Source of the DNA: Candidatus Altiarchaeota archaeon
GTDB taxonomy: Archaea; Altiarchaeota; Altiarchaeia; IMC4; SCGC-AAA252-I15
Assembly (NCBI GenBank): GCA_043800255.1
Contig: JAZDNF010000001.1
Location: 192,001 to 256,000, forward strand
Length of the DNA stretch: 64,000 bases
Direction: 5' to 3'
The notes beneath the pieces are model-generated. The model was not told the DNA's origin, made no database searches, and saw only the letters and a program-made list of their open reading frames with translations. Below are positions 1 to 64,000 of the stretch, in pieces (within the stretch, counting starts at the first letter, position 1; every line of letters starts with the position of its first letter). The translations under genes were made by a program, and so were the position numbers.

Positions 1-51
1 CGCTTCCACCGTTCACTAAACTCACTCATTTTTTAGTGCCTAAGTAATTAT

Positions 52-237
52 CTAAAATTTACAGTATTTATCAAGAATTTTTCTGAAATTTTGTAGAGCT
101 TCATCTTTATCGTTGAAAGGATGTTCATTTGTTGATATTATCCCTCCCTTTTCATCACATTCACAAATATTACCCCCACCCTTCTCACTTTGATAAATAT
201 AAACCATAAATTTTTTTGATTTAAGTTTTTTAGCCAT
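52..237 (-). CDS. small hypothetical protein, third gene of the PRTase-DprA operon
   Basis: 61-aa ORF with ATG 11 nt after the dprA stop, same strand, AT-rich. Confidence 0.55.
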   Translation of the reverse strand: MAKKLKSKKFMVYIYQSEKGGGNICECDEKGGIISTNEHPFNDKDEALQNFRKILDKYCKF

Positions 238-248
238 TTTACATCATC

Positions 249-1163
249 CTATAGTTTTTCTTGTAGAAAAGTTGGTTTTGGTTTATTAATCTCATCTAAT
301 ACTGATCCTATATCCTCTATTTCTTTTACATTGTATTTTTCAACCGCCTCTTTTATCCCAAATATCGGTGTAAATCCTAATTCTAATTTTGGACAAAATA
401 TTGGGATTCCTTGCTGGTGTGCAATTTTTAATTGAGTCATTGAACCTCCACTATTAGTAGTGGTGACAACGAGTATTGCATCAGATATTCCTGACGTAAT
501 CCTGTTCCTAGCAAGTAACGACACTCTACCCCCCCTAAAATCAGGAGGATATTCGCTCAGCAATAAACCTCGCTTACTTATCTCATTAAATAAGTTCTCA
601 TGTTCAAATGGATAGAAATTAAAAAATCCTGAACCAAGAACGCAAATAGTATTACCATCTACTTCTAAGGCCCCTGAATGAGCTTCAAAATCTATGCCCT
701 CCGCACCACCACTCACTATCGTAATCCCTTTTTTTACAAATTCTTGACTTTTCTTGAACGCCCATAACTTGGCATTTGCATCCGATTTTCTACTTCCTAC
801 AATTGCTATTTTCTTTGTATCAAGGAGGTTTAGATTCCCTTTAGTAAATAAAGTCAAAGGTGTATCAGGTAATAACTTGAGTGGAATCGGATATTCTTTT
901 TGATATAATGGAATTATTTTAATATTGTATTCATGGCATTGAACGATAATTTTTTCATATTTTTCAGGAGGGGAATCTTTTAGTTGTATCCATTCTGTCA
1001 CCATATCCGGTTTAAGAATTTTTGTTTTCAACAAGTCGTCTTGAGATGCCAAAAACAATTCGTTTATGTCCGAAAATATATTTAACAATTTTATAATCTT
1101 TTTTGGCCCCAACCCCTTTACGTCTACTAATTTAAACCAATTTATAATTTCATCTTTATCCAT
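249..1163 (-). CDS. dprA: DNA-processing protein DprA (Smf family)
   Basis: N-terminal HhH-like VKGLGPKK; YP..L..LPD.P..LF.KG; IAIVGSR; IVSGGAEGID..AH; RNRITSGIS. Start placed at ATG 1163 (MDKDEII), overlapping the upstream gene's stop. Confidence 0.92.
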   Translation of the reverse strand: MDKDEIINWFKLVDVKGLGPKKIIKLLNIFSDINELFLASQDDLLKTKILKPDMVTEWIQLKDSPPEKYEKIIVQCHEYNIKIIPLYQKEYPIPLKLLPDTPLTLFTKGNLNLLDTKKIAIVGSRKSDANAKLWAFKKSQEFVKKGITIVSGGAEGIDFEAHSGALEVDGNTICVLGSGFFNFYPFEHENLFNEISKRGLLLSEYPPDFRGGRVSLLARNRITSGISDAILVVTTTNSGGSMTQLKIAHQQGIPIFCPKLELGFTPIFGIKEAVEKYNVKEIEDIGSVLDEINKPKPTFLQEKL

Positions 1164-1737
1164 TGTCGTTATCACCTCCAAAGAAATCCGACGAAACATT
1201 AATCCCTAAACAGACGCAAATGGTTTCTGAAACGCCACTTTCTCTTAATACTTTTTTGGCTTCAAGCAATGTCACCCCTGTGACTTTTACATCATCAAGT
1301 AGTAATATTTTTTTAATACCCCCTATTTTTTTAGTTATTTTCATGGAATTATGCACAGCGTCAAATTTTTCACATGCAGGCTTACATTTTGATTCATCAG
1401 TTTTTATTCTCTCAATAATGTTTTCGAATGGCACATTCAGATAAGTTGACAACTTTACTCCTAATGAAGATAATGTCGGGGAAACTCTTCCTCTCGCATG
1501 AGATGGTATTGTCGTGATTAGATCCAGATTTTCTAACTTACCTAATCCCCCTAGGTTATCGATTACTTGTTTAATTGGTTCAAAAAAATAATCTGAACAA
1601 TCATTGTGTTTTGAGAGAACAATATTAAAGGAATATTCATCTCGTTTTACGGTTTTGGAGTAATAATGGTGGGGGGCATACACTTCCTCAGAAACTAAAC
1701 CATAGTACTCCTGTTGACGTGCAGTTTCTTGAATCAT
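1156..1737 (-). CDS. ComF-like type I phosphoribosyltransferase
   Basis: PRPP-binding loop KILLLDDVKVTGVTL, IPSH motif, closing V..T.CVCLG strand. Confidence 0.85.
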   Translation of the reverse strand: MIQETARQQEYYGLVSEEVYAPHHYYSKTVKRDEYSFNIVLSKHNDCSDYFFEPIKQVIDNLGGLGKLENLDLITTIPSHARGRVSPTLSSLGVKLSTYLNVPFENIIERIKTDESKCKPACEKFDAVHNSMKITKKIGGIKKILLLDDVKVTGVTLLEAKKVLRESGVSETICVCLGINVSSDFFGGDNDNG

Positions 1738-1965
1738 TTTACTATTAGTATTTTACTATTAGATTTTAACTGTAATGTATATAAACAACATTAGTAAGAT
1801 GGAAAAGTATTATCTTGATGTATTTACCTGATCATTTATAACTTCTTCTATTGCTATCCTGATGTTCCCTCTCTTCATTCCTAGGTGTAAATAAAGAAAG
1901 TAAGAACTATTTGTTGCAAAAAATAGTATTTGTAGCTTTTTATACTATGAATATTAATATATAGT

Positions 1966-3219
1966 ATGGCAATCTCGATAAATCCTTTTAACCCGAGGGA
2001 TCCCTCACCTGCCCCAGAGTTTGTTGGTAGAGCTGAGGAGCTTAAGTTGTTTCAGTACTCGCTAGACATGACTTGCAACCACTCACCAATGTCTATGGCA
2101 ATAATTGGTGGTAGAGGGATAGGTAAAACCTCTCTTCTTGTAAAATTTAATGACATAGCCAAATCGAGGGGTTCGTTGGTAATCCGAGTCAGTCTAATCG
2201 AGCCAGAAATTAAAGACGAGTTTTCAATATCCCAGTACATCTTCTATAATATACGCCAAGAGGCGTACGCACAACTTAAGATTAGAAATACCTCAGAAGA
2301 GGTACTTAATCATCTTTGGGACATCAAACTTACATTAGGCCCACGAAAGACCTCACTAACACAGCAAAATGAAGAGGATACTATGGAGAGGGTATCCATA
2401 ATCCAACCCCGCTTTAGAGATGTACTAAGTGACCTCTGGAGTCACCTGAAATCTCATTTTACATCCATAGTCATTCTTTTAGATGAGGCTGAAGCTTTGG
2501 ATAAAGTGCCAAATTCATTTTTATTTTTAAGAGAGATTTTTTCCCGACTTGGTGAAGAAAAGTACCCTATCATGGTTGTTTTATGTGGTAAACTAGACAT
2601 GTTGGACACTATGGGTGGTGAATTTTCTCCACTCCTCAGGTTTTTCCACCCTAGAAGACTACAAAATTTTAGTTTAGTTGAGTGTGAAGAATTAGTCAAA
2701 CGCAGATTAGAGGCCATCAATCTACGGATTGAGGATGGACTCGTCAAAACAATATATGAACAAACCGAGGGACATCCCTATGTTTTCATTTCTGCAATGC
2801 ATTTAATTATAAAGAACATTAACGATGAAGAAAATATCATTTCCCGAAAACATTATGAGGCAATTATGCCTATACTGATAGAGTACATAATATCTGGATT
2901 TTTTGAAACCCTCTATTCAAATCTTACCCCAAGAGCAAAAATCTTAATCGGAAAAATGGCTATCTTGGAGGGTGAATTATTCAACTTTAAGGATATTGTT
3001 CAGAAAGCTGCGGAGGACAGTAACAAGGTTTCACCATATATCTCTGAGATGGTTAGAAAGGGGTGTATCGAGAGAATTGAACGTGGGAAATACAAATTTT
3101 TCCACCTGCTTTTTAGAGCATATGTAAAGAAACGATATGAAATGCCAAATCACCCAGTAATTAATTTTATCAAACCAAATTCTCAAGAATCGCACACAAC
3201 ATTGCTAGGATGGATGTAG
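1966..3219 (+). CDS. archaeal/STAND-like AAA+ ATPase with C-terminal winged helix
   Basis: NPF..P..FVGR..EL N-terminus, Walker A GGRGIGKT, Walker B ILLDEAE, T.GHP motif, C-terminal wHTH-like segment (ERIERGKYKF). Confidence 0.85.
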   Translation: MAISINPFNPRDPSPAPEFVGRAEELKLFQYSLDMTCNHSPMSMAIIGGRGIGKTSLLVKFNDIAKSRGSLVIRVSLIEPEIKDEFSISQYIFYNIRQEAYAQLKIRNTSEEVLNHLWDIKLTLGPRKTSLTQQNEEDTMERVSIIQPRFRDVLSDLWSHLKSHFTSIVILLDEAEALDKVPNSFLFLREIFSRLGEEKYPIMVVLCGKLDMLDTMGGEFSPLLRFFHPRRLQNFSLVECEELVKRRLEAINLRIEDGLVKTIYEQTEGHPYVFISAMHLIIKNINDEENIISRKHYEAIMPILIEYIISGFFETLYSNLTPRAKILIGKMAILEGELFNFKDIVQKAAEDSNKVSPYISEMVRKGCIERIERGKYKFFHLLFRAYVKKRYEMPNHPVINFIKPNSQESHTTLLGWM

Positions 3220-3232
3220 ATAAATTTCAAAC

Positions 3233-3323
3233 GGCGGGGTGCCATAGCTAGGAAATTGGGACAACCCTAATCAAGTTGTTTATCGCGCCAGCGATTGCTG
3301 GGGTTCAAATCCCCACCCCGCCG
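3233..3323 (+). ncRNA. tRNA-like element (Ser-type body, aberrant 9-nt anticodon loop); pseudo-tRNA or atypical tRNA
   Basis: Acceptor GGCGGGG/CCCCGCC plus G discriminator; D-arm CCA/TGG with GG; ACAAC-CCTAATCAA-GTTGT; variable stem ATCGC/GCGAT; T-arm TGGGG-TTCAAAT-CCCCA; T-run follows. Confidence 0.7.
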
Positions 3324-3468
3324 CATTTTTACTATGATTAAATTCATGATTCAAGATTAATATACTACGATTTTTGTCTTATCCAGCGTTCGATAGCTTG
3401 TTCTATAGCCTTTTCTACCCCCTTTTTTCATACCGAACCTTTCGGCTATCGCTTTTCTGAACTTTTGC

Positions 3469-3669
3469 TCAAGGTCGTCGCTTATGACTACGTTTATTCT
3501 GGTTGTGTTTTTTAATAAATTTTAATAGCCTTTCTTTTGCCGTAAGAATATCATTATTCCTAACAAATGCCACATTATACTCACATACTGAGGTTATTCC
3601 AACTTCATCCGGGCAACCCTTCTCCCAACGGTTTGAATCTCCTTTAAAGACAAATGCAAACAAATCCAT
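3469..3669 (-). CDS. hypothetical protein or gene fragment
   Basis: 66-aa AT-rich ORF, no recognised motif. Confidence 0.3.
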   Translation of the reverse strand: MDLFAFVFKGDSNRWEKGCPDEVGITSVCEYNVAFVRNNDILTAKERLLKFIKKHNQNKRSHKRRP

Positions 3670-3807
3670 GTTTTTAATTTAGAACCAAAATCAAAGTATA
3701 TGTAGTTTTTGTGCAAAATTACTCCCTACACAAAAAGTACGCAAAATCGGCTACTTTATGAGCAAAGCCACCTGACAGGTTTTATTATTCTAGTATAATC
3801 TTATACT

Positions 3808-4185
3808 ATGGTCGAGTGTCCGAGCTGCGGGTACGCCAACTATAGGAAGGACGCCGCCTGCATTAAGTGCGGTTCCAACCTACCTGCGCATGGGAAGTAC
3901 TTTTGCACCAAGTGCGGCGCGGACGTCGGACAGGATGACAAGTTCTGCCCCAACTGCGGGGTCATGCTCTTCGATCCTGGAGACGAGATACTGTGCGGGA
4001 GATGCGGTGCCAGGGTTTCCGGAAACTTCTGCCCGCACTGCGGTTCCCCTGTGGTGGCAGCTGACGTAAAAGTAAGAAAGAAGGACGGCTGGCTTTACAG
4101 GAAGCTGAAGCCCCTGGAACCGATACTGAAACCGATCATCTGGGTTTTCGAGCAGATAACACGGGCCCTCGGCGAGCTATTCTGA
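3808..4185 (+). CDS. multi zinc-ribbon (double zinc ribbon-like) protein
   Basis: Six CxxCG motifs in pairs; amphipathic C-terminal helix. Confidence 0.85.
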   Translation: MVECPSCGYANYRKDAACIKCGSNLPAHGKYFCTKCGADVGQDDKFCPNCGVMLFDPGDEILCGRCGARVSGNFCPHCGSPVVAADVKVRKKDGWLYRKLKPLEPILKPIIWVFEQITRALGELF

Positions 4186-4383
4186 GCAGGGTTTCCTCAA
4201 CTATTCTGCAGTCTTCTCTGCTGTAGGCCGCCACTGTTGCGTGCTTAAGGCTCTTTGGTTTGTACCTTAACAGCTCCTCCAGTATTATCCTCGCGCCCTC
4301 TCTAACTGAGAAGCCTGTGATGCCGCATCCGATGACGTCGGAATCGTCATCTGTTATGTCCCCTGCCTTACAACTACTATCAT
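4170..4383 (-). pseudogene. degenerate macrodomain gene (frameshift plus large internal deletion)
   Basis: Minus strand reads MIVVVRQG, then after a 1-nt shift GDITDDDSDVI, joined directly to GCGITGFSVREGARIILEEL...KHATVAAYSREDCRIVEE. These match the N- and C-terminal macrodomain motifs without the middle; 3' boundary approximate. Confidence 0.65.
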
Positions 4384-5816
4384 CTTCCGGCGGCGTATCC
4401 TACTACTGGGGGATTCTGGCTGTAGTCTCCCTCCTTGTTGGGGGTGACTGCTGTGAATTCGAGGCTGACGTATGCCATCGGCTCCAGTTTATCCAGGATT
4501 GCTGCGCTCTTCTGGTCCATCCTGAATTGGATGTAGCTTCTCGCCTTTATGGGAGCGACTTTGACATCCGTTCGGTCTAAGATGGCATCGTCCCTAAGCC
4601 TTCGTTTTTCGACCCTGATAGTGAAGGTCTTCTCCTCGTGGAGCGTGAATCCGGCCGGCAGGCTGTATTCGAAGGTGATGTTCTCCACAGTCCTGTTTCC
4701 GTATGGGTTCATTATCCTGAACTGTATTGGAACAATCTCGGAGGCGCCTTGCCTGTTCTGCACTGGATAGTCTACGCTGGATACTTGTGAGTACGGGAAG
4801 AGGCTGTTGTCGCTGTAGGCCTCCATTATCCTGCTGTCAGACCATATGTGGTGTCTCCCCAAGTATGGCAGCTCTATGACGCTTTCGTTCTCGAATATCT
4901 GCTCCGGCCAAAGGTCGTTCTCCTGCATCGCGTCAAGGTAGACTTTCACCTTCATAGGATTTACTATCGTTGAGTCTGATTTTGATTTAGACCATATGTC
5001 ATCTCCTGTCATGTTCGAGGGTGGGATGTACTGGACATCTGCGAAGCCGAGTCTGCCGAGCACGACTATGTTCTTGTCGGAAGCGATTCTGGCTCCCGCG
5101 CTGAACGTGTAACCTCCGGTAATCCCGGCGTTGAACGTCTGATTCCAGTCGAATACTCCGTCATTGTCCAAATCCACACTTATGGTGGTTCGGTCTTCAG
5201 GGACTATGAAATTTTTGACGTAATCCGAGGGGATGTTGAACTCTTTTCCGGGCGGCCCCATTATCATGTCCGAATAGACTAAAAACCTGTGCCCTCCGTT
5301 CACCTTCATGAACTTGCCTTCCGGCACAGTGAAGACACTCTCCCCAAGCCGTTCAAGCCTTACCGAACCGTGTATGCTATTCCTGTTCTCAAGGTCCAGG
5401 GTAAGCGTCATGCTCTTGTCCGATATCGCCTTCCAGTCTCCTGGGGATAGGATGTACTCTATCGCCAGCGAGCCTAGAGGCGGGACGGTGTTAAGCTGCC
5501 GCAGTGCTTGGAAGTATTCTATCGGCTTGTTGGATTTTATGAGCGCCCCTCCCGCGGCTCGTGCAGGGTCTAACCTGTCCAAGTCTATGAGGTCTCCGGC
5601 GTTTCCAAGGTATGTTGCATCCCATATGCCATTCCCCTCGTAGTCGAAGCTGACGAGCGTGTTGTTGAACAGTGTCAGGATGCCGCCGAGGCCCGTGTGA
5701 TTCAAGTCTATGAGCGCGTACTCGGTGCCTACCGCATAGAACGGGGATGCTGCTGAGTTTAGGGCAAGCAGGATGCATGCGGCTGTGAGCATCGCCAGCA
5801 GTTCTCCGTGTTTCAT
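4380..5816 (-). CDS. secreted surface protein, beta-rich, with Ca-binding-like loops
   Basis: Signal peptide; DYEGNGIWD and DLDNDGVFD loops; repeated I.S.K.I segments; C-terminal Ig/DUF11-like region. Confidence 0.7.
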   Translation of the reverse strand: MKHGELLAMLTAACILLALNSAASPFYAVGTEYALIDLNHTGLGGILTLFNNTLVSFDYEGNGIWDATYLGNAGDLIDLDRLDPARAAGGALIKSNKPIEYFQALRQLNTVPPLGSLAIEYILSPGDWKAISDKSMTLTLDLENRNSIHGSVRLERLGESVFTVPEGKFMKVNGGHRFLVYSDMIMGPPGKEFNIPSDYVKNFIVPEDRTTISVDLDNDGVFDWNQTFNAGITGGYTFSAGARIASDKNIVVLGRLGFADVQYIPPSNMTGDDIWSKSKSDSTIVNPMKVKVYLDAMQENDLWPEQIFENESVIELPYLGRHHIWSDSRIMEAYSDNSLFPYSQVSSVDYPVQNRQGASEIVPIQFRIMNPYGNRTVENITFEYSLPAGFTLHEEKTFTIRVEKRRLRDDAILDRTDVKVAPIKARSYIQFRMDQKSAAILDKLEPMAYVSLEFTAVTPNKEGDYSQNPPVVGYAAGR

Positions 5817-5817
5817 C

Positions 5818-6318
5818 TCAGTAGTATCTCCTCTGGTACTTGTGCAGTGCTAGAAGCATCAGAACCATGAGTACCATCGGCATTATTATGAAGTTTATGC
5901 CCTGCTTCTTCTTTTTTGGCTCAATCTTTGTGTCATACCTCTTCGGATAAAGCTGATGCAGGTCGCCGTCTATGATGTAAATGTCAGCCCCGAGCATCGC
6001 CTCCCCTTTCGACTCAACTAGGTCATACCGTATGTTCCTGATTTCGCCGCTCTTCATATCCCCCAATGGGAACTGAACGTATGACCTGTTCTGCCCGAGG
6101 AATTCAGCGTAATATTTTTTGTTGCTGCCTGCGTTCAGTCCCAGAGGATAGAAGTCGAGGACTGTGACATTGGATATGTTATCGTAGGCTGTGAGCGTGT
6201 GCTTTACGGTGCCGCCCTCAAGGACAACGTAGTCTTCGAGTATCTTCGTCACATTCGCAGCATGCACGTTTCCCGCAATCGAGAGCATCAGAAAAACGCA
6301 CAACAGACGCCTGCCCAT
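5818..6318 (-). CDS. secreted, C-terminally membrane-anchored Ig/DUF11-like protein
   Basis: Signal peptide, NVTVLDFYP.G motif, C-terminal TM helix with basic tail. Confidence 0.7.
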   Translation of the reverse strand: MGRRLLCVFLMLSIAGNVHAANVTKILEDYVVLEGGTVKHTLTAYDNISNVTVLDFYPLGLNAGSNKKYYAEFLGQNRSYVQFPLGDMKSGEIRNIRYDLVESKGEAMLGADIYIIDGDLHQLYPKRYDTKIEPKKKKQGINFIIMPMVLMVLMLLALHKYQRRYY

Positions 6319-6492
6319 GGATTACTAATTGTCCCTGCTCTAATAAAACCGCAAACGCAAGGTTTTTATAGGCGTTTGCGCATAATATAGTCTTGGGTTG
6401 GGGTTAGGGTTTTTCACCTCTGTATCTATTTCTCTCCCCACCCTCTTTTCACCAAGGTTTTTATAGCATCACGCAACATAGGTTACATCAAA

Positions 6493-6684
6493 ATGGCGTT
6501 TAAGATTGTGCAGGATGTTGACATCTGCATCGGATGCGGCGCATGCGTTGGCGTATGCCCTGACAACTGGGAGATGAACGGCGACAAGGCCAAGCCTATC
6601 AACAAGGAAGTTGATGACGTCGGCTGCAACAGGGAGGCCGAGGAGATCTGCCCTGTCAGGTGCATAAAGATTGAGGAAGTTTAG
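6493..6684 (+). CDS. single-cluster 4Fe-4S ferredoxin
   Basis: CIGCGACVGVCP ... A.E.CPV.CI. Confidence 0.93.
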   Translation: MAFKIVQDVDICIGCGACVGVCPDNWEMNGDKAKPINKEVDDVGCNREAEEICPVRCIKIEEV

Positions 6685-6732
6685 ACTCAGTTTTTTGCCA
6701 GGTTTTTCCGCCCATAGCCTCAACCAAAGAGG

Positions 6733-6750
6733 TTTCGAAAGTTTTATATA
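6733..6750 (+). promoter_or_regulatory. BRE/TATA promoter of the grpE-dnaK-dnaJ operon
   Basis: CGAAAG then TTTTATATA about 45 nt upstream of the grpE ATG; GGGGTGA RBS at 6785-6791. Confidence 0.55.
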
Positions 6751-6792
6751 TACAGTCAAACCAATACTTAATTCCTTTTTCTCAGGGGTGAA

Positions 6793-7353
6793 ATGAGCCG
6801 CAAAAAATCCAAGAGCAGAGCCCCGGCCGGGGGAGAGCACGATAAAAGCCGGGAGGGACTGGAGCATGAGCTCCAGAAGAGTGCTGAGAGGATAGGTCAT
6901 CTCGAGGGTCAGCTTAAGGACAGAGATGAGAAGTTGAAAGCGTACGTTTCAGACATACAGCGGCTTCAGGCTGATTTCGAAAACCACCTTAAGAGGATGG
7001 GGCGAGAGAGGGAGCAACAGGTCAGGCTAGCCAACAGGGAACTGATACTTGAGTTATTGGACGTGGTTGACAACTTCGACAAGGCTGTCGAGCAGTCGAA
7101 GAAGTCAAGCAACAGCGAAACCCTGGTGAAGGGCATCCATGGCATACACCGGCAACTCCACGACATTCTGCGTGCCAAGGGCCTGCAGCCCATAGCTTCC
7201 CTGGGGAAGAAATTCGACGTCAGCCTGCATGAGGCGGTGTCAACCGTAGACTCCGGTGAAGAGGATACCATAGTTGACGAGGTGCAGAGAGGCTACCTCT
7301 TACACTCACAGGTAATCAGGCCAGCCAAGGTCGTTATCTCAAAAAAACAATGA
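6793..7353 (+). CDS. grpE: nucleotide exchange factor GrpE
   Basis: [29 protein letters not shown]...VIRPAKVVI. Confidence 0.96.
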
Positions 7354-7363
7354 AGGTGATCGT

Positions 7364-9238
7364 ATGTCAAAGATTATTGGAATAGACTTGGGAACATCAA
7401 ATTCAGCAGCGGCGGCGATGATAGGAGGCAAGCCGACCATCATACCCAGTGCTGAGGGCTTCAGCCTGGGCGGCAAGGCGTTCCCATCCTATGTCGCATT
7501 CACTAAGGACGGGCAGCGCCTCGTGGGCGAGCCGGCGAGAAGGCAGGCTGCCACGAACCCCGAGCGGACTATCACAGCCATCAAGAGGAAGATGGGCACA
7601 GACCACAAGGTGAAGATAGACAACAAACATTACACTCCGCAGGAGATATCCGCGATGATACTCCAGAAGATAAAAAAGGACTCTGAGGCCTTCCTGGGCG
7701 ATGAGGTCAAGCAGGCAGTCATCACCGTTCCAGCATACTTCAACGACAACCAGAGGACAGCAACCAAAGACGCCGGCAAGATAGCCGGCTTGGAGGTTCT
7801 CAGGATAATAAACGAGCCGACTGCAGCCGCGCTTGCCTACGGATTGGACAAGCAGGAGGAGCTTAAGATAGTCGTACTGGACCTGGGCGGCGGGACATTC
7901 GACGTGACCATAATGGAGATGGGCGACGCAGTCTTCGAGGTAATCTCGACTTCAGGCGACACCCAGCTCGGCGGGCGGGACATGGACGACCGGATTGTGG
8001 ACTACATAGCCAAAGAGTTCCAAGCCAGGGAGGGTGTGGACATCAGCAAGGACATGAAGGCCAGGGTGAGGGTGAACGAAGCCGCCGAGAAGGCTAAGAT
8101 AGAGCTTTCAACGACCCTTGAGACTGGCATAAACCTGCCGTTCATAACCTCCGAAGGAGGCGAGCCACGGCACCTTGACATGACGCTGACAAGGGCGAAG
8201 CTCGAGGAGCTTGTGCAGCCTGTGTTGGACAGGCTTGACAGGCCGATGAGAACCGCATTGTCCGACGCCAAGCTCACGCCGAAGGACGTTGACAAGATAA
8301 TTCTTGTTGGCGGTCCGACGAGGATGCCCATAGTCCAAGAAACCTTCAAGAGGTTCTTCGGCAGGACCCCTGAACGAAGCGTGGACCCGATGGAGTGCGT
8401 TGCGATGGGCGCTGCCATACAAGGCGGGGTTCTTGCAGGAGAGGTCAAGGACATCCTCCTGTTGGATGTCACTCCCCTCAGCCTGGGCATAGAGACGCTG
8501 GGAGGCGTCTTCACGAAATTGACAGAGCGGAACACTACCATCCCCCACAAGAAGAGCCAGATTTTTTCCACGGCAGCTGACAGCCAGACCAGCGTTGAAA
8601 TCCATGTGCTCCAGGGCGAGAGGCCTATGGCAGCCGACAACACCACATTGGGCAAATTCCACCTGGTCGGGATCCTACCGGTTCCCCGGGGAATACCCCA
8701 GATCGAGGTCACCTTCGACATAGACGCGAACGGGATAATGAACGTGTCGGCGAAAGACCTTGGGACAGGCAACGAGCAGAAGATAACCATCACAGCATCA
8801 ACCAAGCTGTCTGAGGATGACATAAACCGGATGGTAAGCGACGCCGAGAAGCATTCAGAGGAGGACAAGAAGCGGAAGGAGTCTGCGGAGGTCAGGAACA
8901 CCGCCGAGTCAATGGCGTATACTACAGAGAAGGCCATAAGCGATTTGGGCGACAAGCTTGACAAGGCCAGGAAGGAGGAGACCGAGAAGAAGCTCGCGGA
9001 GCTGAAGGAGGCCATGAAATCCGACGACGTCGGCAGGATAAAGAAGGCGTCCGATGAGCTTGGCAAGCAGTCTCAAGATTTGTTTGCGAAAGTCTACCAG
9101 GAGGCAACGCAGAAGTACCAGGCGGAGCAGGCTGGGAAGGAAAGGAAGGGGAGCGAAGGCGGTTCCGAGAAAAAAGACGACAACGTCGTCGACGCCGATT
9201 TTGAAGTAGTGGACGACGAGAAAGGCAAGAAGCAATAG
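7364..9238 (+). CDS. dnaK: molecular chaperone DnaK (Hsp70)
   Basis: [39 protein letters not shown]-terminus. Confidence 0.99.
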
Positions 9239-9241
9239 AAC

Positions 9242-10375
9242 ATGGCAGAGAAGCGGGACTATTACGATGTTCTAGGCGTGGGCAGAAGCGCGTCGCAGTC
9301 TGAGATAAAGAAGGCCTACCGGGGACTGGCGAAAAAGTACCATCCTGACGTGAGCAAGAGCCACGACGCAGAGGAGAAGTTCAAGGAGATGTCCGAGGCT
9401 TACGAGGTTCTGGCAGACGAGGGCAAGAGGCAGTTGTACGACCAGTACGGGCATGCTGGCGTGAGCGGCCAGTTCACCGGAGGCGGATTCAGCTGGGACG
9501 ACTTCACCCACTTCTCGGACATAGAGGACCTCTTCGGTGGCGAATTCTTCGGGAGGAACATATTCGACGTCTTCGTCGGAGGCAGGAGGCAGAGGCGGTC
9601 CGGTCCGCAGAGGGGCGCAGACCTGAGGCACGACCTTGAGACGACATTGGAAGATGCTGCTAGAGGGCTGAAGGCCGAGATTAGCATTCCGAGGCAGATG
9701 AAATGCGGCGCATGCAACGGCAGCGGCGCCGAGAAGGGCTCAAAGCCGAGGACATGCCCGAACTGCTCGGGAACCGGGCAGCAGAGGAGCGAGAGGAGAA
9801 CTCCTTTCGGATTCTTCTCGACCATAACTGCATGCGGCAAATGCAACGGCAGGGGGGAGTTCATAGAAAAGCCGTGCGAGGAGTGCAATGGCACTGGCAT
9901 AGTACAGCAGATGCAGAGGCTGTCTTTGAAGATTCCTGCCGGCGTGAACTCCGGCTCCCACTTGCGGGTTAGGGGGGAGGGTGATGCAGGCTTCAGAGGG
10001 GGGCCTCCAGGAGACCTCTACGTTGTCATAACCGTGAAACCCCACAATTTCTTCGTCAGGGATGGCGATGACCTTTACTGTGAGATTCCTCTGACGTTCT
10101 CGCAGGCTGCCATTGGGTCTGCAATCGATGTTCCAACCCTCACAGGAGAGGCCAAGCTTAAAATTCCAACCGGGACGCAGACTGGCACAGTCTTCAGGCT
10201 CAGGGGTGAGGGGATGCCCCGCCTGGGCGGCTCAAGCAAGGGAGATCAGATGTGCAGGGTCAGAGTCCAGACTCCCAAAAAGTTGTCTAAGAGGGAGAGG
10301 GAGCTCTTCGAGGAGCTTTCCGGCTTCGAGCGGAAGGAGGGGTTCTTCGACAGGGTGAGAAGCACGTTCAGCTGA
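9242..10375 (+). CDS. dnaJ: molecular chaperone DnaJ
   Basis: J-domain HPD, G/F-rich region, four CxxCxGxG repeats. Confidence 0.99.
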
Positions 10376-10468
10376 ATTTATCCTATCTCTCATGCAACAG
10401 CCGAATCTGGCAGTCAACTTACATTAATAAGTAGGAGAATTTTTATGCTCTCCTGCATATTATAGAAT

Positions 10469-11029
10469 ATGGCGTTGCCGCTTCTCACCGATATCGGGAA
10501 AATCAGGCGGGAGCTGGGCATCACCCAGACCGAGCTGGCCAAGAAGGCGAAGGTCTCACAGTCTCTGATAGCGAGGATAGAGGCTGGCACGGTCGACCCC
10601 CGCTACAGCAACGTGGTCTCAATCCTGCAGGCGTTCGACGAGCTTAAGGTGAAAGAGGTCACAGCTGACAGTATAATGACCAAAGGCTGCATCAGCATAG
10701 AGGCTGACAAGACCATGGGCGCCGTTGCCAGGAAGATGAAGAACAACGGCGTCTCCCAGATGCCTGTCTTCGATGGCAACATGATTGTGGGCGCGGTTTC
10801 GGAGAAGACCGTGCTGGAGCCGATTGCCAGGGGAGGAGACCTTAAGAAAATATCCTCCGATCCGGTTAGAGAGCACATGGAGGCCGCATTTCCGACCATC
10901 AGCCCAGACACGCCGTTGAGCGTTATCTCAACCATATTAGAGCACAATACTGCGGTCATAGTCATGGACAAGGGCAGATTATCCGGCATAATAACGAAAG
11001 CAGACCTGCTGAAGTTCGTGCACGGCTGA
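10469..11029 (+). CDS. XRE-type HTH plus CBS-pair transcriptional regulator
   Basis: R.ELGITQTELAKKAKVSQSLIARIE followed by two CBS domains (GIITKADLL). Confidence 0.9.
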   Translation: MALPLLTDIGKIRRELGITQTELAKKAKVSQSLIARIEAGTVDPRYSNVVSILQAFDELKVKEVTADSIMTKGCISIEADKTMGAVARKMKNNGVSQMPVFDGNMIVGAVSEKTVLEPIARGGDLKKISSDPVREHMEAAFPTISPDTPLSVISTILEHNTAVIVMDKGRLSGIITKADLLKFVHG

Positions 11030-11064
11030 AGCTTTATATTAGGCTATTACCATTGTTTTCTATC

Positions 11065-12321
11065 ATGGGCACCCTCTCTGAGAAGATAATAGGAGCGCAT
11101 GTCGGTAGAAAAGTCACTGCTGGGGAGATAGTAGTAACTAACGTTGACATCACGGCATTGCAGGACACTACCGGGCCTCTTACTGTCAGAAAGTTTTACG
11201 AGATGGGCTTCTCCTCTGTGAAGAATCCTGCGAAGTCTTTCATATTCTTGGACCACTGCGCTCCCTCTCCCTCGAAGGAGCAGGCTAACGACCACAAGCT
11301 GCTGAGGGAGTTCGCCCGCAAGACAGGAGTTAGAATGCACAGGATAGGGGAGGGCGTCATCCACCAGATACTCTTGGAACGTTATGTCTCGCCTGGCGAA
11401 ATCCTGGTCGGCTCCGACAGCCACACCTGCACTGGCGGGGCTATCGGGGCGTTCTCAACAGGCATGGGCTCGACTGACGTTGCAGTTGCTATGGCGTTGG
11501 GCATGACCTGGCTTAAAGTTCCGGATTCACTGGGTTTCGAAGTCAGCGGAAAGTTCAAGAAGGGAGTTTACCCAAAGGATCTGATACTTGACATCGTCGG
11601 CATGCTGGGAGCTGACGGCGCGACCTATAAGGCGATGGAGTTCTCTGGCGAAACTATAAAGAAGATGGAAGTCGGCGACAGGGCTACCTTGGCGAACATG
11701 GCAGTTGAAGCTGGCGCGAAGACCGGCTTGTTCCCCTCAGATGGGAACACGAAAAAATTCCTGAAGGACAACGACAGGGGAAAGGACTATATTGAGTTGA
11801 AGCCGGATTCTGATGCCAGCTATGAGAAAGTTTACAAGGTAAACGTTGACGAGCTCAAGCCTGTCGTGTCGCTGCCGCACACGGTAGACAACGTCCGCCC
11901 GATAGACCACGAGGACTGCGCCAACATCTCAGTCGATCAGGTTTTCATCGGCAGCTGCACCGACGGCAGGCTGGAGGACCTCCATGTTGCTGCTTCCATC
12001 CTGAAGGACAAGATGGTGGCAGACAGCGTCCGCCTTATCGTGGTGCCAGCATCGGAGAAAGTCTACCTTGATGCTATCCGCGATGGAACGCTCGAAATTC
12101 TTGTGGAAGCTGGAGCCGCTGTCCAGAATCCAGGCTGCGGGCCCTGCCTTGGAATCCACCAGGGCGCATTGGCTGACGGCGAAGTCTGCGTTTCCACTTC
12201 TAACAGGAACTTCAAGGGGAGGATGGGTAATCCAGAGGCGTCAATAATACTTGCCAGTCCTGCGACCGCGGCTGCATCAGCTTTAACCGGGAAACTGACA
12301 GACCCGAGGGATTACCTATGA
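11065..12321 (+). CDS. 3-isopropylmalate dehydratase/(homo)aconitase family large subunit
   Basis: DSHTCT.GA, IGSCT.GR, PGCGPCLG, NRNF.GRMG; exact substrate uncertain. Confidence 0.92.
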   Translation: MGTLSEKIIGAHVGRKVTAGEIVVTNVDITALQDTTGPLTVRKFYEMGFSSVKNPAKSFIFLDHCAPSPSKEQANDHKLLREFARKTGVRMHRIGEGVIHQILLERYVSPGEILVGSDSHTCTGGAIGAFSTGMGSTDVAVAMALGMTWLKVPDSLGFEVSGKFKKGVYPKDLILDIVGMLGADGATYKAMEFSGETIKKMEVGDRATLANMAVEAGAKTGLFPSDGNTKKFLKDNDRGKDYIELKPDSDASYEKVYKVNVDELKPVVSLPHTVDNVRPIDHEDCANISVDQVFIGSCTDGRLEDLHVAASILKDKMVADSVRLIVVPASEKVYLDAIRDGTLEILVEAGAAVQNPGCGPCLGIHQGALADGEVCVSTSNRNFKGRMGNPEASIILASPATAAASALTGKLTDPRDYL

Positions 12322-12815
12322 AATTGAAGGGAAGAGCGCACAAATTCGGCGACTCCATAAGCACTGACCTTATCACGCCGGGCAGGTACGCGAAGCTTAG
12401 GAGCAATCTGCCTGAGCTTGCCAAGCACACTTTGGAGGATGCTGACACTGATTTCGTTAAAAAGGTGAAGAGGGGCGACTTCGTGGTCGGAGGTAAAAAT
12501 TTCGGCCTTGGAAGCTCCAGAGAACATGCTGCCATCGTCATCAAATTGTGCGGCGTCTCCGCTGTGCTGGCCGAATCTTTCGCAAGAATATTCTACCGGA
12601 ATTGCATCAACGTGGGCCTGCCTGCGATAGAGGTTGACACTTCCAGCATAGAAGCCGGAGACGAGCTTGAAGTCGACCTCGGGAAGGGCACAGTCAGGAA
12701 CCTCTCCAAGAAGTCCGAGCTGAAATTCCACTCCATGCCGTCCATCATGACCGACATCCTCAAAGAGGGCGGCCTAGTCGAATACATCCAAAAGAACAAA
12801 AAACTCAAACTTTAG
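12318..12815 (+). CDS. 3-isopropylmalate dehydratase/(homo)aconitase family small subunit
   Basis: [34 protein letters not shown]; ATGA overlap with the large subunit. Confidence 0.92.
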
Positions 12816-12858
12816 CGCCTATCCTGATTTTAATCTTTTGTATCCTAATATTCTCTTT

Positions 12859-13932
12859 ATGCACAGAGTCACTCTAATACCTGGCGATGGGGTTGGGCCT
12901 GAGATTGCGGAGGCTGCTAGGAGGTGTATTGAGGCTACTGGGGTTAAGATAGGTTGGGATGTTGTGGAGGCTGGCGCCGATGTTGTGCAGGAGTATGGGA
13001 CTCCGTTGCCTGAGCATGTTCTCAAGTCGATACGGAAGAATACGGTTGCTTTGAAGGGTCCTATCACGACGCCATTGGGCGGCGGGTTCAGGAGCGTTAA
13101 CGTCGCATTGCGGAAGGAGCTTGACTTGTATGCATGCGTGCGGCCGTGCAAGTACTATGAGGGTGTCAGGTCTAAGTATCCTGGAGTCAACATTGTCGTA
13201 GTGAGGGAGAATACTGAAGACCTCTATGCTGGAATCGAGTTTGAACAGGGTAAGAAGGAGACTAAGGATATCATTGAGGCTGTGAAAAGGCTGTCTGGCG
13301 CTGTCATAAAGTCCGACTCCGGCATCAGCATAAAGCCTATCTCCATCTCAGGCACGGAGAGGATTGTGAGATTCGCATTCGAGTATGCAGTAAAGAACAA
13401 CCGGGAGAAGGTAACGGCTGTGACAAAATCGAACATCATGAAATATTCTGATGGCCTCTTCATGAGAGTCGCTGAGGAGGTGTCGAAAAAGTACGAGCTC
13501 GGGTACGAGCACATGCTCGTTGACAACATGTGCATGCAGCTGGTGCAGAAGCCTGAGCTCTATGATGTCCTGGTGCTGCCTAACCTTTATGGTGACATAA
13601 TCTCAGACCTGTGCGCCGGCCTCGTCGGAGGCTTAGGCGTCGCCCCAGGCGCGAACATAGGAGAAAAGTACGCTGTGTTCGAGCCAACCCACGGGAGCGC
13701 CCCAAAATATAAGGGCCAGAACAGGGTGAACCCGACCGCTATGATACTGTCAGGCGCCATGATGCTGAGGCATGTCGGGGAGGAGACGGCAGGGAACAGG
13801 CTAGAGAATGCAGTCGCTGAGGTGCTGAAGGAAGGTAAGAAGGTAACCTATGACCTGAAGCCGGACAGGGACGATCCCAAGGCCGCGAAAACCTCGGAGA
13901 TGGCTGACGAAATAATACGGAAACTCAAATAG
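12859..13932 (+). CDS. isocitrate/isopropylmalate dehydrogenase family protein
   Basis: [43 protein letters not shown]. Confidence 0.93.
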
Positions 13933-13974
13933 TTCGGACTTTTTATTCTAACCGTCCATTAGTTATGGATTAGG

Positions 13975-15213
13975 ATGGCTAAACCGATAATACGGATTAT
14001 CGACGTCACGAACAGGGACGGGGTGCAGACTTCCAGGCTAGGTTTGGCGAAGCTGCAGAAGACTATGACAAACCTGTTCCTGAACGAGATGGGCGTCTTC
14101 CAGAGCGAGTTCGGCTTCCCCTTGACACGCCATGAGACCAACTATCTGAACGCTAACCTTGAATTGGCCAGAAAAGGCGTTCTGAAGCCCATACTTCTGA
14201 GCGGGTGGATCAGGGCGATAACCGCGGACGTGAAGAAGACTTTTGAGATGGTGCCGGAGATCAAAAACCTTAACCTCAGCATCTCGACATCCGACCAGAT
14301 GATACAGGGAAAATTCAAAGGAAAATACACGCGGAAGGATATTGTGGACATGATGACTGAGGCGGTTGACAAGGCATATGAGCTGGGAGCCAAGAGGGTC
14401 GGTGTGAACGCTGAAGACGCGTCAAGAACCGAGATGAAGTACCTAGTAAAGTTCGCCGAAGCCGCGAAGGAGCGCGGCGCCAAAACCCTGAGATACTGTG
14501 ACACACTGGGATACGATGACCCGTTCACAGCCTACGACAGAATCAGAGCGCTTGTGAAGAACGTCAAAATCCCGATTGAGATGCACTGCCACAACGACTT
14601 AGGCATGGCCGTTGCCTGCTCTGTCGCAGGAGCCAAGGCAGCAGTAGACGGGGGAGTTGACGCTTACATAAACACCACAGTGAACGGCATGGGGGAGCGG
14701 GCAGGCAACGCCGACCTGGTTTCAATAATACTGGCACTGAAAAAATCCAGCGGCTTTGAAGGAAAATACACGCTGGACCCGAACACGAAACTCAACGTCG
14801 CATGGAAGATTGCGAAATACGGGTCATACGCTTTCGATGTGCCTATACCCATGAACCAGCCTGCAGTCGGAGCCAACGCGTTCGCGCACGAGTCAGGCAT
14901 CCACGCTGACGGAGCGCTCAAAGACTGGAGGAACTACGAGCTGTACAGTTATGAGGAGCTTGGCAGAGGCGAGCCTGAGATAATAGAGACCGGTAGGATG
15001 ATAACCGCTGGAGAATACAGCGGAATCAAGGGCTTCAGGAATGTGGCAGGAAACCTTGAGATAAAGTTCAAAAACGACGATGATGCTAAGAAGATACTGG
15101 AACTCGTGAGGTACGCGAACGTCCACACGCAGAAGCCTCTGACAGAGGACGAGCTGAGGTTCATATCAAAGTATCCTGAGGAAGCTCAGAAGATACTGAC
15201 GGTAACGCCCTAA
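13975..15213 (+). CDS. DRE-TIM metallolyase, probable Re-citrate synthase (homocitrate synthase-like)
   Basis: DVTNRDGVQT, EMHCHNDLGMA, G.GERAGN, AHESGIH; from memory closely resembles the Dehalococcoides Re-citrate synthase. Confidence 0.8.
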   Translation: MAKPIIRIIDVTNRDGVQTSRLGLAKLQKTMTNLFLNEMGVFQSEFGFPLTRHETNYLNANLELARKGVLKPILLSGWIRAITADVKKTFEMVPEIKNLNLSISTSDQMIQGKFKGKYTRKDIVDMMTEAVDKAYELGAKRVGVNAEDASRTEMKYLVKFAEAAKERGAKTLRYCDTLGYDDPFTAYDRIRALVKNVKIPIEMHCHNDLGMAVACSVAGAKAAVDGGVDAYINTTVNGMGERAGNADLVSIILALKKSSGFEGKYTLDPNTKLNVAWKIAKYGSYAFDVPIPMNQPAVGANAFAHESGIHADGALKDWRNYELYSYEELGRGEPEIIETGRMITAGEYSGIKGFRNVAGNLEIKFKNDDDAKKILELVRYANVHTQKPLTEDELRFISKYPEEAQKILTVTP

Positions 15214-15272
15214 ACGGAGCGGATGCTACGTATTTATAGTGTCAGTGAGATTAGTAAAATCTAGGTGATGTG

Positions 15273-16340
15273 ATGCCGTCTAAGATGCTTTTTATCCCAG
15301 GCCCGGTTGACGTAAGCCCTGATGTGGCTGCCAAGATGTCCGAGCCTATGATAGGCCACAGGGGCAAAGGCTATTCTGACCTTCACGGCTCATGCGTTGC
15401 CAGCCTGAAGAAGCTGATGAAGACCGAGAACGAGGTCTTCCTGTCAGCGACGTCAAGCACCGGCTGGATGGAAGCCGCAGTAAGGAATTGCATTTCTAAA
15501 AAGGCACTGCACGTCGTCAACGGCGCCTTCAGCAAAAGGTGGGCTGAAATCTCGCCAGCATGCGAGAAAAAATCAGACATAATCGACATAAGCTGGGGCA
15601 GCGCAGCGAAGCCTGATGATGTCGAAGACAAGCTCAACAGCGGCGAATATGACACGCTCTTCATAACACACAATGAGACCAGCACAGGCGTTATGACGCC
15701 CTTGGACGGTTTCGGCAGACTATGCAAGGACAACAACGTAATCTTCTGCGTTGACGCTGTCAGCAGCATGGCCGGCGTTGACATACCGGTCGACAAACTC
15801 GGCATAGACGTCCTGGTGACCGGCACCCAGAAGTGCTTCGCAGTCGCTCCGGGGCTGGCGATGACCTCTGTAAGCAGCAGAGCGCTTGAGAGGTCGAAGA
15901 GTGCGAAAGACAAGGGATACTATTTCGACTATCAGGTGTACCTGAAGAATCAGGCTAAAAATCACACCCCCTCAACGCCTCCGATACCTCAGATTAACGC
16001 CTTAGATTACCAGCTCAAAAAAATATTCGAGAAGGAAGGCCTTGAGAACAGGTTCACGAGGCATGCTGAGATGGCATCCTACACTCGGAAGTGGGCTGAA
16101 AAGAATTTCCAGCTTTTCCCCGAGAGATGGTGCCTCTCCGACACCGTAACCTGCATCAAGAACACAAAGAGCTCGGACCTTGAGGACCTGAAGACGAAGC
16201 TTTCCGGCAGGGGTTACGTGTTCTCGAACGGCTACGGCAAATTGAAGGGCGAGACCTTCAGGATAGCGCACATGGGCGACAGAAAAATCGAAGAGCTTAA
16301 AAAATACCTGAAAACGATAGACGAACTGTTGGGATTGTGA
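15273..16340 (+). CDS. class V PLP aminotransferase (serine-pyruvate / archaeal phosphoserine aminotransferase type)
   Basis: LFIPGPV, HNETSTG, VDAVSS, GTQK (PLP lysine), FRIAHMG; adjacent to serA. Confidence 0.9.
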   Translation: MPSKMLFIPGPVDVSPDVAAKMSEPMIGHRGKGYSDLHGSCVASLKKLMKTENEVFLSATSSTGWMEAAVRNCISKKALHVVNGAFSKRWAEISPACEKKSDIIDISWGSAAKPDDVEDKLNSGEYDTLFITHNETSTGVMTPLDGFGRLCKDNNVIFCVDAVSSMAGVDIPVDKLGIDVLVTGTQKCFAVAPGLAMTSVSSRALERSKSAKDKGYYFDYQVYLKNQAKNHTPSTPPIPQINALDYQLKKIFEKEGLENRFTRHAEMASYTRKWAEKNFQLFPERWCLSDTVTCIKNTKSSDLEDLKTKLSGRGYVFSNGYGKLKGETFRIAHMGDRKIEELKKYLKTIDELLGL

Positions 16341-16342
16341 AC

Positions 16343-17254
16343 ATGAAAGCTAAGATACTGATAGCGGACAAGATACATGAGACTGCGGTGAAGGAGGCCG
16401 GGAAGTTCGCGGAAGTCGACTGCCAGTTCGACATCACTCCCGAAGAGCTTCTCAAGAAGATATCAAAATATGACGCCATCATAGTGAGGAGCAGGACCAA
16501 GGTGACTGCCGAAGTCATCAAGGCCTCCAAATTGAAGGTCATAGGCAGGGCCGGCGTCGGCTTGGACAACATTGACGTCAAGGCTGCCAAGGCGAAGGGC
16601 ATTGAGATCGTCAACTCCCCCGAAGCGTCGACCATAGCAGTTGCAGAGCACACGATTGCCCTGATGCTTTCGATAATGCGCAGGATACCGCACGCCCACC
16701 AGTCGATGCAGGCCGGCAAGTGGGAGCGCAAGAAGTTCATGGGCAACGAACTCTACAACAGGACGTTGGGCGTCATAGGGTTCGGCAGAATCGGAAGGGA
16801 AGTGGCGATGAGAGCCTATGCATTCGGCATGAGTATACTGGCCTACGATCCTAATATCACCCATGAGGATGCGAGAGAGTACAATGTGAAGCTCGTCGAA
16901 CTGGACGAGTTGCTGAGGAAATCTGACATAATCACCCTCCACGTTCCAGCTGTTGAGAGCACCATAGGATTAATCAACACTACCCGTTTGAAGCTGATGA
17001 AAAAGTCGGCAATACTCGTAAACGCGTCAAGGGGGGCTGTAGTGGACGAGAAAGCCCTCGCCGACGCGCTCAAAAATGGCGTAATAGCTGGCGCGGCCTT
17101 GGACGTGTACCAGAAGGAGCCGCCTGAGGGAAGCCCACTCATAGGATTGGACAATGTTGTACTCGTTCCTCACATCGGGGCGTCAACAGACGAGGCCCAG
17201 AGGAACGCCGGCCAGGTCGTAGTCGACAAAATAAAAAATATTCTCCTAAAATAG
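16343..17254 (+). CDS. serA: D-3-phosphoglycerate dehydrogenase (short form without ACT domain)
   Basis: IGRAGVGLDNID, AVAEH, GFGRIG, N.SRG.VVDE, PHIGAST.EAQ. Confidence 0.88.
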   Translation: MKAKILIADKIHETAVKEAGKFAEVDCQFDITPEELLKKISKYDAIIVRSRTKVTAEVIKASKLKVIGRAGVGLDNIDVKAAKAKGIEIVNSPEASTIAVAEHTIALMLSIMRRIPHAHQSMQAGKWERKKFMGNELYNRTLGVIGFGRIGREVAMRAYAFGMSILAYDPNITHEDAREYNVKLVELDELLRKSDIITLHVPAVESTIGLINTTRLKLMKKSAILVNASRGAVVDEKALADALKNGVIAGAALDVYQKEPPEGSPLIGLDNVVLVPHIGASTDEAQRNAGQVVVDKIKNILLK

Positions 17255-17270
17255 ATGGGAGGCGGCGTGG

Positions 17271-19643
17271 ATGGAATCCAAGACTGCTAGGGCTCTGCTG
17301 ATACTGGCCATACTGTCCACCAGCATCATTCTAAGCATACGATTGTACGGTGCCTACGATTCCCTTGGTGTTAATAGGCGCATCTACCATTGCCTTGACT
17401 TCATCGAGGACGGTGCATTATACGGCGGCCAACCCTATTGTGCTCAGCCTCCTGTCACCTATTTTTTAGCTTATTTTCTGCTGAAATCCTTCGGCGAGGA
17501 TGTCATTCCTATGTTTTTCATAATCTTGAACACAGTTGTAAATGCTATACTCTTCCTAATCCTCCATCGTGTCATCATGAGGGAGACAGGATATGATAAC
17601 TATCCACTGATCTTGTTGTTCTACCTGGCATGGGTTTATGTTATGTCTATCAACAGTCCCGATGCGATGCTGTCAACGTTTTTCCTCTTTCTTGGATTCT
17701 ATACTCTATTCCATTCGAACATCAAGGCCAAGCATTTGCTTTCTGGCATATTCTTCTCAGTTTCCGTGATGTCAAAGCTGATTAGCGCTCCACAGGTTTT
17801 TGTGATACTCCTCTATTACTTGTTGAGAAGTAAAGCAGTTAGGTTGAGTGTGAATCGACTCGGTATCGGATTCTCCTATGATGTTAACGGTTTAAAGGGT
17901 TTGATCAAAATAGTGTTCCCAGTGGCGCTTTCTTTTACAGCGCTTCTAATAGCATACCCCCACTTTCTAGACTATGTTTTTCTATCGCAACTCAAGCAGG
18001 GTCCGCTCTACCCCCACCATGACGTTAGAGATACCCTAAGGTTTCTTGTACCATTCGATGATAAAGGTCTGAGGAGCAACGTTTTCACCTCGGAAATCGC
18101 ACTAGCGTTATCTCTTATTGTTTTCTTAAGGCGTAGGGACATGTACTCCCTGTGCTCTATCATAGGGGTTTCAATATTCCTGTACCGTCAGACTTGGGCT
18201 TTGGGTGAAATATCCTTGTCATACTTTGGCTTACCATCCTACACCTTTTTCATGGTTGTTTTATTCTGGGCGAAGTCGAAGATTAAAAGAGAGTCCCTGG
18301 TTAATGTCATTTTCACGATTATCCTGGCCTTTCTATTGCTTGGCCATGGTTTTCCAACGGTAAACGAGTATCGCTTAGGCTATTATGATGCTCACAGGCA
18401 TGGGTTGCAAGAACTGGTAGAAGAGCCCCTCGAACTGATCCCGCGTCAGGACAATGTTCTAACGGAGCTCAACCCATCCCGGGGGGTGCTTCCAATTGAC
18501 ATGCCTGTTGGCAGGCGCACTCAACTCTGGGACGAGTACTATGATGGATGGTGGGCTCCTATACTCGTCAACTGGGGTCTGGTCGGTGACCTCCGCCTTT
18601 GGAGGCCGGATACCGAGAACCTGACTCCGAGGGAGCGCCGTATCATAAGAGAAATAGATGATAAGAAGTATGATCTCATAGTATACGGTCCTCAGAACTG
18701 GTACCGCATGATCCATCTCCTAAACAATGTCGAGAAGTCAGCTATACGGGATTATTGCAGTGTCCACCTTCCAAACCTGGACTATTTCACCTACGGAGGA
18801 AGGCACCACACTACGTTGAAGTTCAGGAACCAGTCAGACTGCGATTACATGCTCAAGCTGGTTGGAGCATATTATTCCCAGAATTTCGAGGAAATATGCC
18901 GCAGGGACAAGAATGTTGCGAACGACGTGATTAACACAGTCTTGGGCATGAACGGCATCACCCCCTCAGCGAAGTGCCTCTCAGGCGGTAATCTCGTACA
19001 CTCCTACAATTTTTACCTCAACAGGTTCCCGCCCCAGGATATCCTGGTGTTGGTTTCCATCACGCTCCTCATAGTCCTGTTATACTATCCAAGGTTGCGC
19101 AGGTCTGGAGTATTCGACGAGAGGGTGAAACACTTCGTCTACTTCGAGGCTGTCGCAGTCCTCCTAACCATATTCCTGATTGGAGTCTACTACGGGCAGT
19201 CCCCGCTTTCAAAGCCCTGGTATAATGCAAACCCTCTACTAGAGGAGATAAAACCTATGGTTTCGTCTAAACCTTTGATAAAGTTCGACGACTTCGTCTA
19301 CGGCGTCCGGAAGGATGAAGAAGAGGGCACGCCCAAGGTCAGCGAACTCAAGTGGGAGTACTTTTACATGCCGTTATCCTTGAACACAACATCGAATGAA
19401 GTGTTCTTCAACGGTTACTTCGATCTGCAGGATCCTGACGTCATAGTAACGGCGAAAGACTGCGTAACCGAACTGTACGTCAACGAGATGCTGGTCTCGG
19501 AGAATCCTGAATGCACCGCCTGCAGGGACTGCAGCGGCTTCCAGTTGAACCTTAGGAACTACACTAAACCAGGCTGGAATCTAATAGCTGGGAAAATCAC
19601 GAAACAGGGGGATGAAGTATTCTTCCATGTGGAAGCAAACTAA
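17271..19643 (+). CDS. GT-C fold multi-TM glycosyltransferase-like protein with extracellular domains
   Basis: G..YG..YC.QPP..Y first-loop motif, many TM helices, SK motif, C-terminal jelly-roll-like domain. Confidence 0.65.
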   Translation: MESKTARALLILAILSTSIILSIRLYGAYDSLGVNRRIYHCLDFIEDGALYGGQPYCAQPPVTYFLAYFLLKSFGEDVIPMFFIILNTVVNAILFLILHRVIMRETGYDNYPLILLFYLAWVYVMSINSPDAMLSTFFLFLGFYTLFHSNIKAKHLLSGIFFSVSVMSKLISAPQVFVILLYYLLRSKAVRLSVNRLGIGFSYDVNGLKGLIKIVFPVALSFTALLIAYPHFLDYVFLSQLKQGPLYPHHDVRDTLRFLVPFDDKGLRSNVFTSEIALALSLIVFLRRRDMYSLCSIIGVSIFLYRQTWALGEISLSYFGLPSYTFFMVVLFWAKSKIKRESLVNVIFTIILAFLLLGHGFPTVNEYRLGYYDAHRHGLQELVEEPLELIPRQDNVLTELNPSRGVLPIDMPVGRRTQLWDEYYDGWWAPILVNWGLVGDLRLWRPDTENLTPRERRIIREIDDKKYDLIVYGPQNWYRMIHLLNNVEKSAIRDYCSVHLPNLDYFTYGGRHHTTLKFRNQSDCDYMLKLVGAYYSQNFEEICRRDKNVANDVINTVLGMNGITPSAKCLSGGNLVHSYNFYLNRFPPQDILVLVSITLLIVLLYYPRLRRSGVFDERVKHFVYFEAVAVLLTIFLIGVYYGQSPLSKPWYNANPLLEEIKPMVSSKPLIKFDDFVYGVRKDEEEGTPKVSELKWEYFYMPLSLNTTSNEVFFNGYFDLQDPDVIVTAKDCVTELYVNEMLVSENPECTACRDCSGFQLNLRNYTKPGWNLIAGKITKQGDEVFFHVEAN

Positions 19644-19654
19644 AGAACATCTGT

Positions 19655-19930
19655 TCATCTGTTTTTCAAGCCCCAGGCTGCCATACCAATCGGTATAATA
19701 GCGGCTATCGGGTTTGTCGGAAACAGAGCAATTCCAGCAACTGCTAACCCGCCTATTATAACCGGGTTCTTCAGCGCTTCCCCAACGCTTCCGACACCCC
19801 TATACGTCAGGAGTTCAGGCAGTTTTTGACTTCCGAGCTCCTCCTGAGTCTGCTGTCTTCTGCGACTGGCTTTCATATTATCCCCCGGATTTACTATCTC
19901 AATCTGTGGCGCTCTTTTTTGTCGTTCCAT
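19655..19930 (-). CDS. small membrane protein
   Basis: 91-aa ORF with C-terminal hydrophobic hairpin; 2 nt from the upstream ORF. Confidence 0.55.
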   Translation of the reverse strand: MERQKRAPQIEIVNPGDNMKASRRRQQTQEELGSQKLPELLTYRGVGSVGEALKNPVIIGGLAVAGIALFPTNPIAAIIPIGMAAWGLKNR

Positions 19931-19932
19931 CC

Positions 19933-20196
19933 CTATTTTTTATGCGATTTAAGATTCCTGCCAAGCGTGTCTTCCAGTATGTTCTGCACCCTCAGGAGCT
20001 TATCCTCAGCTATCTTGTGGAATTCTATTGGAGCGATGCCGAAATTATCCTTCTTTCCGACGAAGACAAGCTTTTCCGCGACCGGCACTCCAAGGATGTC
20101 GGCAAGCTCCTGGTTACCTTCCAAATCCCTGATAACGTCCCTTATCAGGTCAACCCTCGCCGCGAAGTCCACAGTATCCCTCCTAACTTCGCCCAT
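19933..20196 (-). CDS. hypothetical protein
   Basis: 87-aa ORF with AT-rich promoter-like sequence upstream. Confidence 0.55.
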   Translation of the reverse strand: MGEVRRDTVDFAARVDLIRDVIRDLEGNQELADILGVPVAEKLVFVGKKDNFGIAPIEFHKIAEDKLLRVQNILEDTLGRNLKSHKK

Positions 20197-20262
20197 GTTA
20201 GTATACCCCCCTACAACCTTAAATATTTAACCCCTAACCGCCAAAAGATAAAGCCCTTAATC

Positions 20263-20326
20263 GGGCTCGTAGATCAGCCTGGATAGCAACCGTCACGCCC
20301 GGTTGACGTGCGGGGGCCATCTTCGC
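20263..20326 (+). pseudogene. 5' half-like copy of tRNA-Ala
   Basis: 20263-20282 is identical to the first 20 nt of the tRNA-Ala at 20369; GCCATC-TT-CGC at 20316-20326. Confidence 0.55.
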
Positions 20327-20368
20327 CCACGGGCTCGATGACCCGTAATAAACACATAAAAATAAACA

Positions 20369-20490
20369 GGGCTCGTAGATCAGCCTGGTAGATCGCCACC
20401 TTGGCAAGAACCCTTTCTTAAGAAGAAAGCGTTCACGGAAAGAACCTTCCAAAATGGTGGAGGCCTCGGGTTCGAATCCCGACGAGTCCA
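20369..20490 (+). tRNA. tRNA-Ala(GGC) with 48-nt intron at 37/38 (20407-20454)
   Basis: GGGCTCG/CGAGTCC acceptor, GATC D-stem, CCACC-TTGGCA|T-GGTGG, TCGGG-TTCGAAT-CCCGA; BHB helix TTGG/CCAA with 3-nt bulges. Confidence 0.93.
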
Positions 20491-20492
20491 TT

Positions 20493-20561
20493 CAGCCTTT
20501 AGCAAAGGCTGGCGAAAATGTGCGGCATGCGCTCACTCCATTCGCTTAGCCGCACCTGACA
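20493..20561 (+). repeat. short hairpin/A-tract element plus second hairpin downstream of tRNA-Ala
   Basis: CAGCCTTT-AGC-AAAGGCTG-GCGAAAA, then GTGCGGC...GCCGCAC-CTGACA. Confidence 0.65.
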
Positions 20562-20580
20562 ATTTATCCTATCAATTTTC

Positions 20581-20654
20581 GGGGCCGTAGGGTAGCTTGG
20601 ATATCCTCCCAGCTTGGGGTGCTGGAAACCCGAGTTCAAATCTCGGCGGCCCCA
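20581..20654 (+). tRNA. tRNA-Pro(GGG)
   Basis: GGGGCCG/CGGCCCC acceptor, CCAGC-TTGGGGT-GCTGG, CCGAG-TTCAAAT-CTCGG. Confidence 0.95.
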
Positions 20655-20655
20655 T

Positions 20656-20718
20656 TGAAACTTTTAACGAAAAGTTTCATCAAAAATGTGCTGGGTTCGC
20701 TTTCGCTCACCAGCGCTG
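20656..20718 (+). repeat. short hairpin/A-tract element plus second hairpin downstream of tRNA-Pro
   Basis: TGAAACTTTT-AACG-AAAAGTTTCA-TCAAAAA, then GTGCTGG...CCAGCGC-TGA. Confidence 0.65.
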
Positions 20719-20803
20719 AATAAGAGATGGCAGACCTGTGCTGCATTCTGCTTCGCCCCAGCAGCGCAGGCGTATTTTTATTCTAATATTCTTATAATCT
20801 CCT

Positions 20804-21325
20804 ATGCGCGGCAGGCTTGTTTTGGGGTTGATGCTGCTCACAGTTCTCCTCTCCGGGTGTCTTGGAGGCGGAAGCAGCAAGGTCATCACCCGATACCAGT
20901 GTTATGACGGCTCGGTAGTATCCTACCTGAACGAATGCTCTAACCCTTCCAACAGCGGCGGCACGCCGAACACGATAGTCCAGACTACAGTATCCTCATC
21001 AGGCGGCACCCAGACCGTAACCTCCTGCCCGACCACGATACCCTGCAACTGCTTCGGCCAGAAGACCACAACCTCAGTGCCTCCGAAACTGGGCCCAATA
21101 TGCGCTAGCGACGGCGAATGCGGCACACTATCCTACGGTGCAATAAGATGCCAGAGCGGCGACGCCTACAAGGTCAAGAACACCCCCAAATGCGACCTTG
21201 ACAACTACGACGGCCAGATGCACTGCAAAACCCTCTCAGAGCTCGAACTCTACCAGGAGTGCACCGACACCCAGAGATGCGCTAAAGACAAGGGCTGCGT
21301 CGCCTACACAGAAGAAAGCGAATGA
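20804..21325 (+). CDS. Cys-rich lipoprotein
   Basis: Lipobox LLSGC, Ser/Thr linker, multi-Cys C-terminal module. Confidence 0.75.
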   Translation: MRGRLVLGLMLLTVLLSGCLGGGSSKVITRYQCYDGSVVSYLNECSNPSNSGGTPNTIVQTTVSSSGGTQTVTSCPTTIPCNCFGQKTTTSVPPKLGPICASDGECGTLSYGAIRCQSGDAYKVKNTPKCDLDNYDGQMHCKTLSELELYQECTDTQRCAKDKGCVAYTEESE

Positions 21326-21340
21326 CGCCTCTTCTATAAA

Positions 21341-21751
21341 ATGAACATCAAAAAAATCCTCCTGTCTGGAATAGTCTCAGGTTTTGTCGTGGCCGTAATC
21401 TTCTGGGCTGCCAGCCTCGCTGCGCAGGCGATTTTCTCCTACAACGCAGCGAAACTTGACGGCATGCGCGATGTCAAGGACCCGGTGATGCTGCTGTTCT
21501 TCCTGTACCCCTGGATATTGTCGTTTGCGATGACCCTCGTTTATGCAAAAATAAGGCCCACGTTGCAGGGCGGCATCGTGCAAAAAGGCAGAAAATTCGG
21601 CATCCTAGTCTGGGTTGTCGCCGCCGTGCCCTCAGCATTCCTCGTATACGCGAGCATGAACTATCCCCTCGGCTTCACAATAAACTCGTTAATCGGCAGC
21701 CTCTTATACACTGTCGCCGCGGGAATGACCATAGCCAAACTGATAGGATAA
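21341..21751 (+). CDS. four-TM membrane protein
   Basis: Four hydrophobic helices; KG.KFG motif before TM3. Confidence 0.75.
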   Translation: MNIKKILLSGIVSGFVVAVIFWAASLAAQAIFSYNAAKLDGMRDVKDPVMLLFFLYPWILSFAMTLVYAKIRPTLQGGIVQKGRKFGILVWVVAAVPSAFLVYASMNYPLGFTINSLIGSLLYTVAAGMTIAKLIG

Positions 21752-21824
21752 CACAGCAGACCCGGAACACTCCCCCCTAAATTCAACTTTTTATCTAAAA
21801 ATTACTAATATAACCCCTCACCCA

Positions 21825-21870
21825 CAGCCCTTTTCTTTTAGGAAAAGAAAAGCGCTGGCGGAAAAGAAAA
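21825..21870 (+). repeat. hairpin plus mirror purine tract (intrastrand triplex-like) element
   Basis: CAGC-C-CTTTTCTTTT-AGG-AAAAGAAAAG-C-GCTG-GCG-GAAAAGAAAA. Confidence 0.8.
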
Positions 21871-21947
21871 ATAAACAGGCTGTCACTAATAATTAAGGGC
21901 TACTAAGCGAATGCAAGTGGCTCATCTGGTGCAGCTTTATCCAAGAT

Positions 21948-22093
21948 GCCTCGGTGGCTCAGACTGGTAGAGCGGCAGACTTGTAAGGACCTTTCTTTCT
22001 TAGGAAGAAAGAAACGTCCACGAAAGAGAGAAGAACTCGTGGACAGGGCCTCACGTTATCTGCACGTCGAGGGTTCAAATCCCTCCCGGGGCT
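21948..22093 (+). tRNA. tRNA-Thr(TGT) with 72-nt intron at 37/38 (21986-22057)
   Basis: GCCTCGG/CCGGGGC acceptor, GCTC/GAGC D-stem, GCAGA-CTTGTA|A-TCTGC, GAGGG-TTCAAAT-CCCTC; relaxed BHB. Confidence 0.92.
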
Positions 22094-22095
22094 AT

Positions 22096-22141
22096 AGACT
22101 TTTCTTTCTTTCCAAAGAAAACGTTAACGAAAAGAAAGAAA
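22096..22141 (+). repeat. hairpin plus mirror purine tract element downstream of tRNA-Thr
   Basis: GAC-TTTTCTTT-CTTTCC-AAAGAAAA-CGTTAACG-AAAAGAAA. Confidence 0.75.
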
Positions 22142-22183
22142 CCGCTTTGGGGATACGAAAAACATCCGATAAGAGTTTACCCC

Positions 22184-22921
22184 TCATTTTTCTAGAAGGT
22201 AATATAACTCTGTGTCGGAGTTCTTATAATCTCCCTGGTGCTTATTAATCTCGACTACCTTGAAACCAATATAACTCAAATTTTTTTCTATTTCGGCAGT
22301 TGTGTATGCCCTTACTCTATTGATTTTTCTTTCACGACTTCTAACATCAGCTAAGAAGGATTTGAAATATACTTCGGATAATAAATTCGGAAATTGTATC
22401 AATGCTTTTCCACCTTTTTTCAGAACTCTGAATATCTCCGTGAGTGCAACGAATGAATCTTCTTTATTCATATGTTGGACAACCAGAAATGAGAAAATAA
22501 AATCAAACGTGTTATCACTGAACTCAAGTTCCCGGGCGTCAGCCCTATACACGAAAACATTTTGAAATTTCTTTAGTCTATCTCTGGCGATAGTTATCAT
22601 TTCATCAGAAATGTCCACACAATGAAGTTGCTTGCAGTAAGATGCTAGATAACTATCTATCCTCCCAATCCCGCAGCCAACATCCAATATTATCGCATTT
22701 TTAGGCATAACCGTAAGTAATATGTTATCAACAGTGGATTTGCCGCTTTCTTCAAATTGTTCCTTGGTGTAACCATCGCAAATCGCATTAATAAGATCTT
22801 TTTTGGCAGAATCGTTCCAAACTTCTCGATAAGTACTTCTAAGACTCCTCTTTCTCCGACCCAGCCAAACTATGCATCTATATATTGCATATAAACCTAT
22901 GGCATAGTACCCTATGAACAT
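22184..22921 (-). CDS. class I SAM-dependent methyltransferase with N-terminal hydrophobic anchor
   Basis: ILDVGCGIG, VDIS..MI, F.DNTFD.I, EIFRVLKKGG; AT-rich. Confidence 0.9.
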   Translation of the reverse strand: MFIGYYAIGLYAIYRCIVWLGRRKRSLRSTYREVWNDSAKKDLINAICDGYTKEQFEESGKSTVDNILLTVMPKNAIILDVGCGIGRIDSYLASYCKQLHCVDISDEMITIARDRLKKFQNVFVYRADARELEFSDNTFDFIFSFLVVQHMNKEDSFVALTEIFRVLKKGGKALIQFPNLLSEVYFKSFLADVRSRERKINRVRAYTTAEIEKNLSYIGFKVVEINKHQGDYKNSDTELYYLLEK

Positions 22922-23160
22922 TTTCTTTTAGTAGTAATTCAAACAATTTACTTCCACACCCTTAAATATACTACTGTCTTTTGGATTTTAATGTAAAATA
23001 ACGATTCGATTAAATGTTAATCTATTCGGTTCTTTAGTATCCTTTCGGCTCACTCGCGCGGCATCCGCAGCCTGTTTCGTCGTAGAATTGTATCATACCT
23101 CCTCTGCACACCCAGTCCGTGGCCGCACACTGAGTCTGGTTCGAGCTAATGTACTCCCTG

Positions 23161-23186
23161 AATCCCCCCCGGGGCTTCAGACTTTT
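23161..23186 (+). repeat. imperfect direct repeat of the tRNA-Thr 3' end (att-like)
   Basis: AATCCCCCCCGGGGCTTCAGACTTTT vs AATCCCTCCCGGGGCTATAGACTTTT at 22078-22103 (23 of 26 identical). Confidence 0.65.
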
Positions 23187-23308
23187 TTACCCTGCGGTCT
23201 AGCGTTTTTATTTTGCTGTTAATTGGGTGTTATGGACTAACAGATGTTCGATTCCAGTGGGAGTAGTTTCAATTTGAGATGGATGCTTTTTCCCCTGTTA
23301 ATGCATCC

Positions 23309-24076
23309 TCATTTTTCCATAAATTGCAGGAAGCAACTATATCTTATCAGTCCTTCCAGATGTTTATCCACTATCGGAACGCCGGAGAGATTTCGGTTCA
23401 CCATGATGTTCGCGATCTTATCGCATCTATCCCCCGGTTTAGCCACGTAAGGATTCTCGGTCATTAAGTCTTTAACATCTGTCTTTATGTCAATAGTTCT
23501 TTTTTGTCGAAGGTGTTTGAGTATGTTGATGGGAGTTATAACACCCACAACATCTCCGTCCGAGATAATAATCGAATACTTGTCGTCATATCCCCCCATT
23601 TTCCTAAAGAAAGTCTCTAGTGAGTCGTTAAGTGAAAATGTTGCATAGCGGTATGTCATAAGGTCGCGCGCCTTGTACCTATGCCCATAATGTTTGGCGA
23701 ATATCTTTCCAATCTCTTTTCTTGTTATCACCCCCAATGGCTTGTTATCCAATACTATCGGAATGAATCGGCTACTCCTCTCAAACATCAGATTGACGAT
23801 CTGCTTTAACTCATCATCGGGGTGAGCATAAATAACTTCTTCAGTCATGATATCCGATATTTTAATGTGAACGGACTTGATTTTGCCTTCTTTCAACCAT
23901 TTTATTAAATCAAAGTCAGATACAATACCCTTAAGATTTCCATCATCAACCACTAGAATCCCGTTTGAATTTTTCCCCAGCATTGCGTCTATAGTATCCA
24001 GTACCGTTGCTTCTGGCGTAACAGAGATAATGTCGACCATACGGTCTTTAGCCTTTATCTGCTCCAGGATATTCAT
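23309..24076 (-). CDS. CBS-domain protein (two CBS pairs)
   Basis: Four repeats ending GIVS.FD, GVITRKE, GVITP.N, GLIRY; DIMT/DLMT motifs. Confidence 0.9.
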   Translation of the reverse strand: MNILEQIKAKDRMVDIISVTPEATVLDTIDAMLGKNSNGILVVDDGNLKGIVSDFDLIKWLKEGKIKSVHIKISDIMTEEVIYAHPDDELKQIVNLMFERSSRFIPIVLDNKPLGVITRKEIGKIFAKHYGHRYKARDLMTYRYATFSLNDSLETFFRKMGGYDDKYSIIISDGDVVGVITPINILKHLRQKRTIDIKTDVKDLMTENPYVAKPGDRCDKIANIMVNRNLSGVPIVDKHLEGLIRYSCFLQFMEK

Positions 24077-24433
24077 AGAACCGCCCGTAATCTATGAAAG
24101 TCTAACACATATAAGCACCTTGAGCTCCTTCATAGTGCTCACGCTATGTATTGCGTTTTACCTTTAAAATGCCGAATTTTAACCTTTCAGTAACGTATAA
24201 AAGTCGAGACTTCAACGAAGTGCTAGTTTTCCGTGAAAACGTTGGTAGTCGCTCCCTCGGAAGAATAGAGTGGATACTGCAATAAAAAATCAGTCTAATC
24301 AACTGATTTTAGGTCATTATCTTGATCTTTGAAATGATAATCCTAGTAATATAACCGACAACATAGTGTGCCGATCCTATCCCCTACTCTGTTCTGAGTC
24401 CCGCCGTCGGCAAGACAGAATAATATTGATAAA

Positions 24434-24832
24434 TTATCCTCTTTTCTTGATGTTGGGTTTTTGCGCTCTGAGTTTTTTCCTGATTTGGAGCATTGTGCTG
24501 CCGCCTTTCAATGCTGAGCACTTGTGGCAGAGGAGCTGGAGGTTTTCTATGTTGTCTCTGCCTCCGTGGGATACTGGTTTTCTGCGGTCTATTATGAGGT
24601 TCCGGCGGTTGTAGCTTTTCCCGCAGAGACTGCATTTCCTGCCCCTGCGGCAGAGGTGTTCCTTGATCAAGTACACCATCTTGTCCTTGGGCGTGTCCGG
24701 CTCAGCGTTGAGCGCTAGGATGAGGCTCTCATCCAGGGGTTCTATAAACTTGAACTCATGGGCTTTTTTAGCTTCATCATAGTTGGTCATTTTTTCTTTC
24801 ACTGTTACCAGCGGCTTCGCCCGACTATACAT
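24434..24832 (-). CDS. HNH-fold zinc-finger protein, probably catalytically degenerate
   Basis: CSLCG...IIDRRKPVSHGG.D..ENLQLLCHKCSALKG; alternative start at 24790. Confidence 0.75.
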   Translation of the reverse strand: MYSRAKPLVTVKEKMTNYDEAKKAHEFKFIEPLDESLILALNAEPDTPKDKMVYLIKEHLCRRGRKCSLCGKSYNRRNLIIDRRKPVSHGGRDNIENLQLLCHKCSALKGGSTMLQIRKKLRAQKPNIKKRG

Positions 24833-26115
24833 TAGTAACGTCGTCTGTTTTGCGGTCTTCTGCGGATGTTTCTGCCTGATGGATGCTCTCCCGGCCTGCC
24901 CCCATGTTGCCGGGGCTTCTGCACACCCCTCGGAGGACGCCTGGCGCTTCTTCCAGTGGCTGTTTGGGCGATGTGGGAGTGGAACGGGTGATCGTCTACG
25001 ACCTTGATCGGCTGCCGTATGAACCGCTCAATATTCCTCAGGCAGTCGCGCTCCTGCGCCTCACAGAATGATATCGCAGTCCCCTTCTTGCCGATGCGGG
25101 CTGTCCTCCCGATCCTATGGACGTAGCTTTCCGGCTCATCTGGTATCTCATAGTTGATTACGTGTGTTATGTCGTCAACGTCTATGCCCCGCGCCGCGAT
25201 GTCTGTGGCGACGAGCACCGGCGTGCGCCCGGCGCGGAAACTGTTGAGCGCGTGTGTCCTTGCATTCTGGCTCTTGTTCCCATGGATTACTTGGGCGCGA
25301 ATGTTGGCGGCGGAAAGGTTCAATGCGACCCTGTCGGCCGTGTGTTTGGTGCGCGTGAAGATCAGCGTCCTCTTCGCCCCGTATTCGGTTATGACTTTTG
25401 CCAGAAGATGCCTTTTTTTGTCGCGGTCGACGAACATCACCCTCTGATCCACCAGTTCCACAGTCGGCGACTCCGGGTTCACAGACACCTTGACCGGGTT
25501 TGTGAGTATTGCGCCTGCCAATGAGACGATCTCCTGCGCCATTGTCGCCGAGAAGAAGAGCGACTGCCGCTTGCGCGGAAGCGATGCGATAATCTTCCTG
25601 ATATCGCGTATGAATCCCATGTCGAGCATCCTGTCCGCTTCGTCCAGCACGAATATTTCGACGCTGTCAAGCCTTATGTGCCTCTGGTTCATGAGGTCCA
25701 GAAGCCTGCCGGGTGTCGCAATAAGGACGTCGACGCCGCGGTATATCGCAGACACCTGCGGTGTCTGGCCGACGCCGCCGAAGACAATAGCCTGACTCTG
25801 GTGCATATAACGCCCATAAGCCCTGAAACTCTCCCCTATCTGAGCCGCAAGCTCCCTGGTCGGAGTGAGGATCAAAACCCTCGCGCTCCTCGGCGCAGCA
25901 TTTTTCTTAAACGCGGCAAGGCGCTGCATGATAGGCAGCGCAAAAGCCGCGGTCTTGCCTGTCCCAGTCTGCGCCACACCAATCAAATCACGCCCGCGCA
26001 AGATGACAGGAACAGCCTGGACCTGAATAGGAGTAGGCCTATCATAACCCTCATCCTTCAACGCCCGCCGAAGCGGCTCAACAAGCGAAAGAGATTCAAA
26101 AGATTCATCAACCAT
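24832..26115 (-). CDS. DEAD-box RNA helicase (RhlE-like)
   Basis: Q motif [44 protein letters not shown]; Arg-rich tail. Confidence 0.96.
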
Positions 26116-26250
26116 AAGTCTAAACATAAGGTTTAGGCGCATATATACGACAACCCACAGACGAATGAGGTTATACCTTAGCACTAACTGGCATATACTC
26201 GATACGGCAAAGTTTTTCCTTCAGACCGTTCTTGGGCTTTAACGGAAATT

Positions 26251-27408
26251 TCAGAGCATCCTCAGGTCTACGCAGAGGCTGTCCCATGTGGGGTATTCTT
26301 CGACGACTGCAGGCTTCAGGCCGGCCTTCTTAATCTCGTCAGCGAGTTCCTCAGCAACCCAAGCGCCTGTCAGTATCCTCAGTCTGCGTCTGTCAACTTC
26401 TAGGAGAATGGGGGGTATGCCCAGCGTCTCAGACAGTCGGCGGGCTGTCCTAGATAACTTTGACAGGTAACTCCTCCTTGTTTGTTGTGTGAGCCTTTCT
26501 AGCTTGTCCTGGTAGCCGAATGACGGCGTCAATTCCGGCAGATACAGCGCTCCCCGGATGAGCAGGCCGTCGCCTGTCACTATATCATACTCTTTCGCGA
26601 CGTTCTTCGCCCTCCTCTTCAGCCTGTTCCTCAACTGGACTGCATCCTTCAGCTTGACCGTGCAGAAGTGGACGTTCAGTCTTGTGTTCCTGGCGCAATA
26701 CTGCAGCAGCTTCAATCCAGCCTCCCTGCTCCCCTTCACGGCTGATGAGGCGTCGCTTACGGCCCTGAAACCGCGCTCGTGCATTTCATTTACATTAGTC
26801 TCCGAAATCTCAAGCTCGTTGAGGTTCAGAAACCTTACTCCCAGGCTGCTGATGTAGTCTATGAATTTTTCAGTCTCCTTCAGCCTGCCTGGGATCACCG
26901 GTATCTCGCAGCCGACATCCCAGTCGAATTCCAGCGCCATCTCGAGGCCAGGACTCCTGCTGAAGTCAGATTTCAGGAAGTCGGGGTGGAACCTTATCTC
27001 ATCCAAACCGGCGTCATACAATCTCCTCAGGTTTCTCCTGGTGGCGGATCTGCCGGTAGTATACAGATGGATGTGGAATCGCTTTCCAAAGCGCTTCTTG
27101 AACAGTCTGATGTACTTTACTGTTCGGTCGATCCTATAGAGGGGGTCTCCTCCTGTGAAGCCGGCCCCGGTCGAACTGCACAGTCTGGCCTCCTCCAGGA
27201 CTTCAGCAGGCTTTTTAATCCACCATTCGTTAGCAACTATGACGTCCCTGCCCTTCTTCCTAGCGCTGAGCGGGCAGTACCAGCATCGGGAAGAGCATAA
27301 TCCTGTCACCAGGAGAACTGTCTTCCTGCCTCTGACACAGTGCCTGCAGCCTTCCGGAAGCTTTCCAACAAGCCAAGAGTGATACGGCGTCCTGCGGATT
27401 TTCCTCAT
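26251..27408 (-). CDS. radical SAM protein (conserved archaeal uncharacterised family)
   Basis: CSSRCWYCP motif, TGGDP, GLDEIRFHP, C-terminal VEEYPT.D. Confidence 0.9.
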   Translation of the reverse strand: MRKIRRTPYHSWLVGKLPEGCRHCVRGRKTVLLVTGLCSSRCWYCPLSARKKGRDVIVANEWWIKKPAEVLEEARLCSSTGAGFTGGDPLYRIDRTVKYIRLFKKRFGKRFHIHLYTTGRSATRRNLRRLYDAGLDEIRFHPDFLKSDFSRSPGLEMALEFDWDVGCEIPVIPGRLKETEKFIDYISSLGVRFLNLNELEISETNVNEMHERGFRAVSDASSAVKGSREAGLKLLQYCARNTRLNVHFCTVKLKDAVQLRNRLKRRAKNVAKEYDIVTGDGLLIRGALYLPELTPSFGYQDKLERLTQQTRRSYLSKLSRTARRLSETLGIPPILLEVDRRRLRILTGAWVAEELADEIKKAGLKPAVVEEYPTWDSLCVDLRML

Positions 27409-27467
27409 CTTCTGCTATTGAGTATGCTATTGAAACTTATTATACGGTTTCTTCTAATTCTTGGAAT

Positions 27468-28850
27468 ATGGCAGACTCGCCACCAGATGATAAGGATAAG
27501 AGCCTCGAATATTCGCTGAAGGACGGTTCCGCATTCTCTGTGATGACCGGCTTCGGGGAGCAGTACCTCAACCCTCTCGCCATAGAGCTCGGAGCCTCCA
27601 ACATACAGATAGGCCTGCTCGCATCAGTCCCTCCGTTCATAGCATCCCTCGCCCAGCTCTACACCACCCGACTTGTGAGCATCATCAGAGGCCGGAGGCA
27701 GGTGATAACAAAATCGGTCCTGCTGCAGGCTCTTATGTGGATTCCACTGGTGCTAATACCTATTATCTTGGTGCCGCACAAGGTCAGCCTCCTCATATTT
27801 TTTGTGGTGCTCTACTTCGTCTTCGGGCAGTTCGTCGCGCCAGTCTGGAACAGCCTCATGGGAGACCTCGTTGACGAGGACGTGAGAGGCAGGTTCTTCG
27901 GCATGAGGAACAAGATCACTGGGGCAGTCGCCTTCTTCTCGCTTTTCGCTGCAGGGTTCATTTTGAGCATGTTCCCGAAGGACAGGATAATGTACGGTTT
28001 CGCGCTCATATTCTCAGTCGCCTTCGCCGCCAGAATAGTGTCCTGGCATTACCTCGGGAGGATGCGAAACCCTCCGGTGACTTCCGCCAGGGAGGCTGAG
28101 TTCTCGTTCATCCAATACCTGAAGAAGCTGAGGGAGACGAACTACGGCAGGTTCGCACTCTACTACGGGCTTATGAACTTCACCGTGAACATCGCCAGCC
28201 CGTTCTTCACAGTGTACCTCCTCAGGGATCTGCATCTGCCCTACTACGAGTACACCATAATCACTGCATCCGTCGCCCTGGCGTCATTTCTGACGATGAC
28301 ATACTGGGGGCGGCTCGCGGACAGGTATGGGAACGCTAAGATACTGACCTTCTGCGGGGCGCTTGTGCCGGTAGTTCCCATCCTGTGGCTCTTCTCGAAA
28401 GATGTCACCTACCTGGTGCTGATACAGGCTGTGTCAGGTTTCGCGTGGGCTGGCTTCAACCTGTCAGCATCCAACTACATGTTCGACACTGTGAAGCCCT
28501 TGAAGAGGACGAGGGTGTTCTCATACCATAATGTGCTGGCAGGGTCCTCCATATTCCTGGGGGCGATGCTGGGCGGTCTCATGTCGAAGGTGATAACGTC
28601 GCCTTGGATATTCTACTCGAACCTGCAGATACTCTTCCTCATATCCGGACTGCTGAGAGCAGGCGTCTCATTAATCTTTTTGCCGAAGATAAGGGAGGTG
28701 AGGGAGGTAGAGCAGATAACCACGAAAGACTTTTTCATAAAATACAGCGGAACCGGGCCCATACTGGGTCTGACCTACCGAGCCGTGACAGGATTGCACA
28801 GGTCCTTCACTAGGGATGGCGGCGCCAGAGCCCGCGGCAGAGCGGCATGA
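27468..28850 (+). CDS. MFS transporter
   Basis: About 12 TM helices; WGRLADRYGN motif A; RGRFFG.RN. Confidence 0.92.
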   Translation: MADSPPDDKDKSLEYSLKDGSAFSVMTGFGEQYLNPLAIELGASNIQIGLLASVPPFIASLAQLYTTRLVSIIRGRRQVITKSVLLQALMWIPLVLIPIILVPHKVSLLIFFVVLYFVFGQFVAPVWNSLMGDLVDEDVRGRFFGMRNKITGAVAFFSLFAAGFILSMFPKDRIMYGFALIFSVAFAARIVSWHYLGRMRNPPVTSAREAEFSFIQYLKKLRETNYGRFALYYGLMNFTVNIASPFFTVYLLRDLHLPYYEYTIITASVALASFLTMTYWGRLADRYGNAKILTFCGALVPVVPILWLFSKDVTYLVLIQAVSGFAWAGFNLSASNYMFDTVKPLKRTRVFSYHNVLAGSSIFLGAMLGGLMSKVITSPWIFYSNLQILFLISGLLRAGVSLIFLPKIREVREVEQITTKDFFIKYSGTGPILGLTYRAVTGLHRSFTRDGGARARGRAA

Positions 28851-28911
28851 ATCCGATATTTTAATATCAGAGGCGTCATACCTATACATGAAGTTTACTG
28901 GCGCAAAATTC

Positions 28912-29940
28912 ATGAGGCTTGTGAAGCTAATACTCCTGTTCTACCTTCTGATAGTGGGCGTGCAGCTCTTCAGGAAGGCTGTTCTGGCTTCGGAATCTGA
29001 CATTATCAGCCACCTGAGCTTGAACCACAATGTGCTGAATTCTTTCGGGATTGCGTGGTTAGCCTCGAACCTGATATTAAACGGCAGCCCGGTGGCTGCA
29101 ATCGCTGTCGGATTGCACAGTTCCGGCATCATCAGTTCCTCTGTTGGCATCTCCGCGATACTAGGAAGCAGGGTCGGGGCGACTGCGATCGCCTTCCTGC
29201 TTGGAGGCCTATACTATATGCGGGGTAAGATGTTGAAGAGGAGCCTAAGCTCTCCGACGGTCATCCTCCTGATAACCCTGCTCATGTCTGCTGTCAGCTT
29301 GATTGTTGGTCTGCTGCTGGTCAGATCATCTGTCTTCATGAGCCAATCATATGTACGCATTGGTCATGATGGAATCGCTGAGCCATTGTTTTTCTCCCTC
29401 TTTGAGATGCTGTTCAGGCTGCTTGGCCCAGCCTATTCAATGGTTGCCAGCGTGCTTATCATCATCATCATCGCCGAACTCCTCGAGAAGACGCTCCTAC
29501 TGCCTGAAGACAAGAAGCAGATTATGAGCACCGGCGTGATAGACAAGATCGTGCACAGTCAGACTCTGTCGTTCCTGGCCGGGCTGGTTCTGACCGCGGT
29601 CTTCTTCACCGTTGCCGTCAGCTTCAGCCTCCTCATACCATTGCATGCCTCGAAGAGGATAACACGGGAGGAGATGATACCCTACATAATCGGGGCGAAC
29701 ATCGGCACATTCTCTGACACGGCCTTGATAGCGTTCTTTACCGGGAACGCGGAGACGGTTCTGCTGGTTCTAGCGTGCGTGGCCTCCAACATACTGGCTG
29801 CGATGCTGCTCCTGACGTGGGATAGTTTCCCGAAGAGGATTGTCGGATTGTCTGACATGATACTGGCCACCAGAGGCCGGACTGTTGCGTTCCTATTATC
29901 CCTCGTAATGCTGCCGGTCTCGCTTATGATGCTCTTCTAA
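28912..29940 (+). CDS. Na+/phosphate symporter family membrane protein
   Basis: Inverted-repeat motifs ILGSRVGAT and IIGANIGT; multi-TM. Confidence 0.7.
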   Translation: MRLVKLILLFYLLIVGVQLFRKAVLASESDIISHLSLNHNVLNSFGIAWLASNLILNGSPVAAIAVGLHSSGIISSSVGISAILGSRVGATAIAFLLGGLYYMRGKMLKRSLSSPTVILLITLLMSAVSLIVGLLLVRSSVFMSQSYVRIGHDGIAEPLFFSLFEMLFRLLGPAYSMVASVLIIIIIAELLEKTLLLPEDKKQIMSTGVIDKIVHSQTLSFLAGLVLTAVFFTVAVSFSLLIPLHASKRITREEMIPYIIGANIGTFSDTALIAFFTGNAETVLLVLACVASNILAAMLLLTWDSFPKRIVGLSDMILATRGRTVAFLLSLVMLPVSLMMLF

Positions 29941-30102
29941 CATTCAGAGCTTTTTTTGTCCTGCATACTATAACTTACACATCCTACAGCATACCCTTCA
30001 CTAGACTCATAGTTCAATATTAGGACACTGCAGGCAGAAAAGGTCGGAATTCGTTGGGATCTGGATTAACGGCGTTATTATTGTTTATTCTCATACCTTA
30101 AC

Positions 30103-31206
30103 ATGGTTGGCATGGGGTTCACAGGTTTATCTGAGCGGGGGAAAATCTACCTCATAGTGTTCCTCTTAGCTGGAGCGTGCGCTTTCATCTATTACTTCCA
30201 CGTCATAGTCGGCACGGAGACCGTGTTCACTCACCTGTTCTACATTCCAATCATCCTCGCGTCATTGTGGTGGGGTTGGTCTGGTCTGGCGGTGGCTTTC
30301 TTTTTGGCCGCTGTTCTGATCTTAAGCCATACTATCTTCAACCTTAACATCTCAATGTCCGCTGATTACCTCAGAGCCTTCATGTTCCTTGTGGTGGGGG
30401 CTTTCGTCGCCGTCTTGTCCAATCACATCCTAGCGTATGAGACTGAGCTTCGGAAGTCTCACGATTTTCTGGAGCTGAAAGTCAGGGAACGTACGAAGGA
30501 GTTGAGGCGCTCCAACGAGGAGCTTGAGAAATTTGCCAAGGTCGTGTCGCATGACCTGCAGCAGCCGCTAGCCACCATAAAAGGCTTTGTCGACATCCTG
30601 CTGCAGGATTATGAGGGGCTGCTCAACACAAAGGGCAATGATTATCTCAGGAGGATAGAGAATTCCACGGACCGGATGATTCTTCTGATAAACGGGCTGC
30701 TTAAGCTTTCCAGGGTCGGCAGGGACAATGTCGAGCTTTCCGAGGTTGACGTGAGCGACATCTTCAACAGTGTGAAGGATGACCTGAATTTTCTTATAGA
30801 GTCGCGGGGTGCTGTCCTAATCAACCACGGCCTTCCAGCCGTCGTCTGCCAGCGCGTATGGATCGAAGAGGTCTTCAAGAACCTGATAGTCAACGGCATC
30901 AAATTCAACCGCAGCAGCACTCCTACTGTTGAGGTCGGATTTTCGGAAAGCGGCGGCGAGTTTGAATTCTACGTCAGGGATAACGGCATAGGCATAGGGC
31001 GTAAGGACTGTGGCAGGATTTTCCAAGGTTTCGAGAGGCTCAACAATCGCAATGAATTTGACGGCGTCGGTTTGGGGTTGCATATTGTCCAGACTATCAT
31101 AGAGTACCATGGGGGGCATGTGTGGGTATCGGACAGCAGTCCTGGGAAGGGCACGACGTTCAAGTTCACAATCCCTAAGGGATTAGGAAGCAAAAATTTT
31201 AGTTGA
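30103..31206 (+). CDS. membrane sensor histidine kinase
   Basis: Four N-terminal TMs; H-box SHDLQQPL; N-box NLIVNGIKF; DNGIG; F.GF.R; G.GLGL. Confidence 0.95.
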   Translation: MVGMGFTGLSERGKIYLIVFLLAGACAFIYYFHVIVGTETVFTHLFYIPIILASLWWGWSGLAVAFFLAAVLILSHTIFNLNISMSADYLRAFMFLVVGAFVAVLSNHILAYETELRKSHDFLELKVRERTKELRRSNEELEKFAKVVSHDLQQPLATIKGFVDILLQDYEGLLNTKGNDYLRRIENSTDRMILLINGLLKLSRVGRDNVELSEVDVSDIFNSVKDDLNFLIESRGAVLINHGLPAVVCQRVWIEEVFKNLIVNGIKFNRSSTPTVEVGFSESGGEFEFYVRDNGIGIGRKDCGRIFQGFERLNNRNEFDGVGLGLHIVQTIIEYHGGHVWVSDSSPGKGTTFKFTIPKGLGSKNFS

Positions 31207-31237
31207 TTGTTGATTTTTTATCCCTAATCCGATGTTG

Positions 31238-31654
31238 CTATGCTAGTTCGAACCATAGGGCGACTAGGAGCGCCAGCCCTGAGAGCGCGAATATTACCAT
31301 GAAGTTCGCCCTCTCCTTCCAGTTGTCCTGGCTGCAGACTATCTCAGACAGCAGGGTATAGTCCTCTGTCGTCAGCTTCGATGATGCGAAAAGTTTGTCC
31401 TTCAGTCCTGTCTCCCGTATCACTTCAGATTTCTGTTTTAGTATCCTGTACTTGTATATGAAGAACAGCAGGAATCCTGTGACGCCAACGTACCACGAAA
31501 TTTTCGCGTACGATGGGCTGATGTTCCTGAGGGGCTCTATTATCCTCAGCGAGATTGTGGCTATGATGCCTATCAAAAAGAAAATCCAGGATGCGCTCGA
31601 GTCCCTGCACACATGCCGCATCCCGCAGGTCTCGCACACTGGTCTAGTCATCAT
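31238..31654 (-). CDS. hypothetical membrane protein
   Basis: CxxC..RHVC N-terminus, three TM helices. Confidence 0.7.
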   Translation of the reverse strand: MMTRPVCETCGMRHVCRDSSASWIFFLIGIIATISLRIIEPLRNISPSYAKISWYVGVTGFLLFFIYKYRILKQKSEVIRETGLKDKLFASSKLTTEDYTLLSEIVCSQDNWKERANFMVIFALSGLALLVALWFELA

Positions 31655-31675
31655 TAGATAATGGGCTAAGCTGGC

Positions 31676-31882
31676 AGAAAAACGCGATTTTTCTTTTTCC
31701 CATGCGTAATACTATCATGTTGAAGCAGAGGGGCGGGGGTCAGAGACGGGAGTTCCCGGATATTGTTGAGGGCGGGCATTTGGATCCTGTTTTGGCTTCT
31801 GAGGTGTTAGATACTATCGGCGATGCTGGCAGTCCTCCCATCGTATCAGACAGTCTGAGGCTTGTGAAGAGGCGCCTGACAG
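31676..31882 (+). repeat. diverged direct repeat, copy 1 (copy 2 at about 37431-37640)
   Basis: Shared GGAGTTCCCGGATATTGTTGA and an identical TCCTCCCATCGTATCAGACAGTCTGAGGCTTGTGAAGAGGC block. Confidence 0.9.
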
Positions 31883-32192
31883 GGAGAACGCGAAGGATGC
31901 TGTCGCAGACCTGAAAAGTGTCGCGAAAAGGCTGCTGGACGAGAAAAGCGCCAGGTACTCTGTCCGGGAGGGCAAACGGATATTGGTCACTGAGGAGGTT
32001 CCGGTTAGCGGACTGCTAAACAAGCTGAACGTCACTAACGCCAGGGTCGTTCTCGTGAACGGCGAAAACGTTCCCCAGAAGAGGAAGGTGGAAGGCATAG
32101 AAGGATCGTACAAGCTCGTAAGCGACAACTGGGACCGCTTCAAAATCAAGGCTGGAGACGATGTCGAGATAATAACGGAACCGAATACATGA
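31717..32192 (+). pseudogene. frameshifted gene: shared N-terminal leader plus ThiS/MoaD-like beta-grasp C-terminus
   Basis: 1-nt deletion at about 31873 relative to the paralog at 37474; restoring it gives one frame into VSGLLNKLNV..VVLVNGENVP...IKAGDDVEII; no C-terminal GG. Confidence 0.65.
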
Positions 32193-34397
32193 TTATCGTG
32201 GGGTTATTATCTGCCCCCTCTGCCTTCTGATGCCGGAGATTTCGAGCACCCTCTCAGATACCTGCCTGACCTTCTGGGGCGTTAAGAGTTCCGTCGGCGG
32301 GATGGAGCGGACAACCAACTCTTGGATGCGGCTTATCGCATTGCTTGTCTCTCCAAACTCGTCCTGTGTCAGAGGATGAATCCCATAATCGTGCAATGCC
32401 CTGATGTGGAGTCTGATTTTGTCATCTGGCGGCATTCTATCCATAACCCGGTCCGCAATATCCTCGATCGCAGGGTCCAAGTCGGCTGGGTCGATTTGAT
32501 ACCTCATCATCAGGCCCTTGAAGGAGTCCTTGAACATGTAGCCTGTGGTGTTCTCAGTGAGCCTGATTTTCAGCAGCTCATATATCCCAGAACCTACGCC
32601 GGCTTTTATCTTTTCCAGTCCAAGTTCGCCGCCCTCTGGATGATGTAAGAACGCCCTGTTCTGCGCTCTCATTTCATTAAAAGCATTCTCCGTCTCAACC
32701 GTATTTCGTGGGTCTATCAGTTCGATCTCAAATTTCCTGTCCCGCTGCCCTAGGACGTCGGTCCTGCCTATCCTCTTCAGTTCCTCTTCGACGAACATCA
32801 TAATAGGCTCCTGATAGAGTTCTCTTTCAGCTTCCATGATGGCCATCTGGATATGAGGCGATGGCATAACCTGATAGGCGTGAACCAGCAGAGTCAACGC
32901 CCTCGCCGTCTTATTCTTTTCCAGCGCCTTCATGGCGTTTGAGACAAGCTTCTCAGTAATTCTCGCGGCCTTCTCCATCTCTTCTTCCGTCTTTTCGCTC
33001 TTGGCTGTCATCTGCTGTGCCTCTTTTTCGTCTCTGACGCCTCTCAGCATTGGGACGAACCTGAACATGCCAGGCTTCTGCTCTCTCGTGTATCCTCCTT
33101 CACCTGTCCTCTCAAGCACCCACATGTTCAATGCCATGACCGAATTACCCATCGGCAATACCATCTTACCGCCGATTTTCAGCTGCCGCTCCAGTTCAGG
33201 TATGAAGTTTGTAGCGCCCGCAGTCACCATTATCCTGTCATACTGTTTTTCTGGGCCGTCCATCCCGTCCCCTGTTACCACTTCGATGTTATTGTACCCT
33301 AACCTCTTCAGCCTCTCTCTCGCCCGTTCGGCCAGCTCCGGCACCCTTTCATAAGTTACGACCTTCCCGTTGGGTCCGACAAGATGGGAGAGTACTGCAG
33401 CCTGGTATCCTGAGCCTGTGCCGATTTCCATCACAGTCTGCCCCTCTCTGGCGTCCAGCCAGTCGGTCATCCACCCGACGACATTCGGCGCTGATACGGT
33501 CTGGCCCTCCCCAATCTCCAATGGCGTGCGTGGATCGTATGCCATGTGCATGAGCTTCTCAGGAACGAACTCGTGCCTCGGGACCTTGCTTATGGCGTCC
33601 AAAACCCGTTCAGGTATTTTCGGGCCGTCCATCTGCTTCAGGGCTTTTATCATCCTTTCCATGTCGTCTTCAACCAGTAATTCGCCAGGCTCGATCCTGC
33701 GGCTGACCAGCACCTCAGGCCAGCCGAAGTATTTTGGAAGGTGCTCGGGGGCTTCGGGCTTCCGTTGGTAGAATTTCATGTATTTGTCGTCTTCGAGGCC
33801 GTCCGGGTCTCCCTCCGACTTCGCGGTCGTCACGTTGAATTCGTAGTGTTTTTTGAATTCCGCAAGCGTGACAGTCCTCCTCCAGTATGCATCAGCCAAT
33901 GGTGCGATGGCGTCTTCAGTCTGTTTTCCGGTTGCGCCTAACGGCAGCCTCTTTAGCGCGTCCTTGGAGAACGCGTTGAACGCCCTGTCATACACTCTCG
34001 TCTTCTCAGGGTCTACTGTCAGTCCTATGATTGCTTCCCTCATCTGCGGTGGGAGGACGTTTTCTATGACCTCTTGTGCCGGCTCGAACGATACCGCGGT
34101 TATCCTGTCAACGTCAACGTCAGACGGCTTGTGCTTCTCGAACACCTGCATTATCTGAGCCTGCGCTAAAGCAGCAGTATCCCCCGGCCTGATTCTATCT
34201 CTCTCAGGCACTATGCCCTCACTCACCGCCTTGGCATACCCCTGTTTGCTGACAGGAAGGTATACTCTGCCAAGATCCTGCCTTTCCCTCTCATCTCTGG
34301 CCTGGCTTGCGTCGCCGACAGTCCCCCTTATTTCAAGAGAATCCGGCAACAGACTGCCAAAATCATCCCCTCCGGGTCTTATCTTATCCTTCTGCAT
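32193..34397 (-). CDS. protein-L-isoaspartate O-methyltransferase domain embedded in a 734-aa protein
   Basis: VLDAISKVPRHEFVP, IGEGQTVSAP, EIGTGSGYQAAVL, YDRIMVTAGA, RFVPM; long unrelated N- and C-terminal extensions. Confidence 0.88.
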   Translation of the reverse strand: MQKDKIRPGGDDFGSLLPDSLEIRGTVGDASQARDERERQDLGRVYLPVSKQGYAKAVSEGIVPERDRIRPGDTAALAQAQIMQVFEKHKPSDVDVDRITAVSFEPAQEVIENVLPPQMREAIIGLTVDPEKTRVYDRAFNAFSKDALKRLPLGATGKQTEDAIAPLADAYWRRTVTLAEFKKHYEFNVTTAKSEGDPDGLEDDKYMKFYQRKPEAPEHLPKYFGWPEVLVSRRIEPGELLVEDDMERMIKALKQMDGPKIPERVLDAISKVPRHEFVPEKLMHMAYDPRTPLEIGEGQTVSAPNVVGWMTDWLDAREGQTVMEIGTGSGYQAAVLSHLVGPNGKVVTYERVPELAERARERLKRLGYNNIEVVTGDGMDGPEKQYDRIMVTAGATNFIPELERQLKIGGKMVLPMGNSVMALNMWVLERTGEGGYTREQKPGMFRFVPMLRGVRDEKEAQQMTAKSEKTEEEMEKAARITEKLVSNAMKALEKNKTARALTLLVHAYQVMPSPHIQMAIMEAERELYQEPIMMFVEEELKRIGRTDVLGQRDRKFEIELIDPRNTVETENAFNEMRAQNRAFLHHPEGGELGLEKIKAGVGSGIYELLKIRLTENTTGYMFKDSFKGLMMRYQIDPADLDPAIEDIADRVMDRMPPDDKIRLHIRALHDYGIHPLTQDEFGETSNAISRIQELVVRSIPPTELLTPQKVRQVSERVLEISGIRRQRGQIITPR

Positions 34398-34402
34398 TTT
34401 TT

Positions 34403-35434
34403 TTAGTCTTCGCCGCTCCTCTGCCGGAGTTTTTTTATCAGATACAACATTGCCTTGTCGTTCCGTTCCTGCTCTCCCTTCTCAAGTTCTCTTGACCCCC
34501 AGTCTATGTCCTGCTGGGGTGATACCCATTCGCCGGATTCGAAGGTTGCCGCCAGCTCGAGAGGTTCGATTCTGTCTCCTGTTCCAACTTCGGGGGCCTG
34601 TTTTTCCGCGTTCATGGTTTTCCTGATGTACTCCAGCAGCTCGGATGTCTTCCTGGCGTCTGAGGCGTCCAGCTTTTTTATCCTGTCCTTAAGCTCTCCT
34701 TTACTGCCTGCTGATAGCAGGTCAACCGTCTGCTTGATTCCTCTTTCGCACTCGTCTGCCATATTGTGCGATGATCCGACCACTATCTCAAAGTGCCTGC
34801 CGGGCGTCGGCCCAATATGCACTATCTTCTCCTCGTCCGGGATGATGATTCCTGATTTCATGTCTCCTGATGTCACTGCCATCTGTATGGCCAGCTTGTC
34901 TCTGATGCCCTTCAGCCTTTCCACCGCCTCGCTTGTGAGGCTTTCATCCTCTCTCGTTTTGAGCATGAAGAGGTTGCCATGCGCCGACCTGGCGACATAC
35001 AGTGAGTCGTTGTCGCTCCATGCTAGTTTCATGGGGTTGGTGTACTCTACAGCCTTCATGGCTGTGATCTCCCGGGGGTACACCTCGTCAGGGTCGTACA
35101 CGTGGGTGGCGTCATGCGTCACATCAGACTCGGACACTTTCCCGAAGAAGTCCTTTTGGTACTTGTACGCTTGCGGGACTCTCTTGACGTTGAGCTTTTT
35201 CAGACCCTCAGCAGTCTGCGTCACGATAATCCCCTCATCAGGGATTTCAAGTTTCTTCAAGTCTTTCCCAACATCCTCTGAACCGGTGACCTCCCATACG
35301 CCTGGGAACCTGTCATTATCCCAGAGCATCTTAACGGTTTCATCTTCTCTGAAGTATTTTGTCAGCTCCTTCTCCTCGAGCCCCTTATCGGTCCGCCTTA
35401 TGAGGTAGCTTTTGCCTTCCTTTAATCTCACCAT
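34403..35434 (-). CDS. hypothetical protein
   Basis: 343-aa charged ORF, 4-5 nt spacing to both neighbours (operon-like). Confidence 0.7.
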   Translation of the reverse strand: MVRLKEGKSYLIRRTDKGLEEKELTKYFREDETVKMLWDNDRFPGVWEVTGSEDVGKDLKKLEIPDEGIIVTQTAEGLKKLNVKRVPQAYKYQKDFFGKVSESDVTHDATHVYDPDEVYPREITAMKAVEYTNPMKLAWSDNDSLYVARSAHGNLFMLKTREDESLTSEAVERLKGIRDKLAIQMAVTSGDMKSGIIIPDEEKIVHIGPTPGRHFEIVVGSSHNMADECERGIKQTVDLLSAGSKGELKDRIKKLDASDARKTSELLEYIRKTMNAEKQAPEVGTGDRIEPLELAATFESGEWVSPQQDIDWGSRELEKGEQERNDKAMLYLIKKLRQRSGED

Positions 35435-35438
35435 TGTC

Positions 35439-37406
35439 CTACCTAGCCTTCAATAGCAGTTCCTCCATAGTTGTCGGCCTGCCGGAATCATACAACATTC
35501 CAACCTCTTCGTTTCCCCACTCGACCGTGAAATGGACTTTTCCGTCTCTGATTTTGGCTTTCACGTCGTTGATGCTGCTCGGCTCTGAAGGCGCTGCTAA
35601 TCTTCCGCCGACCATCTCCGAAATCTGCTGGCCTATGGCGTCTTTCGCGCCTGTGGAGCATGACGCCAGCACTATCGCAGGATTGTCTGTGAGGAATTTT
35701 CTGCTCTTCCTGACACCTGGGCCTGCAAGGTCTCCGATCAGTATCTGGTTCCAAGCCTTCCCGTTGGCCTTCTCATCGTCTGTCTCATCCTTTCTGTCCC
35801 CTTCCACTTCGCCGCCGCCCAGGTTTATGCTGGTCTCCGTGCCGTGCCCTCCGAGGATGAGGCCGCTCACCAGCCCGTATTTTTCCGTAATCCTGCTCAC
35901 CCGCTTCGCGAATTCGAATTTGCTCCCGACTTCGGTTATGATGACATTATGTCTCTTTGACAACTCATCGGTCCAGTGTTTGCTGTTCCCGTAGAATGCT
36001 CCGTTGTGGTCGTCTCTTGGGAGTGCTATCATAATCAGCGGCCGGTCGTCTTTCACCCCGATCCTGTCATACAATCTCACCAGGGTGTCCACAGTGTACC
36101 TGCCTGGAGCAGCTATCCCAAACTCCTTGTACAACGCCTTGGTCGCGCCCTTCCTCTTCGCCTCAAGCTTCTGAATCCTCTCTATGTTATCCATGTAGGC
36201 GTTCCCTGAACCCCCTTTTTTGCTCCTATACCACTCCTTTAACGCCAACTCAGGGTCTATTGCATCTCCAACTTCCCATTTCAGGTGCCTGATGAGCGGG
36301 TCCTTAGCGCCCGGAACCTCGTCCTGGCACTGCAATAACACGCCGGAGCCGTACAGTAAGCCCAGTGCATCTTCAAAGCCGTCCTCTATCCGCCGTACGT
36401 TCCTCCCCACAGTGTCAACGCACGCTTTCCTCAGCTTCGCCCACCCCGGTTCTTTCCTGTGGAGGACGATTGAGATGAAATCCAGGTTGCCTGTTAGCCT
36501 CTCATCATCCCATGTCCTGTTCAGGAACGGTAGGTTGTCTACAAGCCATCCCTCCAGTTTCGGGCTTTTAGGTTTGACTAGCTTGTTGATTGTGTTCTTT
36601 ATCCCATGAACAAGGTCATCTTGGTTTTTCTCGTCCTTGAACCCTTCCCCCATGACGTCCAAGACTTTCTGGATTTTTTTGTCATCGCATCCAAATGCTG
36701 CTGATACAATAGCCTCGGCGTATGAGCCTCCCTGGTCCATCCCCTTTTTTTGCAGCATCCCATCCCTCAGCATGTCCAGGTTTTTTATGAAGGTTTTCTG
36801 TATTCTCCCAGCCAATTTTTTGGGCACTGTTTTCTCATCACTGTTTAATGCTTTGCCAAGCAGGTAATCCAATGCGTCAACGCATGCCTCCTCGTTTTCT
36901 TTCACTTTCAGGCCGGCCTCCAACTGGTCCATATTTTTCACCAGAGCCTGTCTCGCTGCAGTGTAAACTGGAGCCCATTTTTTCTCGCCCCAGTGCTCAG
37001 ACCCGCTCAACTCACAAAGGCAGTATATGGCGTGCGTCCTGCTTGCATCATGTTTGAGTCCATCCCCCAGCAGCTCAATCGCATCCTTGCTTTTCCCAGG
37101 ATTCTTTTTCGCATATTCGTCGAGAACATAGGATACTCCGTACTCCAGTTTAGGGTCTCTCATAGCCTCCTTGAGCAGCGGGAACCCGACCTTTCCGCCG
37201 TCTTTTCGCAATAGTTTTGATATCTCCCCGACAGTTTCCAATCGCAGTTCCCTGTCTCCAAGCTGGGGGATAAGGTCTCTGAACATGCCTTCCAATGTTT
37301 TTTCAGTTGAGAACCAGAAGACCTTCTCAGGATTTATGAGTTTGGCAGGCTGCGGCAGCTCCCTCATGTCAGGCCCCGCCTTCACAGTCTGGAGCGTCTT
37401 AGGCAT
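35439..37406 (-). CDS. helical-repeat protein with C-terminal clan CD (caspase/C80/DUF4347-like) peptidase-like domain
   Basis: LILGGHG and AIVLASCSTG His/Cys dyad motifs; all-helical N-terminal region. Confidence 0.6.
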   Translation of the reverse strand: MPKTLQTVKAGPDMRELPQPAKLINPEKVFWFSTEKTLEGMFRDLIPQLGDRELRLETVGEISKLLRKDGGKVGFPLLKEAMRDPKLEYGVSYVLDEYAKKNPGKSKDAIELLGDGLKHDASRTHAIYCLCELSGSEHWGEKKWAPVYTAARQALVKNMDQLEAGLKVKENEEACVDALDYLLGKALNSDEKTVPKKLAGRIQKTFIKNLDMLRDGMLQKKGMDQGGSYAEAIVSAAFGCDDKKIQKVLDVMGEGFKDEKNQDDLVHGIKNTINKLVKPKSPKLEGWLVDNLPFLNRTWDDERLTGNLDFISIVLHRKEPGWAKLRKACVDTVGRNVRRIEDGFEDALGLLYGSGVLLQCQDEVPGAKDPLIRHLKWEVGDAIDPELALKEWYRSKKGGSGNAYMDNIERIQKLEAKRKGATKALYKEFGIAAPGRYTVDTLVRLYDRIGVKDDRPLIMIALPRDDHNGAFYGNSKHWTDELSKRHNVIITEVGSKFEFAKRVSRITEKYGLVSGLILGGHGTETSINLGGGEVEGDRKDETDDEKANGKAWNQILIGDLAGPGVRKSRKFLTDNPAIVLASCSTGAKDAIGQQISEMVGGRLAAPSEPSSINDVKAKIRDGKVHFTVEWGNEEVGMLYDSGRPTTMEELLLKAR

Positions 37407-37473
37407 GGTTAATATTACCGCAGTACATGAAGAAAAACGGTTATTTTTCTCTCTTCTGTGTTATACTAATATA

Positions 37474-38214
37474 ATGTTAAAGCAGCGTAGCGGAGGGCGG
37501 CGGCAGGAGTTCCCGGATATTGTTGAAGGAGGGCGTTTGGACCCTGCTCTGGTTTCTGAGGCATTGGAAGCTATCGGCGACTCAGGCAATCCTCCCATCG
37601 TATCAGACAGTCTGAGGCTTGTGAAGAGGCTGCCTGATAGTGGATTGGCTGTCAAGTACTCTATGGGAGAAATCAGGGAACCGGGGGCTGACATGTTCGG
37701 CAGGCATCTTAGGGCGCATCTGTTGGACAAATATTTTGTCCTCTCAGGCAAGTACAGGAGAGAGCATGTTCCAGAGCCGGCTGGTTTTTTCGATTCTGAG
37801 CTCTCCGGCAAGCCGGTTTCAGGTTACGCGTACCCCTTTACAGAAGGTAAGGCTAACTTTGACACCGTGTTCGTCGATTATGTCGATGGGAGGCGTGTTG
37901 ACTTTCACAGGACGGTCGACGAGTGGGGCGAGTTTCAGAACCTGATGAAAGATGCAGGCTTCGATTTCAGCTCCAGGAACTTCGACAAGGGCGCGTGGGC
38001 CGGCGGCGTCCCCTACTATGAGGATATCGTATATTTCGGCCGGCAGACGGAGGAGAAGTTCTCCAGTGAGTGGGCTGTGTTCGACTTCTGCAAAGACCAT
38101 GTGAGATTCTCAGAGCCCAAGTTCGACGAGTTCCTAGGAAAAAACGAAGCCGCCCTGCGGGAAAGGCTAGGAGACCGCGACTTCCAACGGCTTAAGCACC
38201 CAAAAAACCGTTAA
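37474..38214 (+). CDS. hypothetical protein: shared leader plus divergent kinase-like domain
   Basis: Start inferred from the paralogous repeat; LAVK, HVPEP, YPFTEG and AVFDF in kinase-like order. Confidence 0.55.
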   Translation: MLKQRSGGRRQEFPDIVEGGRLDPALVSEALEAIGDSGNPPIVSDSLRLVKRLPDSGLAVKYSMGEIREPGADMFGRHLRAHLLDKYFVLSGKYRREHVPEPAGFFDSELSGKPVSGYAYPFTEGKANFDTVFVDYVDGRRVDFHRTVDEWGEFQNLMKDAGFDFSSRNFDKGAWAGGVPYYEDIVYFGRQTEEKFSSEWAVFDFCKDHVRFSEPKFDEFLGKNEAALRERLGDRDFQRLKHPKNR

Positions 38215-38243
38215 CCTTTTTCTGCTCGGCGGGAAATAGGTAT

Positions 38244-38762
38244 ATGGTGAAAACATACGAGAACTTTCCGGTTTGGATGGTGCTGGTGACCAACGCAGTC
38301 GCACTGTCAGTCTACGCTTTGGGGGCGGCCATCCTCTACGGGTTCGGAACCGGGATTGTCGTACTATACCTGCTGTACTGCCTCTGGGTTGAGACCAGGG
38401 TTATGCGGATGAGCTGCGCATGCTGCTACTATTATGGGAAGACATGCGGCAGCGGGAAAGGCAGACTATGCGCCCTCCTATTCAAGAAATCCGACCCCAA
38501 AAGATTCCTAGAAAAGGATATAACCTTCAAAGACCTGCTCCCAGATTTCATGGTTTCCCTACTACCCCTTGTCGGGGGCTTGACGCTGCTGGCAGCAGGC
38601 TTCACCTGGAGCATCCTGGCGCTTATGACTGCGCTGGCGCTGCTCGCATTCCCCGGAAGCGCGGTAATGAGGGGCCGGATTATGTGCAAATATTGCAGGC
38701 AGAGGGAGATTGGCTGTCCAGCCCAGAAGCTCTTCCAGAAAAAAGAAGCAAACACTATCTGA
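38244..38762 (+). CDS. Cys-motif membrane protein
   Basis: Four TMs; CACCYYYGKTC and CKYC.QRE.GCP motifs. Confidence 0.75.
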   Translation: MVKTYENFPVWMVLVTNAVALSVYALGAAILYGFGTGIVVLYLLYCLWVETRVMRMSCACCYYYGKTCGSGKGRLCALLFKKSDPKRFLEKDITFKDLLPDFMVSLLPLVGGLTLLAAGFTWSILALMTALALLAFPGSAVMRGRIMCKYCRQREIGCPAQKLFQKKEANTI

Positions 38763-38772
38763 ACCAACTAAA

Positions 38773-39137
38773 ATGACTCAAACGGAGAGGGTGTTGTCGG
38801 AGAAGGGCAAGCTGCGGCTTCTATCCAACCCAGAAGGCAGCTTCCTCGAGCTGCAGGTGAAAGACTTCGAGGATTCCGGAGCGAAGACCCCCTAAAGAGG
38901 ATGGAAGAGCTCGTCGCAGACAAAGAATACCATCGGATGGCAGATGGAATATTCTACAACTTAGTAAGAAAAGGCTGCAAGATAGGAGACCAAGACCCGA
39001 CAACACAGAAGGCCACTGAGCTTGGGCTGAGCATCATAGACGCCTTCAGAGTTGAGCGGGGAGACACGCTCCTGGAGAGAATCCTGCCTGGAGAGCTTCT
39101 GAAGAAATCCCAAGAGAAGAAGTTGGCAAGTACCTGA
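38773..39137 (+). pseudogene. possibly one gene split by a frameshift in a C run
   Basis: ORF 38773-38895 stops right after ACCCCC; one extra base would run it into ORF 38901-39137. Confidence 0.35.
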
Positions 39138-39234
39138 GTGTGACCGAAGTCTAATAGGCAGGGAAAAACCGCTAGCATGCCCTCCTTCTCAAGTTAGGGC
39201 TTCCGGAATAGGTTAGCCCTGCTGAACATGACTT

Positions 39235-39501
39235 TCAAATTCCCCCCGGCTTCAAGCCGGCTTTGACAGCATTTTCGACGCTGGCATTATAATCTGCTGG
39301 CGTAACATGACGTTTGGGCTCGACCATCTCGGCCAGCGCGAAGGTGAATGTCCCAGAACCGCATCCTAGGTCCAAGATGCTATCCCCCTTCCCGATGTAA
39401 TCCCCGAAGATACTCCTCGGATTGTGCACCAGCCGCCGAAAAAAATTATCAAAGAGGATATGGTGAGGCCAACCGTAACTCTCAGCTGTCACGTTAAGCA
39501 C
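39235..39501 (-). pseudogene. internally deleted class I methyltransferase
   Basis: DN..RRLVHNP and ILDLGCGSG present, then a jump to a C-terminal-type EPK.HV segment; only 88 aa. Confidence 0.65.
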
Positions 39502-39504
39502 CAG

Positions 39505-39861
39505 TCAATGTAACTTGTCGATCCTGTTGGTTAGGCTCTGCGACAAAAATTTTCTAACGGCCTCGTCAACGGTTTTCTCCTCCGTCACAATTGCTAGTAT
39601 GTTATTCCTCATCAGGTCCTCGTATATCCGGCGGCCCATGCCGAAACTTATCACCGCGTCGCAGTCTCTTATGTTGTTTATCATAGTGGAATGATCGCAG
39701 CTTCCGCACTCGCCGGAGCTCTTCCCGCGGTTCTCTCTGTATTCCTCGCTGATGACTTTATCTTCCAGGATTTCGAAAACCTTGAAACCTAATGCCCTCC
39801 CAAAATGATGTGATATGCTGGTTCTGTCATCTGATGCTACGGCTACTTTCAAACGAATCAC
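39505..39861 (-). CDS. NifB/NifX-like (dinitrogenase FeMo-cofactor family) protein
   Basis: KVAVAS.D...IS.HFGRA..F.VFEI; DCDAVIS.GMG. Confidence 0.9.
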   Translation of the reverse strand: MIRLKVAVASDDRTSISHHFGRALGFKVFEILEDKVISEEYRENRGKSSGECGSCDHSTMINNIRDCDAVISFGMGRRIYEDLMRNNILAIVTEEKTVDEAVRKFLSQSLTNRIDKLH

Positions 39862-39865
39862 CTCG

Positions 39866-40165
39866 TCAATGTTTTTTTATCCGGAACGTCCCGCCTTCGA
39901 TTCTGACAGCTTTGCCGTTTACGATGGCATCGGAGATTCTTCTCCTCGCTGAGGTAACCAGACGATGGAATGTCGGCTGTGAAATGCCCATCCTCTTAGC
40001 ACACTTGTCCTGTTTCAGACCCAGACGGTCTTTAAGCCTCATAGCCTCGAACTCGTCGACGGTCAGCGTGGACTCCTCAAGGTCGACCAGCCTGATTCCC
40101 GCGGGCTTGAAGTAGGTTACGTCAGGTTCGCATTCAACCCGTCTGCAGAGTCTCGGGCGCGGCAT
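39866..40165 (-). CDS. DUF134/UPF0251 HTH DNA-binding protein
   Basis: MPRPR.CRRV..EP...YFKP.G, DEFEAMRL.D..GL.Q..CA.RMGISQPTF.R. Confidence 0.92.
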   Translation of the reverse strand: MPRPRLCRRVECEPDVTYFKPAGIRLVDLEESTLTVDEFEAMRLKDRLGLKQDKCAKRMGISQPTFHRLVTSARRRISDAIVNGKAVRIEGGTFRIKKH

Positions 40166-40178
40166 AGTGCTCCGTAAT

Positions 40179-40200
40179 ATTATGAATATATATTCATAAT
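40179..40200. promoter_or_regulatory. perfect 22-bp palindrome, candidate operator
   Basis: ATTATGAATATATATTCATAAT, 13 nt upstream of the DUF134 start. Confidence 0.6.
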
Positions 40201-40263
40201 TAGCCTATAAAAACAGAAGTTGATCTCATTCGCCGTATCAAGGACACGTACTAGGACAACCGA

Positions 40264-41415
40264 TCAGCCCAGCGGTATGCTTATCAGATTCCAGCCGAGC
40301 GTTAGTGGCACTGTCAGGGTCTGAGAGTCTGAGGGTATGAAGGCGTAGACCGTACTGCCGCCTGCGATGTAAATGATGCCGTCGGCAATGGCGGGGGATG
40401 TGCCCACACTGCCCGAGGTCGTATAGCTCCAGAGGAGCCCGCCGGTGCTTGCATTCAGCACATATACTATATCATCATTAGAGCCTGTGAAGACCATGCC
40501 GCCTGCGATGGCAGGGGAAGACTCCATCCAATCTCCTGTGGTGTAGTTCCATATGTGTTCGCCGGTGCTCGCATTCAAGGCGTAAGTCTTATTGTCCCGT
40601 GAGCCGACGTAGACCATGCCATATGCGACAGCTGGAGTGGATGATATACTCTCACCTGTGGTGTAGTTCCATATGTGTTCGCCGGTGCTGGCATTCAACG
40701 CATGGACTCTGAAGTCATGGGAGCTGAAGAAGACCCTGCCTTCGGAAACCGTAGGGGAAGAGTATACGGAGTTCCCAATACTATAGTTCCACATGTGTCC
40801 GCCGTCGCTGGCATTCAAAGCATAGACGGTAGGGCCTGTATTGCCTATGAAAAGGACGCCGTTAACAACGGCGGGCGGGGAAGTCACGCGCACCAAAGCA
40901 CTATAATTCCAAACATGCGTGCCAGTGGTAGCGTTCAAGGCATAGAGCTTGGAATTGTACCAGGAGCCCACATATACGAAACCGTTGGCAGCGGTGGGCG
41001 GGCCCATATCGTCCCCCACAGTATAATTCCAAAGCGCCTCGCCGGTGCTAGCATTCAAGGCAAAGGTTATATTATTTTCCGAGCTGGCGTAGACCACGCC
41101 GCCAACAACAGCGGGGGAAGCGTCAACAGAATCTCCTGCAGTATAATTCCAGACTTGCAACCCTGTGCCGGCATTCAACGCATAAAGTCTGTTATCATTG
41201 GAGCCTATGAAGACCACGCCGCCAACAACCGCCGGCGAAGAGCTGACCCAACCTCCAGTAGGATAACTCCAGCTTAATGCGAATGCCGTGGCATTAATCT
41301 GGTCGCCCGAATAGCCGGTGTGGTTCAAGTCGTGCATGAACATCGGCCAGTCGGAAGCGTAAACGGTGCCGGAGAACAAGAACAAAAGCCCTGCTAGAGC
41401 CGACCAAGCTCTCAT
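40264..41415 (-). CDS. secreted PQQ-like (BamB-type) beta-propeller protein with C-terminal GWNL motif
   Basis: Signal peptide; DWPMF.HD..HTG; about eight SSPAV..G.VY.GS.D..YALNA.TG..WNY repeats; ends LTLGWNLISIPLG. Confidence 0.9.
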   Translation of the reverse strand: MRAWSALAGLLFLFSGTVYASDWPMFMHDLNHTGYSGDQINATAFALSWSYPTGGWVSSSPAVVGGVVFIGSNDNRLYALNAGTGLQVWNYTAGDSVDASPAVVGGVVYASSENNITFALNASTGEALWNYTVGDDMGPPTAANGFVYVGSWYNSKLYALNATTGTHVWNYSALVRVTSPPAVVNGVLFIGNTGPTVYALNASDGGHMWNYSIGNSVYSSPTVSEGRVFFSSHDFRVHALNASTGEHIWNYTTGESISSTPAVAYGMVYVGSRDNKTYALNASTGEHIWNYTTGDWMESSPAIAGGMVFTGSNDDIVYVLNASTGGLLWSYTTSGSVGTSPAIADGIIYIAGGSTVYAFIPSDSQTLTVPLTLGWNLISIPLG

Positions 41416-41446
41416 AATTGAATATACGATACAGTATAAAAGAACA

Positions 41447-41881
41447 TCAGCCCAGCGGCATGCTGACGAGGTTCCAGCCTATTGTGAGGGAGATTCCGAG
41501 GTCAGTTGAGCTTGGGTTGTCGTATGCTGTTATGCCTCCTTCATACGACTCGAAGGCTCCCTCCGGGACTAGGTACACCTCTTGGCTGTCCTCCTCGCCA
41601 ATACCGCCTATCTCCTCAGAGTATATGTTAGCTTGCAGCCGGTATCCTCCTTCACTGTTGCTAACTGCTGATGTATGTGAGCTGGCTGTTATTCCCGCAT
41701 CGGTGCCGTTCTCACCTGTTTGTGCCGAACCAGTTGTCGGCGTTACGAGGTTGGCATCATACTCTGATTCACTGCCGAAGTAACCTGCTACTCTCTTAGC
41801 TATGCCAGTCTGCACGATAAGGGCGAGCGTGAGGGCTGTTATCAGCAGCAGGTATGCTTTCTCCTTCTTTCTGCTGTCCAT
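41447..41881 (-). CDS. small acidic secreted protein with C-terminal GWNL motif
   Basis: N-terminal hydrophobic signal; low-complexity body; ends LTIGWNLVSMPLG. Confidence 0.7.
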   Translation of the reverse strand: MDSRKKEKAYLLLITALTLALIVQTGIAKRVAGYFGSESEYDANLVTPTTGSAQTGENGTDAGITASSHTSAVSNSEGGYRLQANIYSEEIGGIGEEDSQEVYLVPEGAFESYEGGITAYDNPSSTDLGISLTIGWNLVSMPLG

Positions 41882-41884
41882 CGT

Positions 41885-43432
41885 TTATACGGTGAACATT
41901 ATTATGTCGCCCGCGGGGTTGTTGTCTCCGTAGGTTACGTCTGCGGCAGCGTATGCTGTCGAGTTCGTGTCAATCTCCACTTTGAGCCTATACCTAGTGT
42001 CCTCCCTCAGTTTCAGCTCTTTCGTCGCTCCCAGCGCGAAATTGAACACGCCGCTGCTTATCGAATTGTTGTAAGTGTTCTGCCACAGTTGTGTGCCGCT
42101 TGAGGACAGGACTGTAACCTGTATGCTACCGTTCTGGACTGCAGTCCCAGTTGCTGATTCAGTGAGCTTGCCCTGAACTGTCAGCACGACAGGCTGGGCA
42201 TTGTACATGCTGCTGTATATTCTGTGCGTTTCCCTGTTCGCCAGGCTGCTGACACCATAGTAGACATCGAGGTTGGATCCTGACAGGAGCGCGCCGAGGG
42301 CTATGTCCGACACCCCATCATCGTTGAGGTCGCCTGTCGAGTCAACAGCATAGTTAATCTGCGTATGGTCAAACGTAACATCGCTCGTTCCATCAAACGA
42401 CGAGCTTCCGTAGTATACGTACGCGTCGACTGCGGTCGATCCGACTGTCACAATCAGGTCGTCTATGCCGTCGCCGTTGACGTCTCCTCCGTTGGACAGG
42501 GCCTCCCCATAGTAGTTGTCCGAATGGTCGGATATTGTAAGGTCGCTTGTTCCGTCTAATGCCGTTCCTCCATAATAGACATAGACCAGCCCCGGGTTCC
42601 TTATGGTGGACGACCCTATGACGAGGTCGTCTGCGCTGTCGTCGTTGAGGTCGCCTCCGCATGCTATGGACTTCCCGAAGTATGATGTTGCCGTGTGGTC
42701 TGTGATGTTGACATCGCTTACGTTGTCAAATGATGAGCCGCCGTAGTAGACGTATGCTTTCTTGTCGTTGTAGGAGCCTACAGCGAGGTCGTCCGATCCA
42801 TCGGAATTTAGGTCGCAGCACGCCTGCGCCCAGCCGAAGTATCTTTCACTGACGTGCTCGTCTACTGTCACATCCACTGTAGAATCAAGTGTCGAATTCC
42901 CATAGTAGATGTACGTCTTGTTGTCGTAGAATGCTGCTCCAAGCGCTAAGTCCTTGTAACCATCGTTGTTGAGGTCGCATACTGATATGCTGTATATGTT
43001 GTTCGGTGCGGTAATGGTTAAGTCGCTTGCAGTGTCAAATTCTGGGTTTCCGAGATACACATACGTCCTGTTCGATGTTGATGCGACAACCGCAAGATCG
43101 TCTATGCCGTCGCCATTGAGGTCTCCGACCCCTACAGCGTATCCGAAGTACGCCTGGTCTGTGTGGTCTGATATGATAGCGTCTGAGCTGTTGTCAAAGT
43201 CGGCACCTCCGTAGTATACTAAGACGGTCCTGTTAGGATACGCCGCGCCAACTACCAGGTCTTTTATACCGTCGCCGTTCAAATCGCCTCTAGTGTTCAC
43301 CGACTCCGGGTCTGAAGCGAAGCCGCTCCGTCCGGGAGTTATTATGACATCCCGTGCGGGATCCAGTTGCAGGGCAATAACGCAAAAACCTGTTAGCAGA
43401 AGTCCGAGTGTAATAAGGAGTTCCTTTTTCAT
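41885..43432 (-). CDS. secreted FG-GAP/integrin-alpha-like beta-propeller protein
   Basis: About seven GDLNGDG.DDL.VGA...YVYYG repeats with FG motifs; C-terminal beta-sandwich. Confidence 0.92.
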   Translation of the reverse strand: MKKELLITLGLLLTGFCVIALQLDPARDVIITPGRSGFASDPESVNTRGDLNGDGIKDLVVGAAYPNRTVLVYYGGADFDNSSDAIISDHTDQAYFGYAVGVGDLNGDGIDDLAVVASTSNRTYVYLGNPEFDTASDLTITAPNNIYSISVCDLNNDGYKDLALGAAFYDNKTYIYYGNSTLDSTVDVTVDEHVSERYFGWAQACCDLNSDGSDDLAVGSYNDKKAYVYYGGSSFDNVSDVNITDHTATSYFGKSIACGGDLNDDSADDLVIGSSTIRNPGLVYVYYGGTALDGTSDLTISDHSDNYYGEALSNGGDVNGDGIDDLIVTVGSTAVDAYVYYGSSSFDGTSDVTFDHTQINYAVDSTGDLNDDGVSDIALGALLSGSNLDVYYGVSSLANRETHRIYSSMYNAQPVVLTVQGKLTESATGTAVQNGSIQVTVLSSSGTQLWQNTYNNSISSGVFNFALGATKELKLREDTRYRLKVEIDTNSTAYAAADVTYGDNNPAGDIIMFTV

Positions 43433-43577
43433 CTTGATTAGATATTGTTACCGCTATTTATATCATCTAATCCTCTCCTACTGACGTTCCTAGTTTGACT
43501 GGCTTTCTCAGACGAGCTGATAATCTCCCAGTACATACCTCGTATGTTCAAATCCATTCGGGGCTTTAAACTTTTTC

Positions 43578-46500
43578 CTAAAAAACTAATGGAATAGATA
43601 CCAAGTTCCAACCTATAACTAACGTAATGGTTGATGAAGTGGTAGTCGTTGACTCGCCATAAATTCCAATCGCATAAATCTTATTATCATCTGAACCGAT
43701 GTAAACAACACCGTTATAGACTGCGGGTGGAGCATATATGTTCCCCCCTGCCGTGTAATTCCATATGTGTTCTCCATCAGACGCATTCAGGGCATAAATA
43801 TTATTGCCCCCCGATCCGATATACACGACACCATTAGATACTGCAGGGGAGGATAATATGGAATTCCCCATTGTGTAATTCCATATGTGTGCTCTAGCGC
43901 TGACGTTCAACGCATAAAATCTAGTATCCCATGAGCCCACATATAAAATATCATTAACAACTGCGGGGGAAGAGGATATGTCATCACCGGTTGTGTAATT
44001 CCATATATGCTCACCGGTGGATGCGTTCAATGCGTAAACCTTGTCGTCATATGAACCAAGATATACTACTCCATTCAAAACTGCGGGAGACGAGTCTACC
44101 AGATGGCCTGTTGTGTAATTCCATATCAATGTTCCATCAGAGATATTTATGGCATAAACCTTATGATCTTGAGAACCAACGTACAGAACACCATTCGAAA
44201 TCGCAGGAGAAGAGTCTACTTCATTCCCCACAGTATAGTTCCACATATGCGCTCCACTGGAAGCATTCAAGGCATAAATATTATCGTCCCGTGAACCAAT
44301 GCATACAACATCACTAGCAACTGCTGGAGAAGAGAGTATCAGACCACCAGTTGTGTAGTTCCATATCTGTGCCCCGTTGGATGCATTCAAGGCGTAAGTT
44401 TTATTATCACTTGAACCGATGTAAACCACACCATTTGCAACCGCGGGGGAGGAATATACAGAGCCACCAGTTGTGTAATTCCATCTAAGCGCTCCATTAG
44501 AAGCATTAAATGCGTAGACCTTACTATCGCCTGAACCAATGTAAAGTGTACCATTTACAACAGCAGGGGAAGATCGTACAATACCGCCAGTCGTATAATT
44601 CCAAAGCAGTGTTCTATTCAGGACTACGGGGCTCGTTGTATACCCACTGTGGTTCAGATCATGCCTGAACATCGACCAGTCGTCAATTGCGACTGTAGTA
44701 GTGGTTGTAGTAGTTGTTGTGGTTGTCGAGGTGGTCGTCGTAGTTGTAGTAGTGGTGGTAGTAGTTGTTGTCGTTGTTGTGATTCCAGAACTGAAACAAT
44801 AGACCTTATTGTCGTTAGAGCCCACGACTACCATACCTCCTGCAACAGAAGGCGATGAGTATATAAGCCCACTGGTAGTGTAGTTCCAAATGTGAATTCC
44901 GTTACTTGAATTCAATGCATAAAAACTGTAATCCTCAGAGCCTATCAATACAAGATTATCAACAACTGCTGGCGAAGAAAACACTTCGTATAATGTAGTG
45001 TAATTCCAAATTTCCTGGCCAGAACTAATATTGAGTGCATAGACCTTATTATCATATGATCCTACAAAGACTCTATCACCATAGATGGCTGGCGAAGAGG
45101 ATATATAATTCCTAGTAGTATAGTTCCACAAGTGTTCGCCAGTGCTTGCATTAAGAGCATAAGTCTTGTTGTTCGTGGAGCCAACAAAGACCATTCCATT
45201 AGAAACTGCTGGTGAGGAGTATATGTCTGCTCCGGTACTGTAATTCCAAATCTTAGCGCCGTTGCTGGCATTCAATGCATACACATTGTCATCATATGAC
45301 CCAAAAAAAACCACATTGTTTACCACAGCAGGCGACGAATATATAAAATTTCCAGTACTATAGTTCCAGATTTTTGAGCCATTGCTCACATTCAAGGCAT
45401 ACATGTTACCGTCTCTGGAGCCGAAGAAGACCTCATTGTTTACCACAGCAGGCGATGAGAATACGCTATCACCTGTACTATAGCTCCACATAATTGCACC
45501 ATTGCTGGCATTTATTGCATACGTCCTATTATCCCAGGAACCAACAAAGACTATACCGCCATAGACTGTGGGCGAAGAGAATACATTATCGCCTGTGGTA
45601 AAATTCCAGATTTCTTGGCCAGTACTAATATTGAGTGCATAGACCTTATGGTCATATGATCCCACAAAGACCACTCCGTTTGACACTGTAGGTGAAGAGT
45701 ATACGTCGTCCCCAGTAGTATAGCTCCAGTTGAGAGTCAATCCGCTTGCATTAAACTGGCTTGTTGAATATCCCGTATGGCTCAAATCAGCACGAAACAT
45801 CGGCCAAGCATTGTCATGGCTTACATAAACCACGCCCGCAGAATAATTTCTTACAGTAGTCAAACCGTCATAAACTTCACACCACAGGTAATATGATCTC
45901 CCACCTGACCAGAGACTTGTATCGCAAGTCTCATTTCCATCGTTTGCTGTATTTTCAAAGCATTTGTAAGTTTGGTCGAAGCTTGAATTGTCCTCATCAG
46001 CATAGCAACTTACCCTCAGCGTCTGTACATCAGGGTCTGATGCATTCCAACTCGCTTGAAATGACGAGTCAGATGTCATATTGCTAAAGTTGGGCTGTGA
46101 TATCCCGATTGTCGGAATTTCGTTCGGCCCGAACGCGTATAGTTTGCGGTCGCTGTCCATAGATCCGAAGAAGAGCATACCATTTGCTATCGCCGGGGAG
46201 GAGAGTATTCGTCCTCCTGTGGTGTAGTTCCAGACTAATGCTCCTGTAGTGGCATTTAGCCCATAGGTTGTGTTATCCTCTGAGCCGACAAATACAACGC
46301 CGCTCGCTACGGCGGGGGATGAATAGTATATGTTATCTCTTGCCGTGTAATTCCATATGTGCGCTCCGGTAGATGCATTTAGTGCGTATATTTTATCATC
46401 CTCTGAGCCGACATAAATCATGCCGTAGGCGACGGCAGGTGATGAGGATACATCATATCCTGTTGTGTAGTTCCATACCTGCGCTCCAGAGGTCATATTG

Positions 46501-47243
46501 AATGCATACACGTTGAAATCGTTTCCTCCGAAGTATACCAAACCATTTGAAACCGCTGGCGATGATACGATCCCACCATTAATTCCTGATGAGAAGTTCC
46601 ACACATGAGCGCCTGTGCTCAAATCCAATGAGTAGAATCTCTTGCCCAACTCCGAACCTATGAAGACCATACCCCCAGATAAAGCAGGAGATGATGCTAT
46701 CCTACCCTCTGTGGTGTAGTTCCATATCTGGGTGCCATTGTTGATCCATAATGAGTATGTGATGTTATCATATGATCCAATATAAAGTCTGCCATCTGAA
46801 ACGGTTGGTGAGGACCATATTGAACTTCCTGTCGTGTAATTCCATATCTGCTCCCCTGTGCTTGAGTTGATGGCGAATATTAGGCCGTTTCCTGAACCAA
46901 CATATACTACCTGTGTTGTGACAGTCGGTGATGATACGATGCCTGATCCAAGGCTGGCATTCCACATCTGCCTCCCACTGGTTTCGTTGAGTGCGTATAG
47001 TTTACTGTCTTGTGAGCCGAAGTAGACAACCCCGTTCAATATCGCTGGTGAGGCGAATATGCCATCCCCTGCAGTATAAGTCCACTTTAAAGCTAAACTG
47101 CTGACATTAACAGTGGTTTCTGTCGTATATCCTGTGTGCTCTAAGTCATGGCGGAACATCTGCCAGTCTGCGGCAGAAGCCAATCCAGAGTATGAGAGCA
47201 ATAATGCTAGGGTGAAAACGGTTTTACAACTCATGTTAGGCAA
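43578..47243 (-). CDS. large secreted protein with three PQQ-like beta-propellers, poly-Thr linker and C-terminal GWNL motif
   Basis: Three W.MFR.DL.H.GY propeller starts; 40-aa repeats; ends LVIGWNLVSIPLVF. Confidence 0.92.
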   Translation of the reverse strand: MPNMSCKTVFTLALLLSYSGLASAADWQMFRHDLEHTGYTTETTVNVSSLALKWTYTAGDGIFASPAILNGVVYFGSQDSKLYALNETSGRQMWNASLGSGIVSSPTVTTQVVYVGSGNGLIFAINSSTGEQIWNYTTGSSIWSSPTVSDGRLYIGSYDNITYSLWINNGTQIWNYTTEGRIASSPALSGGMVFIGSELGKRFYSLDLSTGAHVWNFSSGINGGIVSSPAVSNGLVYFGGNDFNVYAFNMTSGAQVWNYTTGYDVSSSPAVAYGMIYVGSEDDKIYALNASTGAHIWNYTARDNIYYSSPAVASGVVFVGSEDNTTYGLNATTGALVWNYTTGGRILSSPAIANGMLFFGSMDSDRKLYAFGPNEIPTIGISQPNFSNMTSDSSFQASWNASDPDVQTLRVSCYADEDNSSFDQTYKCFENTANDGNETCDTSLWSGGRSYYLWCEVYDGLTTVRNYSAGVVYVSHDNAWPMFRADLSHTGYSTSQFNASGLTLNWSYTTGDDVYSSPTVSNGVVFVGSYDHKVYALNISTGQEIWNFTTGDNVFSSPTVYGGIVFVGSWDNRTYAINASNGAIMWSYSTGDSVFSSPAVVNNEVFFGSRDGNMYALNVSNGSKIWNYSTGNFIYSSPAVVNNVVFFGSYDDNVYALNASNGAKIWNYSTGADIYSSPAVSNGMVFVGSTNNKTYALNASTGEHLWNYTTRNYISSSPAIYGDRVFVGSYDNKVYALNISSGQEIWNYTTLYEVFSSPAVVDNLVLIGSEDYSFYALNSSNGIHIWNYTTSGLIYSSPSVAGGMVVVGSNDNKVYCFSSGITTTTTTTTTTTTTTTTTSTTTTTTTTTTTVAIDDWSMFRHDLNHSGYTTSPVVLNRTLLWNYTTGGIVRSSPAVVNGTLYIGSGDSKVYAFNASNGALRWNYTTGGSVYSSPAVANGVVYIGSSDNKTYALNASNGAQIWNYTTGGLILSSPAVASDVVCIGSRDDNIYALNASSGAHMWNYTVGNEVDSSPAISNGVLYVGSQDHKVYAINISDGTLIWNYTTGHLVDSSPAVLNGVVYLGSYDDKVYALNASTGEHIWNYTTGDDISSSPAVVNDILYVGSWDTRFYALNVSARAHIWNYTMGNSILSSPAVSNGVVYIGSGGNNIYALNASDGEHIWNYTAGGNIYAPPAVYNGVVYIGSDDNKIYAIGIYGESTTTTSSTITLVIGWNLVSIPLVF
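44690..44782 (-). repeat. Thr-codon low-complexity tract (poly-Thr linker)
   Basis: (ACN)n run encoding about 30 Thr. Confidence 0.85.
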
Positions 47244-47343
47244 TTAACAATGTGAACGGCATTAAAAATCAGCCAACATCCAGCTATATGGCAAAGGGTG
47301 GGGCGCAGCAGCGTCTTTATTGCGCCCTATCCTATACTATCAT

Positions 47344-48678
47344 ATGCTGAGGAGGGCCAAGCACTTGAAGCCTGTCAAGGAGGCTGTGAAAGAGCTGGCA
47401 GACGATGAAATTCTGAAGAGCACAGACCTTCCTAAGGTAAGAGACGCCCGCAGGATGCTTGAACTCGAGCTGGACATAAACGCAGCAGGCCTGATTGAAG
47501 TCATAGGAGAGCACCCTGACAGGGCGTTGAGAAAATACTTCCATCAGGTGAAGAACAAGTGCGAGAAACAGCACAGGGGGGTTGAGGGTGCGGATGGGCT
47601 GGTGACTGAGAAGTTGATGCTTGGCACCCTGAAGGTTGCGTCCAAGATAGCGCGGGACCAGGGTAAGGATGTGAAAGAAATGCTCTCTGATCAGGGAGTA
47701 GGGGGTCATGTAATCAACGTTAACGAGGTCCTCAAGTTCATAGAACAGAGCATAAACGCTCCTGTCAGGGTCAAAACCGGCGACGAAGAAGAGAATCTGA
47801 TGACAGCAAACGATCTAATCCTCGGCCACATGCTAAATCACAAGAAGACATATGCCGTAAGGAAGGACAGGAACGGATACTATCTGGAGGAGAACTCCAT
47901 TCGCGAGACGATGTACGATAAAGCCCTCAAAAGGCTTACCTTAGAGAGGGACGCCAGCGCGTTAGGCATGTTCGAAGAGCACGTCAACGAGAGGATAAAG
48001 GAGTCGAGGGCCGCTGAACTGGACAGTTCAACTGATGAGTTTGTCCTGGGATTGCTGAAAGAGGCGAGAAAGAATTTCAGCCAACTCAGGGGAGACGACA
48101 TAGGCTACATGAAGAAGGTGCTTGAGAAGAACGTCCTAGAGAGGATGGCGCAGGTCAGCACAGACAAGAAGGGCAACTACCACGGGCTGCTGACATCCGA
48201 CTTGGGCAGGGAAGGCGGCGTCATCAACAACGCAGTATTAGCGATTGCGAAGGTGATGCCACCTGTTTTCGTGTTCACATACGACTGGGAGAAGAACATG
48301 ATGGAACTGAACGTGACAGACGGCAAGAGGCTGGCGAAGCCGTTCGGATACGTGCTAAACCCGACGGTCAGGGATACGCTGCTAAGGGAGTCGAATAAGG
48401 CCGGCATTGACATCATCAAGGCTGAAGGAGGGGACGTCGAGATTGGAGTCGCATCCGCAGGCATCATAGGCGTGGGAGTGTACAAGAGATTCGAAGGATA
48501 TGAGAACATAACCTGGCTGCCGGAGCCTGAAGAGGCCGTCAGGTTAACTCTTGCAGGCATACTCTCAGACCAGGAGTCCGCCAAGAGGAAGAAGCTAGTG
48601 TTCATGCTCGCGAACGGTAACGTCACATCGTGCAACGTGGGCGACATCATCAAGAACATAGACCAGAGGAACAACTAA
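47344..48678 (+). CDS. hypothetical protein
   Basis: Long ORF with genome-typical codon use; no recognised motif; ATG at 47344. Confidence 0.7.
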   Translation: MLRRAKHLKPVKEAVKELADDEILKSTDLPKVRDARRMLELELDINAAGLIEVIGEHPDRALRKYFHQVKNKCEKQHRGVEGADGLVTEKLMLGTLKVASKIARDQGKDVKEMLSDQGVGGHVINVNEVLKFIEQSINAPVRVKTGDEEENLMTANDLILGHMLNHKKTYAVRKDRNGYYLEENSIRETMYDKALKRLTLERDASALGMFEEHVNERIKESRAAELDSSTDEFVLGLLKEARKNFSQLRGDDIGYMKKVLEKNVLERMAQVSTDKKGNYHGLLTSDLGREGGVINNAVLAIAKVMPPVFVFTYDWEKNMMELNVTDGKRLAKPFGYVLNPTVRDTLLRESNKAGIDIIKAEGGDVEIGVASAGIIGVGVYKRFEGYENITWLPEPEEAVRLTLAGILSDQESAKRKKLVFMLANGNVTSCNVGDIIKNIDQRNN

Positions 48679-48687
48679 TCAGAGACG

Positions 48688-48927
48688 ATGAAAGAAGAAA
48701 TCAAGTTCCTGTTCTGCCCAAACTGTCTGAGCAGGAACGTCGGCTGGAACCTGTCCAAGGAATCCTACGCAGGAGGGAGGATATTCAACGAGAAAACCTG
48801 CAAAGCCTGCGGATTCAAAAGCCTGCTGTTCCCTGAGGTCACGGCGGAAGAATACACGAAAATCAAGCAGATGAAGGCTGCAGAAGAGGCAGACGCCGAG
48901 AAGCCGCACGCTATTCCCCCTGAATAG
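48688..48927 (+). CDS. small zinc-ribbon protein
   Basis: CPNC...CKACG. Confidence 0.7.
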   Translation: MKEEIKFLFCPNCLSRNVGWNLSKESYAGGRIFNEKTCKACGFKSLLFPEVTAEEYTKIKQMKAAEEADAEKPHAIPPE

Positions 48928-48934
48928 TGCCGGA

Positions 48935-49396
48935 CTATCCTAAATCCTTTCTGTACCTGACAATCCTCCTCGAGATCGGGAGCAGATTGTGCAATCTCTT
49001 GCCCTCTGCCAGCCCCACGCCGACGAAAAGGCCCTCTGATTTAATTATGACTATGCCCTCGCCCTGCTCACAGGAGATGCTGTCAGCGCCGTTAAAGAGT
49101 TCCAGAGCCTGAGGCCTGCTGACTTCTATAACCTGTTTTGCGGCGGTCTCGCCGATAAGCTGTGCGCCCTCGATTGTCGGCACAATCCCCCGCTCGTCTA
49201 CTGTGACAAAGTGGAGGCCGACCCACTCAGCCCGCACTTCAGGGAGGCTGCTGCCAGAGTAGAGGAATATCCTGTCAATGTTCCTCTTCTTCCTGTGCAC
49301 GAGCACCCTATCCTCAGTAGAGAAGCTGCTCCCGAAGAAACTGTTAACGTCGTCCAAGACCCTTTGCCTCTCCTTTCCAACGCGTTCAATCCTCAT
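48935..49396 (-). CDS. PUA/NIP7-like RNA-binding protein (RsmF C-terminal-like)
   Basis: GL.F......PTIEGAQLIG..A.K.VIEV...A..LFNG.D; overlaps the m5C methyltransferase gene. Confidence 0.8.
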   Translation of the reverse strand: MRIERVGKERQRVLDDVNSFFGSSFSTEDRVLVHRKKRNIDRIFLYSGSSLPEVRAEWVGLHFVTVDERGIVPTIEGAQLIGETAAKQVIEVSRPQALELFNGADSISCEQGEGIVIIKSEGLFVGVGLAEGKRLHNLLPISRRIVRYRKDLG

Positions 49397-50285
49397 CCTT
49401 CACCACCTTCGCGATAAAGTATGAGTCGGCATCATTGTGCTGCGGCAGAATCCTGATACAGTCTCTGGCTTTCTCGGTCAGACCTGCCATGAACTCCAGT
49501 CCGGGCGGAGACTCCCTCACAAGATGCGCATCATCATATTTTAAGAGCAGATGCTCTATCACCTGCTCATTCTCCTCCAAAGAAGTCGTGCACGTCGAAT
49601 AGACGAGCGATCCGCCCGGCTTAAGCATGCTGTAGGCGTCAACTATCATCCTCTTCTGGAGGCTGCTGAGACGCTTCACCCTCTCCAGGCTCCAGCGCCT
49701 CAAGGCGTCAGGATTCTTCCTCACGGTCCCAACGTCGCTGCAGGGCGCGTCCAACAGTATCCGGTCAAACTCCTGGCCCAGGCTGCTGTAGCGGCAGCCA
49801 TCGCTTTTGGTGACTATCGCATTACGGACGCCGCAACGCTGGAGGTTGTAGACTAGAGCCCGGATTCGCGAGAAGTTAGGCTCGTTGGCTACCAGCAGAC
49901 CGCGGTTCTTCATCAGAGCAGCCAGGTGTGTGGTCTTGCTGCCAGGTGCTGCGCACAGGTCCAGAACGCGGTCCCCATCCGCAGGGCTGAGGACTACCGG
50001 AGGCACCATCGACATCGGCGTCTGGATGTAGTAGAAGCCGAGCTGATGTTCCATGGTATTGAGGCCGCCCTCTCCAACCCAGAGGCAGTCATCGCACCAT
50101 TGCATGCCGGCATATTCTATCCTATGCTCCTTGAGAGCCTTCTTCACGAAGCTCATCTCGCATTTGAGGGTGTTCACCCTCAAAGACCATCTGTTGTAAT
50201 GCATCTGGATGTGACTGATGAAGCTATCGTACTCCCTCCCCAGCAGCCTCTCATGGTATCTGAGAAACTCATCAGGCAATCTCAT
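49386..50285 (-). CDS. RsmB/NOL1/NOP2 family RNA m5C methyltransferase
   Basis: LRVNTLK, DLCAAPGSKT, ILLDAPCS, VYSTCT...EENE. Confidence 0.95.
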   Translation of the reverse strand: MRLPDEFLRYHERLLGREYDSFISHIQMHYNRWSLRVNTLKCEMSFVKKALKEHRIEYAGMQWCDDCLWVGEGGLNTMEHQLGFYYIQTPMSMVPPVVLSPADGDRVLDLCAAPGSKTTHLAALMKNRGLLVANEPNFSRIRALVYNLQRCGVRNAIVTKSDGCRYSSLGQEFDRILLDAPCSDVGTVRKNPDALRRWSLERVKRLSSLQKRMIVDAYSMLKPGGSLVYSTCTTSLEENEQVIEHLLLKYDDAHLVRESPPGLEFMAGLTEKARDCIRILPQHNDADSYFIAKVVKDED

Positions 50286-50527
50286 GGAGCATCCCACCTG
50301 AACCCACAATCATGAACCACGGCAAGATCCTTCTCGCACCTTGGGAACTTCCTGCACTGGAGCGGTCTTATAACATATACTCTGCACTTCTCCCTGCCGG
50401 AGAGGAACAAACATCTTATGGGAAGCTTACAGCATGCTGCGCCGCAGGCTTCTGGCGTGCACTCTCCTCTCCGGTTAGCCTGCACTGGCAGAAACGACTC
50501 TAAAAGGCGCCTGATTTTTTCAAGCAT
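50282..50527 (-). CDS. YkgJ-like Cys-cluster protein
   Basis: C...CGAACC, C.FL....C.VY..RP.QCR.FP. Confidence 0.75.
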   Translation of the reverse strand: MLEKIRRLLESFLPVQANRRGECTPEACGAACCKLPIRCLFLSGREKCRVYVIRPLQCRKFPRCEKDLAVVHDCGFRWDAP

Positions 50528-50554
50528 AAATAACTTTGTGCAAAATGTCTTATA

Positions 50555-51184
50555 ATGAGGATGCCTTTTGTCACCGAGGGCCTGATAGTCGGCGTAGGGC
50601 TGATACTGACCGGGAGCGCGCTGTATGCCTACGATAAAATGTCAATAATGCTTATCGCGGCTGGCGCCTTCACATTGTACTTCTTCAGGGATCCTGAGCG
50701 TACCGTCCCATCCGGGGAGGATGCTATCGTCTCCCCAGCTGATGGAACGATTGACAGAGTTCAGAACCTAATTGAGCCGTCTTTTGTCGGCTCCAAAGGG
50801 AAGATGATAAGCATAGTGCTCTCGCCGTTCGACGTCCACGTGAACAGGATGCCGGTCGACGGCACTGTGAAAAAAATAGAAAGGGAGAGCGGCTCCAAGC
50901 TGCCGGCAAAATGGGACAAAGCTTTCGACCATAACGAGCGGAACCATATAATGATTCAGGGTGGCATCCCCGTAGTAGTGACCCAGATAACCGGAATATT
51001 CGCCCGCAGGATAGTCTGCTGGGTCCGTGAGGGCGACCGATTAAAGCGGGGGCAGCGGCTTGGCATGATACGATTCGGCTCGAGGACTAACATAGTTTTG
51101 CCTGAGAACGTGAAAGTCTCGGTGAGAAGAGGCGACAGGGTGAGGGGGGGCGAGACTATAATAGCAAGAATCATAAAATCATAA
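50555..51184 (+). CDS. psd: phosphatidylserine (archaetidylserine) decarboxylase proenzyme
   Basis: FFRDP.R, SPADG, DVHVNR.P, NERN, GMIRFGSR self-cleavage site. Confidence 0.93.
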   Translation: MRMPFVTEGLIVGVGLILTGSALYAYDKMSIMLIAAGAFTLYFFRDPERTVPSGEDAIVSPADGTIDRVQNLIEPSFVGSKGKMISIVLSPFDVHVNRMPVDGTVKKIERESGSKLPAKWDKAFDHNERNHIMIQGGIPVVVTQITGIFARRIVCWVREGDRLKRGQRLGMIRFGSRTNIVLPENVKVSVRRGDRVRGGETIIARIIKS

Positions 51185-51188
51185 GAAG

Positions 51189-51863
51189 ATGAAACCCAAG
51201 AACATCCTCATGCAGATACCTGACCTCCTGACGCTGCTCAACCTGCTCATGGGATTCACAGCAATAGTGTTCATCCTCCAATCAGACCCAACTAAGGCGG
51301 CGTTGTCCATACTGCTGGCGGTGCTGCTGGACATATCAGACGGATTCTTCTCCCGCAGACTGAATACGAGCAGCAAATTCGGCCTGGAATTGGATTCATT
51401 AGCGGACATGGCGTCATTCGGAATAGCGCCTGGCATAATAGCGTACACAGTATTCCTGAAGTCTTCCGGCGGTGTCATGCTGTCAGCACTCATCCCCCTT
51501 TGCAGTGCAATACGCCTCGCAAGGTATAATATAATAGACGACAAGAATTCGTTCACAGGCCTTCCGACCCCCGCGATGGGAGGGTTCATAGCCTCGCTGG
51601 TTTTGACAGGCATTACCGTCCAAACCTACCATGTCGCAATATGGGTTGTGCTCCTGTGCGCTCTCATGGTGAGCGAGATCCCATTCCACAGGTACAGGCG
51701 ACTCCCGACCAAGAGATTTTCGAAACCCCTCCTGCTGCTTCTATTGAGCCTGATACCCCCCTTCTTCGACATCAGGCTCATCATCGTGCCATTCCTCACG
51801 TATATCATCCTCGGAGTGGTTACTCATTTCTGGAGGATTGCGCAGACCAGGAGCAAATCCTGA
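51189..51863 (+). CDS. pssA: CDP-alcohol phosphatidyltransferase, phosphatidylserine (archaetidylserine) synthase
   Basis: D..DG..SR......FG..LDSLAD..SFG.AP, RLARYN, F.GLPTP. Confidence 0.92.
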   Translation: MKPKNILMQIPDLLTLLNLLMGFTAIVFILQSDPTKAALSILLAVLLDISDGFFSRRLNTSSKFGLELDSLADMASFGIAPGIIAYTVFLKSSGGVMLSALIPLCSAIRLARYNIIDDKNSFTGLPTPAMGGFIASLVLTGITVQTYHVAIWVVLLCALMVSEIPFHRYRRLPTKRFSKPLLLLLLSLIPPFFDIRLIIVPFLTYIILGVVTHFWRIAQTRSKS

Positions 51864-51879
51864 AAGACAATACCCCAGC

Positions 51880-53688
51880 TCAGTCCAGTGGTATGCTTAT
51901 AAGATTCCAGCCGAGGGTGAGGGCTACTCCAACGGTTGACGAGAGGCTCTCTCCCCCTATCGTGTAAGTACTGAAGTGGCTCACATTCGCCCACACGAAA
52001 TCGCCAGAGGCGTTCACATCGGTAGCATACACCCACGCCATAGAAGACGCGTTCAACCTCTGCCAATCTGAGAGACTAGTGTTAAACCAGTACATTGCCA
52101 GCGTCGACTCGTTCAGATTGCTGGCGTTCAGCTCCTCAGCAGTATAGTACATCTGAATGACAGTCGAATTCAGATTCTCCGCGAGAGACTGGCTCACAGT
52201 GATTTCCAAGTACCTGCCTAAGGAAGGTACAACGAAGGAAGAATTCGTCGGATTCCCAGAATACGAAGTAACGTTCACATCAGCATCGACTAGGGTAGTA
52301 TTCGTCACAATAACCAACGTAGCATTCACAGTCGATGCGTTAATAACGGTAGTATTAAAGGCGGTAAAATTCTCAGTCCAATTATAATTGATAACCTCAA
52401 TAGTCGACGTGGAAGTAGACGAAGAAGTTGTGGAAGTCGACGTTGAAGTTGTGGACGTGGAACTTGAAGTAGACGTTGACGTGGACGTTGAAGTGCTGAT
52501 ACTGGTTGTTGTAGACGTGCTGGTAGATGTCGTTGATGTCGACGTGGTAGGTGTTACAGAAATCCTATGATAGTACAGTCCAGACCCCCGCGTCCAAGCG
52601 ATTGGTACATAATCTGAACTCGCATTAACCTTTTTTGGAAAAACAGGATAACGGCAATCACCACTATTGTCCACTATCACCCTATCTCCCCAAGACGTTG
52701 TATTCGAGCTGAAACGCCTGTAAGTCAGGGCATTAAACCCCGAATCCTGTCTCAAATATGCTGCGAAAACATCAGACCCGTAGGACGTAATGCTAACCAG
52801 TCCGGCATCGCTCACGTCATCGACCGTCACCGGCGCCGACCAATTCGAATCCGATTTCTTCTTGTAAGCATGGCGCAGCCTATCCTCTCCAGTATCCTCC
52901 CAGTACACGACATGAACGTTCCCATCATCAGTTTGGGTGACAGAGAAAACGCGGGTCAGCCAATTCGATGTCTCCAAACCCAGCTCAAAATCGGCATCCT
53001 CCACAAACGTCGAGCCATTCCAACCATAAAAGGAAAGGCTGTTCTCTCCTGCTGTAAGCTCCCATATGAGGGCATAGGGTGTGTTATCAATCACAATGGC
53101 TCCGACCCTGTTGTTGGCGTTAATCCCGGATGCTAGAACATCATAAGTCCAGGCATTCCCGTTATCGGCAGACAGATCATAGTACATGTTTGAGTTGCTA
53201 TTCTCTCTCGTGAAAATCCACACGTTGCCTCCATGAGCCAAGACGGCAGCATCCGTGGTTGATGTGGAAAAATGGGCGAATGCATCATCATAAGCTGGGT
53301 CATAATCGCCTGCCTGAGTTGCGGACGAGTTTATCCTCTTGTAGGAATGCGCCCCGCCGGTTCCGCGCTGGCCAGTGTGTATGTTACCGTAAGCGTCTAT
53401 GTCAAAGGAGTCGTGGTCGCCGACGTTGTAAAATCCTATGGCAGTCCAATTATCGCCTCCATCGCTACTATAATGTGCGTCAGGGTCTGTTCCGGCATGG
53501 AATATCCACAGCTTATCATTCTCGTCTGCGGACATCAGCATCTTCCTCCTCGGAATCCCGAGCAACGAATCCTGGCCCATGCCTGAAGATGTCACAGTTA
53601 CTATCTCCTGTGCGGGAATGTAGTTACTAGAAACTATCAGGAACAGGACTATCAGAATCAATGTGACTCTAAATTTTCCCCCTACCAT
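51880..53688 (-). CDS. secreted BNR/Asp-box propeller protein with Ser/Thr linker and C-terminal GWNL motif
   Basis: S.DGG.NW and S.DNG..W Asp-boxes; Ser/Thr tract; PGF-pre-PGF-like domain (VWANVSHFSTY); ends LTLGWNLISIPLD. Confidence 0.85.
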   Translation of the reverse strand: MVGGKFRVTLILIVLFLIVSSNYIPAQEIVTVTSSGMGQDSLLGIPRRKMLMSADENDKLWIFHAGTDPDAHYSSDGGDNWTAIGFYNVGDHDSFDIDAYGNIHTGQRGTGGAHSYKRINSSATQAGDYDPAYDDAFAHFSTSTTDAAVLAHGGNVWIFTRENSNSNMYYDLSADNGNAWTYDVLASGINANNRVGAIVIDNTPYALIWELTAGENSLSFYGWNGSTFVEDADFELGLETSNWLTRVFSVTQTDDGNVHVVYWEDTGEDRLRHAYKKKSDSNWSAPVTVDDVSDAGLVSITSYGSDVFAAYLRQDSGFNALTYRRFSSNTTSWGDRVIVDNSGDCRYPVFPKKVNASSDYVPIAWTRGSGLYYHRISVTPTTSTSTTSTSTSTTTSISTSTSTSTSTSSSTSTTSTSTSTTSSSTSTSTIEVINYNWTENFTAFNTTVINASTVNATLVIVTNTTLVDADVNVTSYSGNPTNSSFVVPSLGRYLEITVSQSLAENLNSTVIQMYYTAEELNASNLNESTLAMYWFNTSLSDWQRLNASSMAWVYATDVNASGDFVWANVSHFSTYTIGGESLSSTVGVALTLGWNLISIPLD

Positions 53689-53766
53689 ATTAACAATAAA
53701 CTCCTCAACTTAAAGACAAACCCCCGCACCAACCTGCGCCAGATGCCAACAGTATATCCTATGGGA

Positions 53767-55218
53767 TCAGCCTAGCGGGATTGATATGAGATTCCAGCCG
53801 AGGAAGACGGTGAATGCGTAGTTTGTTGATTCAGGCAGGATCGTGATCTGAGTCGACATCGAACTTGATGATGCGTTGCCGAGGCTGTCATAGGCTGAGA
53901 CGTTCACGATGTTGGCGACGGTCTGTGCGGAGGCGATGGACGAAAAGTTGACGTAGACCAGATAGGAGCTGCCTGATGTGAGGTTCATGGAGGCGTTAAC
54001 CCAGCTGACGAGCCTGTTCGAGTAGTTGATTGATGTGGGAGTCACGGAAGCGGAAGTGTAGTTCAAGTCGACGTCATAGTTGTCGGCTATGCTCAAGTTG
54101 GTGATGTTCGAGGAGCCGATGTTGGTGACGTTTATGAGGAACCGCGTTATGTTGCCCACTATGACTGCTTCCTCGTTCAAGAGGGTCTTGTTCACCGTGA
54201 ACTGACAGCTGTTCGCGGCTGAAACCGTTAGAAGCTCGGTGTTCCAGTCCTGGAAGGCGCCTGAGCTGTTGTACAGTGTGAAGTTCAGGATGTGGTCGCC
54301 TACGGAAAGGCCGCTCGTGTTAAAGCTTATGTTCAAGACGACCGTCGTCGGAGCGGAGGTGACGTTCTCCGTATGATTCCACCTATTGACGCCGTCCGCA
54401 AGTATCAGGATGTTGAAACTGTCGTTGTAGCCTGACGTCAGCGGAACATGCGCGTAGACTAGGGAGCCAGCTTCAACCTGGCTGTCGCTCAGGTTGATGA
54501 CGCCCAACCCTGCTGTTGTGCCGTTTCCATCAGATGATGAGGCGATGTTCAGATCGGCCCATTCGTCCCAGCGGGAGGTGTTGGCGTCGACCGTGTTCTG
54601 CGGGTAGCGGTAGTTGTCGGCGTCGACTCCGTCGTATGTCTCGATCCTGAAGCCTATGGCGCTGCCCAATGCGACTGCCATGTCCCTGGCTTCGGAGGAG
54701 TTCAACGGCTTAGAGAACTCGTAAACGTACTGCCCTGAGGAGTAGCTGCTCGAGCCGTTCCCATGGGAGGTTCCATTACCATCTCCCACGTCGCGCACCC
54801 ACCAGTCAGTGGGTGCGGAAGTTCCCCAGTAATCGTCGCCGTATTCACTGAAATAGTATCCGAATTCTGCGGCGTCCTCGCCGCCCAACGTCGCAGTGTG
54901 ATCGTGCCCGTTGTCGAACATGAACACTGCATAGTCGGTTCCAACCTGCTGTGCGCTATCGTCTATGACAGCGGCCATGAACAGGTGAGTGTTGTTGTTC
55001 ATTATGTACAACTCTCCGCTTATTGTGTTCGCAGGTGTTGTGAAGCCGTTGAGGGTTATGTTCATGCCGTTAGACCACTCTCCCGCGCCCAGGCTGCCGT
55101 CGATGGTGGGCGGGCTGGTCGTGTAAGACGAGTTAAGGAGAGCAACTGCGCTCACATCAGGCATGGTCGCATAAACGAAGACTAACACGACGATCAATGA
55201 GGGTATCCTGCTTTCCAT
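53767..55218 (-). CDS. secreted DOMON/CBM9-like plus DUF11-like protein with C-terminal GWNL motif
   Basis: PTIDG.L..GEW, YVYEFSKPL; KT...G....F.INVTN.G...I.NL.I.D; ends VFLGWNLISIPLG. Confidence 0.82.
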   Translation of the reverse strand: MESRIPSLIVVLVFVYATMPDVSAVALLNSSYTTSPPTIDGSLGAGEWSNGMNITLNGFTTPANTISGELYIMNNNTHLFMAAVIDDSAQQVGTDYAVFMFDNGHDHTATLGGEDAAEFGYYFSEYGDDYWGTSAPTDWWVRDVGDGNGTSHGNGSSSYSSGQYVYEFSKPLNSSEARDMAVALGSAIGFRIETYDGVDADNYRYPQNTVDANTSRWDEWADLNIASSSDGNGTTAGLGVINLSDSQVEAGSLVYAHVPLTSGYNDSFNILILADGVNRWNHTENVTSAPTTVVLNISFNTSGLSVGDHILNFTLYNSSGAFQDWNTELLTVSAANSCQFTVNKTLLNEEAVIVGNITRFLINVTNIGSSNITNLSIADNYDVDLNYTSASVTPTSINYSNRLVSWVNASMNLTSGSSYLVYVNFSSIASAQTVANIVNVSAYDSLGNASSSSMSTQITILPESTNYAFTVFLGWNLISIPLG

Positions 55219-55259
55219 ATCCGCTTAAAGATTACTCCCACTTTAAAAAAACAGGCGAG

Positions 55260-56003
55260 CTAGTAATCGGAGTGCACGTATATTGTGGCGTATTTCACGT
55301 CTTTCACCTGGTCGTAGGAGTTGCCGAGGACGTTGAATACTGTGATGTTGTCGATGTTTGGCTTCTTCCTCTCAGCCATCACGACTTCTACCTTTCTTGT
55401 CTGGTTGGTTGGGTCGAGCACTTCAAGCAGTATCGACTCATTGGACACTTCATCAACCCTGAAATAGTACCCTCTGAACTCTGCCACATTCCCGAGGAAG
55501 GGCTCGCCGAAATCGTACGACGATACCAGCAGGACGTCAAAGTACTTCGGCAGCTTGTTGTCCGTCAGCCAGCAGCCTAAGTCGTCAAAGCACCTGTAGT
55601 CCGGGTTGGTGCAGCCGCCAAGTCTCTCGCTTGCTGACTTGAAGATGCACTTGCCTGCCGGGCAGGTCGGCCTGTACTTTGTCACCATGATCCTATAAGA
55701 GTCGCAGAACATCTTCCCATAGTATTCGACACCGCAGTCTGAGTTTAGCGTGCACAGGTACGGTATCTGATTGTAGTCTGAAGTTATTCTTCGTTCGTCG
55801 GTTATGGGTATGGTCGTCTGCTCTCGGACTGTTGTGGTCTGCACGGTGGTTGACGTGGACGTCGAAGTTGAGGACGAAGTCGTGGTAACATCATCCGTGC
55901 CCAGGCTGAGGCGTTCCATGGCCCAGCCTCTGAAGTCTGAGGATACTATGGCCAGGAGCAGGATGGCTGAACACAGAAGGGCCAAGACTACACTATAGTT
56001 CAT
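55260..56003 (-). CDS. N-anchored Cys-rich surface protein with Thr linker
   Basis: N-terminal TM, Thr/Ser tract, C..NSDCG...YG...C module. Confidence 0.75.
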   Translation of the reverse strand: MNYSVVLALLCSAILLLAIVSSDFRGWAMERLSLGTDDVTTTSSSTSTSTSTTVQTTTVREQTTIPITDERRITSDYNQIPYLCTLNSDCGVEYYGKMFCDSYRIMVTKYRPTCPAGKCIFKSASERLGGCTNPDYRCFDDLGCWLTDNKLPKYFDVLLVSSYDFGEPFLGNVAEFRGYYFRVDEVSNESILLEVLDPTNQTRKVEVVMAERKKPNIDNITVFNVLGNSYDQVKDVKYATIYVHSDY

Positions 56004-56099
56004 ATCAGTAAAATATCACTCTCTAGCGTTAAAAGCCGTCCACTCAGGTGCGCTTGGGTTCCTTGGGTTTTAAATATTAGATTAGTATATTCTACTCAT

Positions 56100-56756
56100 A
56101 TGGAAGGAAAATTGCCGTTACCGTTCAGTCTGCTGAGAACGCACAGGGATGACATCCAGACCATAGCATACGCCATAACTGCGATAGCCGCTGTTGCCGG
56201 ACTCATATCAATAGCAGACCAGATGCATCTGCAGACTAAGGCCATAAACTTGCAGACTGAGGCCATTAACCTGCAGAACGAGCAGCTGAAGCTTCAGGTC
56301 GATGCGCTAGGGGCCCAGAACGAGCAGCTGAAATTCCAAAGGGAGGCGCTTCAGGTGCAGATAAACATGAACAAGCCGATACTCACGCAGAACATGTACT
56401 GTCCGCCGCTGTGGCCGAACACCGTCAACCATGCGGACTACACAGTGTACAACATAGGCCGCTCTTCCGGGATATACAAGATACAGTTCCAGGCGAAGGA
56501 TTTACTGCTGAGGGCGCTGAACTTCAGCTGCTACGAGTTCTCCAACGTCTGCACGACAAGGGCCGAGTACGCGATATCGGCGAGCGACAAGGAAACCTAC
56601 ATACTAGACCTTCGAGTGGATGGGAACGTTGAGAAACCTGAGTTCAGCGTGACACTGGAGTGCATGTCCGAGGACTGCCTGGATGAGCCTCCGAAATCCT
56701 GGGAGTGCAAGTACGCGTACAATACTAAGTCAAAAGTCTACGAGGCTGTGCTCTGA
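56100..56756 (+). CDS. membrane-anchored protein with heptad-repeat stalk and Cys-containing Ig-like head
   Basis: TM, LQT.AIN/LQNEQLK heptads from 21-nt DNA repeats, beta-rich C-terminus. Confidence 0.75.
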   Translation: MEGKLPLPFSLLRTHRDDIQTIAYAITAIAAVAGLISIADQMHLQTKAINLQTEAINLQNEQLKLQVDALGAQNEQLKFQREALQVQINMNKPILTQNMYCPPLWPNTVNHADYTVYNIGRSSGIYKIQFQAKDLLLRALNFSCYEFSNVCTTRAEYAISASDKETYILDLRVDGNVEKPEFSVTLECMSEDCLDEPPKSWECKYAYNTKSKVYEAVL

Positions 56757-56929
56757 CCTCTTTATGAGTGGACAGGTTGCGCTCTCTGCTTGCTCCAGTC
56801 TTTTATTTTGTCATTTAGACATCGAGTTTAGCCTCCGTTAGCCTGATTATTGAGTATAAATACTTGTGCGTAAAATTTGGTTAATCAGAACCCCGTTTAG
56901 GGGTCATTTGAAGCGGAGGTTGATCTGAC

Positions 56930-58012
56930 TTGAAAGCACTTGTGCAGGATGCACTTGAAAGGAATAGATATATGGGCATGGACGAATTTGATGAGTCCAA
57001 TGAGATACGCATTGTTGTTCTCGGAGCCGGAGGCGGCGGCGGGAACACGATAAACCGACTTAGTAAGATACAGGTCACCGGGGCCGAGCTAGCTGCGGTT
57101 AACACGGACGCTCAGGACCTGAAAAAACTTGACGAGAATATAACAAAAATTCTCATCGGCTCGAAGCTGACGAGGGGACTCGGTGCTGGAGGATTCCCTG
57201 AGATAGGGATGAAGGCTGCTGAGGCTAGCAAGAAAGAACTGCTCGATTACCTAACCGGCGCTCATCTGATATTCCTTTGCGCCGGAATGGGAGGCGGAAC
57301 AGGAACAGGCTCTGCGCCGGTTCTTGCGGAAATAGGAAAGGAGGCCGGAGCGATAGTGGTGTCCATCGTGACCTTCCCGTTCAAGCTTGAGCGCTCGAGA
57401 GCCGAGAAGGCGAGGGAGGGCATAAGCAGGCTCAGGAAGGCTGCTGACACGGTCATCGTAATAGACAATAACAAGCTTGTCGACTACGTTCCGAACCTGC
57501 CGATAGACCGGGCATTCCTCGTCGCCGACGAAGTCGTAACAAGGGCTGTCAAGGGTATAACAGAGACTATAAAGGCGCCATCGTTGATTAACCTGGACTT
57601 CGCTGACATAAAATCCATATTATGCGGAGGCAAAGTCTCCGTAATATGCGTCGGAGAAGGTTCAGGGCCTGATAAGGTGGAGGCTGCCGTCAAGAACACA
57701 TTAGAGCATCCGCTGCTTGACGTGGACTACCGAGGAGCCAAGGGAGGCCTCATCCACATAACAGGCGGCCCGGACATGACGATAGGTGATGCGAACAGGA
57801 TAGGCGAGCTGATAACCAACGAGTTCGACCCGAATGCCAACGTTATGTGGGGTGCGAGAGTCGACCCGCGCCTGCAAGACACATACGAGATCATAAGCAT
57901 CGCTACAGGAGTGAAATCGCAGAACCTGCTCGGACCATACGACAGAGAAAGGCTTGATGAACCCTATCTTTACACTCCAGAGTACTGTGAGCTGAAGATA
58001 AGGGACATATAA
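56930..58012 (+). CDS. ftsZ: cell division protein FtsZ (FtsZ2-like N-terminus)
   Basis: [36 protein letters not shown]; TTG start after GGAGG. Confidence 0.97.
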
Positions 58013-58036
58013 TCCATCCAGAGGAGAGGTGCTAAA

Positions 58037-58339
58037 ATGGCGAAAAGACTTTCGGAGTGTTATGGTCTGGAAATATATTCCATCAAAGGCGAGCATGTCG
58101 GCAGAGTCGAGGACATAATCCTGAACCTGGACAGGGGCGCTATAATGAGCCTATGCCTCAAGCCGTTCAAGCAGCTGACAGGCGACTCCAGCGAGATCAA
58201 AAGGCTGCTGAAGGAGGAGAATATCAGTTACGACCAGGTGAACTCCATAGGTGACATAGTCCTGATTAACAGCAAACCTACCCGGCAGATCAGGCTTCCG
58301 TCCGAGTCGAGAAAACTATCCAGGGATGATGACCTATGA
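58037..58339 (+). CDS. PRC-barrel protein (CdpB-like)
   Basis: LSE.YG.EIYS.KG.HVG.VEDIIL, I.Y..V.SIGDIVLI; lies between ftsZ and sepF. Confidence 0.85.
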   Translation: MAKRLSECYGLEIYSIKGEHVGRVEDIILNLDRGAIMSLCLKPFKQLTGDSSEIKRLLKEENISYDQVNSIGDIVLINSKPTRQIRLPSESRKLSRDDDL

Positions 58340-58725
58340 AAGATTGGATCTCTTTTCCCTGGGGGAAGCCAAAGGCCGAGGAGAAGCCGTTCGACGTGGA
58401 CGAGTACCTGAAGAGGCTTAACGTAACCGAGAGCGGTTTCATCGAAGACGATAGCATAAAGTATGTGAAACCGGTCAAACTCTCTCAGCCGGGCTCATAT
58501 GATAAAGTCCTGAAAGAGTTGAGCAAGGGGAACATCGTAGTCCTGGATGTCGGGGACATGATGAAGGAGGATACCCTCCAGGCGAGAGAGCAGATCACAA
58601 TGATAAAAGAGCATTGCGACGCTGTCGGCGGCGAAGTCGGCAAAGTGTCGAGGAACAAGATTCTCCTCTTGCCAAACGGAATCAGAATAGCCTGGGACAA
58701 TGCTGGAAGGGCCGAAGATGGATGA
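58336..58725 (+). CDS. sepF: archaeal cell division protein SepF
   Basis: N-terminal aromatic/amphipathic segment; EL.KGNIVVLD; GGEVGKV...KILLLP.GI.I. Confidence 0.88.
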   Translation: MKDWISFPWGKPKAEEKPFDVDEYLKRLNVTESGFIEDDSIKYVKPVKLSQPGSYDKVLKELSKGNIVVLDVGDMMKEDTLQAREQITMIKEHCDAVGGEVGKVSRNKILLLPNGIRIAWDNAGRAEDG

Positions 58726-59170
58726 CGGTGGCAGCGACAGATATTCCGGGAGAAAACGTTACACGTCTGAGACCAAAATCGTAAGGCCTGCAAAAAATAC
58801 GTCAGAGCGGCCGGCCGCGCAGTCCTCAAGCAAGGAGTCGACCTTCCTCAGCAAGCTGGCCAGATCAGCCGGCAATGAGGGTGGCGGAGGCTATGTGAAA
58901 ACAGGCTGGATGTCAACCTCAGTTGACAAGAACTCACCTGCCTACAATCTCCAGTCAAGGCTTAAGTGGGTGGAGACCGCCTACAAGCAGGAAAACGCTC
59001 CTGCCAGTGGAGTTACTCCCGTCAGTGGAGTCCAATCTCCAGCCATCGACCCCGGAATAACGGTAGAAATAGCAACAATGAGGCAGAGACTGCAGAACAT
59101 GATATGCGAAATGCAGTCATTTGAGAAGGATCTCTCCTCGCTGGAAGTGAGGCTTCAGCCTCCGAAATAG
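58718..59170 (+). CDS. hypothetical protein, disordered with C-terminal coiled coil
   Basis: ATG overlaps the sepF end; heptad-like C-terminal helix. Confidence 0.65.
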   Translation: MDDGGSDRYSGRKRYTSETKIVRPAKNTSERPAAQSSSKESTFLSKLARSAGNEGGGGYVKTGWMSTSVDKNSPAYNLQSRLKWVETAYKQENAPASGVTPVSGVQSPAIDPGITVEIATMRQRLQNMICEMQSFEKDLSSLEVRLQPPK

Positions 59171-59175
59171 CCGGT

Positions 59176-60354
59176 CTACTTGCCTGAAATCCACGTTAGA
59201 GCCTCCCTGAGGGTGTCACTCCAGAGGCCCCAACTGTGGCCCTGATGGTATCTCCTGAACTCTAAGGCTCTGACTGACTTGTTCTCCTTGAGGTCTGAGT
59301 AGAGCCAGATGTTCGAACTTATGTTATCCCAATCGTAGGTTCCGACTATCATGAACACTCTCGCAGGATAGAAGGCGTCTGAAATCTCGTTGCCGTAAGG
59401 CTTCCCATACCCCCTCTCATAGGCGCAGGATAACGCCCCAGAATGGCACAGGATGTTCCCGAACTTTTCCGGGTGGGCGTAGACTGCGTATGCTGTCAGG
59501 TTCCCTCCAGCAGACGCTCCCACTAGAGTAGTACCGTCCGCATCAGTCCTAACATTATGCTCTCCCTTAACCCATGGCATAAGCTCATCGGTCAGGAATT
59601 TCAGGTAAATGTCCCTGCCGTCTGACATGTAGTCCGCCTCCCTGTCTATGGGGTCAACGTAGACGGCAACCACTGGTTCGATGTCGCCCCTGTCTATCAT
59701 GTAATCCAAGATGTCTGCCGCCCTGCCCAGCCTGAGGTAGTCGCTTCCATCGTTGAAGTATATCACCTCATGCTCTCTCTCCTTCTCATAGCCGGGTGGC
59801 AGGTAGATGCTGACATCCCTCTTAGCGCGCGTCACCTTCCCGTTGACAACTGCATCGCATTCGAACACGTGCCTGGTCACTCTTCCCCTGGGAACGCCTT
59901 CAGATTTTTCAGTCTCCGGGTGCTGCGGGTATCCTGGCATCCTGAGCTCGGAGTTTGCGCCGAAGCCTCCGACGCAGGCTTTCGGGTTCAGGGTGTCCAT
60001 CACGAATCTGCTGCCGTCGATGAGGAACTTGTAGTCGAGCCTTGCGTCCTCCTCATAGCATCCCATGACATACGAGAGGTCGGTTCCCGTCACCCTGGTC
60101 ATGGGCATGGGCAGCGTCTGCCAGCAGCTCATGTCGCCTACCAGCTCAACCCTGCTGCCAGAACCCCTATGGACGAACAGCACCTCATGCCCTGCGATGA
60201 CCGGGAAATCAAGCAAGCCTTCGACGTTCTTGAACTCGGAGTCCACGTAATCCTGCCTTCTCCCGAGCGGGAGATTCTCAACATCCTTGACAAAATCGAG
60301 AAAAACTCTTATGCCATCCGCAACCTTCCCGCTCTCCATCGAGACATCCTCCAT
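59176..60354 (-). CDS. Fes/enterochelin-esterase-like alpha/beta hydrolase with N-terminal E-set domain
   Basis: V.LVGD...W, YKF.IDG...D.LNP, IYLPPGY, GASAGG nucleophile elbow, GHSW..W. Confidence 0.9.
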   Translation of the reverse strand: MEDVSMESGKVADGIRVFLDFVKDVENLPLGRRQDYVDSEFKNVEGLLDFPVIAGHEVLFVHRGSGSRVELVGDMSCWQTLPMPMTRVTGTDLSYVMGCYEEDARLDYKFLIDGSRFVMDTLNPKACVGGFGANSELRMPGYPQHPETEKSEGVPRGRVTRHVFECDAVVNGKVTRAKRDVSIYLPPGYEKEREHEVIYFNDGSDYLRLGRAADILDYMIDRGDIEPVVAVYVDPIDREADYMSDGRDIYLKFLTDELMPWVKGEHNVRTDADGTTLVGASAGGNLTAYAVYAHPEKFGNILCHSGALSCAYERGYGKPYGNEISDAFYPARVFMIVGTYDWDNISSNIWLYSDLKENKSVRALEFRRYHQGHSWGLWSDTLREALTWISGK

Positions 60355-60382
60355 TATACTAACTCAGCTTATTATCCTATAA

Positions 60383-60649
60383 GTCCATTCCAAATATGAT
60401 GGCAGATGCAACAAGGTTTTTGACTATGAGAAAAACGCTGTTGAGCGTCTGATAAAGGTTAATGGCTCTCAGCGAGTTATTGACATCCTTCTAAGAGCTG
60501 ATGAGATTGTTGTCAGAGCGGCTATTGATGATTCTGGTGGCTTTGAGCGGGCGCAGGAAGAGTTGATTAAGGCGGATGAAGGAATATCTAACTGTAAGTA
60601 TATGCCGGCTGTCGATAGTTATAAGAAGGCGTGGGAGTTGACATTTTAA
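60383..60649 (+). pseudogene. 5'-truncated remnant of a helical C-terminal domain
   Basis: Startless 88-codon frame KVFDYEKNAVERL...LLRADE...AQEELIKAD...AVDSYKKAWELTF at the island edge. Confidence 0.5.
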
Positions 60650-60652
60650 AAG

Positions 60653-61642
60653 ATGAACCTACTCGTAACTGGTGGCTCTGGATTTATCGGAAGTCATCTG
60701 GTTGAGGCGTTAGTCGGAAAGGGCCATAGTGTGAGATGCTTGGTTAGAAAAACAAGTAATGTTGATTTTCTGAACGAGATGGGTGTAGAGTTAGTATCTG
60801 GCGATATAACTGAAAAAGAGTCATTGAAACATTGCTTTAAGGACGTTGATGTTGTATACCACCTTGCTTCCATAAGGGGCGAGAAAAAAATCCCAAGAGA
60901 GATGTACTGGAATGTCAACGTAACTGGAACTAAAAACGTTATGGAATCAGCTTATGATTCCGGGGTGAAGAAGTTCCTATTCTGCAGCTCTATAGGAGTT
61001 CTTGGTTGGATTGACAAATTGCCGGGTAATGAGAATTTTCCGTATAATCCGCAAGGGAACTATCATATAACAAAGTGCGAGGCTGAAAAGCGTGTATCGA
61101 AGTTCTCTTATGAAAAGAAATTCCAAACAGTAGTCATAAGGCCGGTTATGTCCTATGGGCTTAGAGATCTGGATGGCATGTTGTTCAATCTGACACGATT
61201 GATAACAGACAAAAGATTTTTGATCATTGGAAATGGAAAAAATTATATGCATCTTGTCAATGTGAAGAATTTGGTAAAGGGATTTATTCTGGCCATGGAA
61301 AAGGAAAGTGCCAGCGGAACTTATATAATTGCAGACAAAGAGCCAATTACCGTAAATGAACTAGTAACTATTGTTTCTGAAACTATTGGTGCTAACGTAC
61401 CATCGATCCATATACCCTTGAATTTTGCCAAAATAGCCGGATATATCATGGAAAAAACATATACGATTATCCCTACGAAATCCGAGCCGTTTATCACTCC
61501 CTATAAGATAGATCTGATGAGCAAGTCCAGATACTATGACATAACAAAGGCCATAAACGAATTAGAATATGTGCCTGAGATGTCTACCCCTGATGGGATA
61601 GTAGAGACTGTCAGATGGTATACGGAAAATGGTCATGTCTGA
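60653..61642 (+). CDS. NAD-dependent epimerase/dehydratase (extended SDR)
   Basis: TGGSGFIG, HLAS, NV.GT.N, YHITK (YxxxK). Confidence 0.93.
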   Translation: MNLLVTGGSGFIGSHLVEALVGKGHSVRCLVRKTSNVDFLNEMGVELVSGDITEKESLKHCFKDVDVVYHLASIRGEKKIPREMYWNVNVTGTKNVMESAYDSGVKKFLFCSSIGVLGWIDKLPGNENFPYNPQGNYHITKCEAEKRVSKFSYEKKFQTVVIRPVMSYGLRDLDGMLFNLTRLITDKRFLIIGNGKNYMHLVNVKNLVKGFILAMEKESASGTYIIADKEPITVNELVTIVSETIGANVPSIHIPLNFAKIAGYIMEKTYTIIPTKSEPFITPYKIDLMSKSRYYDITKAINELEYVPEMSTPDGIVETVRWYTENGHV

Positions 61643-62423
61643 AAAAAATTATGATGAGGGTCTTGGAACCGTGTATGAGCGTTTTATCTTGAACGACATA
61701 TTCAAAGGGATATTACAAAAGAACAGAATAACTTCTGTTCTGGAAGCTCCGATATACGGCATGACTGGAATTACTGGAATAAACAGCGTGTATTTTGCTT
61801 TGAGAGGATGTCATGTGACATTGGTTGACGTGAATGAGAATAGATTAAAGTCTGTTGATGAAATTTGGAACGAAGTTGGATTACGGGATAGCGTTACCCT
61901 AGTCTATGAAAAGAATCTCAGTGAACTTCCCTTTGAAGACAATTCATTCGATATCGTATGGAATTTTGCAGCTTTGCAACATGTTGAAAACGCACCATTA
62001 TTGATAAAAGAGCTCATAAGGGTGTCTAAACATCTTATTTTTATTTCAATCCAGAATAAGGCACAGATGGGGTATAAATTGAGAAAATATCTGTTGCAAA
62101 GGGATTCTTTTAAGAGCATATACGAGAGATGGATGGATATCGATTGGATAAAAAAGACGTTTGAGGAAAATAATGTAAGAACGGTTGAGGATGGCGTCTT
62201 TGATATTCCGCCATGGCCTGATACGTGTATGCCTGTGAATAGATTTTTTGGCGATAAGCGCAAGTCAGCGTGGAACTGGAACATCGTGGATTATTACCTG
62301 AAAAAGGACATAAATCTTAGAGATAGGATAGATAGATACAAGTTTATAGAGAATTCAGGAATTCCAGAAAAAGTAAAGTCTCTGTGGGCGCATCACAGAT
62401 ATGTCCTTGGAGTAAAGACGTAG
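61629..62423 (+). CDS. class I SAM-dependent methyltransferase-like protein
   Basis: LPFEDNSFDIVWNFAAL.H, EL.RVS; atypical motif I (VLEAPIYGMTG); D.PPWPD. Confidence 0.8.
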   Translation: MVMSEKNYDEGLGTVYERFILNDIFKGILQKNRITSVLEAPIYGMTGITGINSVYFALRGCHVTLVDVNENRLKSVDEIWNEVGLRDSVTLVYEKNLSELPFEDNSFDIVWNFAALQHVENAPLLIKELIRVSKHLIFISIQNKAQMGYKLRKYLLQRDSFKSIYERWMDIDWIKKTFEENNVRTVEDGVFDIPPWPDTCMPVNRFFGDKRKSAWNWNIVDYYLKKDINLRDRIDRYKFIENSGIPEKVKSLWAHHRYVLGVKT

Positions 62424-62432
62424 GTTGATACT

Positions 62433-63152
62433 ATGGGGATTCAGAAAGATATTTATGAGAGGTATTGGACTGATGGCGGTCCAGTCATAGGATCGTATAT
62501 GCATTGGAGACTGGAATTGCTGAAGAATTATATAAAAAATAATAAACGTATCCTTGATGTCGGCTGCGGTGATGGCAATGCAAGCGGTAATTTTACAAGA
62601 GATAACGATTTGTTTGGAATTGATATATCCCAAGTTGCCTTAAAGAAAGCTCTTGAAAGAAGATTAAGGGTATGTGCATGCAATATAGATGATGGCGAAT
62701 TTCCGTTTAAGGACGGCTCGTTTGACCTGGTTTTAATACTTGACGTTCTTGAACACATAATAAACCCTGCAACCGTGCTAAAGGAAGCTAGGAGGGTATC
62801 GTCAGAGACGGGGTTGATGATAGTCACCGTGCCGAATGGTTTAAACCTTATGAACAGACTCTACTTTTTGAGCGGTAAGTTTGTAGACGTTTTTGACCAG
62901 AATCACAGGTATAAGGACAGATTGTTTACAGAACATATACGACTTTTCTCCAAAGAAGTTTTAGAAAAGATGGTCGTAGACGAAGGTCTTGAGATAGTGG
63001 ATAGGCATTACTATTTTCCGAGCAGATTTGAAGAAACGAACTGGAAGAAATTTCAGACGATTGGAGATATCATATACAAGACGGATTTATACCGAAGAAT
63101 GCCCACATTGTTTTCACTGGGACTTTTTTATGTATTAACGAAGTCAACTTAG
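62433..63152 (+). CDS. class I SAM-dependent methyltransferase
   Basis: ILDVGCGDG, GIDIS, FPF.DGSFD.V, DVLEH, TVPN. Confidence 0.92.
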   Translation: MGIQKDIYERYWTDGGPVIGSYMHWRLELLKNYIKNNKRILDVGCGDGNASGNFTRDNDLFGIDISQVALKKALERRLRVCACNIDDGEFPFKDGSFDLVLILDVLEHIINPATVLKEARRVSSETGLMIVTVPNGLNLMNRLYFLSGKFVDVFDQNHRYKDRLFTEHIRLFSKEVLEKMVVDEGLEIVDRHYYFPSRFEETNWKKFQTIGDIIYKTDLYRRMPTLFSLGLFYVLTKST

Positions 63153-63261
63153 TGCTGACGAGTCTCTCGAGGAACCGGTTAAGGGCGTACCGCTCATACG
63201 CCGTCCCATAGCCCTCATCCAACAGCATCAGATAAGCTTGAAGTTCCTCTGCGGGGGTCAT
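63149..63261 (-). pseudogene. N-terminal fragment of a methyltransferase paralogous to 61629-62423
   Basis: DEGYGTAYERYALNRFL vs DEGLGTVYERFILNDIF; homology ends where the AT-rich block begins. Confidence 0.65.
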
Positions 63262-64000
63262 AGCAGCCTCCAGAGAACCCTTAAAAGCGTCTTCGGGTTC
63301 ACGAGCATGTTAGTGTAGGCGGCGTTCGCAAGCGGGCAGTAGCACCTGCTTTCCCTCACGGTTTTCCTCATGCTCTCAGCTCGCTCAGAAAACCACAGCT
63401 TCTTGAAATCATAATCGCATTCCCTGAGGTTGCCCACAGGATCGGCCTTGATGCAGCAGAACCAGACGTCGCCGTCAGCAGAAATCTGCGCGGAAGCTAT
63501 GCCAGCATAACACGGGATTATCTGACGTTTATCCGAGAGCATCCTTTTCACGTTCTCATAATACTCCAACCTGAACGCCTGGGTAATCCTCGAAGTTCCC
63601 CCATAGTCTTTCATCCTCGTCCTGCTGGTGATATAGCCTATGGCCTTGGAGTAGTCCTCCTGGGAGGGAGTCACTCCGCTCCCGACGTTGTCCAGTTCGA
63701 CGCGCTCCTCTGCAATCTCCGTGATGTAGGAGTCGGGCTTGAGCTCGCTCATAACGTAGTCATAGATATGGGGGATATCACTGACATTGTGCCTGGAGAT
63801 GACCGTGTGGATGCCGACAGAGAGGTTCCTATTCCTCAGCTTCCTGAGGCCACGGTAAGTCTCAACAGCCCTCTCAAAATTCCCCCTCACGCCCCGGATC
63901 CTATCATGTTTTTCTCCGATGCCGTCCAGCGAGAGGTTCACAATCCAGCTGGTGTTCGGCGCGGCTTCAGTGATTGCCTTAACAGTGTCTGGTATGCTAC
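63258..64000 (-). CDS. radical SAM/SPASM-domain protein (5' end outside window)
   Basis: SLDG....HD.IRGV.G.FERA; C.AG.....I..DGDV..CC, VGNL.E..F..LW, C.C. Confidence 0.88.
   Translation of the reverse strand, partial: SIPDTVKAITEAAPNTSWIVNLSLDGIGEKHDRIRGVRGNFERAVETYRGLRKLRNRNLSVGIHTVISRHNVSDIPHIYDYVMSELKPDSYITEIAEERVELDNVGSGVTPSQEDYSKAIGYITSRTRMKDYGGTSRITQAFRLEYYENVKRMLSDKRQIIPCYAGIASAQISADGDVWFCCIKADPVGNLRECDYDFKKLWFSERAESMRKTVRESRCYCPLANAAYTNMLVNPKTLLRVLWRLL

Follow-up and report, generated by a model that had tools for sequence, protein, structure and literature searches.

The window analysed here, a stretch of 64,000 nucleotides from a Candidatus Altiarchaeota genome (G000), carries five minus-strand open reading frames (ORFs) between positions 40264 and 55218 whose products, according to the ORF list of the window, share a C-terminal GWNL[IV]S[IM]PL motif. 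What does the same short ending do on secreted proteins of different architecture? A preliminary description of this locus called it a candidate new sorting or anchoring signal and offered two explanations, a beta-strand tag that docks onto a scaffold or S-layer by strand complementation, or a signal recognised by a transpeptidase or an export machine. Our analysis, which includes a predicted complex, makes it fairly likely that one protein module has been split between genes, and that a secreted tag and a strand-less acceptor protein dock by strand complementation.

Table 1 Tagged cargo genes of the window, their tags, and the acceptor gene
Feature	Position	Strand	Description	Evidence
Cargo gene 1	40264..41415	-	383 aa, signal peptide and PQQ-like beta-propeller, end ...LTVPLTLGWNLISIPLG	Pfam PQQ_2, E 7.7e-63
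Strand-A tag, gene 1	40267..40317	-	last 17 codons	alignment to strand A in complete modules
Cargo gene 2	41447..41881	-	144 aa, signal peptide, end ...GISLTIGWNLVSMPLG	Pfam/NCBIfam: no match
Strand-A tag, gene 2	41450..41500	-		used in complex prediction
Cargo gene 3	43578..47243	-	1221-aa ORF, three PQQ-like propellers, end ...TITLVIGWNLVSIPLVF	Pfam Beta-prop_ACSF4 / PQQ_2
Strand-A tag, gene 3	43581..43631	-		ORF end, tag alignment
Cargo gene 4	51880..53688	-	602 aa; N-terminal part without known family, Ser/Thr linker, conserved pre-tag domain (...VWANVSHFSTYTIGG), tag ...GVALTLGWNLISIPLD	no Pfam match
Strand-A tag, gene 4	51883..51933	-		ORF end, tag alignment, pre-tag domain comparison
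Cargo gene 5	53767..55218	-	483 aa, signal peptide, DUF11-type repeat, end ...AFTVFLGWNLISIPLG	Pfam DUF11, E 1.2e-5
Strand-A tag, gene 5	53770..53820	-		ORF end, tag alignment
Acceptor gene	C5:35523-36062 = L002:7523-8062	-	179 aa; outside the window, on another contig

Results

As shown in Table 1, the C-termini reported for the five ORFs were recovered exactly from their translations, and the stop falls one or two residues past PL in every one of them, as had been claimed. The preliminary description had also proposed counting the motif over the proteome. A six-frame scan of the genome (1.75 Mb, open frames of at least 40 aa) with GWN[LIMV][IVLF][SGAT].P gave 23 instances, and 20 of these stood 2-4 residues ahead of a stop, while the three internal ones all fell within two proteins of contig C5. 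Tags are carried by 19 full-length secreted proteins of the genome, and a 45-aa orphan fragment (C7:200342-200479) has one as well. The tagged cargo comprises three proteases (C25, S8 and M6), propellers, and lamin-tail-domain, CARDB and beta-helix proteins. Concerning the bodies described for the window proteins, Pfam confirmed the PQQ propellers in two and DUF11 in one, but did not reproduce the Asp-box propeller or the DOMON domain. Neither the tag nor the larger module to which it is related matched a family when the tagged proteins, the acceptor and its operon neighbours were scanned with Pfam and NCBIfam.

Signal peptides had been claimed for all five proteins, and a crude test of N-terminal hydrophobicity showed the same tendency genome-wide: 18 of the 19 full-length tagged proteins passed, compared with 335 of 1261 background ORFs (27%). 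The only one to fail was the 43578-47243 protein, whose start, MSCKTVFTLALLLSYSGLASA, looks signal-peptide-like by eye. Within the 27-nt core of the tags, identity at codon positions 1, 2 and 3 was 0.76, 0.94 and 0.43, serine was encoded by AGY 13 times and by TCN 7 times, and the tag genes use all three stop codons; G, W, N, S and P were nevertheless unchanged in 20 of 20 tags. Since codons vary synonymously around invariant residues, selection acts on the tag peptide, in agreement with the earlier claim.

Judged by the alignments, the tag is a detached strand A of about 17 residues, h-x-h-x-x-G-W-N-L-I-S-x-P-L, and a homologue of the strand that opens a larger module, so the suspected origin from the opening strands of a larger domain was borne out. 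This module is a C-terminal tandem beta-domain of about 155-170 aa, without a name. It forms the end of thousands of secreted proteins from archaea and some bacteria, with 10079 cluster representatives at E<=0.001, and members of the Methanomassiliicoccales and Methanosarcinales are among its carriers. Intact copies are recognised by the strand A motif h..GWNLIS.P and by the roughly 150 aa after it, which include two last strands of the GYW type; covalent one-piece modules of this kind are found at the protein end in, for example, P0013, P0018 and P0019. When species-representative genomes were scanned for the pattern L..GWNLISIPL (118 instances in 115 stretches), 100-230 aa lay between motif and stop in 82 of the 118 sampled instances (median 154; 63 within 135-165), and the motif stood within 8 aa of the stop in only 7.

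The same relation was seen inside G000. Its 498-aa tagged protein is a collinear paralogue of a 565-aa protein, and the tag GWNLVSFPL (residues 488-496) aligns with GWNLISLPV (residues 390-398), which opens the complete module of the latter. The tags hold strand A alone, and the rest of the tandem module is absent from the tagged proteins. A local HMM search found no module remainder 3' of the G000 tags; it detected the module in two C5 proteins, plus a weak match in one C16 protein. The same cut after strand A was present in 32 of the best 40 matches from other genomes of the phylum, and at the level of sequence the split module is present in G000 and in several other genera of the phylum. 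In one further genome (G022), strand A of a module is interrupted by an in-frame stop and there is no signal peptide; this case was left unclassified.

The 179-aa acceptor protein has the complementary layout: a cleavable-looking putative signal peptide, a first domain from which exactly strand A is missing, and a second domain that is complete. After the signal peptide it starts with ...TLISTALSSINGQY, which corresponds to the sequence just C-terminal to strand A both in its own second domain and in complete modules; the putative mature form spans residues 23-179. In the joint alignment, the end of the tag and the start of the mature acceptor lie 3 columns apart, and tag and acceptor jointly span the whole module. 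The strand-less layout is kept in P0002-P0006 (42-80% identity), and it was also found in P0009, P0012 and P0015 and in the divergent G008/G035 proteins. What has been shown so far, on sequence evidence, is that the tags exist and are homologous to strand A, that a strand-less acceptor is conserved and that the seam between the two matches.

In the AF2 model of the acceptor, the last strand of the first domain is short (E74-78) compared with that of the complete second domain (E165-177). With this model, Foldseek matched nothing in the PDB at E<=0.001, which does not prove the fold new; a wide VIA search of the PDB reached a best Z of 4.3 with no clear fold match, and the ESM Atlas returned only look-alike clusters without names. 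FN3 did not match the acceptor at E<=1. The protein is small and soluble-looking and has no membrane anchor of its own, and its gene adjoins genes for C-terminally membrane-anchored proteins in a conserved cluster, with such neighbours at L002:6106-6912, 6909-7460 and 8143-9546. In one metatranscriptome run, contigs covered L002 8269-11077, that is the 467-aa and 565-aa genes upstream in the acceptor operon, at >=99%; the acceptor gene lay under no contig of that run, and contigs cannot show absence, so this has no bearing on expression.

Co-folding of the peptide with a scaffold lacking its first strand had been suggested as a check. One tag-acceptor pair was predicted, with the last 36 aa of the 144-aa protein (41447-41881) as partner. 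The tag was placed in the empty slot with ipSAE values of 0.83, 0.81 and 0.84, and the best of three controls gave 0.02; in the calibration of the method, this mark was attained by 58 of 80 solved complexes and, among 110 mismatched pairs, by 2, counts that are only a rough guide with our own alignments. Partner pLDDT was at least 62, and at least 96% of contacts agreed between runs. In the predicted complex, partner residues 16-36 contact acceptor residues 72-92, with tag residues 21-31 running antiparallel to acceptor residues 74-85. Since tag and missing strand are homologues, the prediction indicates compatibility, not binding or affinity, and the predictor may merely be completing a domain that it recognises. 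The model also brought the tag Asn (of GWN) near Lys77. This lysine varies among acceptor orthologues, and the idea of an isopeptide bond was therefore dropped.

Acceptor-type genes were verified in eight genomes (G000, G008, G020, G023, G035, G044, G045 and G046, the last partial), and all eight also have verified terminal tags. Among the 61 genomes searched, none had an acceptor-type gene without terminal tags. With three queries, no acceptor was found in five tag-bearing genomes, namely G005 (93% complete), G032 (91%), G009 (85%), G031 (84%) and G043 (57%). For G005, G009, G032 and G043 the queries were A4, A5 (the G008/G035 type) and a G032-type module as a single protein; the small or N-terminal matches inspected in these searches proved to be complete modules or to sit at the ends of contigs.

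Discussion

How could these parts work together? At least 19 secreted proteins keep strand A alone, followed by one to three residues and the stop. Cargo and acceptor would both leave the cell by Sec, and the C-terminal strand of the cargo would then enter the vacant slot, antiparallel to the last strand of the acceptor's first domain (about Y74-L85), so that every cargo would carry the complete module, rebuilt without a covalent link. Tagged proteins and the small acceptor thus probably snap together, as modelled, into a natural tag-and-catcher docking system. The rebuilt module would do the job that the covalent module does elsewhere. Retention in the envelope seems the most likely job, perhaps by way of the membrane-anchored proteins encoded beside the acceptor; both the anchoring role and the tie to these neighbours are only what we infer. 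The broader proposal of a general non-covalent display, in which a 16-kDa catcher binds about 20 secreted enzymes and adhesin-like proteins and is itself held by the operon's membrane-anchored proteins, is put forward tentatively, at somewhat less than even chances. As for the two original explanations, the strand-complementation tag is the one favoured by the homology to strand A, the strand-less secreted protein and the complex prediction, although the candidate scaffold is a small, soluble-looking protein and not an S-layer.

The tag could instead be a sorting signal for a peptidase, a transpeptidase or an export machine, for instance to or across the outer membrane, with the 179-aa protein unrelated to it. 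The cargo set does resemble that of known C-terminal sorting systems (PGF-CTERM/archaeosortase, PEP-CTERM/exosortase, LPXTG/sortase and T9SS), where a short C-terminal element likewise sits on many unrelated secreted proteins, including proteases and adhesin-like proteins. The five tagged genomes without a detected acceptor are also consistent with this explanation, as is the double membrane described for Ca. Altiarchaeum in one published account (PMC4460559). Archaeosortase and exosortase signals such as PGF-CTERM and PEP-CTERM consist of a signature motif, a hydrophobic transmembrane (TM) helix and a basic tail. In contrast, no TM-grade hydrophobicity was found in the last 30 aa of the 19 tagged proteins (best 19-residue Kyte-Doolittle window <=1.58), and none of the 19 has K or R in its last 8 aa, just as the preliminary description had observed for the window. 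The genome, 93% complete, gave no match to PF09721, so that the cognate exosortase/archaeosortase family gene is missing, whereas the control genome of Methanocaldococcus jannaschii did match. No Pfam or NCBIfam sorting-signal model matched. The T9SS C-terminal domain is a beta-sandwich of about 80-100 aa covered by the Por_Secre_tail models; the tag has only about 17 aa, and Por_Secre_tail had no match in the tagged proteins in Pfam or NCBIfam. A sorting signal leaves unexplained why the tag is identical with strand A of a module and why a protein that lacks exactly this strand is conserved in the same genomes. The tag is a domain fragment rather than an enzyme-read motif and does not qualify as a new signal of the sortase type; the transpeptidase or export reading found no support and is considered unlikely.

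Strand addition onto a different partner, such as complete modules (by strand swap), the S-layer, hamus-like filaments or the membrane, with another role for the 179-aa protein, is judged improbable to a similar degree. In its favour, G005 and G032 have tags but no detected acceptor, and both G000 (the 565-aa protein) and G005 contain complete modules beside tags. Against it, the 179-aa protein is the sole strand-deficient module copy that the local HMM search found in G000, the seam between tag and acceptor fits within 3 alignment columns, and the prediction with its controls favours the tag together with this protein. The published description of the hamus grappling-hook protein gives it an S_layer_N-type N-terminus, and the proteins studied here had no S_layer_N-type match at E<=1.

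Decay of full modules into functionless, pseudogene-like ends, a reading to which the full module in homologues elsewhere and the orphan fragment on C7 might lend something, is very improbable given twenty ends that share one cutting point and keep G, W, N, S and P unaltered despite synonymous change, the same cut in 32 of the best 40 matches from the rest of the phylum, and no module remainder downstream of any G000 tag. The preliminary description would have counted orthologues that continue into a full domain against a tag. Homologues in other lineages literally do so, but a decayed truncation is not implied, and they therefore show the origin of the tag, not its decay.

The proposed split-module docking resembles donor-strand complementation or exchange, as found in chaperone-usher pili (Fim/Pap), Bacteroidota type V pili (FimA/Mfa1, with C-terminal donor strands) and archaeal threads, cannulae and bundling pili. 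In these systems, a beta domain minus one strand is completed from another polypeptide, which is here predicted; the acceptor domain has to miss one strand, and the 179-aa protein and its relatives do. The vacant N-terminal strand and the C-terminal donor are most like type V pili. The differences are equally clear. About 19 unrelated cargo proteins have the donor only and one small protein has the groove only, so no polymer is possible; chaperone, usher and processing protease are all absent nearby; and the fold is another one, without a name. Full-text searches on donor strand complementation in archaea and on the hami of Altiarchaeum gave filament papers only, those for a GWNL-type motif gave no relevant paper, and none of them yielded a paper on such a split docking pair, subscription journals lying outside their scope. 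Several points speak against docking: about 19 cargo genes would depend on a single acceptor gene, the acceptor lacks an anchor, and in five tag-bearing genomes no acceptor was detected.

Compared with the covalent tandem module, the tag corresponds to the first strand and the acceptor to the remainder, but the usual form is one piece at the protein end and here it is divided between genes. SpyTag/SpyCatcher is an engineered split-domain pair, and cohesin-dockerin is a docking system; both resemble the proposed system in that many cargo proteins each bear a short tag and assemble extracellularly with one receptor module. Unlike SpyTag/SpyCatcher, isopeptide chemistry is not indicated here, and dockerin and cohesin families matched neither the tagged proteins nor the acceptor.

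If tag and 179-aa protein bind as predicted, unrelated secreted proteins would be localised without a sortase, a lipid or a membrane helix, the principle being that a domain is split and its shared remainder is given in trans. This would open a first way into the organisation of the surface or periplasmic proteome of a phylum whose two-membrane envelope is unusual, and give a first functional clue to a very large unnamed C-terminal module with more than 10,000 cluster representatives. A natural 17-residue tag with a small catcher could also serve protein engineering. Should the general display proposal hold, it would represent a principle of protein localisation without a described example in any cell, and would come with a ready-made pair of peptide tag and binder.

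Position also speaks for docking, since one cargo protein of the window has relatives with a different ending. The pre-tag domain of gene 4 occurs in tag-less relatives in G030 and G025, where it is followed by a linker, a C-terminal TM helix and a basic tail.

C-terminal tags in the window and the source genome

As the preliminary description had reported, five open reading frames of the window end in GWNL[IV]S[IM]PL plus 1-2 residues; they lie on the minus strand, and both their positions and their C-termini were found exactly as quoted. The source genome (G000; 17 contigs, 1.75 Mb, with the window at C8:192001-256000) was scanned in all six frames for GWN[LIMV][IVLF][SGAT].P in open frames of at least 40 aa. 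Counted in this way, the terminal position extends well beyond the window, with 20 of 23 instances ending 2-4 residues before a stop, while the 3 internal ones all lie within two contig C5 proteins. Nineteen of the 20 terminal motifs, hereafter tags, close full-length genes spread over nine contigs. The remaining one is a 45-aa orphan frame, which holds only the tag and the end of the domain that precedes it in other proteins; it is a gene remnant, and tblastn finds no upstream remainder. One gene flanked by tagged genes in the window lacks a tag; it encodes an FG-GAP repeat protein of 515 aa that has a signal peptide and ends in ...GDIIMFTV.

Aligned with one another, the 20 tags share G, W, N, S and P without exception. 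Synonymous codon variation, claimed earlier for the five proteins, was seen here as identities of 0.76, 0.94 and 0.43 at codon positions 1, 2 and 3 over the tag core and as a mixture of Ser codons (AGY 13, TCN 7), and all three kinds of stop codon are present. These results show selection on the peptide, and since all three stop codons are in use, no stop-codon recoding is involved.

The motif opens a tandem beta module

A pattern scan for L..GWNLISIPL in species-representative genomes gave at least 118 instances in at least 115 stretches, and the matches listed come from Thermoplasmata, Methanomassiliicoccales, Woese-, Nano- and Aenigmatarchaeota, Methanosarcinales, Chloroflexota and others. 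Among these listed matches, 100-230 residues separate the motif from the stop in 82 of 118 (median 154; 135-165 in 63), indicating that the motif is normally the start of a C-terminal module; a further 13 continue for more than 230 residues, 6 for 9-99, and 10 run off the locus end. Only 7 of the 118 listed stop within 8 residues, comprising 2 chance frames, 1 complete module with an in-frame stop and 4 instances in this phylum. The module spans ~155-170 aa and consists of two similar domains of ~85 aa each, which in the joint alignment open with GWNLIS.P (first) and GWNLIGYP (second) and both close with a GYW[IV] strand. Neither Pfam nor NCBIfam holds a model for it. With a profile, 10079 proteins were retrieved at E<=0.001 from 1.84 billion cluster representatives, and in the best 150 of these 10079 the module commonly lies at the very C-terminus of 200-3400-aa proteins (e.g. 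P0013, P0018, P0019).

In G000, a tagged 498-aa protein (C16) is a collinear paralogue of a 565-aa protein (C5) that has a complete module; the tag lines up with strand A, the opening strand of that module, and the stop follows 2 residues on. In a local HMM search of G000, module copies came up only in this 565-aa protein and the 179-aa protein described below, both on C5, plus a weak match in a C16 protein, and there was no module remainder downstream of any tag.

Two interrupted modules were observed elsewhere. In an archaeal record of another lineage (L244), a single in-frame stop cuts off GWNLISIPLELDD from the remainder of a complete module; possible explanations are a pseudogene, an assembly error, read-through and an incipient split. 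In G022, a genome of the same phylum, strand A of a complete module is interrupted by an in-frame stop (GWN*LSTYLVP), and upstream of the module there is no coding frame; this is probably a broken gene.

A secreted protein carries the module without its first strand

A 179-aa protein encoded on C5, which we propose as the tag's partner (the acceptor), begins with a signal peptide of typical form (MKK..., hydrophobic core, VSA|Q), directly followed by ...TLISTALSSINGQYILVYAYN..., the stretch that comes after strand A in complete domains, and its C-terminal part is a complete second domain. In the joint alignment the first residue of the mature acceptor stands 3 columns after the tag's terminal IPLG. 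This layout is kept in five relatives (173-179 aa, 42-80% identity) and in the cluster representatives P0009, P0012 and P0015, and divergent G008 and G035 proteins have the same architecture; in two more distant matches the first domain is complete. Within an acceptor (the G000 protein, P0002-P0006, P0009, P0012 and P0015), one domain core shares 66-79% identity with the other, against a mean of 54% for cores of orthologues, a pattern suggesting that the two copies evolve in concert, by gene conversion.

Gene order around the acceptor is conserved: LTD protein ending in a complete module, protein with signal peptide and C-terminal TM anchor, acceptor, and 1-2 more small TM-anchored proteins. 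G000, G044 and G045 have this order and G008, G035, G020 and G023 a similar one, and, judging by this synteny, the TM-anchored neighbours may hold the completed module. Two operon neighbours in G000 carry Cys-rich modules (C.DG..NQGE.G.DCGG.C..C) ahead of their C-terminal membrane anchors; a G030 homologue (L119), which has a stalk in place of the tag, carries such modules in that stalk.

Coordinates of the features described (L numbers, genomic loci; unprefixed coordinates, window)
Feature	Coordinates	Strand	Remark
Tagged 144-aa protein	41447-41881	minus	
FG-GAP repeat protein, 515 aa	41885-43432	minus	untagged
Tagged 602-aa protein	51880-53688	minus	
Acceptor gene, 179 aa	L002:7523-8062	minus	G000 C5; two genes downstream of 565-aa gene
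Cys-rich neighbour	L002:6106-6912		
Cys-rich neighbour	L002:8143-9546		
Orphan frame, 45 aa	L006:2345-2479		C7:200342-200479
190-aa protein	L058:908-1477		adjoins G020 acceptor
Module with in-frame stop	L244:3-1316		
Module with in-frame stop	L108:400-980		G022
LTD protein, LLY[LF]SGPS[ST]A N-terminus	L002:9579-11276		
LTD protein, same N-terminus	L013:172-1665		
LTD protein, same N-terminus	L081:295-1977		
LTD protein, same N-terminus	L080:505-2004		
LTD protein, same N-terminus	L123:46-1737		

Predicted structure of the acceptor and its complex with a tag

AlphaFold2 was run for the acceptor on an 8-row alignment (pLDDT 76, pTM 0.71). The second domain was predicted with strand A at 96-106 and a long last strand at 165-177, and the first with a short last strand at 74-78. 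The complex was predicted from two alignments, one for the mature acceptor and one for the C-terminal 36 aa of the 144-aa window protein. The ipSAE values were 0.83, 0.81 and 0.84, with 0.02 for the best of 3 controls; in the calibration of the tool, which is only roughly valid for custom alignments, this mark was reached by 58/80 solved complexes and 2/110 mismatched pairs. Partner pLDDT was 62-64, contact agreement between runs was at least 96%, and tag residues 21-31 were predicted to pair antiparallel to acceptor residues 74-85. The prediction shows that the modelled pieces fit, that is, compatibility rather than binding; since the acceptor's domain lacks the very strand to which the tag is homologous, the predicted complex may represent domain completion by likeness.

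A beta strand is given in trans to a strand-deficient domain in chaperone-usher pili, type V pili, archaeal threads, cannulae and bundling pili. The proposed tag system is alike in principle; unlike those filaments, it would dock a wide set of unrelated cargo proteins on a single shared acceptor and would form no polymer. No paper describing the motif or a tag-acceptor system of this kind came up in a full-text search, subscription journals aside.

Tags and acceptors across the phylum

The tag profile (A1) matched 38 of 61 phylum genomes at E<=1, internal strand A counted in. Terminal positions (stop 5-9 residues past GWNLIS) account for 32 of the 40 best matches examined in other genomes; of the remainder, 1 had 14 residues before the stop and 7 opened complete modules. 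Twenty weaker matches had a stop within 9 residues in 15 cases, some perhaps by chance; 1 led into a Thr-rich tail and 4 were internal. Terminal tags were verified in G000, G005, G008, G009, G020, G023, G031, G032, G035 and G043-G046, and acceptor-type genes in G000, G008, G020, G023, G035, G044, G045 and G046 (partial, at a contig end), so that 8/8 acceptor-carrying genomes have tags. The acceptor was searched for and not found in tag-bearing G005, G009, G031, G032 and G043, which is the main gap in the case for a tag-acceptor pair. It is possible that the tag docks onto a partner other than the 179-aa protein, above all in these genomes.

Ends and bodies of the tagged proteins

Signal peptides, ascribed earlier to the window's five proteins, appear to be general among the tagged set: 18/19 N-termini were signal-peptide-like against 27% of background ORFs in a crude hydrophobicity test, and the 19th was so by eye. 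At the other end, none of the 19 has a C-terminal TM-grade hydrophobic window or a K or R in its last 8 residues, in agreement with the preliminary description. A sortase-type signal is therefore unlikely, as the tags are without TM helix or basic tail, G000 has no exosortase/archaeosortase family gene, and no model matched. Residue conservation and the shared cut position make it highly improbable that the tags are decay remnants. By Pfam, the bodies of the 19 proteins include LTD (7), PQQ propellers (3), NosD/beta-helix (2), NHL (2), CARDB (2) and the peptidases C25, S8 and M6 (one each).

The domain just before the tag in the 602-aa window protein was found again in relatives and in five further tagged G000 proteins (C4, two on C7, C10, C15). 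It is conserved, ~170-200 aa long and without a Pfam model, with the terminus VWANVSHFS.YT.GG. In tag-bearing genomes this domain leads into the tag, and in G030 and G025 into a linker rich in Thr, then a TM helix and basic tail at the C-terminus; the tag therefore occupies the place that the membrane anchor has in these relatives. The corresponding G013 domain (L114, G013:C35) continues into a helical tail, possibly another docking element, in which ...INKWA... / ...ITAWA... motifs recur. A similar tail was observed at the end of the 190-aa protein adjoining the G020 acceptor.

The LTD proteins listed in the table were also observed to have a common N-terminus, in which basic residues and a hydrophobic core are followed by LLY[LF]SGPS[ST]A, and which may represent a special signal-peptide or cleavage class.
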